DNA from: Enterococcus phage VRE9_4
Sequence record: PP680570.1
Length of the DNA: 64,000 nucleotides
Reading direction: 5' to 3' (one strand)
In this document: positions 1-64,000 of the stretch, one piece after another
How the letters are laid out: each line of letters begins with the position of its first letter
How positions within the stretch are numbered: the first letter of the stretch is position 1
Position numbers and translations under genes: made by a program
The notes under the pieces: generated by a model
The model's database searches: none
The model's input: the letters and a program-made list of their open reading frames with translations, nothing else
What the model was told of the DNA's origin: nothing

Positions 1-140
1 AATTTACTATTTTGTAATACCTTTGTACTCCAGACAATATACACATCTTCTAAGGTATAGTCTCCTTCTAAATTTTCATTAGAATAATCTAAGACCAATT
101 TTTTAGCTGCCTCTACAAATAATTCATGTTTCATTTTATT
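1..140 (-). CDS. hypothetical protein, N-terminal fragment (gene continues beyond window start)
   Basis: ATG at 140-138 with AGAGGA SD upstream; reverse-strand reading gives MKHELFVEAAKKLVLDYSNENLEG... and runs off the window. Confidence 0.4.
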
Positions 141-184
141 TCCTCTTTTCTTTAACCTTATATATTTATTATATCATAATAAAT

Positions 185-215
185 AAGGAATTTCAAATAA
201 GAAATTCCTTATTTT
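185..215. terminator. bidirectional rho-independent-type hairpin (AAGGAATTTC/GAAATTCCTT) downstream of nrdE
   Basis: perfect 10-bp inverted repeat flanked by A/T runs. Confidence 0.6.
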
Positions 216-224
216 AATTTTATA

Positions 225-2654
225 TTAAGCTGAGCAAGCAACACAATCATCTACACGAGAAGCGTCATGAGAACGAGTATAGTAAGAAGATTTAATTCCT
301 CTAGACCAAACTTCCATATGAAGACGAAGTAAGTTTTTAACCTTAATATCATCTAAGATATATAAATTAAATGAAGTAGATTGATCTACCCATTTTTGAC
401 GTTCTGCGTTGTGGAGAATAGCCCACATATGACCCAAATCTCTCTCTCCTTCAAACTCCATTAACATAGTTGGTTTATAATAGAACCATGTTTCTAAACT
501 TAATTCTGGAGCAATAACAGGTGTACGAGAATCTTTCTTACCATCAAAAAAGATAGTGTCGTAAACTGTGTCTGCCGCTGCAGTAGAACCAGCTAACAAG
601 GAAGTAGAACCTGTTGGAGCAACTGCTCTTAAATATCCATTTCGCATACCTTTTTTAGCTTTGTAATAAACCTCTGCTCGATAAGCATCCTCAATACGAT
701 CTTGACAAACTCCTCGACGATCCAACCATTCTCCTGTATTCCATTGACTTCCCTCAAATAAAGGATAACTTCCTTTTTCTTGAGCTAAATCTGCCGACGC
801 CTCAATGATATTTAGCATGATTCTTTCTTCTAGCCGAGCAATTAATTTAGTTGCTTCAACTGAATCAAAATGAATTCCTTGTTTAGCCAAAACTGCTGCA
901 ATACCTTGTTCACCAATCCCAATAGCACGATAACGATTATTTGTATATTGGGCTTGTAAAACAGGTAAATTATTAACAGTGATAACTGCATCAGTAGCAC
1001 GAACTTGAGTACGTAAAACCTGTCTTAATTTTTCAAATGCTTTAACATCATCGCTGGTTTGTGGTCCTTCGACAGAAAGGGTAAAATCTTTCAAAACATT
1101 GTTAAGAACAATAGAAGATAAATTACATGTTACAAAATCTCCACTTTGTTTATGGACAATAATTTCTCCTAGTTCATTAATAGTTTCTTTAGTCATAATT
1201 GTAGGAGATTGATTTTGTACAATCTCAGAACACAAATTAGAGCAGTATACCATTCCTGCATGATTATTAGGATTATCTCTATTTGCAGTATCCCGATAGA
1301 ACATATAAGGCAAACCAGTTTCTAGTTGAGAACGCATAATTTTTTTCATAATTTCAATAGCTGGCAAACGTTTCTTTAAATGTAAATCGTTATTATCTAC
1401 AGCCTTAAAATAGTGATAAGAGAAAGCGTGACGATCAGGATCTAGTGGTGATTTCCCATCCCATTTTTCTTTATCGTAGAAATCTTCCAGAGAAAAACCT
1501 AATACTTTTTTCACTTCGTGAGGGTCAAATAAATACCAGTCTCCTCGTTTTTCTACTTGTTGCATAAATAAATCAGGAATAGAAGCACCTAAAAATAGTT
1601 CATGCGCTCGTTTAGATAGATCTCCTGTATTTAAACGTAACTCTAAGAAATCTTCTATATCATAATGCCAAACATCCAAATATGCTGCAATAGCACCACT
1701 GCGAACTCCTAGTTGGTCTACCGAAACAGCAGTATTATTTAATTGTTTAAGCCAACCAACAATACCTCCTGCAGCACCGACATTTCCTCTAATATCTGAA
1801 CCAGCAGCACGAATTTTACCTACATAAATACCAATTCCTCCACCAGCCTTGCTTAGGCGAGCAGCATCTGTATTGTCATCATAGATCCCTTGTAAGCTAT
1901 CATCTGTTGTTAAAATAAAGCAACTAGAAAATTGTGCATCTGGTCGTCCAGCATTTGCAAATGTTGGAGTAGCCATAGTAACTTCTTGTTTAGATAGTAC
2001 ATCATATAATTCTTTTACATGTTGTAGTCTATCTTGTGTTTCTTCTCTTAATAAAGAAATCGCAATTGTCATATAACGTTCTTGTGGTAATTCAAATACT
2101 GAACGTCCTTTGTCTTTAGCTCGAATAAGATATCTTTCAGACATATTATATAAACCAGCATAAGTCAAAAGTAAATCTCGTTCTGGCTTAATATATTTAC
2201 CTAATTCTTGAATTTCTTCTTTAGTATATTTTACAAAAATTTCTGGTTCAATAAGACCTTGTTCACCAAGAGAAGAAAGAAGACCAAAATAGTCGCCATA
2301 TTTTGAATCAACATCATAGCTTCTATTTTTTGAAGCTCGTTTATACAACGAATTTAATAATGCTCTAGCTGCAACAAATTCAAATTGGGTATTGCCTAAT
2401 TTATCAAAATCCATCATTTCCCCATCTTTAAAGTCCATGATTCTATCAATTGCATTTTGAATAATAACATCATTGATATCTCGGAAATCAATCTCTTGTC
2501 TACCCTGAATTTGTTTAATAACGCCCTTCTTATATGCTTCAAACGTATCTGGATGAACATCCAGTCCTTCCTTAAAGCTATCTAATTTATTAATTAATCG
2601 TTGTGGATCAAATTCCAATTTTCTCAATCCATTATCTTTTACTACTACTGTCAA
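225..2654 (-). CDS. nrdE: ribonucleotide reductase class Ib large subunit (NrdE-like)
   Basis: 809 aa; active-site SNLCSEI motif; C-terminal CxxC pair (DDCVACSA); no ATP-cone; typical class I length. Confidence 0.85.
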   Translation of the reverse strand: MTVVVKDNGLRKLEFDPQRLINKLDSFKEGLDVHPDTFEAYKKGVIKQIQGRQEIDFRDINDVIIQNAIDRIMDFKDGEMMDFDKLGNTQFEFVAARALLNSLYKRASKNRSYDVDSKYGDYFGLLSSLGEQGLIEPEIFVKYTKEEIQELGKYIKPERDLLLTYAGLYNMSERYLIRAKDKGRSVFELPQERYMTIAISLLREETQDRLQHVKELYDVLSKQEVTMATPTFANAGRPDAQFSSCFILTTDDSLQGIYDDNTDAARLSKAGGGIGIYVGKIRAAGSDIRGNVGAAGGIVGWLKQLNNTAVSVDQLGVRSGAIAAYLDVWHYDIEDFLELRLNTGDLSKRAHELFLGASIPDLFMQQVEKRGDWYLFDPHEVKKVLGFSLEDFYDKEKWDGKSPLDPDRHAFSYHYFKAVDNNDLHLKKRLPAIEIMKKIMRSQLETGLPYMFYRDTANRDNPNNHAGMVYCSNLCSEIVQNQSPTIMTKETINELGEIIVHKQSGDFVTCNLSSIVLNNVLKDFTLSVEGPQTSDDVKAFEKLRQVLRTQVRATDAVITVNNLPVLQAQYTNNRYRAIGIGEQGIAAVLAKQGIHFDSVEATKLIARLEERIMLNIIEASADLAQEKGSYPLFEGSQWNTGEWLDRRGVCQDRIEDAYRAEVYYKAKKGMRNGYLRAVAPTGSTSLLAGSTAAADTVYDTIFFDGKKDSRTPVIAPELSLETWFYYKPTMLMEFEGERDLGHMWAILHNAERQKWVDQSTSFNLYILDDIKVKNLLRLHMEVWSRGIKSSYYTRSHDASRVDDCVACSA

Positions 2655-2728
2655 ATAAATCTCTCCTTTTTTAATCCTGTAATCTTTATAAAACCCAATA
2701 TATAGATATTTATACGAAATAAACCACC

Positions 2729-3211
2729 TTATATAGAAGCATATTTAATCAAGGCAAGTAAGACATCTACCAGTCCATTATTACAATCAATAAATACTGA
2801 TTCAGCTTTTCCTTCTCGTCCTATTACAGAAACCTCTTTTTTGTCTATATCTACAATCATAGCTGTATATTTTCCTGTGGTAGAATATAAAATAAAACCA
2901 CTAGATTTTCCGTCCTTATCATGTTTAATGTATATTTCATCTTCACTATATCCTAAAGCATCTATAATATAAAAAACTATAGTTCTCATATTTGTTCCTG
3001 TTGTTTCCTTATCAAAATATAAACTCATAGATGAAATAAAGTCTTTCTCATAAGAATGACAATCATAAAACATTAAATTTAAAGAATCTTTAGTTATTAT
3101 AGGACTTACTTCTATTCTTCCTTTTGGAGAATATATTTTGCCCTCTACCCTTAAAACTTTAGAGCGGCTAATTTCTTTTACAATTGCACTTACCTCTTCT
3201 AATGGTCTCAT
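2729..3211 (-). CDS. hypothetical protein (160 aa)
   Basis: ORF with upstream SD; no recognisable motif (does not look like NrdI flavodoxin). Confidence 0.5.
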   Translation of the reverse strand: MRPLEEVSAIVKEISRSKVLRVEGKIYSPKGRIEVSPIITKDSLNLMFYDCHSYEKDFISSMSLYFDKETTGTNMRTIVFYIIDALGYSEDEIYIKHDKDGKSSGFILYSTTGKYTAMIVDIDKKEVSVIGREGKAESVFIDCNNGLVDVLLALIKYASI

Positions 3212-3301
3212 ATTTTTTCTCCTTTTAAAATCATTATAAAATAAAAATCCTTACTATATAAATTATAACATAGTAAGGATTTTTTGTCAAATTATTTATT
3301 T

Positions 3302-3886
3302 TTAGTACCAGCCATTAGCCATCCAAAAAGCTTGCGCTGCTTCCCATGAACCATAACGTTGAGCTACATAATTTTCTGCAACACGTTCCTGGTTTGCTGG
3401 AGAATGATCTCCATTTAGATAAGCTGAATCTAGTTGATAACGTCCGATGTAACGACCATTTGTTGCTGAGTATGAACCACCTGATTCACGTTGAGCAATC
3501 CATTCTTTTGCTGAACTTGTCCCTACTGAAGGAGCCTGTTCAACAACTGGTGATTGTTCTACTACTGGAGCTTGTTCCACAACATTTTCTTGCACAACTG
3601 GAGCTTCAACTACCGCCGCTGTTGCTGGAGCCTGAACCTCTCCATTGGTTGGAATCAATAATAAATCTCCAACAAAAATCATATTAGCATCACTAACTGT
3701 ATCAAGGTTAGATTGATGGATCAAACTATGATCTAATCCATATTTGTTACCGATAGCAGATAAAGTATCTCCTGCTTCTACTTCGTAATAAGTTTGTCCA
3801 TCTTTTTGAATTTCTGCTGCGTGAACACCTGTTCCACCAATAAATAAAGCTCCTGCCAATAGTCCTGCGATAATAATTTTCTTCAA
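3302..3886 (-). CDS. secreted LysM-domain + transglycosylase-like (Rpf/SceD/IsaA-type) peptidoglycan-binding/hydrolase protein
   Basis: N-terminal signal peptide MKKIIIAGLLAGALFIGGTGVHA; LysM-like YEVEAGDTLSAIGNKYG; Pro/Ala/Val-rich linker; C-terminal WIAQRESGGSYSATNGRYIGRYQL motif typical of transglycosylase-like domain. Confidence 0.7.
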   Translation of the reverse strand: MKKIIIAGLLAGALFIGGTGVHAAEIQKDGQTYYEVEAGDTLSAIGNKYGLDHSLIHQSNLDTVSDANMIFVGDLLLIPTNGEVQAPATAAVVEAPVVQENVVEQAPVVEQSPVVEQAPSVGTSSAKEWIAQRESGGSYSATNGRYIGRYQLDSAYLNGDHSPANQERVAENYVAQRYGSWEAAQAFWMANGWY

Positions 3887-3890
3887 ATTG

Positions 3891-4220
3891 TTATTCTCCT
3901 TTTTCTTTTAGTTTTTCGTTAAGCAATGAAGCATATCCATTTGCTTCATTAAATTCTAAAAACTTAATTTTGGCAACACTTAAGCCAGTAAAACAATTTC
4001 GTTGAGAATCTACTAAAGCTTCTCGTTCAAATTGTGCTGAATTAAAGTTGTCTTTTACGAAATCGAAAAATGGAAATACAATATCTCCATCTTCTGAAAA
4101 AGGAATGTCTAATAGAAAAGCCTCATAAACCCAATCATCTAATGATTCCAATTTCTTATTTACAACTTTATACGCCTCTTTACCAAAAATAGTTTTTGTT
4201 GCTTCAACGATGTATTCCAT
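3891..4220 (-). CDS. hypothetical protein (109 aa)
   Basis: ORF, SD AGGAGAA upstream. Confidence 0.5.
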   Translation of the reverse strand: MEYIVEATKTIFGKEAYKVVNKKLESLDDWVYEAFLLDIPFSEDGDIVFPFFDFVKDNFNSAQFEREALVDSQRNCFTGLSVAKIKFLEFNEANGYASLLNEKLKEKGE

Positions 4221-4287
4221 ATGAAATTCCCCTTTTCTTGTTTTAATAAAAAAGACCCTATTACAAAATTATTACAGTTAAATTACA

Positions 4288-4845
4288 TTAAAATAACCGT
4301 GATTTTTTCTTTGTAATTTTTACTGAAGTATGAACTTTATTATCATCTTCCACAGTAATTTGATTATTTTTAACTACAACAACAGGGTATTGTTCTTCAA
4401 GTTTTTCTGCTAATTTTTCTACAAAAGGATTTAGTTTTTTAGCCACAATAACTTCTCCTTCTGCAACTTGAGGACTTTTATGTCGAGTTACTTTTACCTC
4501 ATAAAATGTGTCGCCATCTTTAATACCAGCAATACGTTTTTGAGAATCCAAAAGTTTAAATTCAATATCTTCATCCTCTTGGAGAAATCCAAATGCCATA
4601 TTTGCTAATCCCCACTTATCTGCAGTCATTTGTTTTGTTGGAGTAGCACGACCTGCTTCGATTAAATAATCGTCCCAATTTTTCAGAATTTCATATTCAA
4701 ACTCTTGATGTCTAGGATCTGGTTTCTTTATGCCATTTTTCAAATTCTCTTTAAATTTTCTACTTGCGACAATAGAATTATAATACATAGACATAAATTT
4801 TCTATCCTCTGTAGTTTGTTGGAATGCACCGTATTTGTTTTCCAT
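4288..4845 (-). CDS. hypothetical protein (185 aa)
   Basis: ORF with AAGGAG SD. Confidence 0.55.
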   Translation of the reverse strand: MENKYGAFQQTTEDRKFMSMYYNSIVASRKFKENLKNGIKKPDPRHQEFEYEILKNWDDYLIEAGRATPTKQMTADKWGLANMAFGFLQEDEDIEFKLLDSQKRIAGIKDGDTFYEVKVTRHKSPQVAEGEVIVAKKLNPFVEKLAEKLEEQYPVVVVKNNQITVEDDNKVHTSVKITKKKSRLF

Positions 4846-4931
4846 AAAATAAAAACTCCTTTTAAAATTCTTTTATTTCTTAACTATATATATATTATAT
4901 CATTTTTAAATAAGTTTTTCAAATTAAATTA

Positions 4932-4962
4932 AAAAAGGCTGAGAAAAACTCAGTCTTTTTTA
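4932..4962. terminator. bidirectional terminator hairpin CTGAG-AAAAA-CTCAG + T-run
   Basis: between two minus-strand genes. Confidence 0.55.
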
Positions 4963-4970
4963 ATTAGAAA

Positions 4971-5225
4971 TTATTCTTCAACTTTTTCTTCGATCTCTTT
5001 TTCTTCAGTTGTTGCAGGAGATTGTAGTTGCTGAATAGCTTCAAGCAATTGTTTATTTACAGTTTCTGACTTAGCCAATAAAACTTCTTGCCTTGCTATT
5101 TCACCCATTGCTTGGGTAAGTAATTCTTGTGTCCCAGTTAATTGTTGTCGAGCAACAGCTAATTCAAATTCTGCTTGTTCTAATAGCTGTTCAACCGTTG
5201 GATGTTGACCTGTTTTATTTTCCAT
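4971..5225 (-). CDS. hypothetical coiled-coil protein (84 aa)
   Basis: ORF; Q/E/L-rich heptads. Confidence 0.5.
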   Translation of the reverse strand: MENKTGQHPTVEQLLEQAEFELAVARQQLTGTQELLTQAMGEIARQEVLLAKSETVNKQLLEAIQQLQSPATTEEKEIEEKVEE

Positions 5226-5674
5226 TATTGTGTTACCTCCACTGATGTCTTTCCATCTTCTGAAATTGCAAAATGTCGAACTTTATTAGTCATATCTCCA
5301 GTACGATTTGCTCTAATACGTTCATACATAGCTGTTTTTCGGTCAATGAATGCTTGGATTTCATTTTGTAGTTCAGACTTCATTTGTTCTAAGGTTTCAA
5401 AAGTTTCATAATCCATTTTGAGATCTCCTAAATTATTGAGAATATCAATATAAGAACGTAATAAAGCAATACGAGTACCTACTTTTTCTGTTGCCATATC
5501 TAAATCATCTGGATGAGTCTGACTAATTCCGGTGCCTTTGACTATGTTACCATCAATCAGTTCTGCTGTAGTAATAACAGTCACTTTAGATACGACATTA
5601 ATACCATCTACTTCTACAAACTCTGGAAAAGAATCAGATGTTATAATTCGTTCTAATACATTTTTAACTTCCAC
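5225..5674 (-). CDS. hypothetical protein (149 aa)
   Basis: ORF with GGAGGAAA SD; start overlaps downstream gene stop. Confidence 0.55.
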   Translation of the reverse strand: MEVKNVLERIITSDSFPEFVEVDGINVVSKVTVITTAELIDGNIVKGTGISQTHPDDLDMATEKVGTRIALLRSYIDILNNLGDLKMDYETFETLEQMKSELQNEIQAFIDRKTAMYERIRANRTGDMTNKVRHFAISEDGKTSVEVTQ

Positions 5675-5733
5675 TAAAATTTCCTCCTTATTTAACTTTA
5701 TAATTAATTATATCATCTTTAATAAAAAAAGTC

Positions 5734-5880
5734 AATAATTGTCTCGCCAAACACCTTTTATTTTTTTTCGTGCTTTTTGTCTAGTTAATGGATACCATTG
5801 TTCACTCTTAGCTTTTTTTAAAATTTGAGCTTCAATTGGAATCCATCTACCATCACTATCTTTTCTATATATTAACATAT
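5734..5880 (-). CDS. small basic hypothetical protein (48 aa, not in ORF track)
   Basis: ATG at 5880 preceded by GGAGAGAG; MLIYRKDSDGRWIPIEAQILKKAK... Confidence 0.3.
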
Positions 5881-5902
5881 TACTCTCTCCCTGTCAAGTA
5901 AA

Positions 5903-7204
5903 TTAAATTTTAATCCAAATATCTCCTTCTCTACCTGCTTTACCTGGATCAGTAACACTAAAGAAAATTCTAACTCCTTTAAATGATATATATGATTGTT
6001 CAGAAGATAATGCAGTATCTGTTAATAATTCACCATCACTCATTCTCAAATAGTGATAATATCCGCTTTCTGTTGGTTGTCCACTACCAGCATAATTTCT
6101 TGGGAATAAAATAGCTGCATCACGACTGCTAGAATAATTTCTAAAAACAAGCTGTCCAATACCATTCATTGCTCCACCATTAATATCAATGGCTGGTTTA
6201 CGATTTAAATTACCTACATAAGTTAAGTTAGGCTCAGAAATTTTTAACGCTGGCATACCTAAATATCGTTTAGTATCTCCAATAGTCATTTGACCTGCAG
6301 GAATATGAATTCGTCCAAAATTCAATGTTAAAGAGCCACCAGTATTTCCGTCGACCCCACCAAAAATAATATCATTCAATTCTGTTCCGCCATTACCACT
6401 TGTCGCTATAACTAACGAATCTGTTGGGCTTGTTGGAAATTGAAAATCTAATCTTCCAAAACTATTTCTAATACTTAATGGGAGTCCGGAACGATCTGTA
6501 TCTAATACAAGACTTCCTGTCATGGTTTGGTTTATAGTTTTATCTAAATAATTTTCATGTTTATGATTTACTGGGGCTAAATTTGTATGGGTGTGATTGA
6601 TAGGTGAATATTTTGATTTCATTGTTTCTAACAAAGTTTTACCAGCAGATGCTGCTAATGCTCTATCAGAAGCTGAACTATCTAATGTAGAAACTAGTTC
6701 ATCTTTACGAACATATTGACTGAAATCAATTCCACCTTCACTTGGAGATGCACCAGTCACTTCATAAGGAACAAAAGTACTACCATTCCAACCAAGCAAT
6801 GTATTAACTTTTAAATTTTCTCCCAGTGTAACATCTTTAAGTTCTCCAATAGAAGAGTTGGTTGATAATACTGATGCTCCTCCTACTCGCAATGCCCCAG
6901 TAAAATTGTTCCAATCTCCTTCCCATATATTGTTTCCACCCTTAAGAGCTATTAAGGCTGCTTCTATACCTTGATCTTGAACAATTTTTGTAATCTCTGG
7001 CACCAAATCAGAAAAATCTGATACTGTATGTTTGTGACCTTTTTGAGAAACCTCTTTCCATGATTCGTTATTTTGTCCTGTAGCTACCCAAATAGCTCTA
7101 GGATTTGAACCTGTATCAATATAAGTTTGTCCATAATATTCAGCACTAATAGTTGGTTTACCTGTGCCGTATAACATATTTCCTCTAGTAATATGAATTG
7201 ACAT
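5903..7204 (-). CDS. putative tail fibre / receptor-binding protein (His-rich HxH repeats)
   Basis: 433 aa; Gly/Ser/Thr/Asn-rich; HTHTNLAPVNHKHENY His-x-His cluster reminiscent of metal-binding fibre tips; no enzymatic motif. Confidence 0.4.
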   Translation of the reverse strand: MSIHITRGNMLYGTGKPTISAEYYGQTYIDTGSNPRAIWVATGQNNESWKEVSQKGHKHTVSDFSDLVPEITKIVQDQGIEAALIALKGGNNIWEGDWNNFTGALRVGGASVLSTNSSIGELKDVTLGENLKVNTLLGWNGSTFVPYEVTGASPSEGGIDFSQYVRKDELVSTLDSSASDRALAASAGKTLLETMKSKYSPINHTHTNLAPVNHKHENYLDKTINQTMTGSLVLDTDRSGLPLSIRNSFGRLDFQFPTSPTDSLVIATSGNGGTELNDIIFGGVDGNTGGSLTLNFGRIHIPAGQMTIGDTKRYLGMPALKISEPNLTYVGNLNRKPAIDINGGAMNGIGQLVFRNYSSSRDAAILFPRNYAGSGQPTESGYYHYLRMSDGELLTDTALSSEQSYISFKGVRIFFSVTDPGKAGREGDIWIKI

Positions 7205-7264
7205 TTATTTGTCCTCCTTTATAATCTTTCTCTTATGTATATTAAAAAGCTTTTAAACCTAATA

Positions 7265-7300
7265 TAAAAAAAGAACCCTAAAAGATTAAAGGGTTCAAAA
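7265..7300 (-). terminator. terminator hairpin GAACCCT...AGGGTTC
   Basis: 7-bp stem + T-run on minus strand downstream of 7295..7807. Confidence 0.55.
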
Positions 7301-7807
7301 ACTTTCTGACGTTTTTAGAAAAATAATACCATTGGAAATAAATTTTTGTCCCCAATAAGTATCTTCTATTTCTTTATACTCATCTTGATTTACAGGAATT
7401 GGCAATGTACTTCTTACAATAGTTTGCTGTTTCATAATCTCTTTTTTTAAACGTTCCCTTTTTGTATATTTGGTTACCATATAAGGTAATATAAATATAG
7501 CAGGGAAAACTAAAAGCATTGAAAGCAAAATTATAAGAAAAGAACGGAAAGTAAAAATAGAAGCTACTCTATCTTCTTGCTCCCATCTTTTGGCTGGAAG
7601 TAAAATTGATTGCTCATCAAAATTCCAGCGTTCAATTAATAAATCTCTTTTTTCGATTGCATTTCGAGCTTTTTCTAGTTCTACTTGATGCCGAACTAAA
7701 ACTCTACTATTGAATAGCTCCACTTTTAACCCTCCTAACCAATCAGGAATCCTGTGTTTTTCTATAAAATTCTTTAACATGCGAAAAACAAGCTCGTCCT
7801 CCTTCAT
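7295..7807 (-). CDS. membrane protein (170 aa)
   Basis: hydrophobic segment FRSFLIILLSMLLVFPAIFILPYMV. Confidence 0.5.
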   Translation of the reverse strand: MKEDELVFRMLKNFIEKHRIPDWLGGLKVELFNSRVLVRHQVELEKARNAIEKRDLLIERWNFDEQSILLPAKRWEQEDRVASIFTFRSFLIILLSMLLVFPAIFILPYMVTKYTKRERLKKEIMKQQTIVRSTLPIPVNQDEYKEIEDTYWGQKFISNGIIFLKTSESF

Positions 7808-7819
7808 CTATCTGGTTTT

Positions 7820-8440
7820 TTAAAACAATTTAATTTGGTGTGAAGAACCTTTCACATAATTTACTACTAACATAGCTAATTTACCAGGATCTACATAAAT
7901 AGAATTTAATCTATTATAAATGAAATTTATTTCGGTTAGATTTGAATCTTTTGGCTCGTTTAATAAAAGATTATAATTTTCTGACAAGTGGTGTCCTAAT
8001 CCAGAAATGTTTTCAATAAAGACTGAGGTGCCATCATAAGTATAATCAAAATACTTATTAGCAACTTTATCAAACCATAATACATCTTTCTCTGCTAGTA
8101 AATACATGTCTGGATCTTCTAACAATTCCATGAAGAAAATAATAGAATCTCTCGCCACCTTATTTCCTGCTTCTCTTGGAAGAATATTGCCATATATACT
8201 ATAAAAAACTAGATATAAATCTTCTTTAGTTTTTATAGAACAAGCTTCTTTGTCTTTTGCAGTATATTCTATTATATTATAGTTTATAAATGAATTTAGA
8301 ATAGGTCCAATAGGTTTATCAGCCACAAAAAATTTAATATCTTCCATTGAACGATTTTCTAAATATTGATTAAAATATTCTGTATAGACCAAAGGCCCGC
8401 TACCAAAGATAGCAGGCTGTCCAGTAAAATCTAACATCAT
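7820..8440 (-). CDS. hypothetical protein (206 aa)
   Basis: ORF, start overlaps upstream stop (ATGA). Confidence 0.55.
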   Translation of the reverse strand: MMLDFTGQPAIFGSGPLVYTEYFNQYLENRSMEDIKFFVADKPIGPILNSFINYNIIEYTAKDKEACSIKTKEDLYLVFYSIYGNILPREAGNKVARDSIIFFMELLEDPDMYLLAEKDVLWFDKVANKYFDYTYDGTSVFIENISGLGHHLSENYNLLLNEPKDSNLTEINFIYNRLNSIYVDPGKLAMLVVNYVKGSSHQIKLF

Positions 8441-8739
8441 AAAATCCCATCTCCTTCAGATTCTACATAGGCTTTAATAGCTGTATAGAACTCTGATGGT
8501 GCCTCAAAACCAGCATAATTTGCTACAACTAAACATTGTTGTACATAATCAATAAATCTATCAAAAATCTCTGGATTGTCCTTGAAATATTCATCAGTAT
8601 CCTTTTCCATAGTAAAGGCAAGCTTTGCTTCGCCATCTTCTTCTAAGTATTGAATACCAACTTTTTCATCAACAATTAATTCAAAGAAAAATTTCTCATA
8701 TTGTATATTGTCCAATTTTATCACTCCAATTTCCTTCAT
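8437..8739 (-). CDS. hypothetical acidic protein (100 aa)
   Basis: ORF, translationally coupled. Confidence 0.5.
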   Translation of the reverse strand: MKEIGVIKLDNIQYEKFFFELIVDEKVGIQYLEEDGEAKLAFTMEKDTDEYFKDNPEIFDRFIDYVQQCLVVANYAGFEAPSEFYTAIKAYVESEGDGIL

Positions 8740-9715
8740 AGGTTTTTAACTCACAATCTCCGCATATAGGCATATCAGAAAAAGCGTTTGTTTTATCACA
8801 AGATAAACATTTTACTACAGATCCATATTTTAATATCTCAGATTCCTTTGGCTCTCCTATATATAAATTCTCTCTTTTCGATTTTATACCTAAAGTAAAA
8901 TCATTATATACTTGACTTAAATTTGTTTTATAAGTCTTTATATTATCATCATGGACTGAGACAAAATTCTCTCCAAGAGAAGAGAAGAAGGTGCCTTGTA
9001 GAGTATTTATTGTAAATTCTTCAATTCCATTATTTTTATATGGATATTGCGTAGATAACATTGCTCCCTTATAGTCTTTTGAAAAAACTCCTAGACGTCT
9101 ATAAATTTTTTTATCTACATATTCAACATCATTAAAGTTAGGTTTTTCTGTCATAACATAAGTTAAAAATGTATAATTATCTAACGCTGCAGAATATCCT
9201 CCAGTATAATGTTCTCCCATCGGTTTATAACATGTCGTCCATCCTCTGCCGACACCCATCATTATGAAATCATAAGGATGAACAGATATAACCAAATAAC
9301 TGGATGGAAGTATATATGAATTCTTTATTTGAGAATACATTAATACGATTTCTTCTCCTAATTCTGGAGTTTGATTAATAACCTTAGATAATTTTTTGCC
9401 AGAAGAATGTTTATTCTCTATTAAATCTGAATCATTTAATAGTCCTGCTAATTTAAAGAAGCCAGCATCTATTTTCCTGGTTTCTTTATATCGTTCCTTA
9501 AACTCTTTTTTAAAGTCTCTTTCTGCTTGTGTTTTTATAGCCTTTATGTTATCTATCTTAAAAACTAATCTTAGATTATTATCCATCATAGCAATTATTT
9601 CTTTTTTCTTTTCAGTAACTTGACTGAAAAAATTTTCATAATTATTATACGAAAAGAGACTAACCCCTTGAGAGAGGTTAATCTTTTCGTACTGACTTTT
9701 CATATTTTCTGTCAA
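8696..9715 (-). CDS. paralogue A of a 3-member phage protein family (core ISVHPYDFIMMGVGRGWTTC), C-terminal Zn-ribbon
   Basis: 339 aa; shares Sx[HD]PxD-x3-MS-x4-6-WxSC and KIYRRLG motifs with 10822..12021 and 13218..15089; C-terminal CLSC...CGDC; TTG start, alternative ATG at 9703. Confidence 0.6.
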   Translation of the reverse strand: MTENMKSQYEKINLSQGVSLFSYNNYENFFSQVTEKKKEIIAMMDNNLRLVFKIDNIKAIKTQAERDFKKEFKERYKETRKIDAGFFKLAGLLNDSDLIENKHSSGKKLSKVINQTPELGEEIVLMYSQIKNSYILPSSYLVISVHPYDFIMMGVGRGWTTCYKPMGEHYTGGYSAALDNYTFLTYVMTEKPNFNDVEYVDKKIYRRLGVFSKDYKGAMLSTQYPYKNNGIEEFTINTLQGTFFSSLGENFVSVHDDNIKTYKTNLSQVYNDFTLGIKSKRENLYIGEPKESEILKYGSVVKCLSCDKTNAFSDMPICGDCELKTYEGNWSDKIGQYTI

Positions 9716-9727
9716 ATTTCCACCATC

Positions 9728-10801
9728 TTACTTTCCGTCGTTATTTATAGCTTCAGTATAACGTTCTTTTTGTGATACGTCTTCTAAGTATTTTTCTCGA
9801 CATTCATCGCACAAATGCGACAATACTTCATTATCTGTATCAGACCAAGGAACGGTCCCTTTGTCTAAAAAGCAAAATTCGCATTGTTCAACTTCTTTTT
9901 TTTTATTACGACTTTTATAGGGAATAAAACTCGTTTCATCATCGTTATAATTTAGATAATCCGATTCATCATAAACGTCTTCATCTCCCCAGTAACAATA
10001 AGAACCATTTTGGTAATAGTTAGAATATCCATAATTACCATATCCAGCATAAGAATCTTCTTTATACTCATAAAATTTAGGATTTTGATATTGATCTTCT
10101 AAAATTTCCTTTACTTTTCTCTGAGTCTTATACATTTCGTTAATATAAATACGTTCATAACATGTATGTTCATCCATATAGCCTGCAGATAAATTTACTC
10201 CTGCGAAACCAAATTCAGGACAAACTTGACAAATATCTGTATAAGATCCATTGTGAGTTTTGAAACCAAAGCTGTTAATATATTCTTCAAAATCTATATT
10301 ATCTAAATAATAATAGACAGACTCTCCAAAGCCTTTACGATCCAATTGAATAGCGAAATTAATCTCTGTCAAGGCTGTTTGCACATCTTCTCCAAAATAA
10401 TTTTCTACATTTTTTGTAAAGAAACTAGACCCAATAGTTCCAATTTCCTCATCCCAACAAAATAATACATGAGGACGATAACCTTGTGTTAGCATATCTA
10501 AAATGCTAAAAACCCCACAACGGTCATCCCCACCAATGCCATCGGGACACCATAAAACATTTTTTTCTTTATCATGGAAAATAGTTTCCTCTGTTGGAGC
10601 TACTGTATGGACTGTATCTAAATGAGCCAACATAAGAACAGGAATATCTCCTTTAGCATAAATAAAACTACCATCAACACGATAAATATCTCTAGAATCA
10701 TACATTGATTCTATTTGACCTAATAAATAAAAATGAAGTCCCTCTTGTGTCATTTGTAAAATGTTTTTGAAGGTTTGTAAACCTAATTCTTTCTTTTGCA
10801 T
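9728..10801 (-). CDS. M20/M28-like zinc metallopeptidase homologue with Tyr/acidic low-complexity region and C-terminal Zn-ribbon
   Basis: LAHLDTVH, GGDDRCG and DEEIG motifs in the order H-D-EE typical of M20/M28/M42 co-catalytic peptidases; YAGYGNYGYSNYYQNGSY tract; CEFC...CDEC; start set at ATG 10801 (AAGGGGGA SD) rather than the longer track ORF. Confidence 0.55.
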   Translation of the reverse strand: MQKKELGLQTFKNILQMTQEGLHFYLLGQIESMYDSRDIYRVDGSFIYAKGDIPVLMLAHLDTVHTVAPTEETIFHDKEKNVLWCPDGIGGDDRCGVFSILDMLTQGYRPHVLFCWDEEIGTIGSSFFTKNVENYFGEDVQTALTEINFAIQLDRKGFGESVYYYLDNIDFEEYINSFGFKTHNGSYTDICQVCPEFGFAGVNLSAGYMDEHTCYERIYINEMYKTQRKVKEILEDQYQNPKFYEYKEDSYAGYGNYGYSNYYQNGSYCYWGDEDVYDESDYLNYNDDETSFIPYKSRNKKKEVEQCEFCFLDKGTVPWSDTDNEVLSHLCDECREKYLEDVSQKERYTEAINNDGK

Positions 10802-10821
10802 TTTATAAAATTCCCCCTTTT

Positions 10822-12021
10822 TTAATAATCCCAACCATCTTCGTCGTCCCAATATTCATCTTCGTCATAGTAAGCCTCTTCGTCAAAAAGACCTCCAGCT
10901 TCAATTGATCCATCAATAAAGAAATTACAAGTTGGACTTATAACTGAATCAACGCCTACTTCGAAACGAACATTGCATAATTCAGTTTCATCAGTTTCGT
11001 CATAAAAATCCTTATTGAAATGTTTTCTTAAAATATTTTCAGAATTATTTTCTCCTTCAACATTGTATTTTTGTTTGTCTAAAATAATCATTGGAACTTT
11101 ACTCATAGCTCCATGTGTAATATCATTATAGTGAATTTCACTACTTTCTCTAATAGTATCTTCTGCATCAGAAGAATCAATAAATCCATAGGCAACATTA
11201 TCTTCTCCAAAAGTATCTACAAATAATTTACGTAAAGCTTTAGTATTATTTTTATTAACTCCTGGATATGAGCGAGATAAAAAGATAGCATCTAACTCTG
11301 TATTGAACATGCCCATTCTACGCCAAATTTTATCTGGGATACTATCTTGACTTCCTAAAATGATTTGACAAATAAAACTTGAACCATCTAGTAAATAAGA
11401 AACTGGTCCAGCCCCATAACAACCATCAATAATAGAATGACAAGAAGACCATTCTCTGGTTTTGTTTACAGACATCATTAAAATATCAAGGGGATCAATA
11501 GAAACTTCTAAAACTCCACGAGCCAATAATGATTCATTAAAAGCTGATAGATAAATTTGTATTTGGTTAACTAGTTTTTTATTTTTTAAAACACGCTTAA
11601 GAGATTTAGAAATTTTTGCTCCAGCTTGAAATGATTCACCTAAAATTTCTTTATTTGTCATAAAACGGTTTTTTTGTAACTCTTCTAAAGAAAAACTACT
11701 AAAATAAAGTGCTATAATTTTCCCTTCGTTTTCTTCCATAGTCATTGATTTAACTTTAGACAAAAATGAAGAATAAAAAGCATCTTTAATTTCTGAATTT
11801 GACAATGCGTTTTCAACGCTTCCTTCTAGTCTTAGTTTGTTTCCAAATTTCTGAAAAATAGGAAATTTTGCTTGAGCCCAATCTCTTGCCCATGCTCGTC
11901 TAGTATCTGTATCGAAACCACCATTGATGCTATATAAAATATTATCAATTTCTTCCCAAGATTTTTTCATCATTGGTTCCATCAATTTTAATTTTTCTTC
12001 GATAGTATATGTTTTTTTCAT
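10822..12021 (-). CDS. paralogue B of the 3-member family (core VSIDPLDILMMSVNKTREWSSC), highly acidic C-terminus
   Basis: 399 aa; conserved core + KIWRRMGMF; C-terminal EEAYYDEDEYWDDEDGWDY. Confidence 0.6.
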   Translation of the reverse strand: MKKTYTIEEKLKLMEPMMKKSWEEIDNILYSINGGFDTDTRRAWARDWAQAKFPIFQKFGNKLRLEGSVENALSNSEIKDAFYSSFLSKVKSMTMEENEGKIIALYFSSFSLEELQKNRFMTNKEILGESFQAGAKISKSLKRVLKNKKLVNQIQIYLSAFNESLLARGVLEVSIDPLDILMMSVNKTREWSSCHSIIDGCYGAGPVSYLLDGSSFICQIILGSQDSIPDKIWRRMGMFNTELDAIFLSRSYPGVNKNNTKALRKLFVDTFGEDNVAYGFIDSSDAEDTIRESSEIHYNDITHGAMSKVPMIILDKQKYNVEGENNSENILRKHFNKDFYDETDETELCNVRFEVGVDSVISPTCNFFIDGSIEAGGLFDEEAYYDEDEYWDDEDGWDY

Positions 12022-12048
12022 TGCAAAATCTCCCTTTTTTTTATTTTA

Positions 12049-12291
12049 TTATTGTAAATTAAAATTTACTCCTTGCTCTGTTAAAAAATATTTTCGAGGA
12101 GTATCTGAAGTTTTGTCTACCAACCCTTTTTTATTCAATGAAGTCAATACACCTGGAACACCATTAGGCATCATAAATGCTAATTCTGCCACACGTTTAG
12201 AAAACACTGCATCTTCTTCTTTGTCAATATGAGCTTCTTGTAAAGCTTTTAAAACTTGCGTACCTTTTTCTGTTAATTTAATTTCTTCCAT
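12049..12291 (-). CDS. small winged-helix-like protein (PadR-like wing PRKYFLTEQG); 6th member of wH paralogue family
   Basis: 80 aa; C-terminal LTSLNKKGLVDK...PRKYFLTEQG resembles wing of other five paralogues. Confidence 0.5.
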   Translation of the reverse strand: MEEIKLTEKGTQVLKALQEAHIDKEEDAVFSKRVAELAFMMPNGVPGVLTSLNKKGLVDKTSDTPRKYFLTEQGVNFNLQ

Positions 12292-12410
12292 TTAAAATCC
12301 GCTCCTATTTTTTATTTATTAACTCATTTTCTATAATATAATTATAACAAATTGAACTAACTTTTTCAAATTGTTATTTCTCATAAGCTATTTTATCTTT
12401 TTGTTTCTTT

Positions 12411-12440
12411 CATTTAACTTATAATTAATTATATCATCTA
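12411..12440 (-). promoter_or_regulatory. minus-strand copy of conserved promoter/leader cassette (TGATATAATTAATTATAAGTTAAATG)
   Basis: reverse complement of the cassette found 6x on plus strand; TTGAAT -35 14 nt upstream; a second TTGAAA-N14-TGTTATAAT promoter lies at ~12343-12371. Confidence 0.6.
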
Positions 12441-12454
12441 ATATATAAAAATTC

Positions 12455-12492
12455 AAATAAAAAATCCCAATCGTCTAGATTGGGATTAATTT
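12455..12492 (-). terminator. terminator hairpin AATCCCAATC/GATTGGGATT
   Basis: 10-bp perfect stem + T-run on minus strand after collagen-like gene. Confidence 0.65.
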
Positions 12493-12500
12493 TAAATAAT

Positions 12501-12842
12501 TTATGCGCCAGCTTGACTAACTGTAATTTCAATTGTAGATTGATCAGAAAGAGTAGCTGTTCCTCCAGTTACTTGACCACCTTCATTTGTTCTTAAAGCA
12601 ATAGCTGTAATAGATTTTCCATCTTCCCCTTTTGCTCCAGGAACTCCTTGGTCTCCTTTAGGTCCTGCAGGTCCGACAGGTCCAGTTTCCCCAGCAGGTC
12701 CAGCAGGTCCAGTTTCACCTGGTTCCCCTTTATCTCCCTTAGGTCCTTTTTGCTCTTGTAAGAAATCTACTAAAGAAGCAAATGATTCCTGTGTCATAGT
12801 TTTCCCAGCGGCAAATAATGCTTTAATTTGTTCTGCGCTCAT
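12501..12842 (-). CDS. collagen-like repeat protein (G-X-Y x ~17)
   Basis: [43 protein letters not shown]. Confidence 0.75.
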
Positions 12843-12904
12843 TTTATTTCCTCCTATTTTTTAAATATATTTGAGAGTTTATCTCTTTTTATTATGAAAA
12901 AGTC

Positions 12905-13120
12905 TTATTCTGCTTTTCCAACTTTTGCCTTACCTACTATAGCTTTTCCCACAATAGGTTCCTCACCTGAGTCCTCTTCTTTTTTATAAGCAATAGCTTT
13001 ATCAGTGGGACAAATCATATAATAGAAATCTTCCATCTTGTTTTTACGATAATTGACAACCATATAATTTTCTTCATATTCTCGTCCGCAATGAGAACAT
13101 ACATAAATATCTTTTTTCAT
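12905..13120 (-). CDS. small Zn-ribbon protein (71 aa)
   Basis: CSHCG...CPTD; C-terminal IVGKAKVGKAE repeat. Confidence 0.5.
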   Translation of the reverse strand: MKKDIYVCSHCGREYEENYMVVNYRKNKMEDFYYMICPTDKAIAYKKEEDSGEEPIVGKAIVGKAKVGKAE

Positions 13121-13183
13121 TCTCTTTCCTCCTTTTGGTAATCGCTAATATTATTAAAAAGACCTAATTTGAAACAATAAAAT

Positions 13184-13209
13184 AAAGCCCTATTATAAAA
13201 TAGGGCTTT
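13184..13209 (-). terminator. terminator hairpin AAAGCCCTA/TAGGGCTTT
   Basis: 9-bp stem followed by T-run on minus strand. Confidence 0.6.
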
Positions 13210-13217
13210 AAATCATA

Positions 13218-15089
13218 TTATTCTTTTACTTCGTCAGTTAATAAGAAATCAATAAATTCTTTATTAATAGGATTGTCTCCAGTCAAACGAAATTCAAAGG
13301 AACTATCTTCAAGAGGCTCCCATGAAAAACCTAAAGAATCTAAAATAATTTTAGTTTTTAATTGAAATTCTTCTTCCCGATTTTCACATTTGAAAATATA
13401 ATCCTTTAAAATTTTAAAGCAATCTTTTTTAGATGCACCTAATTCTTGATACTGTCTGAAAGTTTCATTCATTTTCCAAGCTTCATCAAGAATGTTTGGC
13501 AATTCCTGAGAAAAGATTTCTTTCCATTCATCAGAATTAATATCTTCTTCATCCTCATGATATTTTCCATCAACTCTCCAAATAAAGCAGTCATGGATAC
13601 AAGCAGTTGCTCCATCTGACAATTCTACAACATCTTCTTGAAGAATATAACTATCAAGAGTTTCACACCATGCAGCATCAGAATTCAAGATATATTCCTC
13701 TAAATAATCTGAGTAAGTAGCATCTTTTGCATAAACCCAAGAGTCTTCTTTAGATCCAATGGCATGAACAGCTTCTTCACTCCAAATATTTTGTCCTTCT
13801 TTAGTAGACCAAACGGTTTCTTCTCCACAATATTCGCAAACATAGACGATATCTCCAAAAATATCTAATACTCGAATACCATAATCTTCATCAAAACGTT
13901 CTTCACAACATGGACAGATTGATCTTGAACCATAGTAGCATTCTTCACAAAGACCTGAGGAACTTGCAGGATCATCTTTAGAGCCACATTCGAGACAAAC
14001 AAAAGTACTTTGTGCATTAATTGGGATAGTTTTACCTTCTTCAGCTTGGAAAATAACCGGAGATCGTAAACCTCGAATTGCATCATTCCAGTTGAAAGCA
14101 TCTACATAACCATATTCATTACAATCTGAACCATTTCTCCAACGAAAACGAGTTAAATTTTCTTCAATTTGGTTAATTTTCGCATTACCTTCCCAACCTA
14201 ATAAAGATAAAGTTGCATTACTAATCATATTTTGCAACCCATTATTCAAACGAGGATATCCTTTTTGAGATAAAAGAACTGGAACAGTTTCTTCTTCATA
14301 GTCAACTTCAGAAACGAACATCATTTGACGCCATACTTTTGGAGCTAAATAACCAAATTCTTCTAAATCTTTTTCCATTACAGTAAAACCAACAAAAGCG
14401 TCTGGTCCAACCATATAACCTAGTGTACCATTGTTGTATTCACCTTCGTCAGGATGCATACATGAACGCCAACTATTACCATAACTAATTAAGAATAAAT
14501 CTTCTGGTCTGATAGATAGAACAATTTTTCGTCCATCAAAATTTGCTCCCGAAGCAAAACTAGCCATCTCCCCACCAATAATTTTATTTTTAATATCAGA
14601 AACAGCTTCTTTTACTCCTTTAACTGAAGAAATGTTCTGAGCAGTTAATACCGACATATCAACTAAAGAGTTTAAAACTTTAGTTAAACGTTGTCCATGG
14701 AAAGGTAACATTTTAAATTCATCTTTCATAATTACCTTTTTATTTTCAACTCTAATTTTGTCTAAAGTATTACAAACCGATGTTTTAAAAACGTCAATGA
14801 AATTATAAGAAATATTCAAACCACGTAAATCAGAATATAATTCATCTTCTACATAATTTTTCATTTCTTCAAATGAAAATTCTTCCATAAAATCTTTGAA
14901 ATCTTTAGGATCTAAAACAATTCTTCCATTTGTTCCATCAAAGATTTTTTGTAGATAAGAGTTTTTCATTTCCATTCCTTTTGCGTAATAATCTAAATAT
15001 TGTGAGTCAGATAATGAACCCCACTCATAAAATTCATTAAAGATTTCTTTTAAATTTGCTTTAACCTCTTCAACGTTATAATTTAGCAT
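13218..15089 (-). CDS. paralogue C of the 3-member family (core LSIRPEDLFLISYGNSWRSC), multiple CxxC zinc ribbons, acidic
   Basis: 623 aa; conserved core + KVWRQMMFV; CLECGSKDD...CEEC, CPCCEERF, CEYCGEE clusters. Confidence 0.6.
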   Translation of the reverse strand: MLNYNVEEVKANLKEIFNEFYEWGSLSDSQYLDYYAKGMEMKNSYLQKIFDGTNGRIVLDPKDFKDFMEEFSFEEMKNYVEDELYSDLRGLNISYNFIDVFKTSVCNTLDKIRVENKKVIMKDEFKMLPFHGQRLTKVLNSLVDMSVLTAQNISSVKGVKEAVSDIKNKIIGGEMASFASGANFDGRKIVLSIRPEDLFLISYGNSWRSCMHPDEGEYNNGTLGYMVGPDAFVGFTVMEKDLEEFGYLAPKVWRQMMFVSEVDYEEETVPVLLSQKGYPRLNNGLQNMISNATLSLLGWEGNAKINQIEENLTRFRWRNGSDCNEYGYVDAFNWNDAIRGLRSPVIFQAEEGKTIPINAQSTFVCLECGSKDDPASSSGLCEECYYGSRSICPCCEERFDEDYGIRVLDIFGDIVYVCEYCGEETVWSTKEGQNIWSEEAVHAIGSKEDSWVYAKDATYSDYLEEYILNSDAAWCETLDSYILQEDVVELSDGATACIHDCFIWRVDGKYHEDEEDINSDEWKEIFSQELPNILDEAWKMNETFRQYQELGASKKDCFKILKDYIFKCENREEEFQLKTKIILDSLGFSWEPLEDSSFEFRLTGDNPINKEFIDFLLTDEVKE

Positions 15090-15124
15090 AAATGAAAAAC
15101 TCCCTTTCTTTAACTTATATAAAT

Positions 15125-15153
15125 ATTATATCATTTTAAAAATTACTTTTCAA
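15125..15153 (-). promoter_or_regulatory. promoter TTGAAA-N14-TGATATAAT for paralogue C
   Basis: reverse-strand reading; same leader style (ATTTATATAAGTTAAAGAAAGGGAG) as plus-strand cassette. Confidence 0.6.
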
Positions 15154-15390
15154 ATAATGTTTTTAAAATCTAAACTTTATTTGAAGTTTCGTTTCTAAAA
15201 CTTGATTACAAAACTATTATATAATTTTAAAAAAAGTTTTTCAACCAAGAGCAACGAAAGGTTTAGCCTCTAGTCAAAAACATATTTGATTTTTTTTGTT
15301 TAATATATATTTTTATAAATATTTTTTTATTTAAAAAGGAAGTTTTTTGTTCATGTATTACAAATCCGCTCCCCATTATCGCTCTCTTGG

Positions 15391-15419
15391 GTTGACTTTA
15401 TTATATTTAATATATATAA
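15391..15419 (+). promoter_or_regulatory. TTGACT-N17-TATAAT promoter in divergent control region
   Basis: consensus hexamers, 17-nt spacer. Confidence 0.45.
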
Positions 15420-15458
15420 TTAATATAGAGTTTTGAGTAATCTTAAGAGTAAAAATTC

Positions 15459-15487
15459 TTGACTTTTTGATTATTATATGTTATAAT
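15459..15487 (+). promoter_or_regulatory. promoter TTGACT-N14-TGTTATAAT + TAATTATAAAGATAAAT leader
   Basis: same architecture as the conserved cassette. Confidence 0.65.
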
Positions 15488-15537
15488 TAATTATAAAGAT
15501 AAATAAAGAACTAAAATTTGAAGGAGTGTATTTTTAA

Positions 15538-15906
15538 ATGAAAGAAGAAATTATTAAAAAATTTATGAACGCCTTAAACATTTCAAGAGAAGCAGCTTTG
15601 GAGTTATACGACTATGATGAACGAGTAGAAAAAAGTAATAAGCCTGTAGAAGGAGAAATTATAGTTAAAAAGACTCCTAAAACTTCAAAGAAAAAAGGTA
15701 TTCAAAAAGAAGAATTAGATGCAATGAAAGATTTGTTGTCTAAAATGTTCCCTAATGGAGAAGAGTTTAAAAATAATCAATTATCTCCATTATGCGAAGA
15801 ATTAAATTTAACCAACAGACAAACTCCTTCAAGATTAAAAGCATTAAAAGAAGAAGGTTTCTTAGAAGACTTAGGTGGTTCACCTAAAAAATATAAGATT
15901 AAATAA
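15538..15906 (+). CDS. small winged-helix DNA-binding protein, paralogue family member (wH-1)
   Basis: 122 aa; C-terminal NRQTPSRLKALKEEGFLEDLGGSPKKYKIK shared with 31397, 47024, 50569, 52613 genes. Confidence 0.6.
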   Translation: MKEEIIKKFMNALNISREAALELYDYDERVEKSNKPVEGEIIVKKTPKTSKKKGIQKEELDAMKDLLSKMFPNGEEFKNNQLSPLCEELNLTNRQTPSRLKALKEEGFLEDLGGSPKKYKIK

Positions 15907-15928
15907 GACAGAATGTCTTGGTTTTTTC
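15906..15928 (+). terminator. terminator AGACA-GAA-TGTCT + T7
   Basis: hairpin immediately after stop followed by GGTTTTTTC. Confidence 0.5.
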
Positions 15929-15990
15929 AGAGAAACTTTCTTATATTGAGTTTTAAATAAACTACCGATATAGGAGAGGATGAAAGTTTT

Positions 15991-18123
15991 ATGTTAAATG
16001 TAATGAAAAAAGATGGTCATATTGAAGTTTTTGATACGAAGAAAATTCAGGAGGCAATTTTAGCTTCTGCAAGGAAAATTCTTTCTAACGAAGAAGAATA
16101 TGATATGCAGCAAAAAGCTTTAATTATTGCGAATGAGGTAACTCGTTTCTTAAATTCAACTGAAGATGAAAATGCAGTTATTATGACATCTAAAATTCAT
16201 AATGTTGTTCTTGAGATTCTGTCTAAGGAATGGGAAGTTGTTGGAGCTTCTTATGGGATGTATAGAAATTATAGAAAACAAATGGCTAAAACATTTTTAA
16301 AAAGTTATGAGGAATCCGAAACTGTTCTTCATGATGGAGATAAAGAAAATGCTAACAAAGACAGTGATTTGAATAGTACAAAACAAGCCTTAATTGCAAA
16401 CAATAATATGCGTGGTTATATGGAAACATTTGAAATGGATAAAGATTGGATTGAAGCTCATAAACAAGGTTGGATACACATCCATGACTTGGCAGAGCGT
16501 TATTTACGCCAGCAAAATTGTTGTTTGTTTAACATGGCAGGTTTATTAGATGGTGGTTTTCAATTAAATGGAACAGTTTATGCAGAACCTAAACATTTTG
16601 ATTCTGCTATTAATGTAGTAGGAGATGTTACTTTATTTGCTTCTGCACAGCAATATGGTGGTTTTACTATTCCTGAGATAGATACTGTTTTAGCTAAATA
16701 TGCTGAAAAAAGTTATCAATCGAACTTAAAATTTATTTTAGATAAATTTGGGAGTATTACCAATGAAAATATTATGGAAACGCTAGAACAAACAGCTTAT
16801 GACATGACTGTTAGAGAGCTAGAACAAGGATTCCAAGGCTTTGAAACAAAATTAAATACAATTAGTAATTCTTTAGGACAAATCCCTTTTGTAACAATTA
16901 CTTTTGGCTTGGATACGACCCAATGGGGGAGAGAAATTTCTAAAGCTATTTTGAATGTACGAATTAAAGGAATTGGAGAAAATAAATCAACAGCCGTATT
17001 TCCTAAATTATCTTTTTTACATAGAGAGGAAATTAATGGAAGTCCAGAATCTCCTAACTATGACATTAAACAATTAGGAATTCAATGTTCTCGATTAAGA
17101 CTATACCCTGATTGGTTATCACTAGATAGTGGAAACCTTGCAGAAGTATATGAAAGATCTAATCAAGTTGTATCTGGGATGGGTTGTAGGGCATATTTAA
17201 GTCCATTCTGGGATGAACAAGGAAACGAAATTTATACTGGACGATCTAATATTGGAGCTGTTACGTTGAACCTTCCTAAAATTGGCTTAGAGTCAAAAGG
17301 AGATTGGAATAAATTTTTTGATCTAATAGATAAATATTCTGATATTGTTTTTGCTATTCATGAAGATTACTATACTAAAATTAGTAAAACAAAAGGCTCT
17401 TCTAATCCTCTATATTTTTGTGAAGGTGGAGCTTGGACAAAAGTAGGCTATGATGAAGAAGTTGGAAAAATATATGAAGCTTCAACTGCTTCATTAGGAT
17501 ATATTGGAATTTATGAAACATTAAAAGCAATGGATGTTCCAAAAGAGGAATATCTTAAATACGGAACTAAAATTGTTGCATATTTGAAAAAATTAACAGA
17601 AAAAGCTACAATTAATTATAATCATTTATATGCACTTTATTCAACCCCAGCAGAAAGTTTGTGCTATAGATTCCAGAAAATTAATCGTAAAGACTATGGG
17701 GTAATTGAAGATGTAACTGATAGAGAATACATTACAAATTCTTTCCATGTTCCTGTATGGGAAGATGTTAGCGTTCCTGAAAAAATTGCTTTTGAAGCAC
17801 CTTTCCATAAACTTGCAACAGGTGGGCGAATTTCTTATAATGAATTTGTTTATGGAGTAGATAATTCTGTACTAGAACAAGCAATTAATTTTGCTATGGA
17901 AAAAGGAATGTATTATGGAGTTAACGTTGTTGCAGGAACTTGTAATCAATGTGGCTATAGTGGAGATTTTCATGATAACTGTCCTAAATGTGGAACTCAT
18001 GATATTACCGTAGTAACGAGAGTTTGCGGCTATCTTTCCTTTGATCAGATTCATGGTGACTCACGTTATAATCCTGGTAAACAAAAAGAAGTTAAAGAAA
18101 GAGTTAAACATAATTTCAAATAA
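15991..18123 (+). CDS. nrdD: anaerobic ribonucleoside-triphosphate reductase (class III)
   Basis: 710 aa; C-terminal CNQCGYSGDFHDNCPKCG zinc site and glycyl-radical motif RVCGYLS. Confidence 0.9.
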   Translation: MLNVMKKDGHIEVFDTKKIQEAILASARKILSNEEEYDMQQKALIIANEVTRFLNSTEDENAVIMTSKIHNVVLEILSKEWEVVGASYGMYRNYRKQMAKTFLKSYEESETVLHDGDKENANKDSDLNSTKQALIANNNMRGYMETFEMDKDWIEAHKQGWIHIHDLAERYLRQQNCCLFNMAGLLDGGFQLNGTVYAEPKHFDSAINVVGDVTLFASAQQYGGFTIPEIDTVLAKYAEKSYQSNLKFILDKFGSITNENIMETLEQTAYDMTVRELEQGFQGFETKLNTISNSLGQIPFVTITFGLDTTQWGREISKAILNVRIKGIGENKSTAVFPKLSFLHREEINGSPESPNYDIKQLGIQCSRLRLYPDWLSLDSGNLAEVYERSNQVVSGMGCRAYLSPFWDEQGNEIYTGRSNIGAVTLNLPKIGLESKGDWNKFFDLIDKYSDIVFAIHEDYYTKISKTKGSSNPLYFCEGGAWTKVGYDEEVGKIYEASTASLGYIGIYETLKAMDVPKEEYLKYGTKIVAYLKKLTEKATINYNHLYALYSTPAESLCYRFQKINRKDYGVIEDVTDREYITNSFHVPVWEDVSVPEKIAFEAPFHKLATGGRISYNEFVYGVDNSVLEQAINFAMEKGMYYGVNVVAGTCNQCGYSGDFHDNCPKCGTHDITVVTRVCGYLSFDQIHGDSRYNPGKQKEVKERVKHNFK

Positions 18124-18135
18124 AAGGAGAAATGT

Positions 18136-18429
18136 ATGAAAGAAAAGGAACAAGAGGTTATTGAAAAGTTATATGCTTATGTATCAGAAATGGATATTGT
18201 TTTAGCAGAAAAGAAACTACAAACAATTTCTTTAATACTTTTTATTCTTATAGGAGGATATTGTTTAATCTTTTCTTGCCCTGTATTTATTAATATTGTT
18301 TCTTTATCTGGCTTAGCTTATTTTGCTTTTACTTTATTTGCAAATTTAATGCTTGAACGACTTTTGGATAAAGAAATTTCAAAAAATGAAGTTTTATTAG
18401 AACAAATTCTTAAAAATAAAGAAAAATAA
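18136..18429 (+). CDS. small membrane protein (2 TM)
   Basis: LILFILIGGYCLIFSCPVFINIVSLSGLAYFAFTLF. Confidence 0.5.
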   Translation: MKEKEQEVIEKLYAYVSEMDIVLAEKKLQTISLILFILIGGYCLIFSCPVFINIVSLSGLAYFAFTLFANLMLERLLDKEISKNEVLLEQILKNKEK

Positions 18430-18450
18430 AAAGGAAGGAAGTTTTTTAAA

Positions 18451-18615
18451 ATGATGTTTATTGCAGTTTTTTGTGGGATTTGCGTCCTATTATTAATTGG
18501 TTCTGGAATGAAAGCAAATATAGGAAGAGATACTACGAGATTAGAGAATATGGCTTACTTAATGTTTGCCATATTCTTAATTTTGTTTATCCTAATTTTA
18601 ATTGGGGGAGCATAA
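18451..18615 (+). CDS. small membrane protein (54 aa, not in ORF track)
   Basis: AAGGAAGGAAG SD, ATG 18451; MMFIAVFCGICVLLLIGSG... Confidence 0.35.
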   Translation: MMFIAVFCGICVLLLIGSGMKANIGRDTTRLENMAYLMFAIFLILFILILIGGA

Positions 18616-18616
18616 T

Positions 18617-19138
18617 ATGGCTTATTTACACAATATAAAAAAATATGATATGGAAAACAGTGGTTTAAAAGGAGCCTCGGTTTCTTTATGGTTTAACCAT
18701 TGTCCACATCATTGCCCAGGATGCTGGAATTCAGAAACTTGGAAAAGAAATGAAAACTTATATGAGGACAACCAAGAGGTAATAGAAGAGGTGCTCGATG
18801 GTCTTGATGGCGGACCGATGAGATTAAATACTCTTGCTCTTTTGGGAGGAGACCCTCTTAGCCCTAAAAATATAAAAGATACATTAGAGATTTTATCAGC
18901 AGTTAAAGCAAAAAGACCAGAGACAGAAGTTATTTGTTGGACTGGTTTTACTTGGGAACAGGTAACTAAAAGTAAGCTACTTAAACCAGTATTAGAATAT
19001 TTAGACGTATTGATTGATGGTCGTTTTATGATAGACCGTAGAATCGAAGGCAAAAAATATGGCTCTGACAATCAAAGATGTATTGATGTGAAAAAATCTC
19101 TTCAATGTGATAAAATATATTTAATGGAGGGATTTTAA
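18617..19138 (+). CDS. nrdG: anaerobic RNR activating enzyme (radical SAM)
   Basis: CPHHCPGCWN CxxxCxxC cluster; start moved to ATG 18617 behind GGGGGAG SD. Confidence 0.85.
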   Translation: MAYLHNIKKYDMENSGLKGASVSLWFNHCPHHCPGCWNSETWKRNENLYEDNQEVIEEVLDGLDGGPMRLNTLALLGGDPLSPKNIKDTLEILSAVKAKRPETEVICWTGFTWEQVTKSKLLKPVLEYLDVLIDGRFMIDRRIEGKKYGSDNQRCIDVKKSLQCDKIYLMEGF

Positions 19139-19446
19139 TGTTTAATTTTAATAAAAAAACAGAAAAAAGCTCTGTAAAAAAATATCGTAAAAAACCTGTT
19201 GAGGTAGAGGTATGGCTTTTTAACAGAGAAAATTTAGAAACAGCAGAAAGTTGGGTACGTAAGTATTCAGATAAAATGGCTTTATTTTCTCAATATGGTG
19301 GGGAAAAAATTTGGATAGAAATAAAAACTTTAGAAGGTGTAATGAAAGCTTCTGAAGGAGATTATATTATAAAAGGGGTTAATGGGGAATTATATCCTTG
19401 TAAACCAGATATTTTTATTAAAACTTATGAAGAGGTGACAAATTAA
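19138..19446 (+). CDS. conserved phage hypothetical protein (102 aa)
   Basis: ATGA overlap with nrdG; KPVEVEVWLF...GDYIIKGVNGELYPCKP. Confidence 0.55.
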   Translation: MFNFNKKTEKSSVKKYRKKPVEVEVWLFNRENLETAESWVRKYSDKMALFSQYGGEKIWIEIKTLEGVMKASEGDYIIKGVNGELYPCKPDIFIKTYEEVTN

Positions 19447-20369
19447 TGTATGAAACAATAGTTATAGGTGGCGGACCAGGAGCGATGTCTGCCATTCTTT
19501 ATTTATCTCGGCTTGGTTTAAAAACTGCGTGGATCTATGGTTATGGTTTTGGAGGACAAATTCAAAATACAGAAGTTGTAGATAATTATCTGGGGAAGGG
19601 GAAAATTTATGCCCCAATCTTAGTAAAAGATATGTACTCTCATGTAGAAGACTTAGAACATATTACACAAATTTTTGGTATGGCTGAAGATGTTAATAAA
19701 ATTGATGATTCAACCTTTGTAGTTACTACTGATATGGGAGAAAAAATTAGTGGTAATACTGTATTGGTTGCAACTGGAGCTTCTCCTAGAAAACTTGGAG
19801 TTAAAGGAGAAGAAGATTTTGCTGGTTTTGGCGTCTCTTATTGTGCTATTTGTGATGCTCCTTTGTTTAAAGATAAAGAAGTAGCAATTGTTGGTGGTGG
19901 ACAAACTGCTTTAGAAGACGCACAAATCCTATCTCGTCATGCAAAAAATGTATATTTAATTCATAGACGACAAGAATTTAGAGCAACAAATGCTGAAGTA
20001 AAACAAGCAAAAAATACTCCAAATATCCATTTTCTCTTGGATACACAAGTTACTTCCATTATGGGAAAAGACGATGTTGATTTTATTGTTATTAATGAAA
20101 AGGGAATTGGTCATAGAACTTTATCAGTGGATGGTATTTTTATAGCTATAGGACAAGTTCCTCAAACTGATTTTTTAACTGAAAACTTTGATTATATTTT
20201 ACGAGATGGTTATGTAGAAACGATGAGGAATAATAAGGTAGAAGATTTAGGCATTTTTGCCATTGGGGATGTAGTTTATGGGAATAATAAACAAATTGCT
20301 ATTGCTGTAGGAGAAGGTGCAAATGCCGCAATAGAAATTAATAAATATTTATCAGACCCTAATTTTTGA
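19446..20369 (+). CDS. thioredoxin reductase-like FAD/NAD(P) disulfide oxidoreductase
   Basis: VIGGGPGAMSA FAD motif, CAICD redox cysteines, IVGGGQTALEDA NAD motif. Confidence 0.8.
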   Translation: MYETIVIGGGPGAMSAILYLSRLGLKTAWIYGYGFGGQIQNTEVVDNYLGKGKIYAPILVKDMYSHVEDLEHITQIFGMAEDVNKIDDSTFVVTTDMGEKISGNTVLVATGASPRKLGVKGEEDFAGFGVSYCAICDAPLFKDKEVAIVGGGQTALEDAQILSRHAKNVYLIHRRQEFRATNAEVKQAKNTPNIHFLLDTQVTSIMGKDDVDFIVINEKGIGHRTLSVDGIFIAIGQVPQTDFLTENFDYILRDGYVETMRNNKVEDLGIFAIGDVVYGNNKQIAIAVGEGANAAIEINKYLSDPNF

Positions 20370-20394
20370 TTTTTTATGTATAAAATGTTAATAT
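20366..20394 (+). promoter_or_regulatory. promoter TTGATT-N14-TGTTAATAT
   Basis: rigid architecture shared across window. Confidence 0.5.
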
Positions 20395-20424
20395 AAATAT
20401 ATAATAAAATAGGAGGACAAAATT

Positions 20425-21237
20425 ATGACTGTATATGCTATGTCAGATATCCATGGAAATTTTCAAGCCTTAGAAAAAGCTTTAGATTTCTTATTTAATA
20501 AAACAAAAATTTCTATTGGTGAGGATAAACTTATTTTTCTTGGAGATTATGTTGATCGTTCTCCTGATGGATATTCTGTTTTAAAAACTATTTATGACTT
20601 ACAGCAAAAATATGGAAAAGAAAACATTATTGTTTTAATGGGGAATCATGATGAAATGTTTTTGGAGTGGTTAAAAGAGCCCTCTAATACTCTTCATTTA
20701 ATTAATGATAAGCAATTAACGACTGTCAAAAGTTTTATAAAGCCTCTTAATAAGGGGTGGAACTTAATTTTTGATGGAGTAAATGCCATTTATGACATAA
20801 GTGATCCTAATAATCAAATTAAAGTTACACAAGAAGTTATTGATACAATTAAAACAGAATATAAAGAATTATTAGATTGGTATCAAAACTTAGATTATTT
20901 TTATGAATATGGAAATGCCTTGTTTGTTCATGCGGGTTTTGAAGAAGTGCCAAGTGGGCTCTGGACAGATTCCTCCAAAGACGAAATGACTTGGAAATAC
21001 CCAGCTTCTCTTGGTTATACTCCGTGGAATAGAGAAATTGTAGCAGGTCATATAATGACAAGAGAATTGCATCCAGAAGGAGTTCCCCAAGAGAAGAAAG
21101 ATTCAATTTATAGAGATAAGGATCATATTTTTATTGACGGGGCTGCGCCGATTACAAATCATATTAATATTTTGGCTTATGATGAAAATGGTTATTTATA
21201 CTATGATGCTGAGACAGGAGAAATTTTACCAGAATAA
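20425..21237 (+). CDS. PPP-family metallophosphatase (lambda Ser/Thr phosphatase / ApaH-like)
   Basis: SDIHGN, GDYVDRS, GNHD motifs. Confidence 0.8.
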   Translation: MTVYAMSDIHGNFQALEKALDFLFNKTKISIGEDKLIFLGDYVDRSPDGYSVLKTIYDLQQKYGKENIIVLMGNHDEMFLEWLKEPSNTLHLINDKQLTTVKSFIKPLNKGWNLIFDGVNAIYDISDPNNQIKVTQEVIDTIKTEYKELLDWYQNLDYFYEYGNALFVHAGFEEVPSGLWTDSSKDEMTWKYPASLGYTPWNREIVAGHIMTRELHPEGVPQEKKDSIYRDKDHIFIDGAAPITNHINILAYDENGYLYYDAETGEILPE

Positions 21238-21315
21238 CCTAACCTTTTTATTGTCATTATTAATTTTCCCTTTTTATTATCTTTAGCAGAGATAAATAAG
21301 GAGAGGAGAATTAAT

Positions 21316-21546
21316 ATGAGAATCAATGCAGATAAAATAAGAGAATATAGAGAAGAACATGGAATTAGCATCGATGAGATGGCTGAAATTCTTAATATAG
21401 ATGGAGAAGCACTTTATGAATACGAAAGTGGAGTTCCATGGTTTGAAGAAGATGCCTTAACTATTTTTACGATTAATAATATTTGTGATAATTTAGATTT
21501 TATTGCTATAGATGTTGATGAATTATTTGAAGAATATAATATTTAA
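21316..21546 (+). CDS. hypothetical acidic protein (76 aa)
   Basis: GGAGAGGAG SD. Confidence 0.5.
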   Translation: MRINADKIREYREEHGISIDEMAEILNIDGEALYEYESGVPWFEEDALTIFTINNICDNLDFIAIDVDELFEEYNI

Positions 21547-21556
21547 TTTTATAAAA

Positions 21557-21592
21557 TTCAACTATTGGATTTCCTTTAGTTGAATTTTTTTA
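21557..21592 (+). terminator. terminator TTCAACTA...TAGTTGAA + T7
   Basis: 8-bp stem, T-run. Confidence 0.6.
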
Positions 21593-21742
21593 TTTAAAAT
21601 TATATAATATATATATAAGTTAATTAAGGAAGGAAGTTGTTTAATGAAAGAAGAAATTTTGAACATCCTATTAGTTGATTTAAAAGAAGATTTAGATAGA
21701 GAATTAATTGTAGCAGTAGACTTACTTTAGGAGGCGAAAAGT

Positions 21743-22189
21743 ATAAAAAAGACTATTAAGATTCATGTAGATGGAAGTTACAAACAGAAAGTTAATCCTA
21801 ATGTAGCTGGTTGGGGCTTCTGCGTTGAAGCAGAAGAGCAAGAAGTTTTGTATACTGCTTCTGGTATCGTAAGCAATCCAGTCTCTAGACAGATTGACGG
21901 AGAAATTCAAGCCGCTAAGGAAGCTATTAATTGGTGCCTTGAAAATATTATAGATAAAGTAAATACAAAAATTGAAATATATCACGATTATGAAGGCTTA
22001 GGAAAATGGGCTGATAATCTTTGGAAGACAAATAAACCCTTAACTACAGAATATAAACTTTTTGTTTCTAATGCTCGATTCTCAGGACTTAAGGTTTATT
22101 TCATATGGGAAAAAGGTCATAATAATAATTTTTTTAATGAAATTGCAGATGAATTAGCAACTTCTGCCGTTGAAAATTCTGTTGGTTGA
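21743..22189 (+). CDS. RNase H-like protein (N-terminus lacks canonical start codon)
   Basis: KIHVDGSYKQKVNPNVAGWGFCV...IWEKGHNNNFFNEIADELA; AGGAGG SD at 21728-33 but only ATA in frame; track ORF starts inside the domain at 21848. Confidence 0.5.
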   Translation: MKKTIKIHVDGSYKQKVNPNVAGWGFCVEAEEQEVLYTASGIVSNPVSRQIDGEIQAAKEAINWCLENIIDKVNTKIEIYHDYEGLGKWADNLWKTNKPLTTEYKLFVSNARFSGLKVYFIWEKGHNNNFFNEIADELATSAVENSVG

Positions 22190-22221
22190 AATATCCAATA
22201 TAAAAAATAGGAGGTTTTAAA

Positions 22222-22947
22222 ATGAATAAAGATTTATTAGTAAAAGGTGTAAAAAGTACAGTAAAAACAGTAGAAACAAAATTAAATAGAAAAGTTCATT
22301 CTGTATATTTGACAGGTAGTGTTCTTTATGGGGTTTCTACTCCCGAAAGTGATTTTGATTTTAAGGTCTATGTATACCCCACTTTTTCAGATTTATGCTT
22401 TAACGAAAAGCTCTCTAAAGAGGTGGCTGTCAATGAAAACAATGTAGAACATGTCTCTGTAAGAGATGTTCGATTCCAGTATGATGAGCTCAATAAATTG
22501 TCCCTCAATAGTGCCCACTTACTTCATCCTCCTCTTTTGGGGAAAAGATTATTTACAAAAGAACAATTAACACAAGTTTTAGAAGAGAGAAAAGATAATT
22601 TTCTTTTTAGTCTTGCTGGTGTCTCTTTATCAGAGTCTAAAAATGAAGATTCAGGGAAAAAACTTTCAAGAATGTTATTGTTAGAAAATATGTTTACTAC
22701 TGTTTTAGAGGATAAATTTACTCTAAATTATTTCTTTGATAAAGATTCCTATAAAGAAGTATTGGTTAGAGAAAATCTTCATAGATATACAGACTTTGCT
22801 AAATTGACTCCTGAAGAATTGATGTTGACAGCCAAAGACTTTAAAAAACAATATAAGGTTGACTATAAAAAATTGGAGAATGTTTTAAAAAATCAATTAT
22901 TAGAAACAGTAAAAACATTTTACAATGTAGGAAAGGAAGTATATTAA
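22222..22947 (+). CDS. minimal nucleotidyltransferase-fold protein (Pol-beta superfamily)
   Basis: LTGSVLYGVSTPESDFDFKVY = hG[GS]-x10-DxD. Confidence 0.6.
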   Translation: MNKDLLVKGVKSTVKTVETKLNRKVHSVYLTGSVLYGVSTPESDFDFKVYVYPTFSDLCFNEKLSKEVAVNENNVEHVSVRDVRFQYDELNKLSLNSAHLLHPPLLGKRLFTKEQLTQVLEERKDNFLFSLAGVSLSESKNEDSGKKLSRMLLLENMFTTVLEDKFTLNYFFDKDSYKEVLVRENLHRYTDFAKLTPEELMLTAKDFKKQYKVDYKKLENVLKNQLLETVKTFYNVGKEVY

Positions 22948-23144
22948 TGTTTAACATATTAATTACAAAAGATATGGTAATGAATGGAATTACAATCAAA
23001 AATGTTCCTGTTAAACAATTAGAAGGTAAGGATGCTCCTGGAATTACAAAAGGGGTTGCTAGTAAAATTCAAGATTTGGTTTGGAAAGCTAATGCTCTTA
23101 AAATTGATGTAATAGATTTTAGCTATAATTTAGGAAAAGAATAG
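22947..23144 (+). CDS. hypothetical protein (65 aa)
   Basis: ATGT overlap coupling. Confidence 0.45.
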   Translation: MFNILITKDMVMNGITIKNVPVKQLEGKDAPGITKGVASKIQDLVWKANALKIDVIDFSYNLGKE

Positions 23145-23156
23145 GAGAGTTTTTTT

Positions 23157-23528
23157 ATGATTATTTATTATGATGAAGGTTTAGTGGAAGATTATATAGA
23201 CAAAAATATCGTTAAACCTGTATTAAAATTAATTGAACAGACAATAGAAGATGCTGGTAAAGATCCTTCAGAATGGGAATTTTTGAATTTATCTATTTCT
23301 TTAAATGATACTGAATTAAAGTATATTGAGGCTTTTGGAGAAAACAAATTTTATTTTCGGTTCATGGAAGAAAATATTCATGTGTATATTCGCAATAAAG
23401 AATTGTATATCACAAAAAAGAGAAGATCTGGAATTCAGCTTTCTGATTACTTAAACGAAGAAAATATGGAGCTAACAGCAAATCAAATTAGTGATTTTTT
23501 AGAACAATATTTTAAGGAGGAAGAATAA
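23157..23528 (+). CDS. hypothetical protein (123 aa)
   Basis: GGAGAG SD. Confidence 0.5.
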   Translation: MIIYYDEGLVEDYIDKNIVKPVLKLIEQTIEDAGKDPSEWEFLNLSISLNDTELKYIEAFGENKFYFRFMEENIHVYIRNKELYITKKRRSGIQLSDYLNEENMELTANQISDFLEQYFKEEE

Positions 23529-24389
23529 TTGAACACATTAAAAATGGATCATTTTGTTGCATCTAGTATTTCTGAAATCCTAGACAATGGAGTTAATTCT
23601 TTAGGAGCTCGTCCTAAATACGCCTCTGATGGAAAAACCGCTAATAGTAAATATATAACAGATGTATTTATCAAATTTTATTTAGATAAAGGAGAGTTAC
23701 CCATTAGTAGATTGCGTCCTGTATATACGGGATTAGCTAGACAAGAGCTTTTTTGGATATACCAAGATCAAACATCTGATTTACAGCCATTAAGAGATAG
23801 AGGGGTTCATTGGTGGGAAGATTGGGCTCTAGAGGATGGAACTATTGGACAACGTTACGGAGCAACAGTTAATCGCTATAATCTAATTGATAGATTAATA
23901 GAAGGGTTAGAAAAAAATCCATATAATCGTAGAAATATTATTAATTTATGGCAATATAAAGACTTAGATGAAACAGAAGGTTTAATGCCATGCGCTTTTC
24001 AAACTATTTGGGATGTTAGAGAAGTCAATGGAGAAACGTTTTTGGATATGAGTTTAATTCAACGCAGTTCAGACTTTCTTGTAGCTGGTATGGGTATTAA
24101 TCAAATCCAATATGTAGCATTACAAATGATGGTAGCTAAACATTTTGGGTGGAAAGTAGGAACTTTTTCTTGGCACGTAATGAACTTGCATATTTATGAT
24201 AGATATTTTGCTCAAGCTCAAGAATTAGTTACTAGATTTAAAAAGATGAACCAAGAGAAGCAAAAAGAAATTGAGTTTTATTTAGACGTTCCTGACAAAA
24301 CTAATTTTTATGATATAAAACCAAGCGATTTTGTACTAAATGGCTATTCCTCTGTAGGAGATCAGATGAAATTTGATATGGCAATTTAA
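23529..24389 (+). CDS. thyA: thymidylate synthase (ThyA family)
   Basis: NRRNIINLWQ, catalytic Cys in LMPCAFQ (Ala replaces usual His), SDFLVAGMGINQIQY with uracil-binding Asn retained; TTG start after AGGAGG. Confidence 0.8.
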   Translation: MNTLKMDHFVASSISEILDNGVNSLGARPKYASDGKTANSKYITDVFIKFYLDKGELPISRLRPVYTGLARQELFWIYQDQTSDLQPLRDRGVHWWEDWALEDGTIGQRYGATVNRYNLIDRLIEGLEKNPYNRRNIINLWQYKDLDETEGLMPCAFQTIWDVREVNGETFLDMSLIQRSSDFLVAGMGINQIQYVALQMMVAKHFGWKVGTFSWHVMNLHIYDRYFAQAQELVTRFKKMNQEKQKEIEFYLDVPDKTNFYDIKPSDFVLNGYSSVGDQMKFDMAI

Positions 24390-24398
24390 TAATAAATT

Positions 24399-24428
24399 AA
24401 GACACCTTAAATGGTGTCTTTTTTTTGT
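24399..24428 (+). terminator. terminator AAGACACC...GGTGTCTT + T8
   Basis: hairpin + T-run after thyA. Confidence 0.7.
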
Positions 24429-24499
24429 ACTTTTTGGCTATAGGATTTTAACGTATTTGAGCTAGGGAAGTCTCAAAAAATAAAAGGAAGGTGTAAAAT

Positions 24500-24814
24500 A
24501 TGTTTAAAGAAAAAGATTTACTTATTCCAATTGGCGTATTTACAGTCGGGGAGTCTAAAGAAGATTATATCGAAATGGACCCGTATGAAAAAGGTACTGT
24601 TGACAAGTTAAAAGAATATAATGAAAATGGCGTAGTAGAAATGACTGCAGAAGGCGAAAAGAAAGATTTTGATGGATATTCAAAAGGAGATTTCTTCTCT
24701 TTTGGAGATAAGGGATTCCCAGTAGTTCGAAGCAATGAAATTTTTACTAAACTAAATGTTGATGGACAATTACTATCATTCCCTAATCATAAACTTATGG
24801 AAGGTGATAAATAA
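24500..24814 (+). CDS. hypothetical protein (104 aa), translationally coupled to endolysin
   Basis: soluble, no TM (not a holin). Confidence 0.5.
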   Translation: MFKEKDLLIPIGVFTVGESKEDYIEMDPYEKGTVDKLKEYNENGVVEMTAEGEKKDFDGYSKGDFFSFGDKGFPVVRSNEIFTKLNVDGQLLSFPNHKLMEGDK

Positions 24815-26040
24815 TGACTCGTTTTTATAAAGGAATCGCTGGTCGTCGAGGAGCTAATCCATCAGGAGTAGTTATTCACAATGATGCAGGCTCTGTTTAT
24901 GCTAATGCTGCATTTTATCGTGGATGGTTACCTTCTCATGATGCAGAAAATGGTTTTGCTCATTATTATGTAGCTAGCGATGGAACATTCCAAGCAGAAG
25001 ATGAAATGAATATGGCATGGCATACTGCAAATTCAACTGGTAATGCGTATTATATCGGTATTGAAGCATGTCAGTCAATGGGACCAGAAAATATTTTTCG
25101 ACAAAATGAAGAAAATTCTATTAAATTAGCAGCCCAAATCTTAAAGAGATATGGTTTACAACCTAATAGAAATACTGTAAAATTGCACAAGCAATTTTCA
25201 CCAACTTCTTGTCCTCACCGTTCTGTTGCTTTACATGGTGATGGATACGTAATGCAAGATTATTTTATTGCTCGTATTAAATCTTATATGGGTTCTAATC
25301 CAACTCCAGCCCCAACCCCAGCACCAAGTACTGGAACTAGAAAATATAATATTGACCTAGTTAATATCAATTCAAAAGCTTTCCAAATCAAAGGTTGGTT
25401 TACCCCAGCTAAAGCTACGAAAGGTCAAGATATTTGGGTTTATATTATGAAAAAAGGTGGACCAGAAATTGCCCGCTTTAAAGCGAAAAAAATTCAACGT
25501 CCAGACGTTCAAAAAGCAGTTTCAAATCCTAACGGAGCAGATGTTGGTTTCCAAGTAGATGCTCCTACACCAGAAGGCGTTCTAGGGAAAGATTTTGATT
25601 TGTTGCTTCGTTACAATAACGATAACAAAGAAGAAATTCGCACTAAAGAGCATTGGAAAGCTCCTGCATTAATTAACGAAGGATATCTAGACAAAGTTGC
25701 TGGAGATGCTAAAGGTGTTACATTTGCTGGATGGCATCTAAATACACGTCAAAAAGATGGATTTAGACATTATCTATTTGTAACTGATGCAAAAACTGGA
25801 AAAGAATATGTACGATTCGATATTACAGGAGGGTCTTACTTAGCTTCTCCAGATATCGCTAAGAAATATGGTCCAGAAATCGCTCAACGTGGTAACTGCC
25901 GCTTCCATAATTGGTGCGCATTACCAGCAAATCATCCAGCTAGAGGTAAAACTGTTAATATTATTAGCCGTTATGCTCCTGCAAAAGAAATTGATACAAA
26001 AACTTCTACAGACAAACTGTGGGGAACTTATAGACTATAA
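24814..26040 (+). CDS. endolysin: N-acetylmuramoyl-L-alanine amidase (amidase_2/PGRP fold) + C-terminal cell-wall-binding region
   Basis: VVIHNDAG, AWHTANS, HKQFSPTSCPHRS zinc ligands; PTPAPTPAPS linker. Confidence 0.85.
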   Translation: MTRFYKGIAGRRGANPSGVVIHNDAGSVYANAAFYRGWLPSHDAENGFAHYYVASDGTFQAEDEMNMAWHTANSTGNAYYIGIEACQSMGPENIFRQNEENSIKLAAQILKRYGLQPNRNTVKLHKQFSPTSCPHRSVALHGDGYVMQDYFIARIKSYMGSNPTPAPTPAPSTGTRKYNIDLVNINSKAFQIKGWFTPAKATKGQDIWVYIMKKGGPEIARFKAKKIQRPDVQKAVSNPNGADVGFQVDAPTPEGVLGKDFDLLLRYNNDNKEEIRTKEHWKAPALINEGYLDKVAGDAKGVTFAGWHLNTRQKDGFRHYLFVTDAKTGKEYVRFDITGGSYLASPDIAKKYGPEIAQRGNCRFHNWCALPANHPARGKTVNIISRYAPAKEIDTKTSTDKLWGTYRL

Positions 26041-26052
26041 AAATAAGATTAA

Positions 26053-26084
26053 AAATACCCTTAGAAATAAGGGTATTTTTTTGC
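26053..26084 (+). terminator. terminator TACCCTTA-GAAA-TAAGGGTA + T7
   Basis: hairpin + T-run after endolysin. Confidence 0.7.
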
Positions 26085-26135
26085 TTTTTATAGATAAATT
26101 TGTTATAATAATAACAAATAGAATTAAAAAAGGAA

Positions 26136-26651
26136 GTGTTTTTATTGATTTATGCTGTAGCAGCAATTGGACCAAATGGAGAGTTAGGGCTAAATAATAA
26201 ATTAATTTACCATTCTTCAGAAGATATGAAAAGATTTAAAACTCTAACTTGGAATAGAAATATTTATATGGGGTATAAAACTTGGGAATCTCTGCCAGTA
26301 GAAGCATTACCCAACAGGATGAATACAGTGGTTCTGGATATGGAAAGAGGAATATCGAAAAAACTCCAGACAGCTATGAAAAACAATGACAATTTAAAAG
26401 TTATAGACGAGTCCATGTTTCTTGCTCTCTTGGAGATTCATTCATTGTCTTCAGATATTATTATAATTATTGGAGGAGGAAGATTATATTCTCAAACTCA
26501 ATATTATTGGGATAGGCTTTATTTAACCAAATTTTATGAATCAAAATTAGCAGATACGTATTTTCCAGAAATAGATTATGATAATTATACCATGAAGAGT
26601 TTCCAAAAGCAAGAAGATTGTGAATTTATTGATTTTTATCGTAAAAAATGA
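26136..26651 (+). CDS. folA: dihydrofolate reductase
   Basis: LIYAVAAIGPNGELG...YMGYKTWESLP, GGGRLY; GTG start (alt TTG 26145). Confidence 0.75.
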   Translation: MFLLIYAVAAIGPNGELGLNNKLIYHSSEDMKRFKTLTWNRNIYMGYKTWESLPVEALPNRMNTVVLDMERGISKKLQTAMKNNDNLKVIDESMFLALLEIHSLSSDIIIIIGGGRLYSQTQYYWDRLYLTKFYESKLADTYFPEIDYDNYTMKSFQKQEDCEFIDFYRKK

Positions 26652-26657
26652 TATAAT
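26629..26657 (+). promoter_or_regulatory. promoter TTGATT-N14-TGATATAAT (inside folA 3' end)
   Basis: rigid architecture. Confidence 0.55.
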
Positions 26658-26686
26658 TAATATATACTTAAAAAGGAGATAATAAA

Positions 26687-27088
26687 ATGGGAAAAATTGT
26701 AGAATATATTTTAGTTAATAAAGAATTAAATATGAGTGTTGGTAAAATCGCTGGTCAAGTTGCTCATGTACAAACAGTTATTGATAATAAAATTTTTGAA
26801 TTAGTTTCATCAGAAGAAATTCTTGACGAAGATATTATGGGTATTCGTTTTGATAAAGAAAAAGAAATAACCAATAATTATTATGATTGGTTTTATTCTG
26901 GATCTCAAACAAAAATTATCTTACGAGCCAAAGAAAAAGATTTGCTTAAAGCAATTGATATGGGAGCAGTATACATTAGGGATAATGGTTTAACTGAGAT
27001 TCCTTCAGGTTCATTAACAGCTGTTGGTTTTTTCCCACAACCAAAAGATAATTTAGTAGATTTTACCAAAAAATTCCAATTGTTGTAA
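26687..27088 (+). CDS. PTH2-family peptidyl-tRNA hydrolase-like protein
   Basis: EYILVNKELNMSVGKIAGQVAHV matches PTH2 N-terminal signature (VVRxDLxMxxGKxAAQxxHA). Confidence 0.55.
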   Translation: MGKIVEYILVNKELNMSVGKIAGQVAHVQTVIDNKIFELVSSEEILDEDIMGIRFDKEKEITNNYYDWFYSGSQTKIILRAKEKDLLKAIDMGAVYIRDNGLTEIPSGSLTAVGFFPQPKDNLVDFTKKFQLL

Positions 27089-27103
27089 AAGGAGATTAAT
27101 ATA

Positions 27104-27688
27104 GTGAAAATTATCGCATATGTTTTAATGGAAAGAACTTCCTATAACCAAACTTTTGTAAAACTCGAATTTAATTTAAAAGGTGAATTTTTGAGATGGT
27201 TAAAATTTATGGAAGAATTTGAGTCTTTAGAATTAAATAATTTACCAGATTCTAGACTAGATAATCTAATCGAAAAATGGTATCCTGAAGAAGAAGAAGA
27301 TATTTGTTATGATTTTGGTTTAATTGATAATCATGGAGAATATGTAAATTATATGTATTCAAAAGATTTCTTTATAGAAACCCATGACGGACTATATAAA
27401 AAACTTAATACTAATAGTTTAGACCAATTAGAATATTCAAAACAAGATTTAGATCTTGCATATCGAACTATTATACCAAAAGCCTTAGAGGATTATACTT
27501 CTTATGTTTTAGGATTAAATCCAACATTGGATGGGTTAATTCAATTTGGTAAACTTCCTGATTTACACAAATTTTTCCCTTCTTTGTATTCCTCTTTAGA
27601 TTTAATTTTAAAAGTGGTTGATACTTTCTTGGCAAAAGGGTACGAGGTTATCAAAAATTCTGAAGGCTGGTTTGTTAAAGTGTTTTAA
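27104..27688 (+). CDS. hypothetical protein (194 aa)
   Basis: GTG start behind AAGGAG. Confidence 0.5.
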   Translation: MKIIAYVLMERTSYNQTFVKLEFNLKGEFLRWLKFMEEFESLELNNLPDSRLDNLIEKWYPEEEEDICYDFGLIDNHGEYVNYMYSKDFFIETHDGLYKKLNTNSLDQLEYSKQDLDLAYRTIIPKALEDYTSYVLGLNPTLDGLIQFGKLPDLHKFFPSLYSSLDLILKVVDTFLAKGYEVIKNSEGWFVKVF

Positions 27689-27689
27689 T

Positions 27690-27718
27690 TTGATTTTTTT
27701 GGAATAAGATGATATAAT
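27690..27718 (+). promoter_or_regulatory. promoter TTGATT-N14-TGATATAAT
   Basis: rigid architecture. Confidence 0.55.
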
Positions 27719-27755
27719 ATTATTATAATAAATGATAAAAAGGAGAAAAAACATT

Positions 27756-27983
27756 ATGAAGAAAACAAAATTTTATGGAGTTGTCTCTACAAGTAAAAAA
27801 GTACGTGAGGTAGTGCGAACAAAAGATTCAAAAGGACGTTGGGCTTCTGAGGTTCAAGAAATTTCTCGTCCAATTGATATTTTAGTAACTTCTGATTTTA
27901 CTAATCGTATTGATGCTTTAAATGATATTGAAGCACAAGCAGCTAAATTAGGTACACTAAAATTTACTAGTGCTTTTAAATAA
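27756..27983 (+). CDS. hypothetical protein (75 aa)
   Basis: start moved to ATG 27756 behind AAAAGGAGAAAA. Confidence 0.5.
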   Translation: MKKTKFYGVVSTSKKVREVVRTKDSKGRWASEVQEISRPIDILVTSDFTNRIDALNDIEAQAAKLGTLKFTSAFK

Positions 27984-27995
27984 CATATAATATTG

Positions 27996-28024
27996 AAAGG
28001 GAATTTTTATAATTCCCTTTTTAC
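27996..28024 (+). terminator. terminator AAGGGAATT-TTTAT-AATTCCCTT + T4
   Basis: 9-bp stem. Confidence 0.65.
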
Positions 28025-28058
28025 ATAGAAATATAAAAATAAAGGAGAGTGGAGTTCC

Positions 28059-28205
28059 ATGAAAATTAAACCTTCTCACAAAATGAAATTGGATGAAGTA
28101 GGAGATTACCTACAAAAGGTTTCTCGTGGAGTAGGAACTATTAAGCCAAAAAAGGGTAAAGGCTCGTATAAAAGAAAGCCTAAACATAAAGGGAAGTGGG
28201 ATTAA
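28059..28205 (+). CDS. small Lys-rich protein (48 aa, not in ORF track)
   Basis: AAAGGAGAGTGGAG SD, ATG 28059. Confidence 0.35.
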   Translation: MKIKPSHKMKLDEVGDYLQKVSRGVGTIKPKKGKGSYKRKPKHKGKWD

Positions 28206-28435
28206 TGGATAAAGATATAAAATATACGATCTCAAGTGGAGGCGAAACAATTGGTTATTGGACGCAAGAAGAATATGAAATCTGGATGGCGAAGATTCAT
28301 GGTACTCACGAATACTCTGAAGAAGAACAAAGAAAAATTGAAGAAGTTAGAAAAAGATTAAATAATATATCTATGATAAAAAATAGTGATGGTAGTTATA
28401 GATTTATTAAAGAGGAGGAAAACAGTGTCGATTAA
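28205..28435 (+). CDS. hypothetical protein (76 aa)
   Basis: TAATG coupling. Confidence 0.45.
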   Translation: MDKDIKYTISSGGETIGYWTQEEYEIWMAKIHGTHEYSEEEQRKIEEVRKRLNNISMIKNSDGSYRFIKEEENSVD

Positions 28436-29276
28436 TTTATTATATGGTAAACCAGTAGCAGATTCAATTTATAAAGATATTCATTATCCAAATAAAAAAG
28501 TTTTGCATATTTTCCAGGTTGGAGATCTAGAGGAATCTAATCGCTATATCAAAAATAAGATTAAAAAGGCTGAATCTTTAGGTATTCCAACTCAGCTACA
28601 TAAGGCTGAAACTAAAGAAAAGGTCGGTAAAATTTTAGAAGAACTTGTATCTTTGACAAAGATTCCTAATCGAGATAAAGTATCTGGTATATTTGTTCAA
28701 CTTCCTTTTGAATTTGATCGCTTTATGGAAGATACATTTTTGCGTGTAATTCCCCCAGAATTTGATGTTGACGGTTTAACACATTATAATTTAGGACGTC
28801 TACTAGATGGAAGCAGAACTGACCTAAATTTTGTCCCAGCAACAGCGCATGGGGTAGTAGATATGCTAAAATATTATAACATCCCAATAGAAGGGAAAAC
28901 AGTAGGTATCATTGGTCGCTCAAACTTGGTCGGGAAGCCACTTATTCCTCTTCTTTTGGAAGAAAATGCAACTGTCATTAGCATGAACTCTTATACTGAT
29001 AAAAAGAATTTAGCTTCTCTTAGTAAACAATGTGATATATTAGTGGTAGCAATTGGAAAAGCTAACTTTATAGATAGTAATTTTATTAAAGATAATGCTA
29101 CTGTTATAGATGTTGGCATTAATTTTGATGAGTCTGGAAAGTTAGTTGGAGATGTAGATTCTGATTCTTTGAAAAAAGAAGGTTGGAATGGTAATCTTTC
29201 TCCAGTACCAGGTGGGGTTGGACCTTTGACAATTGCTAATTTAATGAGAAATGTAAGTATAGGAGCGTGGAGATAA
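28425..29276 (+). CDS. folD: bifunctional methylene-THF dehydrogenase/methenyl-THF cyclohydrolase
   Basis: GRSNLVGKPLIPLL, PGGVGPLTIANL; GTG start 28425 behind AGGAGG (track ORF extends further 5'). Confidence 0.8.
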   Translation: MSINLLYGKPVADSIYKDIHYPNKKVLHIFQVGDLEESNRYIKNKIKKAESLGIPTQLHKAETKEKVGKILEELVSLTKIPNRDKVSGIFVQLPFEFDRFMEDTFLRVIPPEFDVDGLTHYNLGRLLDGSRTDLNFVPATAHGVVDMLKYYNIPIEGKTVGIIGRSNLVGKPLIPLLLEENATVISMNSYTDKKNLASLSKQCDILVVAIGKANFIDSNFIKDNATVIDVGINFDESGKLVGDVDSDSLKKEGWNGNLSPVPGGVGPLTIANLMRNVSIGAWR

Positions 29277-29524
29277 TGATGGATTATTTTAGTACGGAGC
29301 AGGTTAAAGATATTTTATCATTAAAAGATTTACAGGGTTATACTATTGATGCTATTTTCCGAGATGATACTCCAGACCAGGGATATAATAGTTTAATCAA
29401 AGTATTTTTGGGATTAGAAAATGTTTTTATTTGTCAAAGAAAAGATTATCTTACTAAGGAAGATTTATATTCTGATAATGCTATGGTAGAATCTATTGCC
29501 AAAAAAATTAAAGAATGCCTGTAA
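29267..29524 (+). CDS. hypothetical protein (85 aa)
   Basis: ORF. Confidence 0.5.
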   Translation: MEIMMDYFSTEQVKDILSLKDLQGYTIDAIFRDDTPDQGYNSLIKVFLGLENVFICQRKDYLTKEDLYSDNAMVESIAKKIKECL

Positions 29525-29539
29525 AAAGGTATTCTTTAA

Positions 29540-29592
29540 TTGAAATTTTTAATTTAAAATGATATAATTAATTATAAAGTTAAATAAGGAGG
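29540..29592 (+). promoter_or_regulatory. conserved promoter/leader cassette copy 1: TTGAAA-N14-TGATATAATTAATTATAAAGTTAAATAAGGAGG
   Basis: identical 33-nt block (ext -10 + leader + SD) repeated at 30062, 36277, 38460, 42594. Confidence 0.75.
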
Positions 29593-29597
29593 TAAAA

Positions 29598-30050
29598 ATG
29601 ATAGAGTTAGCCTCTCATATTGTAGATGTGAGTTTAGAACATAAAAAATATATTTATCACTTACAGTTACAAAAAATCACGTATTATACTGTATTACAAG
29701 GACTAAAATTAAATTTAATAGATAAAGATACCTTTGAAGAATTATATAAATTTGAGCTTGATAGATTTACACCATCAAGGTATGGTCCTCGGTCTGAAGC
29801 TATATTTCTTCGATATGGTGTTTTTGGAGCGGAAAGGATTTTTACTAATTCTTTTAGCAATTTTTGTCTAAGGGATATGGATTTTTCCCATTTAAATCCT
29901 ATTATTCTTCCTCTTTTGGAAGAACAGACAATGGATTTATGTAGAAAAAGTATGAAAAATCCTATTTTTGAAGAACGATTTAAAGATAATAAAGAACTTA
30001 GTATTGAAGATATATTTGAACTTAGCAAAAAATATTCAGATTTGAAATAA
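29598..30050 (+). CDS. hypothetical protein (150 aa)
   Basis: ORF behind cassette. Confidence 0.55.
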   Translation: MIELASHIVDVSLEHKKYIYHLQLQKITYYTVLQGLKLNLIDKDTFEELYKFELDRFTPSRYGPRSEAIFLRYGVFGAERIFTNSFSNFCLRDMDFSHLNPIILPLLEEQTMDLCRKSMKNPIFEERFKDNKELSIEDIFELSKKYSDLK

Positions 30051-30094
30051 AAAATATAAAATGATATAATTAATTATAAAGTTAAATAAGGAGG
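30042..30094 (+). promoter_or_regulatory. conserved promoter/leader cassette copy 2
   Basis: identical cassette. Confidence 0.75.
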
Positions 30095-30103
30095 AAATTT
30101 TAA

Positions 30104-30634
30104 ATGAAAAAAAGTTTAGTAGGGTTCTCAATTGTTGCAATGTTTGGTTTAGGTTTAGTAGGATGTACTAAAGGAGAAGTTCCTGATGAACAATGGAAAA
30201 GCGAAAATTCTACTGAACAGACAGTAGAAAGTAGCACAGTAGAATCGTCTGAGCAAAAAGAACCTTATAAAAAAGATGAGGTTCAATTATCTACACTAGA
30301 ACAACAAGTTTTAGATGCTTTTCAACAAAGTTTTCAATCAACAGGACCGGTTCGTTTTGATTCTGTAAACAAATATTATATTATTACACCAACAGACCCT
30401 CAATTTACGCAAGAAATGGCAGCTATCATGGATGGCACATTAAGTTTAGATGTATGGACTAATTTAGTTCAAAATGTTCAACAAACATCCTTAGGTTTAC
30501 AAGATACTCTTGGTAGTGGATATACAATTATTATTGAAAATCCATTTGAAACAGGTCAGATGTTTTTGGCGGTAAGTGATGGAAAAGTTGTTTTTGATGG
30601 TTTAACAGAATATATGACTGGTCAAAACACATAA
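30104..30634 (+). CDS. lipoprotein (signal peptide + lipobox LVGC)
   Basis: MKKSLVGFSIVAMFGLGLVGCTKGE. Confidence 0.65.
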   Translation: MKKSLVGFSIVAMFGLGLVGCTKGEVPDEQWKSENSTEQTVESSTVESSEQKEPYKKDEVQLSTLEQQVLDAFQQSFQSTGPVRFDSVNKYYIITPTDPQFTQEMAAIMDGTLSLDVWTNLVQNVQQTSLGLQDTLGSGYTIIIENPFETGQMFLAVSDGKVVFDGLTEYMTGQNT

Positions 30635-30635
30635 C

Positions 30636-30664
30636 TTGAAAAAATATGAATAACATGTTATAAT
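30636..30664 (+). promoter_or_regulatory. promoter TTGAAA-N14-TGTTATAAT driving tRNA array
   Basis: rigid architecture; no ORF follows. Confidence 0.55.
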
Positions 30665-30684
30665 ATTTATATAAGATAAAGTTA

Positions 30685-30768
30685 CTTGAGTGGTCTTAAA
30701 AAGGAAAGACGCATGGTTTAATCTTCCATGAAACGTTGGTTCGAGTCCAACCTCAAGAATACCAGGAC
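30685..30768 (+). ncRNA. tRNA-like element with canonical T-arm (GTTGG-TTCGAGT-CCAAC) but aberrant anticodon region (5-bp stem CATGG/CCATG with 9-nt loop TTTAATCTT)
   Basis: hand-folded; acceptor CTTGAGT/CCTCAAG with one mismatch. Confidence 0.35.
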
Positions 30769-31020
30769 TGGCTATCCTTTCACCTTATAGCTAGAGGTTG
30801 ATAAAGATAAAGTGGAATTAACCACAGTTGGCTGCTCCCTAGGTTAAAGAAGATACCTATTGGGTCGGGGCATAAGCTAAGTTAACTAATAAACAACTTC
30901 TTTTGGTTAGCTTTTCTCACGAGTGATTGTTGAGGTTCAATTCCTTCTTAACCTATGGGCGGGGCAACACTCTACCGGAGATAAAAATATATAATTTAGT
31001 TTAATATTCTCGAGAACGGT

Positions 31021-31115
31021 TGAGATATGGCGGAAAGGTAGACGCAAGGAGAGTCTCCCCATTGGAGACCCCTGTGCATGACGATGCAGTGTAGGTTCGA
31101 ATCCTACTATCTCAG
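31021..31115 (+). ncRNA. tRNA-like element (perfect acceptor TGAGATA/TATCTCA, T-arm GTAGG-TTCGAAT-CCTAC, long variable hairpin TGCAT-GACG-ATGCA, CAT in anticodon-like loop) with non-canonical D/anticodon spacing
   Basis: hand-folded; 95 nt. Confidence 0.4.
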
Positions 31116-31176
31116 TTAAACAGGGACTTGAGCTAATTCATTTTAGCCAGTCCTTATCCCGAAAGGGAAAAATAAT

Positions 31177-31205
31177 TTGACATTTTAAGCATAATATGTT
31201 ATAAT
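31177..31205 (+). promoter_or_regulatory. promoter TTGACA-N14-TGTTATAAT
   Basis: upstream of tRNA-Glu. Confidence 0.55.
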
Positions 31206-31236
31206 TATTATATAATAAAGATAAGAAATATAAAAC

Positions 31237-31308
31237 GGCTTGTTGGTCAAGAAGTTAAGACGCTCGACTTTCACTCGGGAATCACAGGTGCAAATCCTGT
31301 ACAAGTCA
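31237..31308 (+). tRNA. tRNA-Glu (TTC)
   Basis: acceptor GGCTTGT/ACAAGTC, anticodon loop CTTTCAC, T-arm ACAGG-TGCAAAT-CCTGT. Confidence 0.7.
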
Positions 31309-31318
31309 TTAACATTAT

Positions 31319-31347
31319 TTGAAAAAAATCTTTCAAAATGTTATAAT
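31319..31347 (+). promoter_or_regulatory. promoter TTGAAA-N14-TGTTATAAT
   Basis: drives 31397 gene. Confidence 0.55.
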
Positions 31348-31396
31348 TAATATGTAAAAAGAAATAAAAAACTTATTTTAAAAGGAGAGATTCATC

Positions 31397-31789
31397 ATGG
31401 AAAAACAAACTAAAGCAGATATGTATCGTAACGCAGCAAAATTGTTGGAAGTAAATGCTCCTGAATATGCAGAAATGTTATTGGAAGATGCTCAAAGAAT
31501 TGAAGCTCGTAACGCAAGTCGTCGGAATGTTGATACTAAAGTTCAAAAAGAAAATAAACACATCGCTGCTTTAGTAATTGAGTTTTTCCATAATGATGCT
31601 GAAAATGGAATCGCTTATGACAGTGGCGAAATTGCAAATGCTGTTGGAATCGAAGTTTCTCCTCAGAAAATGTCAGCAATTATGCGTTTAGTTGGGGATG
31701 AAGTAGATAAGGTAAATCAAGCTACTAACAATAAAGATCATATTGGATATAAAAAGAAAGGAACTGAATTAGTTTCTGATGAAAATTAG
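31397..31789 (+). CDS. small winged-helix protein, paralogue family member (wH-2)
   Basis: C-terminal SPQKMSAIMRLVGDE...HIGYKKKG matches family wing. Confidence 0.55.
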   Translation: MEKQTKADMYRNAAKLLEVNAPEYAEMLLEDAQRIEARNASRRNVDTKVQKENKHIAALVIEFFHNDAENGIAYDSGEIANAVGIEVSPQKMSAIMRLVGDEVDKVNQATNNKDHIGYKKKGTELVSDEN

Positions 31790-31836
31790 GACAAAATGTC
31801 CTAATTAAATATCCCCATATTTTATTGGGGATACAC

Positions 31837-31911
31837 CAGGGTATAGGAGAATTTGGTTAATCCGCTGCATTTGGGATGCAGAGATTGTTGGTTCAAATCC
31901 AGCTACCCTGA
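31837..31911 (+). tRNA. tRNA-Pro (TGG)
   Basis: anticodon arm CTGCA-TTTGGGA-TGCAG; T-arm GTTGG-TTCAAAT-CCAGC. Confidence 0.7.
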
Positions 31912-31987
31912 TTGAAACAACGTGTTAGAACGTTGGGCGTGAAGGGATTTATCCTATGAAGGGATTTATCCTAACACGTTTAAACAT

Positions 31988-32058
31988 TCACCTATGATGA
32001 AATGGTATCATGACTGGCTGTTAACCAGTTCTTGTAGGTTCGAATCCTGCTGGGTGAG
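31988..32058 (+). tRNA. tRNA-Asn (GTT)
   Basis: ACTGG-CTGTTAA-CCAGT; D-arm ATGA-AATGGTA-TCAT. Confidence 0.75.
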
Positions 32059-32064
32059 TATTTT

Positions 32065-32147
32065 GCGAGAGTGGCGGAATTGGCAGACGCACTAGATTTA
32101 GGATCTAGCGTTTTCATAACGTGTGGGTTCAAGTCCCACCTCTTGTA
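32065..32147 (+). tRNA. tRNA-Leu (TAG), type II
   Basis: CTAGA-TTTAGGA-TCTAG; long variable arm; T-arm GTGGG-TTCAAGT-CCCAC. Confidence 0.75.
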
Positions 32148-32156
32148 TAATAAAAT

Positions 32157-32240
32157 GGAGAGTCCCTGTTGGCTAAAGGAAGAATGTTTTGAAAGCATTT
32201 GGCGGTAACACGTCCAAGGGTTCGATTCCCTTACTCTCCT
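32157..32240 (+). tRNA. tRNA-Ser (TGA), type II
   Basis: AATGT-TTTGAAA-GCATT; variable arm GGCGG...CGTCC; T-arm AAGGG-TTCGATT-CCCTT. Confidence 0.75.
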
Positions 32241-32350
32241 TAAAGAATCTTACAGCAAATATCATATGTTTAATAGGCTAATTCAAATATATTATATAAG
32301 ATTCTTGAAGTTATTTTTAGCCGATTAAGAGATAAAGGAGATAAATAACT

Positions 32351-33862
32351 ATGACATTTTTAGATAATTTGAAAGAGGAAGCAACAGTTGGACGCACTTT
32401 TAATGGTGCAACCACTTATACTACTTCATTAAATGCTAATGTTGACTTTTTTGCATTAGGTGGGTCTATGCGATACCAAAATATTGGAGATAAGATTTCA
32501 TTATTTGAAAAAGCATATAATGAAGACAGAGCTATTGCATTGAGAAACCTAGTTTATATGCGAGATATTCGTAATGGTGGACTAGGTGAAAGAGATATGT
32601 TCCACGCAGGAATTTGGTTCTTAGCTAAAAAGAAAGATGAAAAAGCACTTCATGTTATCATGGATAATGTAGCTGATTTTAGTCGCTGGGACGATCTATT
32701 TTTCATTATGAAACAAGACGAAAAATTGTTTGATTATGGACTAATTATCATTAAAACTCAGCTTTTGAAAGATATGGATAATATGCGAAAAGGCAAAGAA
32801 ATTTCTTTATTAGGAAAATGGTTGCCTAATATCAATGCTAAAAACGAAGAACGAAGAGCTTTTGGTCTTAGAGTTGCTAATGCTTTAGGATACACTAAGC
32901 CTAGTGATTATAAGGTTTACCGAAAAATGTTGGTTAACCTAAGAGAAAAATTAGATTTAGTAGAAGTAAAATTAGCTGCTAAAGATTATGACTCAATTGA
33001 TTTTTCTAAACTACCTTCTCGAGCAGGATTCAAGTATCGCTCAGCATTTTGGCGCCATATTTCAGATCGCTATTCTGAATTTTTGGAAGCTGTGAATAAT
33101 GGCGAAGCTACAATGAACGGAAGTTTGGTAATGCCAGATGAAATTATTAAAGCTTATGGATATCGAGGGTATTTTTCTTATGGATATTCTTCTTATGAAG
33201 AAAAACCTGAATTAGAAGCTGCATGGAAATCTCTAAAAGATACTGTTAAGGGTTCTGATGAGAATGTAATTGTAGTCGCAGATACTTCTGCTTCTATGTG
33301 GGGTAAACCATGGGAAGTGGCTGAAGGTTTAGCAATTTATACTGCTGAACGCTTGGAAGGACCGTTCAAGAATAATTTTATCACTTTCTCTAGACGCCCA
33401 CAATTGGTAACTCTACCAAGTAATTGTTCCTTACGAGATAAAATGAACGAATATTCTCGTCATTCTATTATCGAAAACACAGATATTGAAGCAGTATTTA
33501 ATCTTATTTTAGATACTGCTATCAAGAATAACACTCCAAAAGAGGAAGTTCCATCTAAAATTATCATTGTTTCAGATATGGAATTTGATCTTCAACGAGG
33601 AAATGACGTTACACATTTCAAACTTGCAAAATCTCGTTTTGAGAACGCTGGTTATGAAATGCCAGATGTAGTCTTTTGGAATGTAAATGCTAGATTAGGA
33701 AACTTACCTGTTCGTTATAATGAACAAGGAGTAGCATTAGTATCTGGATTCAGCACAAATATTCTAACTTCCATCTTAAATGGGAAACTAGAAACTCCAG
33801 AAGCTATGATGTTAGAAACGTTATCTAATCCAGCATTTGACTTCATTGATGAAGCCATCTAA
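32351..33862 (+). CDS. Ro60/TROVE-like or DUF2828-like protein with C-terminal von Willebrand A (MIDAS) domain
   Basis: 503 aa; ~300-aa helical N-terminal region followed by VIVVADTSASMWG (DxSxS MIDAS) and downstream Thr/Asp ligands (IIIVSDMEFD). Confidence 0.55.
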   Translation: MTFLDNLKEEATVGRTFNGATTYTTSLNANVDFFALGGSMRYQNIGDKISLFEKAYNEDRAIALRNLVYMRDIRNGGLGERDMFHAGIWFLAKKKDEKALHVIMDNVADFSRWDDLFFIMKQDEKLFDYGLIIIKTQLLKDMDNMRKGKEISLLGKWLPNINAKNEERRAFGLRVANALGYTKPSDYKVYRKMLVNLREKLDLVEVKLAAKDYDSIDFSKLPSRAGFKYRSAFWRHISDRYSEFLEAVNNGEATMNGSLVMPDEIIKAYGYRGYFSYGYSSYEEKPELEAAWKSLKDTVKGSDENVIVVADTSASMWGKPWEVAEGLAIYTAERLEGPFKNNFITFSRRPQLVTLPSNCSLRDKMNEYSRHSIIENTDIEAVFNLILDTAIKNNTPKEEVPSKIIIVSDMEFDLQRGNDVTHFKLAKSRFENAGYEMPDVVFWNVNARLGNLPVRYNEQGVALVSGFSTNILTSILNGKLETPEAMMLETLSNPAFDFIDEAI

Positions 33863-33900
33863 AATGCCCCCCTTTTCTACCTCTTAATTGAGGTAGTTAC

Positions 33901-33974
33901 GCTTCTTTAGCTCAGTAGGTAGTAGCGCCAGTCTGAAGAACTGGAGGTCCCTGGTTCGATTCCAGGAGGAAGCA
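33901..33974 (+). tRNA. tRNA-Phe (GAA)
   Basis: GCTCAGTAGGTAG D-arm; CCAGT-CTGAAGA-ACTGG; T-arm CCTGG-TTCGATT-CCAGG. Confidence 0.8.
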
Positions 33975-34031
33975 TTAATTCAGCCCAGGAAAGTGCCAAT
34001 ACTATATTCGCTCTCTTGGGCTTTTTCATAT

Positions 34032-34060
34032 TTGAAAAAATATATTAATCATGTTATAAT
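34032..34060 (+). promoter_or_regulatory. promoter TTGAAA-N14-TGTTATAAT driving tRNA-Cys
   Basis: rigid architecture + leader-like TAATCATAAAGTTAATTAAG. Confidence 0.55.
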
Positions 34061-34092
34061 TAATCATAAAGTTAATTAAGAACTTTAAAAAT

Positions 34093-34166
34093 GTCCCTGT
34101 CGCCAAGAGGCTTAAGGCTATGGATTGCAAACCCATAATACGTGAGTTCGAATCTCACCAGGGACT
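34093..34166 (+). tRNA. tRNA-Cys (GCA)
   Basis: acceptor GTCCCTG/CAGGGAC; loop TTGCAAA; T-arm GTGAG-TTCGAAT-CTCAC. Confidence 0.75.
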
Positions 34167-34193
34167 TTTAAATAAAAAGGAGTCGATAATGGA

Positions 34194-34490
34194 ATGGATA
34201 AGGAAAAAATTAAAGAATCTTGGAGCTATTGTTTAACCCGAAGCACTAACATCAGAAAATTAGCTTCTAAAAATGAAGCTATTAGGAAAGATAGTTTAGA
34301 AAAAAACATTGCTACTAAAACTGCTTTAGAAATTTTAAAAGAGCAATTAAATGTTTTAATTGAGATGCTGGAGAAAATTGATTTAGAAGAAGAACTTCTC
34401 TTAACTTATCAAGAGAAAGCTGCGGTAGAGTATCTTATTGAAGTATATGAAAATCTTATTATTGTGAAAGAGGGGGAGCAACTTGACTAA
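34194..34490 (+). CDS. hypothetical protein (98 aa)
   Basis: ORF. Confidence 0.45.
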   Translation: MDKEKIKESWSYCLTRSTNIRKLASKNEAIRKDSLEKNIATKTALEILKEQLNVLIEMLEKIDLEEELLLTYQEKAAVEYLIEVYENLIIVKEGEQLD

Positions 34491-35124
34491 ATTTATTACA
34501 AGTGATTGGCATTTCTTTCATAATAATGCTTGTGGTCCAGAAGGATTCATTTCTACTAGAAAAAAGTTTTCCTCTGTAGAAGAGATGAACGATAGTATTA
34601 TTAAAACTATTAATCAAAAGGTTGGTAGAGATGATACCATTATTCATTTAGGAGATATTGGCTTTGGTAAACCTAAAAAATTGTTTGAAACATTAGAAAA
34701 AATCAATGGACAAATTATTTTAATTAAAGGAAATCATGATAGTTCAAAATTATTTAAGTATATTGTAAATAATAATTATCATTATCCATATAGTAACCCT
34801 AAAAAACGTAAACAATCTCCTGACCGAGTTAAATTTTTAGTTGAAGAAGTTGGTTTAAGGGAAAAAATGAATGGTAAGGTTTACTATTTAACTCACTACC
34901 CATTTCAGTTAGGAGAACAACGTAAAAATATGCGTTCAATTTGTGGACATATTCATGAGCAAATTGCTCCTGAGGCTAATATGATTAACGTAGGTATTGA
35001 TTCTCCTGAAATTACTTCAAAGATTTCTAATTTTGGAGAACCTCTTCTTCTGGAAGATGCAATAGAATTAGTTGATAAAAAATGGGAAAAATGGTATAAT
35101 ACTATAAGATTTTTGGGAAGTTAA
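34483..35124 (+). CDS. calcineurin-like metallophosphoesterase
   Basis: SDWHFFH, LGDIGFG, KGNHD, GHIHE motifs; TTG start behind GAGGGGGAG. Confidence 0.7.
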   Translation: MTKFITSDWHFFHNNACGPEGFISTRKKFSSVEEMNDSIIKTINQKVGRDDTIIHLGDIGFGKPKKLFETLEKINGQIILIKGNHDSSKLFKYIVNNNYHYPYSNPKKRKQSPDRVKFLVEEVGLREKMNGKVYYLTHYPFQLGEQRKNMRSICGHIHEQIAPEANMINVGIDSPEITSKISNFGEPLLLEDAIELVDKKWEKWYNTIRFLGS

Positions 35125-35137
35125 TCTTCCCTTTTAT

Positions 35138-35227
35138 GGAGCTATGACTGAGAGGTTGAAGGTGACGCACTGCTAATGCGTTAGTCGACATAAAGTTGGC
35201 TCATGGGTTCGAATCCCATTAGCTCCT
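35138..35227 (+). tRNA. tRNA-Ser (GCT), type II
   Basis: ACGCA-CTGCTAA-TGCGT; T-arm ATGGG-TTCGAAT-CCCAT; acceptor GGAGCTA/TAGCTCC. Confidence 0.7.
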
Positions 35228-35253
35228 TTTATTAAAAATAGGGGGGTTTTTAT

Positions 35254-35469
35254 ATGTTCCGTACTAGTTTAGCATTTTTCTTATCTGCTCTAGCAATGAT
35301 CGTAATTATGATTCTATTTGCTCCATTTCTGTTATATTTAATTTGGAATTTTGTAGTAGTAATAGCGTTTCCAGGATTGTTTACTCTAACCTTTTTCCAA
35401 TGTTTTAGTATAACATTATTGCTTGCTTTTTTGAGAGCAGTTTTCACTAATAAAAAATCTAACGACTAA
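35254..35469 (+). CDS. small membrane protein (2 TM, 71 aa)
   Basis: GGGGGG SD; hydrophobic. Confidence 0.45.
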   Translation: MFRTSLAFFLSALAMIVIMILFAPFLLYLIWNFVVVIAFPGLFTLTFFQCFSITLLLAFLRAVFTNKKSND

Positions 35470-35495
35470 AAAATTAAAGGAGAATGATATAAATA

Positions 35496-35636
35496 TGGCG
35501 AAAAAACAAAACACTACTAAAGAACCAGTTGAATTGACACAAAAGATTGATTTTACTGAATGGTTGAAAAAACAGGAAGCAGCCTTTAGAAGTAAAGTTT
35601 ATAAAGAACATAAGAAATCTAAGCCCGTTAAATAGG
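35496..35636 (+). CDS. small protein (46 aa, not in ORF track)
   Basis: AAAGGAGAATG SD; followed directly by terminator. Confidence 0.35.
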
Positions 35637-35648
35637 GCTTTTTTTCTT
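35621..35648 (+). terminator. terminator AGCCC-GTTAAAT-GGGCT + T8
   Basis: hairpin + T-run. Confidence 0.65.
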
Positions 35649-35675
35649 GACTTTATTTGAAGCATATGTTATAAT
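35647..35675 (+). promoter_or_regulatory. promoter TTGACT-N14-TGTTATAAT
   Basis: rigid architecture. Confidence 0.55.
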
Positions 35676-35708
35676 ATAAGTATAATAGAAATAAGGAGGA
35701 ATATAACA

Positions 35709-36020
35709 TTGCCAGATAAAACTAATACAGTAGATGTTGAATATTTAACGTATTGGAAACTAACTCCAACAGAAAAAGATAGGCTAAAAACAGATTATGG
35801 TATTTCTAGAAATAAAGCTAAATATGATATTGATAAACATATTGTTGTACCGCAACCAGTAAATGCAGAAGATTTAAATTTCTTTCCTGGTGAATTTGTA
35901 GCTTCTTTTGTTATCTACGAAGGACAAAATTATCCAGTATTTTTAAAAATTAATGATCCTAATGAATACGTTGATTTACCAATTGAATCAACACCAAAAG
36001 GAGATGAGTTAATTGATTAA
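35709..36020 (+). CDS. hypothetical protein (103 aa)
   Basis: TTG start behind AAGGAGGA. Confidence 0.5.
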   Translation: MPDKTNTVDVEYLTYWKLTPTEKDRLKTDYGISRNKAKYDIDKHIVVPQPVNAEDLNFFPGEFVASFVIYEGQNYPVFLKINDPNEYVDLPIESTPKGDELID

Positions 36021-36240
36021 TGACAAATACGCCTTTCAACAAGAAATGAACGCCCGCACAAAATTAGTATTTAAAAATCCTATGGATGGAATTAATTTCT
36101 ATGATATAGCTTTTGTTGAAGCTAAAAAACTTGATAAAAAGCTTAAATCTGAAGGAAATCCATTAAAATCTTGGGATGATGAACGATTACTGTTGTTTTT
36201 TGAAGAAATCGCTAATAGATATAATGTAAACATGGGGTAG
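36013..36240 (+). CDS. hypothetical protein (75 aa)
   Basis: overlapping start. Confidence 0.5.
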   Translation: MINDKYAFQQEMNARTKLVFKNPMDGINFYDIAFVEAKKLDKKLKSEGNPLKSWDDERLLLFFEEIANRYNVNMG

Positions 36241-36256
36241 CGTATGCTGCCCTTTT

Positions 36257-36308
36257 TTGATTTTTTGTATATAAAGTGATATAATTAATTATAAAGTTAA
36301 ATAAGAAA
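36257..36308 (+). promoter_or_regulatory. conserved promoter/leader cassette copy 3 (SD part degenerate; gene starts 50 nt further)
   Basis: TTGATT-N14-TGATATAATTAATTATAAAGTTAAATAAG. Confidence 0.7.
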
Positions 36309-36359
36309 TCTTTCCTTTTTCATAGAGAGTATAAAGATATGTAGAAAAGGAGGGGTTGT

Positions 36360-36614
36360 ATGGCTATTAGAAAAGATTATAATTGGCTTTCTAGTGAATC
36401 TAATAAGAAAGCACTAGAAGAAAAACTTTCTTTCTTCAAAGAAAAAACTGGTCTTGATATAAAACATTATTACGACAAAGGAAATTTTTGTTCTGGTTTT
36501 GCTCATGACCATGTAGTGATAGAAGCAAATAAGCAGATTTTTGCTATTTCAGACGATAAAACTATTTACATTAATAGGAATAATCATTGGGAGGTCTTTA
36601 AATATGAAAGTTAG
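36360..36614 (+). CDS. hypothetical protein (84 aa)
   Basis: AAAGGAGGGG SD. Confidence 0.5.
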   Translation: MAIRKDYNWLSSESNKKALEEKLSFFKEKTGLDIKHYYDKGNFCSGFAHDHVVIEANKQIFAISDDKTIYINRNNHWEVFKYES

Positions 36615-36951
36615 TTTAGAATTAAATAACGTGGAACCAGGATTACTTGATTCAATTGTAAGATTAGTAGGAGATAATCAAGTAAAATTTGATATGACAG
36701 AAGAAGTAGAAGCCTCCTTAGAAGAAATTATTTTAGATCCATCTTATTTATATCAAATTAATGGAGAATACCATTCTATTGTAGATATTGAACAAGATGC
36801 TCAGATTGTTATTTTTTCTGATGTATATGCAAACATTCGTACATTTTTCTTGGATACTTTGCAATTTTATAATATTAAAAGAATGGCAGACCCAAGTTTA
36901 TTAGATAAGTTTTTAGAAAAACAAATTGAGCTTGATGGGGGACTAGAATGA
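36604..36951 (+). CDS. hypothetical acidic protein (115 aa)
   Basis: start set at ATG 36604 behind GGGAGG (track ORF longer). Confidence 0.5.
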   Translation: MKVSLELNNVEPGLLDSIVRLVGDNQVKFDMTEEVEASLEEIILDPSYLYQINGEYHSIVDIEQDAQIVIFSDVYANIRTFFLDTLQFYNIKRMADPSLLDKFLEKQIELDGGLE

Positions 36952-37211
36952 AAGTAATTACAGACCCAGTAAGTTCAACGCCGTATATAGTTTTGAAAGA
37001 AAATCCCAATATTCTTGCTCTCTTGGTTTTTAACAAAAATGTTTTTAGTGATTTGGATATTGTATATTTAGAGCCTGAAAAAGTTAAACATTTTCATGAA
37101 GTAGAATTAAATGATTTTTTTATAGAAATTATGAAATTTACTCGAGAACGAGAAGGTAAAATAGTAAAAAGTATTGAATCATATAGAATTTTGCCAAAGG
37201 AGGATAATTAA
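36948..37211 (+). CDS. hypothetical protein (87 aa)
   Basis: ATGA coupling. Confidence 0.5.
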   Translation: MKVITDPVSSTPYIVLKENPNILALLVFNKNVFSDLDIVYLEPEKVKHFHEVELNDFFIEIMKFTREREGKIVKSIESYRILPKEDN

Positions 37212-37212
37212 T

Positions 37213-37464
37213 TTGAGAGAATATCTTGATTTTATTATGTATAAGATTAATCATCTAATTGGACCAATTTTAATTGGAGGAATAGCTTTTGTTGCATTAA
37301 TTGCTCTTGCTTGTCCGCAAATAGCTTCTGTTACTATATTTGGATATGCCTTAGTATTTTTAGTAGGATTGATAATTTCAGTTTTAGGAGTAGCTTTAAC
37401 CAATACAATATATTTTCTTGTCGTAAAACAAGAACGAAAGAAAGAAAAGAGGCGAGAAAAATAA
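37213..37464 (+). CDS. small membrane protein (2 TM)
   Basis: TTG 37213 behind AAGGAGG; LIGPILIGGIAFVALIALACPQIASVTIFGYALVFLVGLIISVLGVAL. Confidence 0.45.
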   Translation: MREYLDFIMYKINHLIGPILIGGIAFVALIALACPQIASVTIFGYALVFLVGLIISVLGVALTNTIYFLVVKQERKKEKRREK

Positions 37465-37673
37465 TGAGAGATTTAGATTTGGAAAGCCTAGAAGAACATA
37501 AACCCCCACGGACAATTACAATTCCTGATGGGATTAATATTAAACTTGATTACTTTAAAAGGCAGAATGAGGATAAAAAACCAGTCACACTATCAAAAAA
37601 TCCAGGATTGAGCGAATTAGAAAAAATGTTTACAGATCCTAATACAAAAATTTATGGATGGAAAAAAGACTAG
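37464..37673 (+). CDS. hypothetical protein (69 aa)
   Basis: ATG overlapping previous stop. Confidence 0.4.
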   Translation: MRDLDLESLEEHKPPRTITIPDGINIKLDYFKRQNEDKKPVTLSKNPGLSELEKMFTDPNTKIYGWKKD

Positions 37674-37693
37674 AAAAATCTAGTCTTTTTTAT
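37664..37693. terminator. bidirectional terminator AAGACTAG-AAAAAT-CTAGTCTT flanked by A-run/T-run
   Basis: between convergent genes 37464..37673(+) and 37680..38375(-). Confidence 0.7.
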
Positions 37694-38375
37694 TTTGCCA
37701 ATATTCTTTTATACCTACATTAATTTCTTCTTCATCAGGAATGTAGATATCCCCAAAAACTTCTTCAATAGTTGGAAAATTACTTCTAATAATTTCATCT
37801 TTGACTTCAATTACAGCATATACTTTATATTCTCCAAATTTACCTTTTTTCTTTTGACACGCTAATTTAACTAAACCCAATTTATCTAGTAAATCTAAAA
37901 TAGAGTCCATAGCGTCATAAGCTGAACCTGAAGATTTTTTGCCCAATATTTCAGTAATTAAATAACGTTTAGTAAAGAAGAAAATTTTATTCTTATCTTG
38001 ATAGTACCATTGCATTGCTCGAAGAAAAGAATATATTGTGATAACATTATCTGTTTGTATTTGATATAGATATTTAAGTGTTTCTGGATGAATAGTAGTA
38101 AATAAATGTTTTATAGGAAGCTTCATTTTATCATTTTCTTCCAAAATAAAACCATATTCTTTTAACTTATTAATTTGACGATTTATGGTTCGACTTGATA
38201 CACACAATTCGTTCGCAGCCTCTTGACTAGAAAAGTCTTTTTTATTAATATATCTTGGCTCTCCCTTTTTCCCATTCCATTTAGAAATTACTTGTAAATA
38301 CCCATATAATCTATCAATATTTCTTAAACTTGTAAAATCTTGTGTCGTTGGAATTTGATTTTTATGATTGTTCAA
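37680..38375 (-). CDS. HTH DNA-binding protein (231 aa), only antisense gene inside the 30-kb plus-strand block
   Basis: SQEAANELCVSSRTINRQINKLKEYGFIL helix-turn-helix; TTG start behind AAGGAGG. Confidence 0.65.
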   Translation of the reverse strand: MNNHKNQIPTTQDFTSLRNIDRLYGYLQVISKWNGKKGEPRYINKKDFSSQEAANELCVSSRTINRQINKLKEYGFILEENDKMKLPIKHLFTTIHPETLKYLYQIQTDNVITIYSFLRAMQWYYQDKNKIFFFTKRYLITEILGKKSSGSAYDAMDSILDLLDKLGLVKLACQKKKGKFGEYKVYAVIEVKDEIIRSNFPTIEEVFGDIYIPDEEEINVGIKEYWQNKKD

Positions 38376-38439
38376 ACTTTCTGACCTCCTTTCTACTGAA
38401 ATACAAAAAAATTAGGACAGTTTGTCTTGAGATACCCAT

Positions 38440-38492
38440 TTGATTTTTTATATATAGCATGATATAATTAATTATAAAGTTAAATAAGGAGG
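38440..38492 (+). promoter_or_regulatory. conserved promoter/leader cassette copy 4
   Basis: TTGATT-N14-TGATATAATTAATTATAAAGTTAAATAAGGAGG. Confidence 0.75.
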
Positions 38493-38503
38493 GCAAACAG
38501 TAA

Positions 38504-39058
38504 ATGATATTTTTTATTATAGTATTTGCTGCAATATTTGTCAATATGTATCGGCGTGGACGAAAAGTAATTGATGAAGAAGATCAGGGCGTAACCTTTC
38601 TATTTTCTGTCGCTATTGGGAGTATATTTCAAGCTACTGCTATTTCTTTAATAGCTATATTTTTAACATTAAGCTATTATAAAATAACTAATAGTTATGA
38701 ATTATCTATGGTAGTTACCCCATTGGCATATATTAATTCAGAGCAAGACTATATTGTTCATAAAGATGGTGAATCAGATGAAGTTGATTTTTATACTTTT
38801 GCTACATTAGATGTAGATGGGAATACAAAATTATATAAAAACATACAAATGAATGAAAATACTGATGTTGTTATAGATAATAAAACAAAAAGACCTAGAT
38901 TAGAAAGAGCAGTGGGTTTAATCCCAACAACCCCATGGACATATATTATAAGTTTAAATCGCAAAGAAGCTACTACTATTGGTTATAAATTAATAGTACC
39001 AGAAGGAACTGTTATAGAAATACATGAACAGGAGGAATTAGATGCGGGTGGAAAATAA
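38504..39058 (+). CDS. membrane protein (184 aa, 2 N-terminal TM)
   Basis: hydrophobic N-terminus. Confidence 0.5.
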   Translation: MIFFIIVFAAIFVNMYRRGRKVIDEEDQGVTFLFSVAIGSIFQATAISLIAIFLTLSYYKITNSYELSMVVTPLAYINSEQDYIVHKDGESDEVDFYTFATLDVDGNTKLYKNIQMNENTDVVIDNKTKRPRLERAVGLIPTTPWTYIISLNRKEATTIGYKLIVPEGTVIEIHEQEELDAGGK

Positions 39059-39242
39059 GGCAATTAAAGAACTAATTAAAGAAATGGATCAATCATTTGA
39101 AGAGTTTGAAAAGAATATGAGTTATACTTTATCTGCAACGCCTCTTATTCAAGAAATTAAAGAAGCAATGGATCAGCAAAAAGAAACCCAAAAGAGCAAG
39201 AAAAGGAGCTGGCGTGATTGGTTAAAGAAATTGTGGCATTAA
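39042..39242 (+). CDS. hypothetical protein (66 aa)
   Basis: ORF. Confidence 0.4.
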   Translation: MRVENKAIKELIKEMDQSFEEFEKNMSYTLSATPLIQEIKEAMDQQKETQKSKKRSWRDWLKKLWH

Positions 39243-39433
39243 TTACTGTTTTGTTTTTAGGTATTATTGGTGGTTTTATTATTTTGTTTAGCATAGTTGG
39301 GACGCTTATATTAGTACCGACCAATGTTATTGGAATGGTCATTGTTATTATTGTTGGACTAGCTATGAGTAAATTATATTCAATTGCAGTTCAAAAAATT
39401 ATGCCTTATATAAGTGATAAATTAATCAACTAA
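39218..39433 (+). CDS. small membrane protein
   Basis: ALITVLFLGIIGGFIILFSIVGTLILVP. Confidence 0.45.
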   Translation: MVKEIVALITVLFLGIIGGFIILFSIVGTLILVPTNVIGMVIVIIVGLAMSKLYSIAVQKIMPYISDKLIN

Positions 39434-39462
39434 GAGTGATTCTTAGTTGATTTTTCTTTTTT
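39427..39462 (+). terminator. terminator CAACTAAGA-GTGAT-TCTTAGTTG + T-run
   Basis: 9-bp stem. Confidence 0.65.
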
Positions 39463-39475
39463 AAAATGATATAAT
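39447..39475 (+). promoter_or_regulatory. promoter TTGATT-N14-TGATATAAT
   Basis: rigid architecture. Confidence 0.55.
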
Positions 39476-39508
39476 TAATATATAAGGAAATGAAATGGAG
39501 AAAAGAAA

Positions 39509-40015
39509 ATGAATTTTTTAGATTTTATTTTTAAAAAATTAAACCCTAAAGAAGCACAAACTAAAAATATTTCTTTAAATAAAAAAGGTAGAGATTTAAT
39601 AGTTAAATTATATACCGAAACAGAGAATGAAAATGATATTACGTTTAGAAAAATATTTCATTATGAAATAAGTTTATTAGAACATGGTTTAGAAATTTCT
39701 AAAATAGAAGAAACTTTTACTTATTTTCGATTAGAATCAGAAGAAGATGAAAATAAAGCTGTTCGAGCTATTGCTTCGGGTTATTTTTATCCAGGAGTTT
39801 TCATAGGAAATCAAGGAGACAATCCTTATATTAAAAATAAATTAAAAGAATTAGCTTACGAAAATGAACGATTAAAAAGATTTCATTGGGCTTTATATAA
39901 TACAGAAATTTCTGGAATTCTTGATATTGAACTTGAAAAGAAATTTAAAGATATTGATGACCCAGATAATCAAAATATAGATTCTATTGGATTTTTGTTT
40001 TGGAATAATAAATAG
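39509..40015 (+). CDS. hypothetical protein (168 aa)
   Basis: ORF. Confidence 0.5.
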   Translation: MNFLDFIFKKLNPKEAQTKNISLNKKGRDLIVKLYTETENENDITFRKIFHYEISLLEHGLEISKIEETFTYFRLESEEDENKAVRAIASGYFYPGVFIGNQGDNPYIKNKLKELAYENERLKRFHWALYNTEISGILDIELEKKFKDIDDPDNQNIDSIGFLFWNNK

Positions 40016-40161
40016 AAAAGGTGATAGTCTTATGTTGTTAAATATATTTTGCACGATAGGATTGATATTTTGTGGGTATATTTATATTATGTTTACAATC
40101 GAAGAATTTCTTAAAAGAATACGAAAACGACCATATCGTAGAAAGTGAGCTGATTCTATAA

Positions 40162-40362
40162 GTGATAGAATTTCTATTATTAATCTTTATTGCTATTATC
40201 GCCCCGATATTTCTTTTAATATCTTTGCTTCCTCTTGGAATAGCATTTATTTTAATGAATTTAGTACATTTCTTTATTTTAAAAGTAATAATGTTAGGAG
40301 TAGGTTTTTATTTAACAATAAAGTTAGGAAATTTAATGGGAATGATTTTATTTATAGGATAG
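40162..40362 (+). CDS. small membrane protein (66 aa)
   Basis: entirely hydrophobic. Confidence 0.4.
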   Translation: MIEFLLLIFIAIIAPIFLLISLLPLGIAFILMNLVHFFILKVIMLGVGFYLTIKLGNLMGMILFIG

Positions 40363-40520
40363 AAAGGAATTTAAATAATGGTAGAAGAATTAAGAAAAGA
40401 TTTAGATAGTCTAATAAAAGACTATGAAGAAGAAATTGGATCTTCTTATTTTATTGAAGTTAAAATTTCAATAATTGATAAAGATTTTTACATGAAATTA
40501 ATAAAGGAGGAAAAATAAAA

Positions 40521-40853
40521 ATGTTAATGATTAGTGGTTCAAGAGGCAGTGGAAAAACTTTTAGTGCTTTATTATATGCTAGTAAAATGGCTTATCCTTT
40601 GGTGGTTAGAGATAAACGAATGGTTAAATATGTAAGAACCTTAGCAAATGCAACGAATATTCCTTTAACTAAGGAACCAATTACCTTTAAAGAATATGCT
40701 AAAATTTGTAAAAGAGAATTTGGTGAATCTAATGATGAGTTAGAATTTGGTTATGTAGTTGATGAACTTCAAGATTTTGAGCAATCTTTTTCTGAAGTTG
40801 AATTATTTAATTGTCGAGCCTATACATGTACTTTAGTAGAGAGTTTTTTTTAA
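40521..40853 (+). CDS. small P-loop protein (110 aa)
   Basis: Walker A GSRGSGKT. Confidence 0.45.
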   Translation: MLMISGSRGSGKTFSALLYASKMAYPLVVRDKRMVKYVRTLANATNIPLTKEPITFKEYAKICKREFGESNDELEFGYVVDELQDFEQSFSEVELFNCRAYTCTLVESFF

Positions 40854-40877
40854 AAATGAAAAATGAGGGAGATAAAA

Positions 40878-41072
40878 ATGACAATTGATCAGATAATTAA
40901 ACAATTAGAATCTCTGCCAGAGGACGAAAAGAAATTAAAGTTATATGTTTGTGATATAAATGGAGACAATTATGAGATTGATTCTATTTCTCTATACGAC
41001 GAAGAAGCTAAGCATAGTCCTACTAATCCTCTTGGTTTTAATTATTCAATCAAAAGAGGTACTGAAAAATGA
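40878..41072 (+). CDS. hypothetical protein (64 aa)
   Basis: ATG 40878 behind GAGGGAG. Confidence 0.45.
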   Translation: MTIDQIIKQLESLPEDEKKLKLYVCDINGDNYEIDSISLYDEEAKHSPTNPLGFNYSIKRGTEK

Positions 41073-41329
41073 AATATGTAGCAATTTTTATGCCAGATTT
41101 GCTTTACATGGATGATAAGATAGGGGACTTCCATTTCATCTGGAATCCCCAGACAAGAATGTTTCACCAGCGTAGTGATTCTGATACAACTTATCCACCA
41201 CTTGTTATTCTTGAAGGTTCTGATTGGTTGTTGTTCTTAGTTGATGGACGTGATGGTTGGGGAGAAATTAAAAAAGCGTCCAAAACTCAATTTATAATTT
41301 CACAAATTGCTATGGAGGATCAGCTATGA
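41069..41329 (+). CDS. hypothetical protein (86 aa)
   Basis: ATGA coupling. Confidence 0.5.
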   Translation: MKYVAIFMPDLLYMDDKIGDFHFIWNPQTRMFHQRSDSDTTYPPLVILEGSDWLLFLVDGRDGWGEIKKASKTQFIISQIAMEDQL

Positions 41330-41538
41330 ACGTAAACTTAAAAGCATTTTTAATTACCGCTGGACTAGTTTTGCTTGCAGCATTTTCATTTCTTTTTATA
41401 GTTCAGAATATGGCATTAGCCGGTAATTTATTTATAATTGCTTGTTTGGTTGGCGCTGTTTATGTTTTATTTGGTATTGTAAAAGAAATATTAATATACA
41501 AAGAAAATAATAAAAATAAAAAGGATGATGAAAAATGA
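41326..41538 (+). CDS. small membrane protein (70 aa)
   Basis: 2 TM. Confidence 0.5.
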   Translation: MNVNLKAFLITAGLVLLAAFSFLFIVQNMALAGNLFIIACLVGAVYVLFGIVKEILIYKENNKNKKDDEK

Positions 41539-42137
41539 ACGATTTTCTAAGTATAGGTTCAAAAGTTATCATTACTGTGGAGGGAATGTTCAAGAACGAA
41601 ATAGGAACTGTTGAACAGATTTACTTTGATGATTTAAGTGCTAGTGTTTTCTTAGATTCTTATGGAGCGCCAGAGATCTTTAGTTTTTCTTGTTTACGTC
41701 TTATCAATGATGATCGCTTACCTAGCGTAGAAGAAATGGTTAAAGAAGCCAAAGAAGTTCTTGCAATTGATAAATTTGAAATTGGTGGCAAGGTTGAGAT
41801 TCTTACTGGAGAATTTACTGGTTCTATTGGAACAGTTAAATGTATTAATCAAGATAAGAACTCTGTCGATATTGTACTTCCAATTAGCACCACCTATTCT
41901 AAAACTCTTGATTTTAAACCAGATGAATTAGCTGTAGTTTATACTAAAGATAGTTTACCAATTAATGTCCTCAAGATCTCCGAACTTGAAGAAGTTCTTC
42001 GCTTGAAAAAGGATATTCAAACCAAGAAAATTTTGCGAAAATCCACAATGAACAAGCTGAAAAATTCAAAAAACAACTTGAAGAATTTTACATCAAGCTT
42101 CAAGATAAGTATGGGGGCCCACGGCAATGAAAACTAA
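41535..42137 (+). CDS. protein with two KOW-like motifs (200 aa)
   Basis: GSKVIITVEGMFKNEIGTVEQI and GGKVEILTGEFTGSIGTVKCI resemble NusG/L24 KOW GxxVxIxxGxFxGxxGxV. Confidence 0.45.
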   Translation: MNDFLSIGSKVIITVEGMFKNEIGTVEQIYFDDLSASVFLDSYGAPEIFSFSCLRLINDDRLPSVEEMVKEAKEVLAIDKFEIGGKVEILTGEFTGSIGTVKCINQDKNSVDIVLPISTTYSKTLDFKPDELAVVYTKDSLPINVLKISELEEVLRLKKDIQTKKILRKSTMNKLKNSKNNLKNFTSSFKISMGAHGNEN

Positions 42138-42414
42138 AGTAATTGCCATTTGCGCCACCATATTAGTAATACTTACTCTCTTGGGTTTATTATTTCTTCC
42201 AACACTTATAGGAATATATCCAATCTTAGGAGATTATATTTTTTGGACAGTTATGACTATGGCTAGTATATCTCTGATTGTTCTGATATACCAAGAAATA
42301 TTATATAGATTAAACAAGCGTAAGAAAGAAAAAGAATTTGAAAAACTTCAACAGTATCTTTATAGCGATAAATCTGAAAAACCAAAGGTTAAAGGAATTG
42401 TATTCCATAAGTGA
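42127..42414 (+). CDS. small membrane protein (95 aa)
   Basis: 2 TM then basic tail. Confidence 0.5.
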   Translation: MKTKVIAICATILVILTLLGLLFLPTLIGIYPILGDYIFWTVMTMASISLIVLIYQEILYRLNKRKKEKEFEKLQQYLYSDKSEKPKVKGIVFHK

Positions 42415-42477
42415 GGACATATTTCTCGCACATGAAAGTACTTTTGCCGACATATTTCGCGACTAAGTAATATATAG

Positions 42478-42541
42478 CGTTCCCTTCGGGAACGTAAATA
42501 ATAGCCTTATATTTTACTCACTTCGTTCGTAAAATATAAGG
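42478..42541 (+). other. structured non-coding element: CGTTCC(C)-TTCG-GGAACG hairpin plus 13-bp perfect stem CCTTATATTTTAC/GTAAAATATAAGG
   Basis: seen directly; could be terminator complex or sRNA. Confidence 0.5.
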
Positions 42542-42573
42542 TACTGGGCGGCTTCGTACGTGGTGATTTTTAT

Positions 42574-42626
42574 TTGAAATTTTTAGTTTTGCGTGTTATA
42601 ATTAATTATAAAGTTAAATAAGGGGT
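42574..42626 (+). promoter_or_regulatory. conserved promoter/leader cassette copy 5 (TGTTATAAT variant, SD GGGG)
   Basis: TTGAAA-N14-TGTTATAATTAATTATAAAGTTAAATAAGGGG. Confidence 0.7.
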
Positions 42627-42979
42627 TGAAAGTGTTGAGGAAATATTTCATTGATTCACTATTAAGCGATGCGCCACGAGTTCGTGGTAGAAAAAGAATT
42701 ATTTTTTATGTTGATGATGATAGTGCATTGGAAGAAGATTTATTGGAAGCCTTACAAGAATCTAAATTCGATGTTAAATGGCAATCTGGTGCTTCTCCAA
42801 CACTTTTTAGTGCTATTGAAATGAATGGATCAGTTGCGATTCTTTGTACTGAAAGAGAATCAATGGATAACTTTGTATTAACTTTTTGTGATTTAGATTC
42901 TGCTTTTTCTTGTGACCATGAAGAAGTCTCTCGTAAACTTAAATATAGGCTTTTTGCTAGGGCTTGGAGGGGTAGATAA
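42626..42979 (+). CDS. hypothetical protein (117 aa)
   Basis: TTG/GTG start. Confidence 0.45.
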   Translation: MKVLRKYFIDSLLSDAPRVRGRKRIIFYVDDDSALEEDLLEALQESKFDVKWQSGASPTLFSAIEMNGSVAILCTERESMDNFVLTFCDLDSAFSCDHEEVSRKLKYRLFARAWRGR

Positions 42980-42980
42980 T

Positions 42981-43298
42981 ATGAGTATGTTACAATATTA
43001 TTTATCGAATTTATTAAGACAATGCCGAAAAGATGGTATTTTTTATATACAATTTGATGTAAGTAATAATAGAAATGTAATGAAGAAACTATTATCTTCA
43101 CTTGCGTCAATGGAAGGTTATAATATTATTTGGGGTGGTTCAGGATTTTCTCTTACAAACTACTGTCCTGAGATTGCTCAAACGATTGTTCTAGTTAAAG
43201 AGCAGACTGTATTTACAACTTGTCTTATTAGTCCTGAAGACGATCATTCTGTATATATTCCATTTCATTTAATAAGTAAAGTATTGGAGGAAGGATAA
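42981..43298 (+). CDS. hypothetical protein (105 aa)
   Basis: ATG 42981 behind GGAGGGG. Confidence 0.5.
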   Translation: MSMLQYYLSNLLRQCRKDGIFYIQFDVSNNRNVMKKLLSSLASMEGYNIIWGGSGFSLTNYCPEIAQTIVLVKEQTVFTTCLISPEDDHSVYIPFHLISKVLEEG

Positions 43299-43540
43299 TG
43301 GCAATTAAGATAGTAGGACCCATTAAAGAATTAACGGAAGGGGAAGATCGTATAGGTTGGATCTCTCCTGCAATGGATGTTTTTAAGGGTGAGATTTTTC
43401 AAAAAGGCGATTTTGAGAAAACAAAGGCTTGGAGGATTAATATAGAGACATACATTCCTAGGGCTAGTGGCTTTTCTTTTGCAAAAAGATGGGTCTTGAA
43501 CACAGAAGATATTAGGTCTGATTGGTTCAAACACGAGTAA
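43298..43540 (+). CDS. hypothetical protein (80 aa)
   Basis: TAATG coupling. Confidence 0.5.
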   Translation: MAIKIVGPIKELTEGEDRIGWISPAMDVFKGEIFQKGDFEKTKAWRINIETYIPRASGFSFAKRWVLNTEDIRSDWFKHE

Positions 43541-43854
43541 AATCCTCCGTCTTGGTAAAAAAATGAAGAAAAATAAAAAAGAAAAAATCCGTGTGATAGA
43601 CGGTTAAGACGCACAAAACCTAGCCTAGAGGACACATTAGACGGGAAAATATACGAAAAACTATTCAAGAGCGTCGGAAATTAGCGAAAATCCTCGAAAA
43701 TCTTTAATCTTGAAATAAAAACCCTCAATGTTGAGATAAAGATTATTGAAAACCCTCAATGTTGTGTGGCACCCTCCAGTCACAGTTTAACGCAAGGCTG
43801 GCCCCGTCCTCCCTTACAGCAAACACGACAATACGCGACAAACCTAGAAAGGAT

Positions 43855-44239
43855 GATTTATTTGAATAAACAGCTTAAAATGGCAGTAATCAATGAATAT
43901 AAAATGGTATGCTACTATGACGATGGCTCTAGTGAGACTCACTACTCTGGCGAATGGAATGTAGACCAGATGAGGCTCCATGCAATTAAACAGGGCGCCG
44001 CCTTCGTATATGCAATATCAGTCCCTAATGGACACATAGTAGAATATTATGTTAATGATAAGCCAAAAGTGCAAAGCATATCTACGAGCGAGCTATTTAA
44101 ATTTGGTATCGACAACACTGGGCTGGCCCAGCCCCACAACCCATGGAAAGAAGACAAGGGCATATCTATGAGCGAGCTCACAGAAACTGACAGTCCCTAC
44201 TGGTGGCCCCAAACAAAGAGCAACGGCCCCACTCAATAA
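43855..44239 (+). CDS. hypothetical protein in GC-elevated island (128 aa)
   Basis: ATG 43855 behind AAAGGA; local GC ~45-50% vs ~30% background. Confidence 0.45.
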
Positions 44240-44269
44240 ATCCCATTCTTCTCTCTTGGGTGACAACGT

Positions 44270-44298
44270 TTGAAAAATTATATTCATAATGATATAAT
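44270..44298 (+). promoter_or_regulatory. promoter TTGAAA-N14-TGATATAAT
   Basis: rigid architecture. Confidence 0.55.
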
Positions 44299-44437
44299 TA
44301 ATATATAAATGAGATATGAAAAATAAATAAAAAACATAGGGGGTGGATATGTCCCCCTAGTTTACTCCCCCAGTTTCGGGAGGAGCATTTAGGATTTTCA
44401 ATTTTCGTTTTTCAATTTTGAAAGGGGATTTTAGATT

Positions 44438-45607
44438 ATGAAATTATCACGACTAACTCAAGAAGATGTTATTAAAATTATAGAAGGCACTCCAAGAGCA
44501 CAATTATTTCAAAAACAAAAATCTGGAGAAGGGTTCACATTAGGATTCATTCTTAATAGATTGGCTCGTAGTATGGTAGTAGCAGAAGATGGAGAAGAGT
44601 TTTCTACTTACCAAACTAATGGAGAAGATTTTTTAATTGGAGAGCGCTATAATGGAGCTACTAGTTTCTATGTTATGGCTGAAAAAGATGTTGACGGACA
44701 TGACATCAATATTAGTCAATCTGATAGTATCTCTAATTTAATCTTGTATCCCCAAATTTATACTCGTGAAGAAGCTAAGGTAATTGGAATGCGCCTGCGT
44801 AATACAATTAATGAATTATTAACTTATAGCTCTAACCTTACAGTAGAAACGAAAGTAGATCCATATGCAATTATTCAAAAAGGATTATTAAACTATCTAA
44901 TGCCTAAAGAAAGTAGAGTTATTCCAGGCGCCTATGAATACATGTACAATAATTTAACAGATAAAAAGATTGGAGATATCGTTAGTCCTTTCTATCTATC
45001 TGAAGAAGTACGTGCAGGAGCTCCATTCTCTGTTAAGAAATCATTAGAAAAGATTGACCCTGAACTTGAAATTAAGAATCATGTTGGCTTATATGCAATC
45101 TGGTCATGGTCTCAACTATTTACTTCTATTGAGGAAACTGGTTGGGAAGGCTCATCTACATTAGATGACCTAGGTATTGATCGAAGCTTTATCCAAAAAA
45201 CACTTGAAAAATTTGATGAAGATATTAAAAAACATATTGTAGAGATGCAATACGTATATACTTCACGCAAATATGTGAGCGAAGACCATATACGCGATCA
45301 TCTGGCTAACCTTCAAGTCCCTACAAAGATGGGTCCACTTGAGTATGGAATGGTAGCTAACTTTAGTGGTACTACAGGAGTTTATAATTTAGTATCTATT
45401 CTAGGCAAACATACACTCTCTAACCCTCGCCACATGAGAGGATTCCTTCAACCTGCAACTTATGAAGAAGCAATTGATGATCTAACTATTGGAAATATTA
45501 TTTCAACTGAACCTTATGGACAAAACAAAGTTGTCTTTGACAGAGCAAGTAGTAGTGTGTCTCGTCATATCTTAAACAGCTTAAGCTATACTGAAGAAGA
45601 AGAATAA
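44438..45607 (+). CDS. hypothetical protein (389 aa)
   Basis: AAAGGGGA SD. Confidence 0.6.
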   Translation: MKLSRLTQEDVIKIIEGTPRAQLFQKQKSGEGFTLGFILNRLARSMVVAEDGEEFSTYQTNGEDFLIGERYNGATSFYVMAEKDVDGHDINISQSDSISNLILYPQIYTREEAKVIGMRLRNTINELLTYSSNLTVETKVDPYAIIQKGLLNYLMPKESRVIPGAYEYMYNNLTDKKIGDIVSPFYLSEEVRAGAPFSVKKSLEKIDPELEIKNHVGLYAIWSWSQLFTSIEETGWEGSSTLDDLGIDRSFIQKTLEKFDEDIKKHIVEMQYVYTSRKYVSEDHIRDHLANLQVPTKMGPLEYGMVANFSGTTGVYNLVSILGKHTLSNPRHMRGFLQPATYEEAIDDLTIGNIISTEPYGQNKVVFDRASSSVSRHILNSLSYTEEEE

Positions 45608-45609
45608 AG

Positions 45610-45636
45610 GTAAGGACCCCTTGTGGGTCTTTTTTT
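45610..45636 (+). terminator. terminator GGACCC-CTTGT-GGGTCT + T7
   Basis: last plus-strand gene of block. Confidence 0.7.
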
Positions 45637-46182
45637 GTATTAGGCAGGATAATTTATCCTCTCTGTTTTATTATAACATTTTATACAGAAAAAATCAAGG
45701 GGTGCTGAGTTTTAGGAAAAAATCCTGGCTTTACGAGGCAAGCCTTTAACGGGGAAAAAATCTAGCGTGGTGGTCGACATTAGGCTGGGTTCCGGCCGTG
45801 CGCGGCCGGCCAAAAAATAACACCCCATTATGAGAGAATTCTAATTTTCACAAATTAAAATAACAGTTTTGGGATTTTGGTTTTTTATTCATGTTATTGA
45901 ATATTAATTCAAGAAGCTGAAAAGCCCGTCATATCAACGTTTTGGGACGGTGTTATTTTATAAATTAAGTTTTTTCTGTTATTTTACGTTTTTTAAATAA
46001 CAAGAGAATTTTAATTTTTCACAAACTATTATTAAAAAATAACAAAAAAATTATTAGAAATCTCTAATTTTACAATTTTAAGAAAAATTTGATTTTCAGA
46101 AAATTTCATGAAAACTTTCAAAAATATTTTCATTTTCATAGATTAAAAAATAGTGAGATTTCTCTCACCATTTTCTCATTTA

Positions 46183-46941
46183 TTAATTTTGAAAACTTGC
46201 TTCAAATTCTTTCATATTAATTTCAGCAATTTTTTCAGAATGAACTTTTGTAGGGATACGCCAGCACATTCTATTTATTTTTCGATTCATTTTTTTGTGT
46301 TGTTTATAGCACCATGCCATTATTGCCACTTCTATATATACATCTGCCAACCCTGTATGTTCCTCTACAAAATCAGTTGTTTTCATCATCCAATTGTAAG
46401 CGACTTCTGCATTAGTTTTTAGGTTACCAGCTTTTGAATAGTAACCATTTTCAAACGCCCACTTTGGAAAACTTTTCTGCGAAAAAATTGTCTGGCAAGC
46501 CATATGCCAAATACAATTTATTTCTAAATTTTTTCCTACTTCATAAGGGAAGAAAAATGGATAGTTTGTCAATTCTTGCCATGTATTATTTAAAGCTTTG
46601 ACAAAATCAAAATAAGCGTTATAGGCTGCCACCGTTTTGATATTGTATTTTTCTATAATGTTAAGAATAACTCTTCTAACATATCTAAACGGCTTCACTT
46701 TCATAATTCCCTGAGAAATTTTTTCACGATACAAAGGCAATTTTGCATAGTAATAAGCGCTACGCATTAAAGCATCATCATCAAAAATTTCTGAAATTGC
46801 GAACGAATGTTCTTCATAGATATTCCCTTTTTTGTCAGCTACAACAAAACCTACATCGTAACATAATGGATTTTTTTCAACATCCCCAGCTGTTTCTACA
46901 TCTAAAACTAAAATATATTTTTTTCTTTTGTCAATTTTCAT
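46183..46941 (-). CDS. DEDDh-family 3'-5' exonuclease (DnaQ/DexA-like), paralogue 1
   Basis: LVLDVETAG (Exo I), YNAYFDF (Exo II), EEHTGLADVYIE (Exo III H-x4-D). Confidence 0.7.
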   Translation of the reverse strand: MKIDKRKKYILVLDVETAGDVEKNPLCYDVGFVVADKKGNIYEEHSFAISEIFDDDALMRSAYYYAKLPLYREKISQGIMKVKPFRYVRRVILNIIEKYNIKTVAAYNAYFDFVKALNNTWQELTNYPFFFPYEVGKNLEINCIWHMACQTIFSQKSFPKWAFENGYYSKAGNLKTNAEVAYNWMMKTTDFVEEHTGLADVYIEVAIMAWCYKQHKKMNRKINRMCWRIPTKVHSEKIAEINMKEFEASFQN

Positions 46942-46980
46942 GCTTACCTTTTTCCACCTTTTTAATAAAATATTTTTTGA

Positions 46981-47012
46981 AAAAATTAAAGGCTAGGTTT
47001 TTACGCCTAGCC
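46981..47012 (-). terminator. terminator GGCTAGG...CCTAGCC
   Basis: 7-bp stem + T-run on minus strand. Confidence 0.55.
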
Positions 47013-47023
47013 CTCGGCGTTTC

Positions 47024-47413
47024 TTAAATAATTTTGTAACCCACTTTTTTCTTGTCGCTTGTTGCGATTCCTTTTTCTAGGATTCCTTCTTCTACTAAAC
47101 CTTTTAGGCGTGGGGTCATTTTTTGTGGAGTGTAGTCAAACTCTAAAGCTTCATTCACTTCTTGACTTGTGTAAAATGTTTCTGGATCAGCTTCTTCAAA
47201 GAACCATTCTTGAATTTTTTGCATGTCTGCGATTTTTTCTTTGTTTGTCTTGCTTTGGCTAGGTTTGCGGTTAGCGTTACGTTTTTGAGCTTGTTCGCCT
47301 TTTTCTACGACAAAATCAATAACTTCTTGCGGTGCTTTTACATTTGACAAGATACGAGCAACTTCTGCAAATTTTTCAGCTACGACTAGTTTTTCAAATT
47401 GTGTTTTTTCCAT
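47024..47413 (-). CDS. small winged-helix protein, paralogue family member (wH-3); first gene of an early operon
   Basis: ATG 47413 behind AAAGGTGG; C-terminal TPQKMTPRLKGLVEEGILEKG...KKKVGYKII; three tandem TTGCAA promoters upstream (47450-47690). Confidence 0.55.
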   Translation of the reverse strand: MEKTQFEKLVVAEKFAEVARILSNVKAPQEVIDFVVEKGEQAQKRNANRKPSQSKTNKEKIADMQKIQEWFFEEADPETFYTSQEVNEALEFDYTPQKMTPRLKGLVEEGILEKGIATSDKKKVGYKII

Positions 47414-47695
47414 GATAAATTCCACCTTTTTAAAATTTTGTTAGTAAGTTGTTCCCTTACTACTCTTTAAGTATAAACGATTTTCAATTATTTTGCAAGT
47501 CTTTTTTTTGCTTTATTAGAAAATTCTCATTTAAGCTTAAAGAGTAACAAGTGAACTTCCCTCTTAAGTATATCATACTTTTTTTAACTTTGCAAGTATA
47601 AAGTTTATTTATTTTTCAAAGAACTTTTTGCAATCTCTTTCCTTATCTCTAATACTATTATAGCAAACTTGAAAAGAGATTGCAAGCATAAAGTC

Positions 47696-48322
47696 TTAAA
47701 TAATTTTGTCAATCGTGATTTTTTTGATTAGTGTTTCAAGTGTTTGTTTGGTTGGTTCGACTAGTAAACGATAATCAGCATGTTTGAATAAACCGAAATC
47801 GCTCGCAGTATCTCCCCACGCCTCTATATAACTATATTCGTTTGTGTTTATGTTCCACTGAATGCAATCATCTTTTTGTGATTCTGAAAACATGCCCTTA
47901 ACCTTTCCAGTGAAACGATCATCTGCTTTCAAATATTCAGTTGCATAGTATGAACAGCCCAAAAAGTCAGCTAAATGTTTAATTAGAAAATCGCTCGAAC
48001 CTGTAACAAGAACAACTTCAAAGCCTTGTAAAATTTTTTCTTTTAAATCGTCCAACGTTTCATACCAATTTTTCCCATTTTCTAAAAATTGAGAAACAAA
48101 CTCTTTTGCATGCATTTCTTTTTCTGTTTTCCCTGTTATCTCGTTGCGATAATTTTCGGCAACGGCAACAATCAGACTTTCATTTTTAACATCTTTTTTC
48201 CATGCTTTAAAAGAGCCATCATCTTTTATGATTCCTTTTTCAATTAAAAAACCCGCATGAGATAAAACAACGCTTTTCCTTGTTAGTGTTCCATCTACAT
48301 CTGTTAGAATTAAATTTTTCAT
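47696..48322 (-). CDS. HAD-superfamily phosphatase
   Basis: motif I LTDVDGTLT, motif IV GDTASD. Confidence 0.75.
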   Translation of the reverse strand: MKNLILTDVDGTLTRKSVVLSHAGFLIEKGIIKDDGSFKAWKKDVKNESLIVAVAENYRNEITGKTEKEMHAKEFVSQFLENGKNWYETLDDLKEKILQGFEVVLVTGSSDFLIKHLADFLGCSYYATEYLKADDRFTGKVKGMFSESQKDDCIQWNINTNEYSYIEAWGDTASDFGLFKHADYRLLVEPTKQTLETLIKKITIDKII

Positions 48323-49139
48323 TTCTTTCGTCCTCCCTTTATCTTATATACTTATTATAGGGGATAAACGATAAAAAGTAAAGCATTTTACACATTAAAA
48401 TTATTAAAGTTTAATGAGAATTGTTTCTAATTTACACACAATTCACCAGGCGTTATTTTATAATTAAATAACAGCTTTTCTTCGGACACATGTTATTTTA
48501 TAAACCTGTAAGCGCTTACAAACTGCGTCAGATCAAGCTTTCAATAGATTTTCAGAAATTTTCATTGTTGTTTCAATAACAGGCAAAAAAATACATGTGA
48601 AATAATTCACAAACATAAAATAACACCCAAGAGCAGAAAAAATAACACACTTTGGCTCGTGCGCACATTCACATTCTCTTGCTCTCTTGGAATGAAAAGG
48701 CTGTGAAAGCTTGGTATAATAGGCTTCCTGGGTTGCGAAAAAATTCACATGCATGGACTTTTGGGATATTAAAATAACATTAAAAAACAATTAAATAACG
48801 AGCCAAAAACTTGACAGGGATAAAATAACACAGTAAAATGGCGCTCGCCAGCGAGCGGCCGAAAAATAACGTCCTCTATTTGTTATTTTATTCATTTCAC
48901 AAACTTTAGTTTCAGGATTCTGTTATTTTATTTTTGAAAATCATTTTTCAATTTATGAAAATGAAAATGAAAGCTTGATACATCAAGGTTTTGGGAGCCT
49001 CGCCCCACAATGTTATTTTATCTTCTTCCTTTGGGGCTGTTATTTTATTTTATACATTTCATAAACTTTACTTTTAAAATAACACGTATTTCTTTGTGAA
49101 AAAATTCACAAGCAAAATTAAAAAAAGATGAGAAGAATC

Positions 49140-49397
49140 TCATCTTTCAAAAATACGCCCTAAATTATAATCAATGTTATAATTAAAATCTGAATAGTCA
49201 TTAACAACATCAACAAAGTTGAAAAACTCAACTACTATTTTTTCGGCTTCTTCTGGCTCTAAACAACCACTCATAATTTCATCATTCAAAATTAATAAAT
49301 CTTCAATTTTTCGATATAACACTGAAAACTCATCTTTATCATATACCTCAACTAAAAAAATTTTTCCTGTAGGCATTTTTACAATTACGTTTCCCAT
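49140..49397 (-). CDS. hypothetical early protein (85 aa)
   Basis: own promoter TTGACT-N14-TGTTATACT (49429-49457) and SD. Confidence 0.45.
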   Translation of the reverse strand: MGNVIVKMPTGKIFLVEVYDKDEFSVLYRKIEDLLILNDEIMSGCLEPEEAEKIVVEFFNFVDVVNDYSDFNYNIDYNLGRIFER

Positions 49398-49428
49398 TTA
49401 ATTCATTCCTTTCCTTTACTATATATAT

Positions 49429-49457
49429 AGTATAACATATAAGTAAAAGGGAGTCAA
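49429..49457 (-). promoter_or_regulatory. early promoter TTGACT-N14-TGTTATACT with -35 inside a terminator-like hairpin
   Basis: reverse-strand reading. Confidence 0.6.
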
Positions 49458-49466
49458 CCCTTTTAC

Positions 49467-49724
49467 TTAATTTTCTTGATTAAATTTTTCTAATCGTTTT
49501 AACAAAATTTTTCCATTTATTTTAGCTATTAATTTGCCAATTAAACTTTTTGACATAGATAAATTTTTAAATCTGAAATAATAGAAATCACTTCTATTTT
49601 CTCCTTTTCTAAATTCATAAGCCAGCTTACCATTTAAAATTTGATTGTGGAGAAAAATCTTTACTTCTGGGAAACTCTCAATAATATAATAGTTACCATT
49701 GTTTACAAAAACATTCATTTGCAT
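49467..49724 (-). CDS. hypothetical early protein (85 aa)
   Basis: own promoter TTGACA-N14-TGATATAAT. Confidence 0.45.
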   Translation of the reverse strand: MQMNVFVNNGNYYIIESFPEVKIFLHNQILNGKLAYEFRKGENRSDFYYFRFKNLSMSKSLIGKLIAKINGKILLKRLEKFNQEN

Positions 49725-49781
49725 TTAATTCATTCCTTTCTTAACTTTCTATAATTATTATATCAAGGAAAGGGCTGTTTG

Positions 49782-50084
49782 TCAACCCTTTTCCTCAATT
49801 TCTTTGATAATTCTTTTTTCGTCCTCTGGTAACATTTGAATAACAGTCTTTACTACTATAGTTTTATCTGTTTCATTACAGACATATAAGCGAGAACCGA
49901 AAACCCACAATTTAAATTCATTCTCTTCATTTTTTGGCGTTTTCTTCCTTACGTTCTTAATTTGAAAATCGTTAAGAATTGCCGAACGAACTTGTCTATT
50001 ATTCATTTGTTCTTTAGCTACTCTTTCTAAGTAGCGCTCTTTGGCGTGTTGTGTGATAATAACTTTTTTAGTAAATAAAAGCAT
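49782..50084 (-). CDS. hypothetical early protein (100 aa)
   Basis: own promoter + SD. Confidence 0.45.
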   Translation of the reverse strand: MLLFTKKVIITQHAKERYLERVAKEQMNNRQVRSAILNDFQIKNVRKKTPKNEENEFKLWVFGSRLYVCNETDKTIVVKTVIQMLPEDEKRIIKEIEEKG

Positions 50085-50142
50085 TTGTTACAACTCCTTT
50101 CTATATTCTTATTATATATTATAAGGGTTGAAAAGTCAACCC

Positions 50143-50514
50143 TCAACCCTCAAAAAACTTTTTAGTAATTTTTTCCTTTACATTAATTTTTTCAATTTTT
50201 TCTTTTGCAGAAAAATCTGTCACGTCAATACTGTGGATTCTGTGCTTGTCATTGTCACTAATAAAATTATTCGACCCGAAAAAATTATATACTTCTGTTA
50301 ATTCATCAGCTTCATTATCCTCAAAAAATTCGACTAGTTTATAATCATATTCATTTTGAATTTTCCGTTTTCTTTTTGCAACTAAAGAACCTTTATAATA
50401 TAATTTAACAGTCATATTATTAGTTAATAAGTTAAATTTCCCAGTGTAAACACAAAGTTCGTCCACTCCAATTAGTTTTACTTTCTTTTCTTCAAATGTT
50501 TTAAAAATTTGCAT
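50143..50514 (-). CDS. hypothetical early protein (123 aa)
   Basis: ATG 50514 (AAGGAG SD overlaps track GTG). Confidence 0.5.
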   Translation of the reverse strand: MQIFKTFEEKKVKLIGVDELCVYTGKFNLLTNNMTVKLYYKGSLVAKRKRKIQNEYDYKLVEFFEDNEADELTEVYNFFGSNNFISDNDKHRIHSIDVTDFSAKEKIEKINVKEKITKKFFEG

Positions 50515-50543
50515 TTCGTTCACTCCTTATTCTTTATATTATT

Positions 50544-50572
50544 ATTATAACAGGTGGTAAAGGGTTTGTCAA
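50544..50572 (-). promoter_or_regulatory. early promoter TTGACA-N14-TGTTATAAT; -35 in loop of GGTAAAGGG/CCCTTTACC hairpin
   Basis: reverse-strand reading. Confidence 0.6.
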
Positions 50573-50976
50573 CCCTTTACCTTATATTTTTTAGGACTTC
50601 CGCCTAAGTCTTCCAGATATCCCTTTTCTTTCATTTTTTTCAATCTGCTAGGGGTCTGACGGTTTGTGTATTTATCAGCAACTAACAAATGAAAATCTTT
50701 ATTTTGAAAATACTCTTTGCCACCGAAAGCAATTTTCACTACATTGTTAAATAAGTCGTCAATTTCATCTTCTGTAATTTTTGCCTTTGCATTTTTAGCT
50801 TTCTTGATTTCTTTTTGTTCTTTTTCAAAGTCTGTTTTCTTGTCACTTTCAAACTTATCAAACTCTCTTAACTCGATAGCTTCGGCAAGATTCAACTCTA
50901 ATTTTTCAACCATTTCATCAATTAATTTCCAATCATGAGAAGTAATCTTTTCGCCGTTAGAAAATGTTTCTTGCAT
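50569..50976 (-). CDS. small winged-helix protein, paralogue family member (wH-4)
   Basis: ATG 50976; C-terminal NRQTPSRLKKMKEKGYLEDLGGSPKKYKVKG. Confidence 0.5.
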   Translation of the reverse strand: MQETFSNGEKITSHDWKLIDEMVEKLELNLAEAIELREFDKFESDKKTDFEKEQKEIKKAKNAKAKITEDEIDDLFNNVVKIAFGGKEYFQNKDFHLLVADKYTNRQTPSRLKKMKEKGYLEDLGGSPKKYKVKG

Positions 50977-51037
50977 ATAACACCATTCCTTTCCTTTACT
51001 ATATATATAGTATAACATGAAAACTTTTTTGTGTCAA

Positions 51038-51283
51038 CTATTTTTCACTTTTTTCCCAAAGATAATTATCGCATGCCACAAAAAGACTTTCTAAAAATTT
51101 TAAGGCTTCAAAAAAAGGTTTTTGCATATAGTTTTTATAAATAGGATTTTCGTCAAAAGGCGTTGCCCAATTAGAAACATAATAGACCAATCCTTCCCAA
51201 TCAGCTTTACCATAAAAATCGCTAATTTGTTCATCTGTAGAATTTTCTAAAATGGTATTAATATCTTTTTTCATTTTATCCAT
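51038..51283 (-). CDS. hypothetical early protein (81 aa)
   Basis: GGAGGGG SD. Confidence 0.45.
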   Translation of the reverse strand: MDKMKKDINTILENSTDEQISDFYGKADWEGLVYYVSNWATPFDENPIYKNYMQKPFFEALKFLESLFVACDNYLWEKSEK

Positions 51284-51509
51284 TTTCGTCCCCTCCTTAA
51301 CTTTCTATAATAATTATAACAGATAAAACTAAAAAAATCAAATAATAAATACATGAGTTTTAGGATATTTTTTCTCATTAAACTTTTAGAAAAAATTTTG
51401 ATTTTTTTCTTGATATAGACCTAATTTTGTGGTAAAATTTCCGCCCGAAAACGGCAAATTTGCTCACTATTTCACAAGAAAGCTAAATAAAAAAAGGCTT
51501 TTCAGCCTT

Positions 51510-51749
51510 TTAAAAATGATTGCCAAGTATAGAATACAAACCTCCCCAGCCAATAAAGAAAATATACAAAATACCAAGAAAACCGCTCAAAGTGAAAAAT
51601 TTACCAGATATAATAATAAAAATAAAATATATAATAGGTATAAAAAACATAGTACCAAACAAAACCGATGATACAATCCCCCAAAAAAATAAGCTTGCTC
51701 TTTCTTTGGACTTTCTTTTCTTTCTATTTCTGATTTCAATTCTATTCAT
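51510..51749 (-). CDS. small membrane protein with basic N-terminus
   Basis: RNRKKRKSKER then 2-3 TM; own TTGACA promoter at ~51790. Confidence 0.4.
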   Translation of the reverse strand: MNRIEIRNRKKRKSKERASLFFWGIVSSVLFGTMFFIPIIYFIFIIISGKFFTLSGFLGILYIFFIGWGGLYSILGNHF

Positions 51750-51799
51750 TCTTATCATTCCTTTCTATAGTTATATTATAGCAAATAAAAAGAGTTGTG

Positions 51800-52519
51800 T
51801 CAACTCTTTTTATTATTTAAATTTTCTTCGTTTACAATTCGCCACGCTTGAGGATTAATAGAATAAGCATGAATAGGAATTTCTTTTTCTTGACTTAATA
51901 GACAATGTAAAATTTTTGTTTCATCTATGCTATCCTGTAAAGCAGTATGCTCTTCAATGTAACCTGTATCATTAAACAAAAATTTGTAAGTTGCTTCTGC
52001 ACCAGTTTGATAATTTCCTTTTTCTGTCAAAAGGTTGTGAGTTTTTGCGAACTCTTTATATTCTGGCGTATTTAATACAGTATAAGCGGCAACTGGATAA
52101 ATATCAATCAAAAAGAAATTATCAAAGAAATCAAAATCCTTCCCTGAAAAAAAGAAATGAGTTTTTGCAATTACACGAGTGTCAAAACCTAAGTTATAAG
52201 CACCAATGTAAGCAACATTATATTTTTTACAGTCTTTTTTAAGTTGTCCGATAATGTTCGCCCACTTGCTAACAATGATTCTTTTTTCAAGTAATTTTGT
52301 AAAATATATTTTTCCATCAACTACATTTTCATCAATCAAGAAAGCACGTTTTTTATTCAACGCTTGAAATTTGAATTGTTCTACCATGTAAGAACGTTCT
52401 ACTAAAATATTTCCCTTTTTGTCTGAAATAGCCCAACCAATATCGAAAACTGATTGATAAGGCATTCCCTCGCCTTCTTTTGTTGTTTCAGTATCTAAAA
52501 TCAAAAATGTTTCTTGCAT
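51800..52519 (-). CDS. DEDDh-family 3'-5' exonuclease, paralogue 2
   Basis: LILDTETT, YNLGFDTR, EEHTALQDSIDE; ATG 52519 behind AAAGGTGG. Confidence 0.7.
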   Translation of the reverse strand: MQETFLILDTETTKEGEGMPYQSVFDIGWAISDKKGNILVERSYMVEQFKFQALNKKRAFLIDENVVDGKIYFTKLLEKRIIVSKWANIIGQLKKDCKKYNVAYIGAYNLGFDTRVIAKTHFFFSGKDFDFFDNFFLIDIYPVAAYTVLNTPEYKEFAKTHNLLTEKGNYQTGAEATYKFLFNDTGYIEEHTALQDSIDETKILHCLLSQEKEIPIHAYSINPQAWRIVNEENLNNKKS

Positions 52520-52612
52520 GTAATTTTCCACCTTTTCAATAAATTTATTTGTTCCTTAACTACTATTTAAGTATAACAAAAGGGCTTGAGCTTGTCAAGC
52601 CCTTTTACTAAC

Positions 52613-53026
52613 TTATTTCAATTTGTAAGCTACTTTTTTATCCTTTACAACTTTTTCAAATTCTTCATTATCAACTAATGGTTTCATGATTGCCGTCAAT
52701 TTTTGAGGTGTAGCACCAACAAGCCCAATTAATTCAGAAATTTCGTGCAATGTTAAGGCTGTTTCTGGTTCTAAGTCAAGAAATGCTTTTCGTACTTTAT
52801 CCATATTTTCGGCTTTTTCTTTTGCTGTTTTGCTTACGCCTTTTTTACCACGTTTTGCCTTGTCTTGTTTCACTTGTTGAGTGTGCATAGCTTTCAATTT
52901 GTCTAATAATTCAATATCAACTTTTTCAAATAAGTCAGTATTTAAAAATGTTTTGTCCTCGATTGCTTTGCTTACTACTTTAACCGCTAATTCCAATGCT
53001 TGTGCTTTTGTAATTTGTTTTTCCAT
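52613..53026 (-). CDS. small winged-helix protein, paralogue family member (wH-5); first gene of early operon
   Basis: ATG 53026 behind AAAGGTGG (identical RBS/start context to 47413); two tandem TTGACA promoters upstream. Confidence 0.55.
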   Translation of the reverse strand: MEKQITKAQALELAVKVVSKAIEDKTFLNTDLFEKVDIELLDKLKAMHTQQVKQDKAKRGKKGVSKTAKEKAENMDKVRKAFLDLEPETALTLHEISELIGLVGATPQKLTAIMKPLVDNEEFEKVVKDKKVAYKLK

Positions 53027-53188
53027 GATAAATTCCACCTTTTTAAAATATTTTTTTGTAACAATTTCTTATTACATTCTTAGTATAAAACATTTTGATT
53101 TGTTTGTCAAGTGTTTTATACTAATTTCTAACAAGAAATTTTTGTTGTTTTCTTTATACTCTTATTATAGAGTATTGAGAAAGGCTTG

Positions 53189-53392
53189 TCAAGCCTTTTC
53201 CCAATTTTCTTTTAAGAAAGTAACAACGCTATAACTTGTAATAGTTGTTAAGGCAATAAGTAACAAGCTTTGAATAGAGAAGAAACCAGTGTACAAAATA
53301 GCTTGATAAGTAAAGTAGAATGGTACTAAGATACCTCCAGCGACTAAAATTCCTACAAAAACAATTAATAATACTAATTCAGATAATTTCAT
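53189..53392 (-). CDS. small membrane protein (67 aa)
   Basis: 2 TM. Confidence 0.4.
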   Translation of the reverse strand: MKLSELVLLIVFVGILVAGGILVPFYFTYQAILYTGFFSIQSLLLIALTTITSYSVVTFLKENWEKA

Positions 53393-54076
53393 TTTAAAAC
53401 TTCCTTTCCTTTTCTATATATTAAGTATATCATTGTTAAAATGTTTTGTCAATACTTTTTGTTAAATAATTTCAAATTTTCTATTTTTAAATTCTTCTTT
53501 GAAGTCTTGAACGGCTTGTTCATAAGTATCACCTTCAACAAAAATTTCTTCAATTTTAGGATAACCACTATCCAAACTAATTTCATCTAAGAATTTAACA
53601 AGTAAAATATATTTATTCATTTTTTTCATTCCTTTCCTTATCTTGATTCTATTATAACACGACTTAATTCATCTGTCAACACTTTTATCATTTTATCAGC
53701 TTTTTCTTTTCGGTCAATTTCTTTTTCTCTTTGGTTCTTTCTAGCAATCAATTTCAATCTTAAATATTTATTTTTCATTTTAAATCGTTCCTTTCTATAA
53801 TTCTATATTAGCAAACCTCAATGCTTTTGTCAAGCATTTTATTAAATTTATTTTTTTATTTTATTTTTTGTTCCCTCCTTAACTTTCTATAATTATTATA
53901 GCATAGACCAAGAGGAAAGACAATAATAAAACACTGTAATTTTAATTAGAATTTTCTCATTTTGTATGAAAGATGTAAGCGCTTTCATTTTATGGTTTCC
54001 TCCCTGTTTGCGGGGCGTTCTCACCTCTCCTTATATTTATATTATAGCAGAAAAAAATAAGCCCGTCAAGGCTTAT

Positions 54077-54478
54077 TTATAAGTTTTTCCATTTTTTTCT
54101 TTGTTCTCGATAGGTTTTTGCTGTTTGCTCTTCAGTATCATGATGAGCAACCATGTTTGCGCCGATGTTAGTTCCTTGAATTGTTTTTGTTTGTTTGATT
54201 TGTGCTAATTCATCTAAGTTTTTTTGCGAGTATTTTTCAACAGTTTTATATAAACTAGCCTCATTTAAAATTTTAATAACTTTTTTTCGTTTTAAGAAGA
54301 AAGTTTTGTATTCTTCTTCCTCTAATCTGATAAGCTGAATTATTAAATTATCATCAAACCAATCCAACCTTACCTTTAAAACATTATACCCAAAGCATTT
54401 TTCAGGACTTACCTCGATCAATTTTACATCGTCTTCTTTTTTATAATGATATTTTTTGATATATTCTAAATCATTCAT
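54077..54478 (-). CDS. hypothetical early protein (133 aa)
   Basis: AAGGAG SD, ATG 54478. Confidence 0.5.
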   Translation of the reverse strand: MNDLEYIKKYHYKKEDDVKLIEVSPEKCFGYNVLKVRLDWFDDNLIIQLIRLEEEEYKTFFLKRKKVIKILNEASLYKTVEKYSQKNLDELAQIKQTKTIQGTNIGANMVAHHDTEEQTAKTYREQRKKWKNL

Positions 54479-54651
54479 TCTTGTCACTCCTTATTCTTTA
54501 TATATTTATTATAGCATGAGTTTTGGGACAAGTCAACAGAAAAACGCCAAAATAAATAAAAAAAATTTTCTATGAAAGCGCTTTCATTTTATGGTTTCCT
54601 CCCCCCTTACAAGTTCAGTATAACAAAAAAATAGGGGTTTGTCAACCCCTA

Positions 54652-55065
54652 TTACTTAAATTCATTATATAAATTTTCTAATTCAATTTCTTTCTTTTTC
54701 TGTTTCTCTCTATCTTCCACACAATAAAACATATCTCTTACAAAAGGTAAGTCAATCAATCTGAGATTTCCTTTTTTATATTCTGATAACATTAATAAAT
54801 TTTCTTTTTCTGTATCTTCTTCCCACTTATCTGTATAATGATATTTTTCAGAATAAAGGATTTCTACTTTCTTCTTTTTTGAAAATATTTTTTTCTTTTC
54901 TCTAAAATTCATTAGTGAGATTTTAAATAATCCTGTTCTCCATTGAGAAATAAAGACATTTTCAATTATAAGAAATTTATATCCCTCTATCTCTTCATGT
55001 AATTCTACTATCGCAGTTTTTTCATCTAATTTCTTGATATATTCTTTTTGTTCTACTGTAAGCAT
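54652..55065 (-). CDS. hypothetical early protein (137 aa)
   Basis: AAGGAG SD, ATG 55065. Confidence 0.5.
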   Translation of the reverse strand: MLTVEQKEYIKKLDEKTAIVELHEEIEGYKFLIIENVFISQWRTGLFKISLMNFREKKKIFSKKKKVEILYSEKYHYTDKWEEDTEKENLLMLSEYKKGNLRLIDLPFVRDMFYCVEDREKQKKKEIELENLYNEFK

Positions 55066-55126
55066 TTCATTCACTCCTTATTCTTTATATTATTATCATA
55101 ACAGAAAGGGATAATCCTGTCAAGGA

Positions 55127-55453
55127 TTATCTTCTTAAAATTTTTCCAACAAACACATCTTGTCTTATTTGTTCAGCTTGTTCAAGATATATTAATTCAA
55201 ATGAATCTTTATAGATACGATGATTTTTTATATCTAAAGTCTTTTTTGTTGAGAAAAAAGCATCTAAAGCATCTTTTGAAGCCTCTGTTATATCTTCATC
55301 ATAGAAATCTCCTTTCAATTGTTCTTTTATATATTCTGCAAAATCTTTATAAAGCGTTGTAATTAAAAGATGATGATTGCGTAAACGTTTTTCAGTTCTT
55401 TCAACCTCTTTCTTCATTTCATTAATTTTTTCTTTCATTTCTTTTTCTAGCAT
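55127..55453 (-). CDS. hypothetical early protein (108 aa)
   Basis: AAGGAG SD. Confidence 0.5.
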   Translation of the reverse strand: MLEKEMKEKINEMKKEVERTEKRLRNHHLLITTLYKDFAEYIKEQLKGDFYDEDITEASKDALDAFFSTKKTLDIKNHRIYKDSFELIYLEQAEQIRQDVFVGKILRR

Positions 55454-55621
55454 ATTTAGTCACTCCTTATTCTTTATAATATAATTATATCATAGTTATA
55501 GGATAAGTCAATAGAAAAGCGCCAAAAAGTTTAAAAATTTTTTTCAGTGAAAGCGCTTACATTTCTTTCCTCTCTTGGTACAATATTATTATAGCACAAA
55601 AAAAGGACTTTTGCAAGTCCT

Positions 55622-56107
55622 TTATACTAATTCTTTTCCGATTACACTTCTTTTTAATACGTCAATTTTTTCTTTCATTTCTTCACTATCTAAAAATTTA
55701 TTCAAGTTTTCTTTATTAAAATTCTTAGATAATTCAAGAGCCAAAATTTCGCTATCTGTCAATGGATAGTTATGATTGTTTATTCTTCCGCCAACTACTG
55801 AAAAGCATACCTGTTCGTTAGTATCGAAATCTATTAAATATATATCTAAAATTGAAACTTGAAGCCATGAAATAGCAGAATCAGCGTTTCTTACAATTTT
55901 TTTAGAAACTTCTTGATTTGCTCGAAACATTATTACATCAGTAACTCGATTATTTATTGTTGTTACTGTTGTTTTTTTATCCATTAATTTTGGGTCATGA
56001 TTGTATATTCTTCTTCTATACCATGCCTCACTAATACTATAACCAATCATAAACAACATAAGACCTATTAAGACAGCTAAACAAATACTACCAATAACTA
56101 TTCTCAT
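55622..56107 (-). CDS. N-terminally membrane-anchored early protein (161 aa)
   Basis: MRIVIGSICLAVLIGLMLFMIGYSI. Confidence 0.5.
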   Translation of the reverse strand: MRIVIGSICLAVLIGLMLFMIGYSISEAWYRRRIYNHDPKLMDKKTTVTTINNRVTDVIMFRANQEVSKKIVRNADSAISWLQVSILDIYLIDFDTNEQVCFSVVGGRINNHNYPLTDSEILALELSKNFNKENLNKFLDSEEMKEKIDVLKRSVIGKELV

Positions 56108-56178
56108 TTTAAAATCATTCCTTTCTTTTAACTATAATTAGTATAACATGGTTAGAGGTTGATGTCAACCCCTAACAT

Positions 56179-56538
56179 CTATCTTTTTCTTTCCCAGTAG
56201 TATTTTTCAAGAAAATCACAAAAATCTGTTTTTTCATCAATTTTCCATACTATTTTAATTTCATTCGTATTATTGAGCAAACAAATTCTTTCAGTTATAA
56301 AGCCGAGAAAGTCATGAAATTTATTTGTGTCACTTGCTCGCTGTTTATTTCTAAAGAACTTTTTGGGAAGTTCTACATAACTACATCTTTCAGGTAACCA
56401 GCTAGTATAAGCTTTTAAATATAAACTTTTTTTGTTTTCATTCCAAAACATTTCTTCATTATATTGTGACTTTGTTATTACTTGTATAGGATATTTCTCA
56501 TTAGTTTTTAAATTAACTATTTCAATAATCTCTATCAT
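56179..56538 (-). CDS. hypothetical early protein (119 aa)
   Basis: AAAGGAATG SD. Confidence 0.5.
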   Translation of the reverse strand: MIEIIEIVNLKTNEKYPIQVITKSQYNEEMFWNENKKSLYLKAYTSWLPERCSYVELPKKFFRNKQRASDTNKFHDFLGFITERICLLNNTNEIKIVWKIDEKTDFCDFLEKYYWERKR

Positions 56539-56589
56539 ATATTATCATTCCTTTCTATATATCTAATATACCATAGTTTCGGGGTGGTG

Positions 56590-56826
56590 TCAATAAATAT
56601 TTTCATTTAACCATTTAATAAAATCATTATACACTTGATGAATGTCAAATCTATTTTGGAATTGCATATTAAAATCATATTTATTTCGTAACCATTCACT
56701 AAGTGCATAGCTATCAACTAAAGGGCTAGTAAGCTCTTTCTTATATTTAGATAGGTACTTTCGTTCTAGTTCATATTCTAAAGCAAATTCTAAAATCTCG
56801 ATAGCTTCAAGAGTTTCATTATTCAT
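56590..56826 (-). CDS. hypothetical early protein (78 aa), first gene left of the control region
   Basis: TTGACA-N17-TATACT promoter at ~56880-56910. Confidence 0.45.
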   Translation of the reverse strand: MNNETLEAIEILEFALEYELERKYLSKYKKELTSPLVDSYALSEWLRNKYDFNMQFQNRFDIHQVYNDFIKWLNENIY

Positions 56827-57003
56827 TTTGAATACCTCTTTTCAATAGGTTTTAGGGCTATTCATCTAACCCCTATAAATAGTATAATATATAAAACCCT
56901 AATTGTCAAATGATTTTTAACATTAGACAAAATATTTTTATATACATTATGTATGTATATATGCATTCGATAACAGATGTTATTTTAATAGACTATCGAG
57001 AGA

Positions 57004-57017
57004 TGTAAGCGCTTACA
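57004..57017. promoter_or_regulatory. perfect cre-consensus palindrome TGTAAGCGCTTACA
   Basis: matches TGWAANCGNTNWCA at 14/14; identical copies at 48507-48520 and 57491-57504. Confidence 0.5.
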
Positions 57018-57234
57018 AAAGATTTACTTAAACAGATGAATTGAAAGCGCTTTATTTTACGTTTTAAGAGCTTTTCATATTATTTGGCATAATTATCTAT
57101 TAAGCATTATAAAACCCAAGAGAAGAGCAAAGAAGTGTATTGTGGGCGCTATTATTAACTTTTATTAAGGTGTTAGAATAAATAGTCTTATATAAAATAA
57201 CACTTATCAGTTATTATAACAAGTGTTATGTTTG

Positions 57235-57457
57235 GTGGCAGAGATGTGATGAGCTAATACATTGTGAAACATTTCACACATGTACAATCATTCATATAAT
57301 AATTTATTCATATGTATGAATGAACAGATGTACATATATTCATATGTGGCAGAGATGTGATGAGCTAATACATTGTGAAACATTTCACACATGTACAATC
57401 ATTCATATAATAATTTATTCATATGTATGAATGAACAGATGTACATATATTCATATG
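57235..57457. repeat. perfect tandem direct repeat, 2 x 111 bp
   Basis: unit GTGGCAGAGATGTGATGAGC...TACATATATTCATAT repeated head-to-tail (57235-57345, 57346-57456); each unit contains TGTGAAACATTTCACA. Confidence 0.9.
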
Positions 57458-57614
57458 TACTCACTGCCAGTCTGTGAGCATTGTCACAGATGTAAGCGCT
57501 TACAACTCATTGACGCAAGGTGTCAAGCAAAGATACTTGGCGCACATATGTTCGGCTAGCTCCCAGCAACTTGATGAATAACAAAGGTTATTTAATTTTA
57601 TAGTTCGGCATTTA

Positions 57615-57632
57615 AAATAACAAGTGTTATTT
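57615..57632. promoter_or_regulatory. 18-bp perfect palindrome AAATAACA-AG-TGTTATTT (operator-like)
   Basis: second identical copy 57787-57804; half-copy 57216-57229. Confidence 0.55.
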
Positions 57633-58257
57633 AAACATACTTAAATACTTGAACAGATGTACATATGAACATATATTCATATATTGTGGCAGTAGGTACA
57701 GATGGACTAGACCAATCGTAACCCTAAACGATTGTGAAATATTTCACAAGGATTCCACTCAACGTTAGAAATTAGTTGATATTATTAAATAACAAGTGTT
57801 ATTTATGGTGGCAGCAACATAGACGAGTGTTATTTAATTAATAAGGGAGTTAGTGGTAAGGGATGCAGAGGTCGTTATTTAATTAGGTCAATAAGTTTTT
57901 ACAATAGTAATAAAAGGCTTGTTATCATTAGGGTTTGGGCGTTTTCAGGAATGGAATTGAGATTGGAATTGGATTTACGATTGTTATTTCTGCCCATGGG
58001 GGTTGGGTTAATGCGGGTCTTACAGGCTGTTATTTTTTCTAAAATAGCTTTTAGTGGGGATGGTTTTGGGATTTGTGAAAATATTCACAAGTCAATCAGG
58101 GAAGCCGCGGCAATAACACTTAATCAGAGCTTCAAAATTGAAAATCGCATGACTGTCTTTTTTCTACAACGTCTCACGGTTGGGGTAGATTTATCTATAG
58201 TTCTGCCCAGTTTTTATATTGATACCAGAGTAAATGTAAATAAAGGAGGAGTTCGAC

Positions 58258-58458
58258 ATGGCAAAACACGTCATAGAAGAAGAGCTTCTACATGGTTCGG
58301 GCTTTAACGTCGTAACTAATGGAGAAGTAGAAATTACAGCTGATAACGCCGAGCGGATTTTAAAATTTATTACCGATGGCACAATTGATATTGACGTTAT
58401 TAATCATAATATTAAATTTAGCTCTCGAGTTCCAGTATTCACAACATTAGATTGGTAA
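58258..58458 (+). CDS. hypothetical protein (66 aa) preceding tail fibre
   Basis: AAAGGAGGAG SD. Confidence 0.45.
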   Translation: MAKHVIEEELLHGSGFNVVTNGEVEITADNAERILKFITDGTIDIDVINHNIKFSSRVPVFTTLDW

Positions 58459-58474
58459 AGGAGGATGTGAATAA

Positions 58475-60337
58475 ATGATTAAGTTTCACAAGGTTAGCGG
58501 CAAGCCCGCTAAAGTAGAATCTGGCGATGAAAATATTTGGTTTTCTTATCCAAATGGTATTTATGTTGCTGACAATCAAGGCAATCCACGATTAATTTCC
58601 CCAGGGAAAATGGTTGGTGATGCTGTTCCTGTGGGAGTACCAAATGAGCCAGGTCTATTTTATTATAATAGATCAAACAAAAAAAATTATATTTCCACTG
58701 CAGAAAAATGGGTTGAAATTGGCACCGGCAGTATTCCAGGAACAGGTGGAGGCAGCAACATCGCTGGTAATGTTTTAATCAACGATACCGCTGATAATTA
58801 TACCTCGGTAGATGTTGAGGGTGCTCTTGCCGAAATCGCCGAAAAATTCCCATGGTACTTCGGTAGAATGCAATTAAAAGATTTTAATGGTGACGTTAAC
58901 ACTCTATTAAAATCCACTGAAAATTATATTACAACTAGCGCCGCAAATCGCCCCAATGGCAAAACAGGTTGGCTCATCCAACGTAAGGCTTCTAATAACA
59001 ATACTTATGGATTCGTCATTGGCGACGATGGCACCGCCCAAACAAGGGTCAATAATAAGTTCACTCCACTAGCGGCCCAATCGGACCTTGCCAAACTACA
59101 AGATACCGTTGATTCCTCTCTTGGAGAATTAAAAGTAAATGTAGGAAAAGGGTTAGCTTCTGATGGAAAGACATTAGCAAATGGACAAACTATTTCATTA
59201 GCGCAAGATATTTTAGATAAAATTGATGCTGCCGGAGCTGGAGCTAATTTTGTTAAAAAAGCTGGAGATACTATGACTGGTTCTTTAGTAATGAAAGCTG
59301 GTTCTGGACAAGTTTCTCAAGTACAGTTTAGCAGTACAGGTTCTGCTAATAATGTGGCAATATTGGACGACCCAAGAGGAACGTCCAAGAATTCTCCTTA
59401 TGGAGGAAAAGAAGGCGGTTCTCGTTTTAGAATCGCTAATGTGAAAAAGAATTTTGATATTATGTCGGCTTATAGTGATGGGTCGGTTGATATTCATGCA
59501 AATGGTCCTCGTGCGGTATTTGGTAATGCAAGCACTAATGGACGAACTACTATTTTGAATAATAATAATAATGGTGGGACTTCAGTTGATATTGTTGCGC
59601 CTTTCAGTGACGTTCCATTATTTGTTAAGGGTAAAAATGGGCAGCTGCATTATAAGGTTAATGGTGGAATGAATAGTTTGCTTTCTGGTAACAGTAGCAG
59701 TGGTCGTAAAAATTTACGTATTGCTGGTATGGGAAGTAATTCTGAATTAGCTACATTGTATTTTGAAGCATGGAATACAAGAGCTAAAGGTAAAATTCAT
59801 TCTGGTTCGGCTATTAATGTTGGTTTTAACCATGAGACCTCTAAGGGTACTGGCGATGGGGATGTATGTTTACGTATTTTTCCAAGAAAAGCTGGGCTTA
59901 ATGGTGAGGCAAATGCTTTGAGAAACTATGCTGTATTATATTATGAGCAATATAGTCAGACTTTAGTTGTTGACTCATTCAAGGGTAATGCAAACTTTAC
60001 AAGCAACGAACGTAATAATTTTGTACGTTTATCTTCTGATGGTTTTATTACACGTTCTTCTGTAAAATATAAGAATCCTATTAAGAAATTTGAAGAAGAC
60101 GCTTTATCAAAAGTTAAAGAAGTTACGCCTGAGTTATATGCTTATAAAAATGATCCAAAACAAAGTACTCAATTAGGATTTATTATCGAGCATGGTCTTC
60201 CCCAAGAGGTAGTAGAAATGGAAGGGCGAGGCGTGAACGCTTATGCGCTGACAGCTTATTTATGGAGAGCGACACAACAACTGTCTCAAGAAGTAGATTC
60301 ATTAAAAGAAGAATTGGAAAACTTAAGAAATAGTTAA
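58475..60337 (+). CDS. tail fibre/spike protein with C-terminal intramolecular chaperone (peptidase S74-like) domain
   Basis: 620 aa; Gly/Ser/Asn/Thr-rich; C-terminal EVTPELYAYKNDPKQSTQLGFIIEHGLPQEV...NAYALTAYLWRATQQLSQEVDSLKEELENL resembles auto-cleaving chaperone of phage fibres. Confidence 0.6.
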   Translation: MIKFHKVSGKPAKVESGDENIWFSYPNGIYVADNQGNPRLISPGKMVGDAVPVGVPNEPGLFYYNRSNKKNYISTAEKWVEIGTGSIPGTGGGSNIAGNVLINDTADNYTSVDVEGALAEIAEKFPWYFGRMQLKDFNGDVNTLLKSTENYITTSAANRPNGKTGWLIQRKASNNNTYGFVIGDDGTAQTRVNNKFTPLAAQSDLAKLQDTVDSSLGELKVNVGKGLASDGKTLANGQTISLAQDILDKIDAAGAGANFVKKAGDTMTGSLVMKAGSGQVSQVQFSSTGSANNVAILDDPRGTSKNSPYGGKEGGSRFRIANVKKNFDIMSAYSDGSVDIHANGPRAVFGNASTNGRTTILNNNNNGGTSVDIVAPFSDVPLFVKGKNGQLHYKVNGGMNSLLSGNSSSGRKNLRIAGMGSNSELATLYFEAWNTRAKGKIHSGSAINVGFNHETSKGTGDGDVCLRIFPRKAGLNGEANALRNYAVLYYEQYSQTLVVDSFKGNANFTSNERNNFVRLSSDGFITRSSVKYKNPIKKFEEDALSKVKEVTPELYAYKNDPKQSTQLGFIIEHGLPQEVVEMEGRGVNAYALTAYLWRATQQLSQEVDSLKEELENLRNS

Positions 60338-60344
60338 GATTAAA

Positions 60345-60374
60345 AAGAGAACTTGAAAAAGTTCTCTTTTTTTA
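60345..60374 (+). terminator. terminator AGAGAACTT-GAAAAA-GTTCTCT + T7
   Basis: after tail fibre. Confidence 0.7.
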
Positions 60375-60403
60375 CTTGACATTATTTAGTCTATATGCTA
60401 TAA
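60375..60403 (+). promoter_or_regulatory. promoter TTGACA-N14-TGCTATAAT
   Basis: rigid architecture. Confidence 0.55.
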
Positions 60404-60446
60404 TATAAATATAGAAAGACATAAAATATTGGAGGAATAATTATAG

Positions 60447-61466
60447 ATGGCATCATTACAATTAAATAATGCTTTGCAAACCTATGAAGAAAGATTAGAA
60501 TGGGTTAACAAAGAGATGAAAAGAATTGGAGAAGATAAATTAACTCCATATCAACGAGATAAAATTGCTACATATTTAATAGATGGAACTAATCCAGAAT
60601 CTCGTGGAGAAATTATTACAGCTAATCGTTTAGTTACAGTAAATAAAAGAGAAACTTCAAGAGAAGGATTAATGGAAAAGCTTGAAGGAGGAGAAAGTGC
60701 TTTCCATCAATTAATTAAACAAGATAAAAATGTAATTTTAACACCAAAGGTAGAAATAACAGAAAAAGATATTGAAGAAGTACCTGGTTTGGCACAACTA
60801 AGAGAAGAAATTGATAAATTACAAAAATATTTAGATGAAAACCCAGATATGCCTAAAAAATTAGCGGGAAAAATTAAACAAACAATTATTGAGATGCGTA
60901 GAGACCAATATGTTCTTAAAAATTCTCATCGTCAACCAATTTTTGGAAGAGGTAATACAGGAAATATTGAGCAAGATATTCATTATGACACTATTAACCT
61001 ACAACAACGAGATCAAGTATTATCATTATTAATCAACTATAGTAGCTTAAAAATTGAATTTAAAGATAATAATGATTCAGATATTAAATGGATTTTAGAA
61101 GATCTTGATAGATTAATTCAAAAATCTCTTGCTGAAAAACCTACTTTACTTTATATTTTAAATGAAAAAATTATTGGGTCACGTAATGATGAAATAAGAG
61201 AAGGACTTATTGAAATTTTTGGAGTAGATCATACACAAGAATATATTTCATCTTTATATAGGAATAAAATTCCACAAATTATTGCCGATGCTGCAACAGA
61301 AGAGTGGATTGATTATATGTACATGAACAAACTTAAGGGAACTTACAAACGTTGTTCTCGTTGTAAAGAAATTAAATTAGCAAATAATCGTAATTTTAGT
61401 ATTAATAGAACATCTTCATCACAGTTTTATTCAATTTGTAAAGAATGTCGTAACAGCAAAAAATAA
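60447..61466 (+). CDS. hypothetical protein with C-terminal Zn-ribbon (339 aa)
   Basis: CSRCKEI...CKEC. Confidence 0.55.
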   Translation: MASLQLNNALQTYEERLEWVNKEMKRIGEDKLTPYQRDKIATYLIDGTNPESRGEIITANRLVTVNKRETSREGLMEKLEGGESAFHQLIKQDKNVILTPKVEITEKDIEEVPGLAQLREEIDKLQKYLDENPDMPKKLAGKIKQTIIEMRRDQYVLKNSHRQPIFGRGNTGNIEQDIHYDTINLQQRDQVLSLLINYSSLKIEFKDNNDSDIKWILEDLDRLIQKSLAEKPTLLYILNEKIIGSRNDEIREGLIEIFGVDHTQEYISSLYRNKIPQIIADAATEEWIDYMYMNKLKGTYKRCSRCKEIKLANNRNFSINRTSSSQFYSICKECRNSKK

Positions 61467-61481
61467 CGAGGAGTTACTAAT

Positions 61482-62765
61482 ATGACAAATAAGAAACGGG
61501 TAATTTTGGATACAAATATTTTGATGAGTACAAAAAGAATTAGCAGTTTAATTGAAGAATTCAAAGATTGTGATTTATTAGTTACACTTGGAACTCTAGG
61601 AGAGCTAGATAGATTAAAAACCGCTGAGGGTCAACGAGGGTTCGAAGCTAGAAATGGCTTAAGAATGCTGCGAGAAAATGAAGATTTATTCACGATTATC
61701 GATACAGAAAACCCAGAAAGACCCTCTTATGATAAATCAACTGTAGATGGAGATATCATATTCTTGGCGCAAAAAGAGAATCGTTTGCTTTCCGAGATCG
61801 AAGTAATAACTAATGACCTGTCTATGGGAACAGTAGCTAAGGCAAATAGAGTTAATGTACGAACCTTCTATGAAGATGCAGATAAATATCGAGAAGGATA
61901 TACAGTTGTTGATGTCTCCGACGAATTAGAAGATGATACAAACGCAATGCTATTTGCCCTAGCTAACCAATATATTTCCTCTCTTGGGTTATTAGAAAAT
62001 GAATATTTGGTATTAGAAAAACATGGAGAACCTTACTTCTTTGTTGTAGAAGAAGGTCGTGCCACAAAAATCTTTGATAATAATCCAGTAAGACACAATA
62101 AACATATTAAAATATGCTCTTCTGAATTTGGCACTTTAAATCCTAAAGAAAAAGATTATGCTCAGTTTTGTGCTTTTGATATGTTAGGTAAGCATGATAT
62201 TTCACTATTAACTGGTCCTGCAGGGTCAGGGAAAACTTATTTAATGCTTGCAAAACAATTTGAAATGCTAGAAAAAGAAGAGATTTGCAAAATTACTATA
62301 TTTGTCAATCCAGAAAAAGCTCGTGGAGCTAAAACACTTGGTTTTTATAAGGGAGATAGAAATTTAAAATTGATGCAAGAATCTATTGGAGGGATCTTAG
62401 CTTCAAAAATTGGTGAACGAGAAAGAGCAATTGAATATATTGAATCTGGGCTTATTGAAATTATTCCTATTTCAGATATTCGTGGTTATGAAGTAACAGA
62501 AAATTCTTCTTTGTATATCACAGAAGCTCAAAATTTAAATAAAGATTTAATGCAATTAGCCTTACAACGTGCTGGGGAAGGAACCAAAGTTTTTATTGAA
62601 GGAGACCCAACTACACAACTGGATTCATGGGCTTATGAAGGCGATAATAATGGTATGCTTAAATTAATTGAAGTTTTTGCTGGAACAGAAGTTTTTGGCA
62701 ATATTCATTTAAGTAATATTTATCGCTCACGTGTTGCAGACTTAGCAGAACGAATGACAAAATGA
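61482..62765 (+). CDS. phoH: PhoH-like ATPase with N-terminal PIN domain
   Basis: VILDTNILM PIN start; Walker A LTGPAGSGKT; Walker B region IIDEAQN-like (YITEAQN). Confidence 0.8.
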   Translation: MTNKKRVILDTNILMSTKRISSLIEEFKDCDLLVTLGTLGELDRLKTAEGQRGFEARNGLRMLRENEDLFTIIDTENPERPSYDKSTVDGDIIFLAQKENRLLSEIEVITNDLSMGTVAKANRVNVRTFYEDADKYREGYTVVDVSDELEDDTNAMLFALANQYISSLGLLENEYLVLEKHGEPYFFVVEEGRATKIFDNNPVRHNKHIKICSSEFGTLNPKEKDYAQFCAFDMLGKHDISLLTGPAGSGKTYLMLAKQFEMLEKEEICKITIFVNPEKARGAKTLGFYKGDRNLKLMQESIGGILASKIGERERAIEYIESGLIEIIPISDIRGYEVTENSSLYITEAQNLNKDLMQLALQRAGEGTKVFIEGDPTTQLDSWAYEGDNNGMLKLIEVFAGTEVFGNIHLSNIYRSRVADLAERMTK

Positions 62766-62776
62766 TATAAGACATT

Positions 62777-62817
62777 ATGTCCAGCTTTCAATTATTCTGA
62801 AGCTGGACATTTTTATT
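62777..62817 (+). terminator. terminator ATGTCCAGCT...AGCTGGACAT + T-run
   Basis: 10-bp stem. Confidence 0.65.
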
Positions 62818-62836
62818 AAATTAAGGAGGTTTAAAA

Positions 62837-64000
62837 ATGGCTCAGGAAGAAAAACAAAAGTCAGTAGTAGAAATGCAAGCAGAAAAAATTCACTGCGAAC
62901 ATTGTAATAGATTTTATCCTGCAAAGGATTTTTATAAAGATAAAAATGGAGACCCAATGAAAAAATGTAAGAAATGTATGGCATCTCTTATTGATTTAAA
63001 ATCTCCATCAACGGTAATGAAGATTATGGAAGAAATTGATATTCCATATATTCCAGATGAGTGGAATTCATTAAGAGAACGATATGAATTCTCAACATCT
63101 AAAGATGGTAAAACTATTCGTAATAAAAATGCAAACCAATCTGTCTTAGGACGTTATATTGGTAAAATGCGATTAGAACAATATAAAGGTTATAAATTCT
63201 CTGACACTCCTCAATTTATGGAACAACACGATCAAGAGATTCAACAAAAACGTGATATACTTCATCAAAAACTAGAGGATTTATTAGACAAAGGTTATGA
63301 TCCTGATACTGCTATGCAACTAATGGCAGGAAGAATTGATACAGAAGATGAAGATCCTGCATTAACTAAGACTCAAATAAAAGAATTAAAAATTAAATGG
63401 GGAACTTTATATAATGAAGAAGAATTAATTCAATTAGAAACTTTTTATGGGGAAATGCACGAATCTTATGATATCACTTCTGCTTCTCATGAAGATTACT
63501 TAAAACAAATCTGTAAAGTTTCTTTACGTATGCATAGTTTAATTGATTCAGGAATGTATGATGAATACCAGAAATTATCTAACACCTATGATAAAATGAT
63601 GAAATCTGCTAAATTCACTGCTTCCCAAGAGAAAGAGGAAGATAAATTCATTGATAGTATCTCTGAAATGGTGCGTTTATGTGAAGAAGAAGGGTTTATT
63701 CCTGTATACCATACAGATGAGCCACAAGATATCGTAGATGTTACATTGCGAGATTTCACAAACTACGTACGTAATTTAGTTGAAAAAGAATTAAACTTAG
63801 ATTCTCTAATTGAAAAAGGCTTAGAACAAATTAAATTGGACGAAGAGAAAGAACAAATGTCTGCAGATGATGCTCTGTTTGTAGAAGAAGACATGGTTTC
63901 TGATGATGATTTATTGTTTGAAGCTGTTAATACTGAGGTTCTACCAGAACTTACTGATGAGGCTAAGTTATTGGGGGTAGAACTTGATGGCGAAGAATAA
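62837..64000 (+). CDS. hypothetical protein with N-terminal Zn-ribbon and acidic C-terminus (387 aa)
   Basis: CEHCNRFY...CKKCM; AAGGAGG SD. Confidence 0.55.
   Translation: MAQEEKQKSVVEMQAEKIHCEHCNRFYPAKDFYKDKNGDPMKKCKKCMASLIDLKSPSTVMKIMEEIDIPYIPDEWNSLRERYEFSTSKDGKTIRNKNANQSVLGRYIGKMRLEQYKGYKFSDTPQFMEQHDQEIQQKRDILHQKLEDLLDKGYDPDTAMQLMAGRIDTEDEDPALTKTQIKELKIKWGTLYNEEELIQLETFYGEMHESYDITSASHEDYLKQICKVSLRMHSLIDSGMYDEYQKLSNTYDKMMKSAKFTASQEKEEDKFIDSISEMVRLCEEEGFIPVYHTDEPQDIVDVTLRDFTNYVRNLVEKELNLDSLIEKGLEQIKLDEEKEQMSADDALFVEEDMVSDDDLLFEAVNTEVLPELTDEAKLLGVELDGEE

What the first reader, a model, noticed from the sequence alone, without database searches (positions are those of the whole stretch)
30636..33862. 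Ro60/vWA-like protein embedded in a tRNA array next to non-canonical tRNA-like RNAs: candidate phage Ro/Y-RNA-type RNP
Gene 32351-33862 encodes a 503-aa protein. It has a ~300-aa helical N-terminal region followed by a vWA domain with an intact MIDAS motif (VVADTSASM = DxSxS). This size and layout match Ro60/Rsr (TROVE+vWA) and its phage relatives (DUF2828-like). It sits between tRNA-Ser and tRNA-Phe inside a promoter-driven tRNA array. Directly upstream are at least two elements with perfect tRNA acceptor/T-arms but aberrant cores (30685-30768, 31021-31115), and a 240-bp ORF-free structured stretch (30770-31010). Bacterial Ro60 orthologues bind Y RNAs whose 3' module mimics a tRNA, and the Y-RNA genes are normally adjacent to rsr. 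The arrangement here fits that pattern.
Basis: partly seen in the sequence, partly recalled or inferred. Interest (0 to 1): 0.75.

Follow-up and report, generated by a model that had tools for sequence, protein, structure and literature searches.

The report
Phage Ro60-like protein and partner RNA
The gene encodes a phage protein with the ring-shaped Ro60 fold. It is a small, previously undescribed hairpin (motif ACAGCAA) just upstream of the gene, which accompanies this gene family in many unrelated phages.

Summary

- They are non-canonical tRNA-like genes of normal topology, with no YrlA/Y_RNA match and no GNCGAA motif.
- Four of six sister phages have deleted half of element 2 and the 'structured stretch'.
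- In sister phages these elements lie about 6 kb from the gene. Their nearness here comes from a 4.8-kb deletion.

A different element sits in the 110-nt gap before the gene. At 32241-32309 there is an 8-10-bp stem, then ACAGCAA, a variable loop, and a G after the stem.
- Covariance models find 187 copies in 86 loci that carry homologues, all on the gene strand.
- In mycobacteriophage Faith1 the copies flank the gene, not the tRNA array 20 kb away.
- Longer copies carry tRNA-like modules, as YrlA does.
- The motif is absent from Rfam 15 and from the papers I could search.

Direct binding between protein and RNA has not been tested.

The parts
32351..33862 (+). Gene for a 503-aa Ro60-fold protein: an N-terminal helical-repeat region of about 300 aa plus a vWA domain with an intact MIDAS motif. 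Family DUF2828 + DUF7788, PHROG 850.
32241..32309 (+). ACAGCAA stem-loop, the candidate cognate Y-RNA-like RNA. 5' arm AAGAATCT(TA) at 32243-32250(52); ACAGCAA at 32252-32258; 3' arm (TA)AGATTCTT at 32297(99)-32306; conserved G at 32307. It starts directly after the tRNA-Ser 3' end (the stem 2 nt later) and ends 41 nt before the ATG. Bases 32241-32262 are also the junction of the 4.8-kb deletion.
   Evidence: Model R1: 47.9 bits, E 2.5e-8, the only full hit in the 64-kb window. Independent model R2, built without any Enterococcus or Listeria phage sequence: 34.8 bits, E 3.6e-5. Fold -11.9 kcal/mol, z -2.55. Family statistics. Junction.
32157..32240 (+). tRNA-Ser(tga). Its 3' end abuts the stem-loop, so tRNA 3' processing would define the 5' end of the stem-loop RNA (inferred).
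   Evidence: ARAGORN. Rfam's tRNA model does not reach its gathering score here; only tRNA-Sec scores, at 25.4 bits.
32335..32340 (+). Shine-Dalgarno-like AAGGAG, 10 nt before the ATG of the Ro-like gene.
   Evidence: Read directly from the sequence.
31319..31347 (+). Promoter-like site (TTGAAA-17-TATAAT with TG). It is the nearest upstream promoter match of 11/12 or better. It would drive ORF 31397-31789, tRNA-Pro/Asn/Leu/Ser, the stem-loop and the Ro-like gene as one transcript (inferred).
   Evidence: This is a consensus match only; the total number of sites is no higher than in shuffles.
30684..30759 (+). It is conserved in all six sister phages. It is not part of the proposed RNP.
   Evidence: Rfam tRNA 41 bits. 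ARAGORN finds it only at a relaxed threshold, as 'Ile(aat)'. EF1 annotates it tRNA-Pseudo-???. Conservation. No R1 hit.
31021..31115 (+). Its 5' half is deleted in EF1, EF5, H1 and VRE9_3. It is not part of the proposed RNP.
   Evidence: Rfam tRNA 38.5 bits. ARAGORN relaxed: Ser(gga) with a 10-nt 'intron'. Deletion. Fold z -2.64.
30825..30970 (+). It is lineage-specific and dispensable, and its identity is unknown.
   Evidence: z -3.10. The whole stretch gives z -0.46. Absent in 4 of 6 relatives. One further copy in IMG/VR. No Rfam or R1 hit.
30636..30664 (+). Promoter-like site that would drive elements 1 and 2.
   Evidence: 11/12 with TG.
33901..33974 (+). tRNA-Phe(gaa), 38 nt downstream of the Ro-like gene; the array continues from here.

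Best explanation
ORF 32351-33862 encodes a phage member of the DUF2828/DUF7788 family. This family has the Ro60 architecture (helical-repeat ring plus vWA/MIDAS) but is too diverged for the TROVE sequence model.

Its most likely RNA ligand is the 64-nt stem-loop directly upstream, at 32243-32306. The stem-loop has an 8-10-bp helix with conserved A-U, G-C and R-Y pairs. The single-stranded motif ACAGCAA follows the 5' strand. A variable loop comes next, and a G follows the 3' strand.

Proposed working (inferred, not shown):
1. The array is transcribed from the promoter at 31319-31347.
2. tRNA processing at tRNA-Ser(tga) frees the stem-loop's 5' end.
3. The protein binds the conserved helix and ACAGCAA, as Ro60 binds the conserved Y-RNA helix. 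This forms an RNP.

In sister phages and many other phages, longer copies carry a tRNA-like module inside the same closing stem. Some are circularly permuted like YrlA; others are not. Such a module could recruit tRNA-binding enzymes or nucleases.

The likely role is RNA surveillance or counter-defence during infection. The Bas63 homologue gp130 counters the Ppl defence system. Because the single copy here lies in the gene's own leader, autoregulation is a possible second role.

Shown here: the fold, the motif, and its linkage to the gene family in strand and position. Inferred: binding, processing and function.
For: Protein:

RNA, window copy:
- R1 scores 47.9 bits.
- Nothing else appears in 30000-35500 with filters off.
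- R2, trained only on IMG/VR contigs, still scores 34.8 bits, E 3.6e-5.

RNA, family linkage:
- A strict pattern (8-bp arm, 1 nt, ACAGC[AT]A, complementary arm) gives 94 hits on the gene strand and 0 on the other strand in 901 kb.
- A looser pattern gives 197 hits against 9.2 in shuffles.
- 45 of the 94 end within 300 nt upstream of the gene and 8 start within 300 nt downstream.
- R1 gives 50 + 137 hits at E<=0.1 in 86 loci, all on the gene strand. 63 loci have a hit at E<=0.01, and 35 of those 63 contributed nothing to the model.
- In the complete Faith1 genome the only copies lie in the 370-nt gap right after the gene. None lies in its tRNA array 20 kb away.
- 15 of 26 loci with no tRNA within 5 kb still have copies beside the gene.
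- Copies also flank homologues in Staphylococcus, Bacillus, Campylobacter and Listeria phages.

Structure and Y-RNA likeness:
- The stem pairs vary by double changes: AU/UA/GC at pair 1, AU/GC at pair 4, and CG/AU/UA at pair 5 (four types, including GC, in the larger pattern set).
- 19 of 24 long copies contain a T arm.
- Two of them in a Schiekvirus match Rfam YrlA at 34-48 bits, below the gathering score.

Function:
- Bas63 gp130 is Ro60-like, lies next to tRNA genes and counters Ppl (PMC11482910).
- LeBron gp53 is toxic when overproduced (PMC13148394).
- phiLo Ro60 binds upstream Y-like RNAs and host PNPase (PMC12135203).
Against: - No binding or expression data exist for any member of this family.
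- The window copy is a short form without a tRNA-like module, and it lies in the gene's 5' leader. It could therefore be purely cis-acting.
- In a reverse search, 15 of 24 complete motif copies lay inside large tRNA arrays with no homologue in the stretch held. The stretches are short, so this is inconclusive.
- 14 of 86 loci have no R1 hit at E<=0.1. Vibrio phi-ST2 has none. Felix O1-like Sf14 has only a divergent variant scoring 11-18 bits.
- The covariation counts come from sequences selected for pairing, and many IMG/VR loci are related to each other, so hits are not independent events.
- The motif has no sequence similarity to the known Ro60-binding sites (GGUCCGA, GNCGAA).
Confidence: 0.6

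Rival explanations
1. The tRNA-like elements at 30684-30759 and 31021-31115, and the stretch between them, are the Y-RNA-type partners of the Ro-like protein.
For: - They are real, promoter-driven, non-canonical tRNA-like genes on the same strand, 1.2-1.7 kb upstream.
- Bacterial Y RNAs mimic tRNA and lie within 4 kb of rsr (PMC4201824).
- Element 1 is conserved in all six sister phages.
Against: - There is no Y_RNA or YrlA hit at E<=10 and no GNCGAA(N)G motif.
- Their topology is a normal tRNA, with no closing Ro-binding stem.
- They do not match the gene-linked motif, even with filters off.
- Element 2 and the stretch are half deleted in 4 of 6 relatives that keep the gene.
- In relatives they lie about 6 kb from the gene. 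The closeness here results from a deletion.
- No similar sequence exists outside this phage group.
Confidence: 0.07
2. The ACAGCAA stem-loop is a component of phage tRNA-array cassettes and is not bound by the protein. It could be a processing or stability signal for host RNases, or an independent small RNA. On this view the DUF2828 gene simply shares the same mobile, early-expressed region.
For: - Copies are wedged 2-6 nt from tRNAs inside large arrays.
- 15 of 24 complete copies from the reverse search had no homologue in the stretch.
- 11 of 94 copies start within 15 nt of a tRNA 3' end.
- The window copy follows tRNA-Ser directly.
Against: - In Faith1 the copies sit beside the gene and are absent from the tRNA array.
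- 15 loci without any tRNA still have copies beside the gene.
- In Staphylococcus phage S-CoN_Ph9, three tandem copies follow the gene with no array nearby.
- Tandem multi-copy arrangement and embedded tRNA-like modules are typical of Y RNAs rather than of processing signals.
Confidence: 0.23
3. The protein has no dedicated RNA partner. It either acts Ro60-like on misfolded or damaged phage or host RNAs (for example pre-tRNAs), or acts through its MIDAS/vWA face on host proteins as an anti-defence factor. The stem-loop would then only regulate its translation.
For: - Ro60 binds misfolded RNAs in its central cavity without a Y RNA (PDB 2i91 and 9nep among the hits).
- The MIDAS motif is invariant.
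- Bas63 gp130 counters a putative DNA-degrading defence system.
- The window copy lies in the 5' leader, 28 nt before the Shine-Dalgarno sequence.
Against: A regulatory leader does not explain copies downstream of the gene, 3-6 tandem copies, copies kilobases away inside arrays, or copies that carry tRNA-like domains.
Confidence: 0.1

Closest known systems
Ro60/Rsr with Y RNAs (bacterial YrlA/YrlB, Deinococcus Yrn1; Rfam RF02553, RF00019)
   Same: - Small RNAs are encoded on the same strand beside the gene, often in several copies.
- A conserved closing helix is combined with a variable module.
- Long copies contain a tRNA-like domain, and some are circularly permuted exactly as in YrlA (T arm, closed acceptor hairpin, D arm). 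Two such copies score 34-48 bits with the YrlA model.
   Different: - No TROVE sequence match; 12-17% identity to Ro60 proteins.
- The conserved RNA site is an 8-bp helix plus ACAGCAA, not GGUCCGA or GNCGAA(N)G.
- The window's own copy has no tRNA-like module, which makes it more YrlB-like.
- No link to rtcBA/RtcR; the setting is a phage tRNA array.
- Binding and PNPase tethering are untested.
Thermus phage phiLo Ro60 with Yrl1/Yrl2 (PMC12135203; PDB 9KOP, 9L5Y)
   Different: phiLo Ro60 is a recognisable TROVE protein, and its RNAs carry the CGAA motif. The protein here belongs to the separate DUF2828 family and has a different RNA motif.
Escherichia phage Bas63 gp130 (PhageMaP preprint, PMC11482910)
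   Same: It was described as structurally Ro60-like, lying directly next to the phage tRNA genes, and acting as a counter-defence factor against Ppl. Felix O1-like phages carry homologues of the window protein at 32-34% identity, next to their arrays.
   Different: No RNA partner was identified there. I did not align Bas63 gp130 itself; membership is inferred from the other Felix O1-like hits. In Felix O1-like Sf14 the motif occurs only as a divergent variant.
Non-canonical or pseudo-tRNA genes in phage tRNA arrays
   Same: Elements 30684-30759 and 31021-31115 exceed Rfam's tRNA gathering score. They have good acceptor, D and T arms and lie in a tRNA array.
   Different: Anticodon loops of 9 nt and about 17 nt rule out ordinary decoding. 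EF1's annotation already calls element 1 a pseudo-tRNA. Their function is unknown.

Membership tests
Ro60 / Rsr (TROVE + vWA) | Sequence match to the TROVE domain (Pfam PF05731) | tested here: not met
   hmmscan against Pfam at E<=1 lists only DUF7788, DUF2828 and VWA_2. phmmer and a family profile against PDB sequences do not reach any Ro60.
Ro60 / Rsr (TROVE + vWA) | Ro60 three-dimensional architecture: helical-repeat domain plus C-terminal vWA | tested here: met
   [not shown]
Ro60 / Rsr (TROVE + vWA) | MIDAS motif (DxSxS...T...D) in the vWA domain | tested here: met
   D311, S313, S315, T377 and D409 are invariant in 46 homologues.
Ro60 / Rsr (TROVE + vWA) | Adjacent Y RNA with the conserved Ro-binding site (GGUCCGA, or GNCGAA(N)G in YrlA) | tested here: not met
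   No Y_RNA or YrlA match in the window at E<=1, or in 30400-35400 at E<=10. The only GNCGAA(N)G matches within 4 kb lie inside coding sequence.
Ro60 / Rsr (TROVE + vWA) | Physical binding of a small RNA, and tethering of PNPase or another nuclease | not testable with these tools
   This needs RIP/CLIP, gel-shift and pull-down experiments.
DUF2828/DUF7788 phage 'Ro-like RNA-binding protein' (PHROG 850) | Pfam DUF2828 and DUF7788 above gathering score, and a full-length PHROG 850 match | tested here: met
   DUF7788 150.1 bits (cut-off 27.1); DUF2828 97.5 bits (cut-off 29). PHROG 850 E 2e-148 over residues 1-497. 696 phage records hold homologues.
   No hit at E<=10. Both elements align end to end with the ordinary tRNA model, with 5' and 3' ends in the acceptor stem. 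No orphan T arm exists anywhere in the window.
   The scores of 41 and 38.5 bits pass. The anticodon loops are 9 nt and a roughly 17-nt loop holding a hairpin. ARAGORN misses both at default settings.
ACAGCAA stem-loop family (defined here; models R1 and R2) | 8-bp helix (consensus 5' arm A-A-G-A-C-R-C-N), 1 nt, ACAGC[AT]A, loop, complementary arm, G; on the strand of, and near, a DUF2828 gene | tested here: met
   Window 32241-32309: R1 47.9 bits; independent R2 34.8 bits, E 3.6e-5. It lies 41 nt upstream of the ORF on the same strand.

The most novel reading that the evidence does not exclude
The ACAGCAA stem-loops are an undescribed, widespread class of Y-RNA-like non-coding RNAs. Short forms are plain hairpins. 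Long forms carry permuted or non-permuted tRNA mimics. On this reading they are the cognate ligands of the DUF2828 branch of Ro60-fold proteins. The resulting RNPs would occur in phages of Firmicutes, Actinobacteria and Campylobacter, and in a variant form in Felix O1-like phages. They would act on tRNA or RNA metabolism to counter host defence.
Probability: 0.5. Interest if true: 0.8.

Novelty: new variant of a known kind. Interest (0 to 1): 0.66.

Why it matters
Phage 'Ro-like' proteins are annotated in hundreds of genomes. One homologue, Bas63 gp130, was recently tied to counter-defence. No RNA partner is known for this DUF2828 branch, and published speculation pointed at neighbouring tRNA genes.

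A short, sharply defined RNA motif that tracks the gene across unrelated phages gives a concrete ligand to test. The tests are simple: gel shift, RIP-seq, compensatory mutants and structure prediction. Several tractable systems carry it, including Enterococcus, Listeria, Staphylococcus, Bacillus, Campylobacter and Mycobacterium phages.

It would also extend the Y-RNA concept, a conserved protein-binding helix joined to a tRNA-mimic module, to a second protein family with a different recognition sequence. Finally, it explains part of the unannotated 'spacer' DNA in phage tRNA arrays.

Tried and rejected
- Rfam searches at gathering and E-value thresholds, on the window, on the 5-kb and 600-nt sub-regions and on sister loci, found only tRNAs. 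There was no Y_RNA or YrlA near this gene.
- A scan for GNCGAA(N)G found only two matches, both inside coding sequence.
- A scan for orphan T-arm hairpins (permuted tRNA modules) found none. All nine belong to the tRNAs or to elements 1 and 2.
- ARAGORN's tmRNA and intron modes on 30600-31330 gave only implausible calls: a permuted tmRNA and a 243-nt 'intron' on the minus strand. I rejected them.
- I considered that the 287-nt indel might be an intron or a mobile insertion. I rejected this, because the deletion removes half of element 2 and leaves a truncated remnant, which indicates plain decay.
- A long-range pairing between AGGACTGGCT (30764) and AGCCAGTCCT (31147) is not supported. EF1-type phages change the 5' copy without any compensating change.
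- Sequence-only links from the protein to solved Ro60 structures failed.
- nhmmer of the Schiekvirus Y-like region against the window found nothing. blastn-short gave the 18-nt lead that proved real.
- The reverse association test with the 16-mer AAGACACNNACAGCAA was inconclusive, because the stretches returned are short and irregular.
- A search for more copies of the 146-nt structured core found only one near-identical relative, so no covariation test was possible.
- Literature searches for DUF2828, Ro-like, YrlA with phage, and Ro60 with tRNA array found no description of the motif.

Full report
**Source and setting.** The region matches Enterococcus phages EF1, EF5, H1 and VRE9_1/2/3 (about 138-142 kb) at 92-98% identity. 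It is a same-strand array of tRNA genes and small ORFs. ARAGORN finds eight tRNAs between 31237 and 35227. Neighbouring genes include a FolD-type dehydrogenase/cyclohydrolase (28386-29276) and a metallophosphoesterase (34483-35124).

**The protein.** ORF 32351-33862 encodes 503 aa.
- Pfam gives DUF7788 (residues 305-482, 7e-44), DUF2828 (1e-27) and a weak VWA_2. There is no TROVE match at E<=1.
- PHROGs gives family 850, 'RNA-binding protein', end to end.
- Sequence and profile searches against PDB chains do not reach Ro60.
- An AlphaFold2 model built on 46 homologues is confident (pLDDT 90.9, pTM 0.90).
- Foldseek's nine best PDB hits are all Ro60, Rsr or Thermus phage phiLo Ro60, aligned over the full length (E 2e-8 to 2e-5).
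- The MIDAS residues D311, S313, S315, T377 and D409 are invariant, as are several N-terminal arginines.

The protein belongs to a separate sequence family. That family is already widely annotated: tblastn finds it in 696 phage records, labelled 'Ro-like RNA binding protein', 'putative ribonucleoprotein', 'DUF2828' or 'vWFA protein'.

Rfam's tRNA model scores 30684-30759 at 41 bits and 31021-31115 at 38.5 bits.
- Both align from acceptor 5' strand to acceptor 3' strand, with good D and T arms.
- The first has a 9-nt anticodon loop. The second has a long variable arm and about 10 extra nucleotides that form a hairpin in the anticodon arm.
- They are therefore non-canonical tRNA-like genes of ordinary topology.
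- No Y_RNA or YrlA match appears, even at E<=10 on a 600-nt query.
- The YrlA-defining GNCGAA(N)G motif is absent from non-coding DNA within 4 kb.
- No orphan T arm exists anywhere in the window.

An alignment with sister phages is decisive. EF1, H1 and VRE9_3 (and EF5, by its matching search result) lack window 30790-31067. That deletion removes most of the 'structured stretch' and the 5' half of element 2, yet all of these phages keep the Ro-like gene at 92-96% identity. The stretch as a whole folds no better than shuffles (z -0.46). A 146-nt core at 30825-30970 does fold better (z -3.10), and its identity remains unexplained.

In VRE9_1 and EF1 these elements lie about 6 kb upstream of the gene, separated from it by a dozen more tRNAs and several ORFs.

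**Why the gene sits where it does.**
- Up to TAAAGAATCTTACAGCAAATAT, the window is identical to the VRE9_1 sequence that follows its tRNA-Ser(tga).
- From that same 22-mer onward, it is identical to the VRE9_1 sequence just upstream of the Ro-like gene.

The window therefore carries a deletion of about 4.8 kb between two direct repeats. Those repeats are the 5' ends of two copies of one RNA element.

**The element that does travel with the gene.** The lead came from a Schiekvirus, vB_OCPT_Bop, whose homologue is 50% identical.
- Its upstream region gave two sub-threshold Rfam YrlA hits (47.7 and 34.3 bits against a gathering score of 69).
- Each hit consists of a T arm, a closed 7-bp acceptor-like hairpin and a D arm.
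- These modules, and a third without a tRNA-like part, share a closing stem of the form AAGAAnnn..ACAGCAA ... nnnUUCUUG, with covarying nnn.
- A short-word BLAST of that region against the window gave its best hit at 32241-32258.
- There the window has AAGAATCTTA, 44 nt, then TAAGATTCTT, with ACAGCAA after the 5' arm and a G after the 3' arm. The fold is -11.9 kcal/mol, z -2.55.

**Family-wide test.** I examined 86 loci that carry homologues: sister phages, a Schiekvirus, a Listeria phage, a mycobacteriophage, a Felix O1-like phage and 80 IMG/VR contigs.
- A strict pattern (8/8 paired arm, 1 nt, ACAGC[AT]A) gives 94 hits on the gene strand and none on the opposite strand in 901 kb, counted over 85 of these loci, with EF1 left out as a near-duplicate of VRE9_1.
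- A looser version gives 197 hits against 9.2 in shuffles.
- 45 of the 94 end within 300 nt upstream of the gene, and 8 start within 300 nt downstream.
- Lengths fall into two classes, about 50-70 nt and about 115-128 nt.
- The stem keeps A-U, G-C and R-Y at pairs 2-4 and varies by double changes elsewhere. These sequences were chosen for pairing, so the enrichment and the strand bias are the real statistics, not the pairing percentage.
- A covariance model (R1, 42 short copies) finds 50 + 137 hits at E<=0.1, all on the gene strand. 63 of 86 loci have a hit at E<=0.01, and 35 of those 63 gave nothing to the model.
- A second model (R2), built only from IMG/VR contigs, still finds the window copy at 34.8 bits, E 3.6e-5. 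It is the only full match in 64 kb.

**Gene or tRNA array?** The gene itself is strongly array-linked. Most loci carry same-strand tRNAs, up to 29 within 5 kb. Complete motif copies also occur between tRNAs in arrays where no homologue was visible in the short stretch held. Three observations tie the element to the gene rather than to tRNAs:
1. In the complete 75,960-bp genome of mycobacteriophage Faith1, all copies lie in the 370-nt gap right after the Ro-like gene. There are two R1 hits, plus one long copy with a permuted tRNA-like module. None lies in the tRNA array 20 kb away.
2. 15 of 26 loci with no tRNA within 5 kb still have copies beside the gene.
3. Staphylococcus phage S-CoN_Ph9 has three tandem copies just after the gene and no array. 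Campylobacter phage F375 and Bacillus phage Tsamsa have copies just before it.

There are exceptions. Vibrio phi-ST2 has none. Felix O1-like Sf14 has only a divergent variant with a 2-nt spacer. 14 of 86 loci have no hit.

**Likeness to Y RNAs.** 19 of 24 long copies contain a T arm. They show two layouts. One is the YrlA-like permuted order: T arm, closed acceptor, D arm. The other is an unpermuted order: D arm, anticodon arm, T arm, held inside the closing stem. VRE9_1 and EF1 have such a long copy right after their tRNA-Ser or tRNA-Asn. The window lost it in the 4.8-kb deletion and keeps only the short, gene-proximal copy.

**What is known.**
- Chen et al. 2014 defined YrlA near TROVE-annotated genes, with the GNCGAA motif (PMC4201824).
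- Hu et al. 2025 showed that a TROVE-type phage Ro60 binds two upstream CGAA-bearing RNAs and host PNPase (PMC12135203).
- The PhageMaP preprint noted that Bas63 gp130 is Ro60-like, sits next to tRNA genes and counters the Ppl system. It guessed that some tRNA genes are Y RNAs (PMC11482910).
- LeBron gp53 is toxic when overproduced (PMC13148394).
- I found no description of the ACAGCAA element in Rfam 15 or in the searchable papers. This is a limit of those sources, not proof of absence.

**Verdict.** The protein is an ordinary member of a known, annotated phage family with a Ro60 fold. The locus does contain a strong candidate for the cognate RNA, one that belongs to a widespread, apparently undescribed family. 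Binding and function remain to be tested.

Noticed in passing
window 32241-32262; L001 (VRE9_1) 1169-1190 and 6001-6022: Relative to VRE9_1 and EF1, the window lacks about 4.8 kb of the array. The missing part holds tRNA-Tyr, Leu, Thr, Arg, Trp and Ile, an endonuclease VII gene, small ORFs and three more stem-loop copies. The breakpoint is a 22-nt repeat, TAAAGAATCTTACAGCAAATAT, shared by two copies of the ACAGCAA element. The repeated RNA genes therefore act as recombination sites that reshape the array.
   Followed up: yes
window 30790-31067: A 287-nt segment is present here, in VRE9_1/2 and in one IMG/VR contig, but absent from EF1, EF5, H1 and VRE9_3. The deletion leaves a truncated 3' half of the second tRNA-like gene in those phages.
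   Followed up: yes
window 30825-30970: A 146-nt stretch folds into a long imperfect closing stem with a multibranch interior and a T-arm-like hairpin (z -3.10). It matches no Rfam family and not the ACAGCAA model. Too few relatives exist to test covariation.
   Followed up: partly
L001 (VRE9_1) about 5930-6000: A tRNA-like sequence has a 7-bp acceptor stem (GCGAAAT/ATTTCGC), a D arm and a T arm but no anticodon arm. It lies directly 5' of the gene-proximal stem-loop and is not annotated. It is lost in the window.
   Followed up: no
window 32157-32240: The tRNA-Ser(tga) called by ARAGORN does not reach Rfam's tRNA gathering score; only tRNA-Sec scores, at 25.4 bits. It may be another atypical tRNA.
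   Followed up: no
L008 (Listeria phage vB_Liva_VAfA18) 2460-3011 and 6733-8052: A near-threshold ROOL RNA match (89.8 bits against a gathering score of 99.1) lies about 1 kb upstream of the Listeria homologue. A 'tRNA splicing ligase' (RtcB-like) gene lies about 1.2 kb downstream. The locus thus combines a tRNA array, a large non-coding RNA, a Ro-like gene and an RNA ligase.
   Followed up: no
L007 (Enterococcus phage vB_OCPT_Bop) 443-793 and 3395-3890: The phage encodes a tmRNA (142 bits) within its tRNA array. Directly upstream of its Ro-like gene are three tandem modules of about 180 nt. Each begins with a GUUCC...GGAAC hairpin followed by the ACAGCAA element.
   Followed up: partly
L010 (Shigella phage Sf14) 5715-5784 and 5878-5945: Felix O1-like phages carry a variant element between tRNAs just downstream of the Ro-like gene: AGACCAA UU ACAGCAAA ... 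UUGGUCU GG. The models built here detect it only weakly.
   Followed up: partly
window 23472-23517: A weak partial match to the stem-loop model contains AACAGCAA but lacks the full stem (20.7 bits, E about 0.03-0.05). It is probably chance.
   Followed up: no
window 28386-29276: The phage encodes a FolD-type methylenetetrahydrofolate dehydrogenase/cyclohydrolase (Pfam THF_DHG_CYH_C, 1e-51) just upstream of the array.
   Followed up: partly
window 31120-31175: After tRNA-like element 2 there is a conserved bulged hairpin (GGGACTTGAGCTAA...TTAGCCAGTCC). A CCC-GAAA-GGG tetraloop hairpin follows, and then the perfect promoter at 31177-31205. This may be a processing or termination signal between transcription units.
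   Followed up: no

Follow-up and report, generated by a model that had tools for sequence, protein, structure and literature searches.

The six perfect catabolite-responsive elements (cre) of Enterococcus phage VRE9_4 are, judging by their sequence and placement, probably genuine operators for the host CcpA-HPr-Ser46-P complex, and we hold this reading with moderate confidence, as part of a wider design in which host Rex also takes part. The phage control DNA would carry operators for two host metabolic master regulators, CcpA as the reporter of carbon and glycolytic flux and Rex as the reporter of the NADH/NAD+ ratio, and the clustering of both kinds of site in the early and switch parts of the DNA suggests that host metabolic state is sensed or manipulated by the phage.

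Results

Identity and enrichment of the cre sites

The window (the whole stretch of DNA analysed, 64,000 nucleotides, GC about 30%) is 94% identical to the Enterococcus phages VRE9_1/2/3, H1, EF1 and EF5, which identifies it as Enterococcus phage DNA; the phage is large and of lytic or virulent type, and with other large siphovirus-like phages it forms a small clade. The complete 140-kb genome of VRE9_1, a 94%-identical relative, was used as the reference for whole-genome motif placement.

The original prediction of six cre 14-mers, three of them perfect palindromes, at a frequency far above chance was borne out: the sites at 48507, 53974, 54573, 55548, 57004 and 57491 all match TGWAANCGNTNWCA, the three copies of TGTAAGCGCTTACA are perfect palindromes, and 12 matches (both strands counted) were obtained against a shuffle mean of 0.14 and maximum of 2, or 6 sites against 0.07 expected under a first-order Markov model. 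In VRE9_1, 5/5 matches fall inside the equivalent region, a 9-kb stretch at 122.8-131.8 kb. The 14-bp consensus as quoted for E. faecalis (PMC3198936), TGWAANCGNTNWCA or TG(T/A)NANCGNTN(T/A)CA, with its central CG and dyad symmetry, is matched exactly by all six sites, which fit both published E. faecalis forms, including WTGWAARCGYWWWCW (PMC3198936), and the extended 16-bp consensus WTGNNARCGNWWWCAW (PMC3074128) is exact in four of them, the other two being off by one flanking W. Close relatives differ within the motifs solely by exchanges of A and T at the two W positions. When 17 Firmicute regulator consensus patterns were run against the window, only cre (6 versus 0.07) and Rex (6 versus 0.04, at most 1 mismatch) were enriched, and the other 15 stayed at background level.

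Because flanks are shared between copies (17 nt upstream of 53974 and 54573, the downstream flank of 54573 and 55548, and about 18-27 nt in common for 57004 and 57491), the six sites represent about 3-4 independent origins. Such paralogy means fewer independent events than six and counts against the host-operator reading; about 3-4 origins are still far above chance.

Transcriptional layout and placement of the cre sites

The regions that hold the sites are as follows (in this and the later lists, no strand is assigned unless one is given):

46183..56826, minus strand: leftward early region, about 22 small ORFs without recognised function
56827..58257: divergent noncoding control region of 1.4 kb, flanked by the leftward early genes on one side and the rightward operon on the other
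60447..61466, plus strand: phage sigma factor, named from the annotation of its VRE9_1 orthologue, located after the leader with its Rex and cre sites

About 20 near-consensus sigma-A promoters are predicted to be used by the phage; one is predicted ahead of each early ORF, and in many cases its -35 box falls within the loop of the terminator hairpin that comes before it. The rightward operon contains the gene of the sigma factor, which presumably drives late transcription, together with a 66-aa ORF and genes for a tail-like protein of 620 aa, PhoH and a phrog_3314 protein, and it runs on to terminase. The cre sites are placed as follows:

48507..48520: cre-1, TGTAAGCGCTTACA, in 0.8 kb of noncoding DNA (48323-49139) between two minus-strand early genes
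53974..53987: cre-2, TGAAAGCGCTTACA on the minus strand, centre about +53.5 from P1 (54069..54041), upstream of P2 (53923..53895)
54573..54586: cre-3, TGAAAGCGCTTTCA, centre +30.5 from P1 (54645..54617) and -78.5 from P2 (54536..54508)
55548..55561: cre-4, TGTAAGCGCTTTCA on the minus strand, about +27 from P1 (55616..55588) and -77.5 from P2 (55511..55484)
57004..57017: cre-5, TGTAAGCGCTTACA, in the divergent noncoding region
57042-57055: degenerate copy of cre-5, TGAAAGCGCTTTAT
57491..57504: cre-6, TGTAAGCGCTTACA, about +80 and about +190 downstream of two rightward promoters

Three cre (53974, 54573 and 55548) are flanked by tandem predicted minus-strand early promoters of sigma-A type, +27 to +54 from P1 and about -78 from P2; a fourth is found at +80/+190 of the rightward promoters, and the remaining two are far from strong promoters. 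The three early units are paralogous, and the palindrome was retained in them while an overlapping micro-ORF decayed: cre-2 covers the ATG of a 30-codon micro-ORF, which is shrunk to 5 codons at cre-3 and to ATG-TAA (1 codon) at cre-4. The other three cre (48507, 57004 and 57491) are found in long, repeat-rich noncoding DNA, off the canonical distance from any strong early-strand promoter (nearest leftward promoters at -166 and -136), which counts against the host-operator reading. cre-1 is kept in VRE9_1, VRE9_3 and H1, and cre-6 lies 2 bp from a degenerate Rex-like box (57473-57488).

A role of the palindromes as a structured RNA element or terminator was considered and not borne out: folding of the six cre contexts gave z-scores of +0.6 to -1.6, the minimum-free-energy folds contained no palindrome hairpin, and an Rfam search gave no match except tRNAs.

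Rex boxes in the same regions

The same noncoding regions contain 7-8 perfect or near-perfect Rex-like operators (TTGTGAA-W4-TTCACAA), in agreement with the Rex operator (ROP) consensus of Gram-positive bacteria, TTGTGAAW4TTCACAA (PMC2883068, PMC6018154). Three are perfect, and of the others three deviate from the consensus at 1 position and one at 2, the chance expectation being 0.9 at ≤2 mismatches and 0.04 at ≤1 mismatch. Rex occurs in E. faecalis according to a work cited within PMC6018154. The boxes are:

48595..48612: Rex-like box ATGTGAAATAATTCACAA, 1 mismatch
48733..48750: Rex-like box, 2 mismatches, just downstream of a plus-strand promoter-like site (48692-48720)
49094..49111: perfect box TTGTGAAAAAATTCACAA, directly after the terminator 49148-49123
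57262..57279, plus strand: box with TTCACA as its right half, which doubles as the -35 of the predicted rightward promoter 57273-57300
57373..57390, plus strand: second copy of box and promoter (57384-57411, 11/12 match)
57732..57749: perfect box TTGTGAAATATTTCACAA, in the rightward operon leader
58073..58090: perfect box TTGTGAAAATATTCACAA, in the rightward operon leader

The boxes at 57262 and 57373 thus supply a predicted -35, and the remaining boxes lie in leader or noncoding DNA. The promoter at 57273-57300 reads TTCACA-16-TATAAT (11/12 matches), and its second copy arose from a perfect 111-bp tandem duplication (57235-57456). The core of the box at 48733..48750 is perfect (TGTGAAAAAATTCACA) in four relatives. 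Since Rex is a second host-regulator motif that behaves in the same way as cre, a host factor becomes much more likely than coincidence.

The Rex boxes, the conservation in distant relatives described below and a third repeated motif all go beyond the original prediction. The third motif, TWAAATAACA, occurs in the same regions and matched none of the host regulators tested.

Arrays in distant relatives

At the syntenic locus of distant IMG/VR relatives, either cre (as many as 19) or Rex boxes (as many as 9 perfect) are densely arrayed; protein identity to these relatives is 24-42% in sigma factor, phrog_3314, terminase and portal, and the cre motif recurs in relatives without detectable DNA similarity. 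Arrays of 19, 17 and 16 cre were found in L021, L087 and L067, respectively, and Rex arrays in L199 (9 boxes), L171, L182 and L147; at least three sites were present in 11/120 loci for cre and 11/119 for Rex, compared with 0/157 for two composition-matched control palindromes. At 86 array sites, the positions left free by the search converge on the published cre consensus (R fills position 6 in 92% and Y position 9 in 100%, and both flanks are W in 73%), which counts in favour of cre identity. In L067, cre is centred at -54.5 on seven early promoters, a position similar to that of the activating ackA2 cre, whose centre lies 22 bp ahead of the -35 box (PMC3074128). Tandem arrays comprise 6 cre at a 24-bp period in L064, arrays with a period of about 27 bp in L093 and L097, and 13 core-matching Rex boxes (TGTGAA-N4-TTCACA) with many degenerate copies at a period of about 29 bp in L147. 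Arrays with such periods (24-29 bp) resemble decoy DNA, or DNA to be coated by protein, more than they do operators of promoters, which counts against the host-operator reading.

Several other observations on the relatives also count against the host-operator reading. The P2-relative position of -78 in this phage and that of -54.5 in the relatives are 24 bp apart and so fall on a different helical face, and the more distant Brevibacillus phage Sundance and Phass-1 carry neither motif in the stretches examined. The array-bearing contigs mostly belong to one broad phage lineage, which, together with the orphan early proteins, makes a conserved lineage-specific binder possible.

Search for a phage-encoded binder

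No LacI-family or Rex-family domain was found in 99 + 58 phage ORFs, a search that omitted three ORFs of more than 1200 aa, including tape measure and DNA polymerase, and no DNA-binding domain was recognisable in the early ORFs, many of whose products are orphans. The sole recognised DNA-binder candidate is a 76-aa Cro/C1-type HTH protein (21316-21546). E. faecalis CcpA binds cre sites (PMC3198936), and together with the ORF search this indicates that the cell, and not the phage, provides the cognate LacI-family protein.

Discussion

What we propose on binding, on the direction of the effect and on its physiological logic is read from motif identity, enrichment, placement and conservation and from the ORF search, which found no LacI/Rex homologue. 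In the infected Enterococcus cell, the host CcpA-HPr-Ser46-P complex would occupy the six cre. CcpA represses as a downstream roadblock and activates from upstream of the -35 box (PMC3074128). The three cre located 27-54 bp downstream of P1 would be in roadblock position and would also lie about 78 bp upstream of P2, the second promoter for the same gene, so that carbon status would set how much P1 contributes and perhaps also how active P2 is. In the divergent control region, Rex would sit over the -35 of the rightward sigma-A promoters, with one cre and two further Rex boxes in the long leader, and this arrangement would make the entry of host RNA polymerase into the sigma-factor operon conditional on redox and carbon state.

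The idea that host CcpA gates early transcription, as originally put forward, holds only in part. The ideal cre consensus, the confinement of the sites to the early and regulatory part, the failure to find a phage LacI-family protein and the like behaviour of the Rex motif all speak for it, but only 3/6 cre are in early transcription units, and the other three are in long noncoding regions. Because one of these noncoding cre is downstream of the Rex-overlapped promoters facing the sigma-factor (late) operon, the early-to-late switch may be gated too, and the gated step may be this switch as much as early transcription.

It is conceivable, although we regard it as unlikely, that the motifs are bound by one or more phage-encoded proteins, for example a repressor for early-gene shut-off, and that their likeness to host cre and Rex consensus is mimicry or coincidence. 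Related large siphovirus-like phages share the motifs as a lineage trait, the mostly orphan early ORFs could conceal a DNA binder, the 76-aa HTH protein is a candidate, the third motif matches none of the tested host regulators, and SPbeta provides a precedent of a repeated intergenic operator with a phage repressor lacking a classical HTH (PMC10516654). However, two unrelated palindromes fit the consensus of different host global regulators at every specified position while 15 other patterns stay at background, and no LacI-like or Rex-like protein was found in the phage ORFs searched. One conserved phage protein would also hardly account for arrays that are of cre type or of Rex type, depending on sub-lineage, at the same locus, and an activator-type position of -54.5 at early promoters demands a factor present before phage gene expression.

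A decoy function, in which a phage genome replicated to high copy titrates CcpA and Rex with its many sites, host genes of catabolism and of (NAD+-regenerating) fermentation are derepressed to fuel phage production, and cis effects on phage promoters are secondary, seems to us quite unlikely. It would agree with the non-promoter tandem arrays of the relatives (L064, L093, L097 and L147), with the position of half of the window's cre and most Rex boxes in long noncoding DNA distant from strong early promoters, and with the redox and nucleotide metabolism genes in the VRE9_1 annotation (NrdD/G, flavodoxin, thioredoxin-like), but this phage has only 6 cre and 7-8 Rex boxes, and cis-regulation is indicated by the two Rex boxes that coincide with a -35, the three cre at fixed promoter offsets and the seven sites at -54.5 in L067. 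Very improbable is that the palindrome is a functionless passenger of a duplicated mobile cassette (terminator hairpin plus early promoter), whose spread by recombination would inflate the site count by paralogy, or an RNA hairpin in leaders. Three cre do lie in paralogous units, and where relatives differ by indels (three ORFs absent from EF1, one from VRE9_1) the junctions fall within the repeated early units; yet the three other cre are outside such cassettes, the motif was retained despite diverged flanks and a decayed micro-ORF, it recurs in relatives without DNA similarity, and the folds reported above do not use it as a hairpin.

Comparison with known systems

Read as host operators, the phage sites resemble chromosomal cre such as the three of the E. 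faecalis cit locus, the activating B. subtilis ackA cre2 and the downstream roadblock cre of gntR, with which they share the consensus, the central CG, the dyad symmetry and, at those next to predicted promoters, a putative location on the downstream side (roadblock) or ahead of -35; multiple cre serving one divergent region are likewise seen at E. faecalis cit (PMC3198936, PMC3074128). In contrast to those sites, they are putative operators by sequence, lie on a virulent-type phage genome instead of in host catabolic operons, surpass typical host sites in palindromic symmetry, and are found between tandem promoters and in long noncoding DNA beside Rex boxes. The Rex boxes, 3 perfect and 4-5 near-perfect, are like Gram-positive Rex operators, and the two over a -35 show the classical repressor arrangement (PMC2883068, PMC6018154), whereas their clustering in noncoding DNA and a long operon leader differs from host operators, and the relatives' arrays of at least 9 copies are unlike any host promoter.

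Sites for a host global regulator in a lytic phage have a precedent. In Bacillus phages phi29 and Nf, Spo0A boxes repress early promoters in response to the physiological state of the host (PMC2731898); the signal there is sporulation, with binding and in vivo effects proven, and here it would be carbon and redox, as deduced from sequence. T4-like cyanophages carry 1-16 NtcA sites per genome by genome analysis, and exploitation of host nutrient-status signalling has been proposed (PMC3037559). Common to both cases are several consensus sites that address a master regulator of host metabolism (PMC3037559), but host phylum and regulator are different, and NtcA sites are promoter/activator sites spread genome-wide, while those of this phage are clustered in early and switch regions and include repressor-type placements. 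SPbeta, a large Firmicute siphovirus distantly related to this phage by portal and sigma factor, also repeats a short motif in intergenic regions, the SPBRE, which is bound by the phage-encoded repressor MrpR that maintains lysogeny (PMC10516654). In our phage, the motifs instead equal host-regulator consensus, and no cognate phage protein was recognised among the ORFs searched. The mobile regulatory cassettes known as PeSL (promoter-early stem-loop) belong to T4-type phages, where repeated units of terminator hairpin and early promoter flank small variable early genes and serve as recombination junctions, much as in this phage. The difference is that, in three units of this phage, a putative operator for a host regulator also sits between two promoters.

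Occurrence of the cre palindromes

Matches to the cre consensus TGWAANCGNTNWCA, the predicted operator of the host carbon regulator CcpA, were found by a pattern scan at six positions of the 64-kb window and at no others, and three of the six copies are the perfect palindrome TGTAAGCGCTTACA:

48507, cre, noncoding stretch 48323-49139
53974, cre, minus-strand promoter unit
54573, cre, minus-strand promoter unit
55548, cre, minus-strand promoter unit
57004, cre, divergent control region
57491, cre, divergent control region

The original prediction, which had six consensus 14-mers, three of them perfectly palindromic, at a frequency far above chance, was borne out: counted on both strands there are 12 matches compared with a mean of 0.14 in dinucleotide shuffles of the window, and six sites were observed against 0.07 expected under a first-order Markov model. 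The motif check was also run on the complete genome of VRE9_1, where all five cre matches fall within 122.8-131.8 kb, the equivalent of the early/control region of the window. The six sites do not represent six independent events because flanks are shared, with 17 nt upstream common to cre 53974 and cre 54573, a downstream flank common to cre 54573 and cre 55548, and about 18-27 nt common to cre 57004 and cre 57491. Three to four independent perfect cre sites are still far beyond chance.

When 17 Firmicute regulator consensus patterns were scored on the window, only two stood out, cre with 6 sites against 0.07 expected and Rex with 6 against 0.04. CodY, Fur, PerR, Zur, ArgR, CtsR, CIRCE, GlnR, PurR, Fnr, DnaA, WalR and Spo0A were at background in the window, and LexA-like boxes were slightly raised (3 vs 0.26 expected). 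One site in the control region, CGAACATATGTGCG at 57541-57554, which is also conserved in relatives, differs at a single position from CGAAC-N4-GTTCG, the LexA (Cheo) box of Gram-positive bacteria. A third motif, TWAAATAACA (reverse complement TGTTATTTWA), matches none of the host regulators tested; its roughly 40 copies lie in both orientations and are confined to three noncoding stretches (45.6-46.2, 48.3-49.1 and 56.9-58.1 kb). Four exact palindromes ATAACA-NN-TGTTAT lie at 56970, 57216, 57617 and 57789, and this form is only weakly enriched at ≤1 mismatch; the motif may be akin to a PrfA/Ers-type box or to an extended -10 element.

Layout of the early and control region

The region is 94% identical (megablast) in six Enterococcus phages of 138-142 kb (VRE9_1, VRE9_2, VRE9_3, H1, EF1 and EF5), a small clade with E. 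faecium or E. faecalis hosts. Portal and sigma factor relate the clade distantly to other large Firmicute siphovirus-like phages, among them the Lactococcus 949 group, Tsamsa-like Bacillus phages, SPbeta-like phages and phiCD211. All promoters and terminators reported here are pattern predictions. The main features are as follows:

46.2-56.8 kb, minus strand, leftward early region with about 22 small orphan ORFs
56827-58257, 1.4-kb noncoding gap between the leftward early region and the rightward operon
right of 56827-58257, plus strand, rightward operon (tail-like protein, sigma factor, PhoH, phrog_3314 protein, then terminase)
60447-61466, plus strand, phage sigma factor in the rightward operon

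Nearly every early ORF is preceded by a predicted sigma-A promoter with 11-12 of 12 matches, whose -35 box often lies inside the loop of the preceding terminator hairpin, and 46.2-56.8 kb is a typical early region dependent on host polymerase. Hairpins that hold the TTGACA-like -35 of the next promoter in their loop or stem form a compact module recurrent through the early region (49440-49469, 50556-50581, 51784-51814, 54055-54078, 54630-54653, 55110-55131 and 55602-55623). The paralogous early proteins of phrog_20187 (46186-46941 and 51803-52531) have weak similarity to DEDD/DNA-polymerase exonuclease subunits and are the early proteins most widely shared with array-bearing relatives (26-40% identity). 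Eight tRNA genes are clustered at 30684-35227, among small plus-strand ORFs. A 118-aa ORF at 57951-58307, an annotated CDS in H1 and EF1, contains a perfect Rex box and one motif-A copy and overlaps a well-initiated ORF at 58258. The 118-aa ORF is unlikely to be coding, in which case the noncoding control region would measure about 1.4 kb.

Anatomy of the cre units

The minus-strand units at 55548, 54573 and 53974 are alike. Each consists of a terminator hairpin with an embedded -35, the -10 box of the upstream promoter P1, a 26-50 nt leader with a Shine-Dalgarno-like run, cre, an A/T-rich spacer of about 36-50 nt, the second promoter P2, a ribosome-binding site and the gene. Relative to P1, the cre centre lies at about +27 (55548), +30.5 (54573) and +53.5 (53974), and relative to P2 it lies at -77.5 and -78.5 in two of the three units. 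An ATG is overlapped by cre in the units 53974, 54573 and 55548 and opens a frame of 30, 5 and 1 codons, with the palindrome intact in all. Because the frame decays while the palindrome persists, it is the DNA motif, not a peptide, that is under selection, and on these grounds a coding explanation (a conserved MKAL... N-terminus) was rejected. Within cre motifs, close relatives differ only by A/T exchanges at the two W positions. They also differ by gene-cassette indels, with three ORFs missing from EF1 and one from VRE9_1, and the indel junctions map within the repeated terminator/P1/cre/P2 units (53.9-55.7 kb in the window, 12174-12314 in the EF1 locus and 28527 in the VRE9_1 locus), so that the units behave as recombination linkers.

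Rex boxes

The original prediction did not include a second pattern, which was found alongside cre in the noncoding stretches. Seven copies of TTGTGAA-N4-TTCACAA, the predicted operator of the host redox regulator Rex, lie at 48595-49111 and 57262-58090, compared with about 0.9 expected at ≤2 mismatches, and an eighth is degenerate. The operator consensus TTGTGAAW4TTCACAA is highly conserved among Gram-positive bacteria (PMC2883068; PMC6018154).

48595, Rex-like box, one mismatch
48733, Rex-like box, two mismatches
49094, perfect Rex box
57262, Rex-like box, one mismatch
57373, Rex-like box, one mismatch
57473-57488, degenerate Rex-like box, 2 bp from cre 57491
57732, perfect Rex box
58073, perfect Rex box

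Boxes 57262 and 57373 are held by a perfect 111-bp tandem duplication (57235-57456), each copy of which comprises a Rex box, a predicted rightward promoter and A/T-rich palindromes. The unit is single-copy in H1, EF1, VRE9_3 and the locus L071, and VRE9_1 is without the Rex-promoter unit. In each of the region's two best rightward promoters (TTCACA-16-TATAAT, 11/12), the -35 hexamer is provided by one of these boxes. Both promoters face the sigma-factor operon, and the long leader beyond them carries cre 57491 and then two perfect Rex boxes. The stretch 48692-48750 holds a promoter-like site on the plus strand (ATGAAA-17-TATAAT with TG), oriented antisense to the early genes, and a Rex box about 12 nt downstream of its -10. 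The core of this box is perfect in four relatives, and the copy in the window has two mismatches. This site may drive a Rex-controlled antisense or noncoding transcript.

Predicted operator arrays in distant relatives

Exact-match scans of IMG/VR returned at least 120 loci for TGTAAGCGCTTACA (cre) and listed 119 for TTGTGAAWWWWTTCACAA (Rex), and 1-15 kb around each match was examined. Most TGTAAGCGCTTACA loci have a single site; among the matches listed, at least three consensus sites were found in 11 of 120 TGTAAGCGCTTACA loci and at least three boxes in 11 of 119 TTGTGAAWWWWTTCACAA loci.

Predicted operator arrays at IMG/VR loci
L021, cre, 19 in 4 kb
L087, cre, 17 in 2.8 kb
L067, cre, 16 in 4 kb
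L097, cre, 9
L022, cre, 6
L056, cre, 6
L064, cre, 6
L199, Rex, 9 perfect
L147, Rex, 13 matching the TGTGAA-N4-TTCACA core and many degenerate, period about 29 bp

Two control palindromes of equal base composition matched 37 loci in the whole collection (AGTTACGCGTAACT) and at least 120 loci (GATTCAGCTGAATC), and, with an identical degeneracy mask, three or more sites occurred at not one of the 157 control loci listed (two controls, which do not amount to a null distribution). Since neither of these two composition-matched palindromes gave arrays, selection bias was rejected as the cause of the arrays.

The cre-array loci share 24-32% identity with the window phage in the phrog_3314 protein, terminase and portal, and the Rex-array loci L199 and L182 share 40-42% in the sigma factor and 36% in the phrog_3314 protein. 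The arrays are syntenic: they lie 2-5 kb upstream of those genes, in noncoding DNA, and in the adjacent early region. Arrays at this one locus are cre-type or Rex-type, indicating that sub-lineages differ in type, and the Enterococcus clade has both. Three of the cre arrays (L021 4386-8391, L067 240-4134 and L087 647-2697) lie in early-type regions, with 16-19 cre sites in 2-4 kb. In L067, cre is centred at -54.5 for seven predicted early promoters with a partner cre about 36 bp further upstream, and L021 and L087 are laid out in the same way; typically cre is followed by 12 nt and TTGACT, and pairs flank a GC-rich CCGG-containing spacer. In such arrays cre is centred about 19.5 bp upstream of the -35 box, compared with 22 bp for the centre of the activating ackA2 cre of B. 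subtilis (PMC3074128). At positions left free by the search, the 86 array sites converge on the published 16-bp consensus, with R6 (92%), Y9 (100%), T11 (99%) and W at both flanks (73%).

Other arrays run head to tail, with cre at a 24- or 27-bp period (L064 3605-3738, L093 421-515 and L097 848-1168) or Rex at about 29 bp (L147 223-650), and these are more suggestive of decoy or protein-coating DNA than of promoter operators. L021 is without a DNA match in the phage collection, and its cre-dense region also encodes two paralogous 81-84-aa proteins (6212-6457 and 7791-8045) with no homologue in the window phage. A further locus of 56% GC (L120) has four sites. No cre or Rex boxes were found in the first 27 kb of Phass-1 or the first 12.5 kb of Brevibacillus phage Sundance.

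Candidate binders and the role of the sites

Most economically, these patterns are read as host CcpA and Rex acting on this phage. This reading draws on two unrelated palindromes that equal the consensuses of two host global regulators and are confined to control DNA at promoter-relevant offsets, and on the lack of a phage homologue of either regulator among the ORFs scanned; the conservation across phages with 25-40% protein identity counts toward it as well. The consensus found in the window is exactly that of the cre sites bound by E. faecalis CcpA together with P-Ser-HPr (PMC3198936), and CcpA-HPr-Ser46-P of B. subtilis binds diverse cre at about 5 nM and more than 100-fold more weakly without the cofactor (PMC3074128). 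Because of this established biochemistry, the cre sites should be occupied in an enterococcal cell on glucose. A binder encoded by the phage itself would have a precedent in SPBRE/MrpR of SPbeta (PMC10516654). A CcpA-like or Rex-like phage protein was rejected, since Pfam searches found no LacI-family or Rex-family domain in 157 ORFs, comprising 99 from the window and 58 from the rest of VRE9_1 (the second scan left out three ORFs of more than 1200 aa, namely the tape measure, a 2533-aa protein and the DNA polymerase). The sole classical regulator in the scanned ORFs is a 76-aa Cro/C1-type HTH protein (21316-21546), and the early ORFs have no recognisable DNA-binding domain. The phrog_20187 paralogues beside the arrays were also rejected as regulators, because they look like DEDD exonucleases. 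An RNA hairpin or terminator role of the palindrome finds no support, as folding z-scores range from +0.6 to -1.6 and Rfam returned tRNAs only.

The sites could also be passenger sequence in mobile promoter cassettes, or the same binders, CcpA and Rex, could meet them as decoys, which the tandem arrays in relatives favour. For this phage, we commit to cis-regulation by host CcpA and Rex as the main function. At three early genes, CcpA would form a roadblock for transcripts started at P1, and it might also modulate P2. Rex would repress the rightward promoters that open the sigma-factor operon, in whose long leader CcpA would act at cre 57491 and perhaps Rex at the two further boxes. The early-to-late switch would then be conditional on carbon flux and NADH/NAD+, with directions of effect that are not readable from sequence. 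A broader possibility, which we consider rather unlikely, is that operator arrays throughout the lineage, lying upstream of the sigma-factor/terminase operon and across the early region, serve as a metabolic-state sensor that sets whether and when the late programme begins or, in their high-copy tandem versions, as DNA sponges that titrate CcpA or Rex and reprogram host carbon and redox metabolism.

Significance and relation to known systems

If CcpA and Rex do act on these phages, the productivity or timing of infection would be tied to how much sugar the enterococcal cell has and to its oxygen/redox state. Some of these phages were raised on vancomycin-resistant E. faecium as candidates for therapy, and such a dependence would bear directly on phage therapy in the gut as opposed to blood or urine. 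One study of E. faecalis challenged with other phages reports that ccpA mutations arose and gives no mechanism (PMC8924694), and action of CcpA and Rex on phages would explain ccpA and PTS mutations under phage pressure. Together with the metagenomic arrays, it leads to the testable idea that operator DNA itself senses or titrates host regulators; arrays acting as regulator sponges would be a new, protein-free phage device for host takeover.

In the limited set of literature searched, cre or Rex operators were not found described for any lytic phage. Sites for host global regulators on phage DNA are known already: Spo0A boxes repress the early promoters of phi29 (PMC2731898), and T4-like cyanophages carry 1-16 NtcA sites per genome (PMC3037559). 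We rate as new the pair of regulators, the clustering of their sites at the switch region and the arrays across the lineage, which, if host CcpA and Rex do act here, would extend the paradigm of phi29-Spo0A and cyanophage-NtcA to two central metabolic regulators of Firmicutes.

Follow-up and report, generated by a model that had tools for sequence, protein, structure and literature searches.

The non-coding segment at 56,827–58,257 of Enterococcus phage VRE9_4, which we call region C, is in our reading probably a divergent transcriptional switch that combines host-type metabolic operators with a phage-specific operator. The phage is of the EF1/H1/VRE9 type, about 140 kb in size, and region C lies between its early block and its tail-fiber unit; all positions below are those of the 64,000-nucleotide stretch of record PP680570.1 that was analyzed (the window). 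The original prediction had offered the segment either as a replication origin or as a master switch where several regulators converge. The second of these is the best reading, as the segment is non-coding, constrained, located where early and late genes diverge, and furnished with conserved palindromes. The features that frame it are as follows.

56,827–58,257, no strand: control region C, non-coding by the ORF map and the variable sites, with ORF-free counterparts in the related lineages L014 and L015.
56,881–56,909, minus strand: P_L, a leftward sigma-A-type promoter (TTGACA-17-TATACT) of the first early gene.
57,930–58,257, plus strand: G-rich right-hand block, the most conserved part of region C (5.8% variable sites), partly alignable with L014 and L015.
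57,951–58,307, plus strand: 118-aa ORF, which the H1 and EF1 annotations list as a hypothetical protein.
58,258–58,458, plus strand: 66-aa gene, the first credible rightward gene, with a strong RBS, 59% identity in L014 and a close counterpart in L015.
48,323–49,139, no strand: island B, non-coding and within the early block; its motif set is that of region C.
45,608–46,182, no strand: island A, non-coding, at the far (convergent) end of the early block; it contains 6 TGTTATTT half-sites.

Region C begins where the first leftward early gene ends (56,826) and runs to the start of the 66-aa gene at 58,258. It is, as had been claimed, the largest ORF-free gap in the window, with 1124 nt up to the doubtful 118-aa ORF and 1431 nt up to the first credible gene. 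We considered the 118-aa ORF as a gene and rejected it. Its variability at the three codon positions is 0.078/0.05/0.05, as compared with 0.035/0.009/0.26 in the sigma-factor gene, its frame is not kept open in either L014 or L015, and it has no match in Pfam or PHROG; on these grounds it is probably not a gene. The suspicion that a protein-coding gene might span the region in related phages is thus not borne out, the ORF annotated in H1 and EF1 not being kept as a frame. The flanks had been described as leftward early genes and rightward tail-fiber genes. The left side stands, with an 11-kb block of small early genes that each have a predicted sigma-A-type promoter, but the right side is not simply one of tail-fiber genes: the order there is the 66-aa gene, a 620-aa tail-fiber-like gene, a terminator, a sigma-factor gene, PhoH and the terminase. 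As the sigma-factor gene comes with a terminator and a consensus promoter of its own, the rightward unit must be short.

Variable sites make up 11.8% of region C, compared with 26–29% at the third codon positions of the flanking genes, and the region evolves 2–5 times more slowly than synonymous sites. Within it the motifs described below are the most conserved positions: 5.7% of motif positions vary, against 13.5% in the remainder (Fisher p = 2e-4), and by class the variable positions number 0 of 28 for cre, 1 of 70 for the P1 palindrome and 2 of 54 for the Rex-type boxes. By these comparisons region C is genuinely non-coding and under purifying selection. The hexamers of P_L are invariant in 8 genomes, and the same promoter is present in L014 and visible in L015. 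Promoter-like matches in region C as a whole do not exceed those in shuffled sequence (13 vs 9.6 ± 2.7). The first early genes adjoining region C were set aside as candidate regulators, since they are not conserved from the window to L014.

The length of region C has to be corrected for a perfect tandem repeat, which had been presented as one of its regulatory elements.

57,235–57,345, no strand: copy one of the 111-bp unit, probably an artefact in which an untrimmed contig-end overlap of k = 111 duplicates 57,346–57,456.
57,346–57,456, no strand: second copy of the unit, single-copy in all relatives in the alignment.

The 2 × 111-bp repeat at 57,235–57,456 is indeed in the sequence (TRF gives a period of 111, 2.0 copies and 100% identity for 57,235–57,458), but it does not stand as biology: all 10 of 10 close relatives, six from GenBank and four metagenomic, are single-copy, so that neither presence at the same locus nor copy-number polymorphism, as a biological tandem repeat would display, is found. 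VRE9_1 and VRE9_2 each have a perfect 2 × 111 duplication of their own at other loci, each absent from the sister genome. The loci are 123,272–123,494 in record PP680567 and 115,809–116,030 in PP680568. Junction microhomology is only 1–2 nt. Because the repeat is absent in relatives while duplications of the same length occur elsewhere in sister genomes, it is very probably an assembly artefact, an untrimmed assembler k-mer overlap that is not part of the phage. An assembler k of 111 is in common use. End repeats of k-mer length are a known by-product of assembly on contigs of circular templates, and the CheckV DTR contig-end repeats are likewise perfect, odd in length, present in exactly two copies and devoid of junction homology (PMC8116208). 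As with k-mer overlaps, the position of the duplication in the VRE9 group is arbitrary and differs from one independent assembly to the next. Unlike the CheckV DTR end repeats, the VRE9_4 repeat is internal and tandem, so the contig must have been rotated later; this is plausible for the VRE9 records, which begin at a terminase-region gene. The repeat would then be the leftover overlap of a circular-looking assembly that was rotated afterwards, and with the duplicate unit removed the true length of region C is probably 1320 nt. Within the unit itself (57,346–57,456) are AT-rich palindromes (ATTCATA-TG-TATGAAT), a GTGGCAG box and a Rex-type box accompanied by a promoter-like site. Some caution is needed in practice, because at least two public genomes of the group contain perfect internal tandem duplications of assembler k-mer length, which are easily mistaken for regulatory repeats, and one of them, inside a CDS, lengthens the annotated gene by 37 codons.

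Two of the three assembly break points fall in islands B and C, which bears on the idea that the islands are landmarks of virion DNA, whether boundaries of a long terminal repeat, a packaging site or an injection-stop signal like that of T5. Islands A and C bracket the 11-kb early block with its strong host-type promoters, a layout reminiscent of the terminal repeats in SPO1, T5 and K-type phages, and the terminase lies some 5–6 kb to the right. The third break point, however, is in a coding gene, the public records start at arbitrary points, and conserved dimer-type palindromes that match transcription-factor consensuses would be left unexplained, all of which makes this reading very unlikely.

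The first class of palindromes in region C corresponds to cre, the operator of CcpA.

57,004–57,017, no strand: cre box 1, TGTAAGCGCTTACA, with its flanks a perfect match to WTGNNARCGNWWWCAW (consensus from PMC9784791).
57,491–57,504, no strand: cre box 2, TGTAAGCGCTTACA, a perfect 16-mer about 80 nt downstream of a rightward promoter-like site.
57,043–57,056, no strand: degenerate cre-like site TGAAAGCGCTTTAT, with the AAGCGCTT core in common with the cre boxes.
53,974–53,987, no strand: cre box in an early-gene leader; a sigma-A promoter located in a terminator loop lies about 50 nt upstream of it.
54,573–54,586, no strand: cre box in an early-gene leader, between tandem promoters "P1" (54,645–54,617) and "P2" (54,536–54,508).
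55,548–55,561, no strand: cre box in an early-gene leader, between tandem promoters at 55,616–55,588 and 55,511–55,484.
48,507: cre box in island B.

The TGTAAGCGCTTACA palindromes at 57,004 and 57,491 are present as originally described. The window holds 6 sites of this type with up to two mismatches, compared with 0.15 expected from shuffles. All 6 fit the 14-mer cre consensus TGWAANCGNTNWCA and 4 of the 6, among them both boxes of region C, fit the 16-mer WTGNNARCGNWWWCAW (PMC9784791). In 2 of the 6 the W positions lose complementarity, which favors a site read by a protein rather than an RNA hairpin. The palindromes at 48.5–49.1 kb and 54–55.6 kb, outside region C, had been overlooked; the early block has four cre boxes, three in early-gene leaders just downstream of strong promoters and one in island B. 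In VRE9_1 (140,269 bp), cre boxes, good Rex boxes and TGTTATTT clusters occur only at 120–132 kb, that is, in the early block and at its borders.

Like the cre operators of CcpA in Firmicutes, these candidate operators are pseudo-palindromes of 14–16 bp that agree with the published consensus at every specified position, and several VRE9_4 copies lie downstream of predicted promoters, a position suited to repression by roadblock. In the three early leaders the distance is 20–60 nt from predicted consensus promoters; in region C it is 80–190 nt from weaker, sequence-predicted promoter-like sites. Because the pair in region C brackets two back-to-back promoter-like sites, each box lies downstream of one of them, and CcpA bound there could act as a roadblock in either direction. 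There is a staphylococcal precedent, in that the cI promoter of the S. aureus prophage PhiSa3XN has a cre site to which CcpA binds (PMC12607152). Unlike PhiSa3XN, VRE9_4 is an apparently lytic phage of 140 kb (no integrase was found in the VRE9_1 annotation), with six near-ideal candidate copies confined to the early block.

The second class had been described as TGTGA-N6-TCACA, and host CcpA and CRP-FNR regulators had been named as possible binders of the region. That was a good guess: TGTAAGCGCTTACA fits cre perfectly, and TGTGA-N6-TCACA fits the Rex operator better than that of CRP.

57,373–57,390, no strand: Rex-type box TTGTGAAACATTTCACAC, with one mismatch to the Rex core and a C in the W4 spacer too.
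57,732–57,749, no strand: Rex-type box TTGTGAAATATTTCACAA, perfect TTGTGAAW4TTCACAA (consensus PMC2883068, PMC6018154).
58,073–58,090, no strand: Rex-type box TTGTGAAAATATTCACAA, perfect, inside the conserved right-hand block.
57,473–57,488, no strand: weaker palindrome TGTGAGCATTGTCACA, with a CRP-like core only and 3 of 16 positions variable in relatives.
48,595, 48,733 and 49,094: Rex-type boxes of island B, with one mismatch, with two mismatches and perfect, respectively.

TGTGA-N6-TCACA is found at 57,263, 57,374, 57,733 and 58,074, as predicted, and at 57,473, which had been missed; there are 7 in the window and 0.06 are expected from shuffles. Three boxes (57,732, 58,073 and 49,094) match TTGTGAAW4TTCACAA perfectly (PMC2883068, PMC6018154), and four more (57,262, 57,373, 48,595 and 48,733) do so with at most two mismatches. 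The resemblance to a Rex operator (ROP) thus extends over TTGTGAA-W4-TTCACAA, and as repressor sites do, one box overlaps a predicted −35 element: that at 57,373–57,390 overlaps the −35 of the promoter-like site TTCACA-16-TATAAT on the plus strand (57,384–57,411), with its duplicate at 57,262–57,279 accompanied by the site at 57,273–57,300. This promoter-like site is not kept in L014 or L015. We also entertained the Rex boxes as general −35 elements and discarded the idea, as only the window's own box at 57,262/57,373 has a correctly spaced −10.

Several observations set the Rex-type boxes apart from host Rex regulons. The sites are in a phage and not upstream of fermentation or respiration genes, and the literature searched yielded no report of Rex operators in phages. 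At 58,073, the one site that can be aligned, the 4-nt spacer is not fixed: the block reads TTGTGAAAATTTCACAA in L014 and L015, with 3 nt, which counts against Rex because a strict dimer operator should not tolerate the change. Finally, the non-coding DNA of other large phage contigs can be densely packed with perfect Rex-type boxes, with as many as 15 in 2.7 kb (15 perfect boxes in L170 and 9 in L222), and a phage-encoded binder fits such arrays at least as well as host Rex.

Since the box at 58,073 lies in the right-hand block, 57,930–58,257, its palindrome might alternatively be a hairpin, the block being a structured RNA such as a leader, a riboregulator or a small RNA gene. The block is the most conserved part of region C and can be aligned across three lineages, the hairpin accommodates a loop of different length in L014 and L015, and a few compensatory pairs occur. 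The folding energy, on the other hand, is no better than that of shuffles (z = −0.30 on the single sequence, with no stable fold), covariation by RNAalifold is weak, with an unfavorable covariation term over only three independent lineages, and Rfam has no match in 56.8–58.3 kb, whether the gathering threshold or the looser cutoff of E ≤ 1 is applied. A structured RNA is therefore unlikely; the block is probably the promoter or leader of the unit made up of the 66-aa and tail-fiber genes.

The third class, the palindrome ATAACA-N2-TGTTAT (P1), is listed below together with one further operator-like site.

56,970–56,983, no strand: P1 copy 1, 20 nt left of cre box 1.
57,216–57,229, no strand: P1 copy 2, whose minus strand TGTTATAAT is the extended −10 of a possible leftward promoter (57,213–57,241).
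57,578–57,591, no strand: P1 copy 3, ATAACAAAGGTTAT, with one mismatch.
57,617–57,630, no strand: P1 copy 4, within AAATAACAAGTGTTATTT.
57,789–57,802, no strand: P1 copy 5, within AAATAACAAGTGTTATTT and followed, as at copy 2, by GGTGGCAG.
57,541–57,554, no strand: LexA(Cheo)-like box CGCACATATGTTCG, with one mismatch, in a block whose conservation extends to L014 and L015.

The AAATAACAAGTGTTATTT palindromes at 57,615 and 57,787 were correctly called. The ATAACA-N2-TGTTAT core occurs 4 times exactly, always in region C, where 0.02 are expected from shuffles. Its half-site TGTTATTT is concentrated in the three non-coding islands, which hold 26 of the 30 in the window and every cluster in the genome, in both orientations and with no regular spacing; island B has 14 GTTATTT half-sites, 11 of which include the full TGTTATTT core. 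Enterococcus lacks the P1 18-mer (one genome per species searched), and elsewhere its matches are scattered singles except in the related phage contig L103 and in an unrelated chromosomal array in Eubacteriales (L118). Judged by this distribution, P1 is phage-specific and not a host operator; as a marker of a host regulon the 18-mer was rejected, bacterial genomes having only scattered singles. TGTTATTT was likewise rejected as a promoter of a phage sigma factor or of late genes, with virtually none outside the three islands and no conserved element downstream. The L118 array, in a Eubacteriales MAG, has a period of 85 bp and housekeeping genes on either side, and gives no hint of a binder.

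The closest parallel to P1 that we find is in SPbeta, a distant relative of the phage group, in which MrpR binds dispersed SPBRE operators (PMC10516654, PMC10607447). In both cases one short phage-specific motif is repeated in several phage-only intergenic regions in the early part of a large phage, and by analogy P1/TGTTATTT is predicted to be the operator of one phage regulator. Unlike SPBRE, the motif has another sequence and comes as palindromes and dense two-orientation arrays of half-sites, not as one site per promoter; unlike SPbeta, VRE9_4-type phages are not known to be temperate. The VRE9_1 annotation contains no MrpR-like protein.

The number of TGTTATTT half-sites is also what gives some appeal to the origin that had been proposed for region C, in which palindromes and half-sites would serve as iterons and the AT-rich palindromes as the unwinding element. 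The region is large, non-coding and dense in repeats and palindromes, it coincides with a local minimum of cumulative GC skew within the window, and the half-site arrays are iteron-like in number. Yet the skew follows gene orientation, with a second similar switch at 15 kb; region C has no DnaA box with one mismatch or fewer; its AT content of about 68% equals the genome average, so that no AT-rich unwinding element stands out; and the half-sites, in two orientations, irregularly spaced and spread over three separate islands, are not phased iterons. The genes for polymerase, helicase and recombination are more than 45 kb away, the neighboring genes encode small proteins of no known function and tail and sigma proteins, and cre boxes are found in ordinary early-gene leaders too. 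An origin in region C is accordingly quite unlikely. Lactococcal phages of the c2 and sk1 types have non-coding origin/control regions between early and late genes, and VRE9_4 is like them in having a large, repeat-rich non-coding region between divergent early and late units; unlike them, its region C shows no origin feature.

All three motif classes recur in two diverged lineages whose backbone cannot be aligned with that of region C. L014, which belongs to one lineage with the 139-kb contig L103, has 7 copies of P1, 3 perfect cre boxes and 1–2 Rex-type boxes; L015 has 6 copies of P1, 3 near-cre boxes (each with one mismatch, in the left arm) and 1–2 Rex-type boxes. A lineage that keeps the cre and Rex motifs is binned with another host genus (a Carnobacterium MAG). 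More distant relatives, with about 40% identity in the sigma factor, lack cre and Rex boxes and carry at equivalent places arrays of other, lineage-specific motifs such as TTTTGTGCAA. The literature on this phage group is confined to taxonomy.

These comparisons bear on who binds the sites. If all three palindrome classes were bound by phage-encoded regulators, the likeness to cre and Rex being mimicry or coincidence, region C would still be a switch but one that does not read host metabolism. The phage does encode HTH proteins, with a 76-aa XRE-type protein (21,316–21,546) and a 231-aa winged-helix protein (37,680–38,375) as candidates, and the dense Rex-type arrays of L170 and L222 have a pattern more typical of a dedicated phage operator. 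The different arrays at equivalent places in the ~40% relatives and the 3-nt spacer variant of L014 and L015 point the same way. Set against this, two independent motifs match two host consensuses everywhere specified (6 of 6 cre sites and three perfect Rex-type 18-mers), the motifs are unchanged in the Carnobacterium-MAG lineage, as expected for conserved host factors, and the annotation of the VRE9_1 record lists neither a LacI-type nor a Rex-type protein. We regard binding by phage proteins throughout as possible but doubtful.

In the divergent switch that we favor, host CcpA, reporting sugar status, and Rex, reporting NADH/NAD+ status, or phage proteins of the same specificity, would set transcription in each direction, and a phage-encoded protein at the ATAACA/TGTTAT sites would act together with these CcpA/Rex-type regulators. 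Region C would in this way couple the early-to-late program to host physiology. If host CcpA and Rex do bind, a lytic VRE phage would time its early and late genes by sugar and redox state, which would bear on its behavior in the gut and in therapy. Other enterococcal phages select ccpA mutations that are unexplained (PMC8924694), and binding of CcpA would offer a link to them. It has also to be considered that the cre and Rex boxes may be decoys, instead of or besides regulating phage genes: present at hundreds of genome copies with a dozen consensus-strength operators each, the amplified phage could soak up CcpA and Rex and de-repress host carbon and fermentation genes to its own benefit. 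Other large low-GC phage contigs, with 9–15 perfect Rex-type boxes per 2–3 kb of non-coding DNA, would have stronger versions of the same device. We consider such titration rather improbable.

Two smaller elements of the original prediction need qualification. The four supposed GGTGGCAG boxes are so spelled in two cases and read TGTGGCAG in the other two, the common core being GTGGCAG; as sigma-54 sites the GTGGCAG boxes were rejected, no −12 element being seen by eye. CATATG is not enriched over the window (15 vs 15 expected), although 6 of the 15 are in region C, or 4 without the duplicate unit. A search for a shared late-promoter motif upstream of late genes returned only a vague leader motif, CCAAGAG.

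The phage belongs to the EF1/EF5/H1/VRE9 group of ~140 kb Enterococcus faecalis and E. faecium phages, which is classified no finer than Caudoviricetes and was earlier placed near a gut-phage clade that is itself kin to SPbeta-like phages (PMC10607447). Distant matches to its 339-aa sigma-factor-like protein are found in SPbeta-like phages. Region C, the non-coding stretch at 56827-58257, is with its flanks 95-96% identical to six GenBank records. The genome layout was read from the complete record of the sister genome VRE9_1, and its main features are as follows.

VRE9_1 record, rightward: long structural and lysis module
VRE9_1 record, leftward: replication and nucleotide-metabolism module
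VRE9_1 record, rightward: module with tRNAs
Window 46183-56826, leftward: 11-kb block of small genes, adjoining region C
Right of region C: 66-aa gene, then 620-aa tail-fibre-like gene (PHROG tail matches, weak Peptidase_S74)
Window 60340-60446: terminator and perfect extended TTGACA-17-TATAAT promoter, before the sigma-factor gene
Beyond the sigma-factor gene: PhoH, then terminase

Because a clean terminator and a perfect promoter precede it, the sigma-factor gene is probably transcribed early, by host polymerase and apart from the tail-fibre unit upstream of it. Almost every small gene of the leftward block (window 49400-56910) has a consensus sigma-A promoter of its own, the hallmark of an early module read by host polymerase. 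The TTGACA -35 element repeatedly lies in the loop of the preceding gene's terminator hairpin, forming a compact terminator-promoter cassette (leftward examples at 54653-54630, 54078-54055, 55131-55110, 55623-55602 and 49469-49440).

All of the elements that the original prediction listed for region C are present at or very near the positions described, and the corrections are minor. A fifth TGTGA-N6-TCACA site, at 57473, had been left out; the box reported in four copies is there, with GTGGCAG rather than GGTGGCAG as its common form; and the enrichment of CATATG segments is local only. The palindromes are also found outside the region. Against chance expectation from dinucleotide-preserving shuffles, TGTGA-N6-TCACA is observed 7 times (0.06 expected), the palindromic 14-mer with ≤2 mismatches 6 times (0.15 expected) and ATAACA-N2-TGTTAT 4 times (0.02 expected).

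The perfect 2x111-bp repeat (57235-57345 and 57346-57456), the headline feature of that list, is in the sequence as described and is single copy in relatives. The matches of six GenBank relatives to the region are each exactly 111 nt shorter than the query, with one copy of the unit in the alignment, and four near-identical metagenomic contigs likewise carry a single copy. In VRE9_1 (PP680567.1 123272-123494; L057:23272-23494) another non-coding island holds a second, distinct tandem duplication, perfect and with 2.0 copies of a 111-bp unit, which is missing from the sister VRE9_2, which is 100% identical over that stretch. VRE9_2 (PP680568.1 115809-116030; L149:40809-41030) has a perfect 2x111 duplication of its own, absent from its sister, within CDS0160, which measures 723 nt versus 612 nt in VRE9_1, the duplication adding 37 codons. 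Across three independent assemblies and three loci we see the same odd length of 111, exactly two copies, 100% identity and junction homology of 1-2 nt, and k=111 is a commonly used assembler setting. The CheckV authors describe how assemblers cut a circular template at an arbitrary point, so that the two ends of the contig carry the same k-mer-long repeat (PMC8116208); rotation of such an untrimmed contig would turn the end repeat into an internal tandem duplication. That the VRE9 records begin at a terminase-region gene suggests that they were rotated. Given the like duplications in three assemblies at three loci and the cause described for CheckV, 57235-57345 is very probably an assembly artefact, and the repeat is to be discounted as such. 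The VRE9_1 and VRE9_2 duplications are probably untrimmed assembly overlaps in the deposited records.

The remainder of the region is, by its alignment, real and non-coding. Among eight close genomes aligned over 54.0-62.8 kb, 11.8% of its sites are variable (duplicate unit left out), compared with 26-29% of third codon positions in the sigma, PhoH and 620-aa genes; in the right-hand 328 nt the figure is just 5.8%. The original prediction would have been undercut by a protein-coding gene spanning the region in related phages. The candidate, a 118-aa ORF (57951-58307) annotated in H1 and EF1, is rejected because its variability is equal across codon positions (0.078/0.05/0.05), Pfam and PHROG yield no match to it, and its frame is not open in two diverged lineages despite conserved surrounding nucleotides. 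For the conserved right-hand block, neither folding energy nor Rfam nor covariation across three lineages, which are few, supports a structured RNA. Motif positions are the slowest evolving in the region, 5.7% being variable versus 13.5% elsewhere (p = 2e-4); by class, variable positions number 0/28 for cre, 1/70 for P1 and 2/54 for Rex. The anatomy of the region, these statistics, its conservation and its agreement with consensus sequences from the literature are direct observations.

The TGTAAGCGCTTACA palindrome (57004 and 57491) fits the cre consensus of CcpA. All six cre sites in the window fit TGWAANCGNTNWCA, and four of them, both region sites included, fit the 16-mer WTGNNARCGNWWWCAW given as the cre consensus (PMC9784791). 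The two W positions vary (T/A) among the six sites and are not complementary in two, a pattern that favours a site read as DNA over an RNA stem. The TGTGA-N6-TCACA palindrome, when extended, reads TTGTGAA-N4-TTCACAA, matching the Rex operator consensus, given as TTGTGAAW4TTCACAA for S. aureus (PMC2883068) and as TTGTKAWAAWWTTCACAA for S. pneumoniae (PMC6018154). Three window sites, two of them in the region, fit perfectly, and four further sites have ≤2 mismatches. The third class, P1 (ATAACA-N2-TGTTAT), has five copies, all within the region, and we know of no host counterpart. When one genome of each bacterial species was scanned for the P1 18-mer, Enterococcus gave no match, and several copies together were seen only in a related phage contig of 139 kb and in one unrelated chromosomal array. 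This tandem array, in a Eubacteriales MAG (L118 1370-1815, JAZKYZ010000010.1), has six TTAAATAACAC(T/G)TGTTATTTAA palindromes with a period of 84-85 bp and is flanked by genes for a peptidase and a pseudouridine synthase; the core of these palindromes is that of P1, with no evident link. Over the whole VRE9_1 genome, perfect cre sites, good Rex boxes and TGTTATTT clusters all lie in the early block and at its borders.

The most serious alternative to host regulators is that a phage-encoded protein binds the palindromes. This would fit the viral contig scan, since Rex-type boxes form dense arrays with no fixed relation to -10 elements: perfect boxes are found in many large phage contigs of low GC content, and in some of these there are non-coding arrays, with 15 boxes (≤1 mismatch) within 2.7 kb in L170 (IMGVR_UViG_3300045988_163471), 9 perfect boxes in L222 (IMGVR_UViG_3300021399_000103), 8 boxes in L194 and 7 in L205. 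Some of the non-coding TTGTGAA-N4-TTCACAA arrays in L170, L222, L194, L205 and L174 have a 29-33-bp periodicity. More speculatively, the arrays might titrate host Rex as phage DNA is amplified. They may represent a wider phenomenon, in which phages either share a family of such operators or titrate Rex.

A further element is an asymmetric half-site of ~11 nt, TGTTATTT(TA), which forms arrays in both orientations; the window has 30 exact copies, and three non-coding islands account for 26 of them.

Window 45608-46182, island A: 6 TGTTATTT sites; half-site array at 45.8-46.05 kb
Window 48323-49139, island B: 14 GTTATTT half-sites, 11 with the full TGTTATTT core; a cre box; three Rex-type boxes; half-site array at 48.45-49.08 kb
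Region C: third half-site array

An 85-aa ORF at 48533-48790, overlapping island B, is probably spurious. The same motifs recur in the three islands and in ordinary leaders, which speaks against region C being the replication origin that had been proposed. That reading has no support: the region has no DnaA boxes, average AT content and no phased direct repeats, and the replication genes are far away.

The best account of region C, judged from its sequence, is a putative transcriptional switch. In the early block, three cre boxes lie between tandem promoters, the first of them strong and 20-60 nt upstream of the box, a placement that would suit a roadblock on one promoter of the pair. With the duplicate removed, region C has two promoter-like sites back to back, ~55 nt apart, each with a cre box downstream (57004 and 57491). 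Further left is P_L, a strong early promoter.

Leftward promoter-like site: extended -10 TGTTATAAT, formed by P1 copy 2
Rightward promoter-like site: TTCACA-16-TATAAT, -35 within a Rex-type box

Host-type operators for CcpA (sugar) and Rex (NADH/NAD+), together with the phage-specific operator, would jointly set outflow in both directions. We infer which proteins bind, the sign of regulation and which promoter-like sites fire. Counting against the switch, the rightward site is not conserved in the diverged lineages L014 and L015; one Rex-type box with an altered spacer length in relatives is another weak point, and promoter-like matches in the region are not enriched over shuffles. A terminal-repeat boundary, packaging site or injection stop is improbable and leaves the operator-like palindromes unexplained.

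LexA is a host regulator that acts on phage switches. CcpA acts at a staphylococcal prophage cI promoter (PMC12607152), and dispersed phage-specific operators are described in SPbeta (PMC10516654); in the literature searched, Rex operators were not described for any phage. If true, a lytic-type enterococcal phage with consensus-strength cre and Rex operators and an operator of its own at the early/late divergence point would be new, and the putative cre/Rex/P1 switch is readily testable.

Among 46 metagenomic loci fetched by sigma-factor alignment, L014 and L015, at ~69% sigma identity, each have a counterpart of region C at the same position, free of ORFs and 1.2-1.25 kb long. L014 shares 95% identity with a contig of 139 kb that was binned with a Carnobacterium MAG. 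Only short blocks of the L014 and L015 backbone can be aligned with the window; nevertheless, the motif classes are all present. L014 has 7 P1 palindromes and L015 has 6; TGTAAGCGCTTACA boxes number three in each lineage, every one of those in L015 having one left-arm mismatch; and both have one Rex-type box plus a conserved box with a 3-nt spacer. LexA(Cheo)-like GAAC-N4-GTTC boxes occur five times in the L014 region (6806-7427, equal to 5950-6575 of the 139-kb contig L103), and the window keeps one, CGCACATATGTTCG at 57541, along with degenerate GAACAGATGTAC and GAACATATATTC segments. In relatives at ~40% sigma identity, P1, cre, Rex and LexA-like classes are all missing, and comparable non-coding stretches hold different short motifs in array form, TTTTGTGCAA being one. 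Arrays of AAATTGCACAAAA / TTTTGTGCAATTT occur in both orientations in several early non-coding stretches (L029 7840-8080, also L033, L043, L051, L020 and L023), with GTTAACAA, TTGTTAAA or GACTTTTATA in their place in other lineages. The architecture is therefore family-wide and the motif vocabulary lineage-specific.

Several minor features were also seen. Many leaders (VRE9_1 1430, 32706, 45128, 82985, 130001, 131548 and others; window 57121) have a (C)CCAAGAG(A) motif 15-30 nt before the ribosome-binding site, and the motif also occurs in region C and its L014 and L015 equivalents; it may mark processing or the 5' end of a transcript, or be a mere purine-rich leader. A second divergent non-coding region (window 15089-15538), AT-rich (24% GC), without cre, Rex or P1 motifs and at the other GC-skew minimum, separates the replication/nucleotide-metabolism and NrdD modules. 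The tRNA calls differ, a weak Rfam tRNA at 30684-30759 not being reported by ARAGORN and the ARAGORN tRNA-Ser(tga) at 32157-32240 not being listed by Rfam. Paralogous intergenic modules at 54500-54660 and 55480-55625 run in the order terminator/promoter 1, RBS-like GGAGG, cre box, T-rich TTTTGGCG(C)TTTTCT, promoter 2, RBS and gene; the cre box makes a 5-codon mini-ORF (ATGAAAGCGCTTTCATAG) in one intergenic module and starts ATG-TAA in another. Finally, a 136-aa early protein (window 54077-54487) is 81% identical to its L014 counterpart (4949-5359), with unrelated neighbour genes and a cre box after the gene in both, and looks like a conserved early module within a mosaic block.
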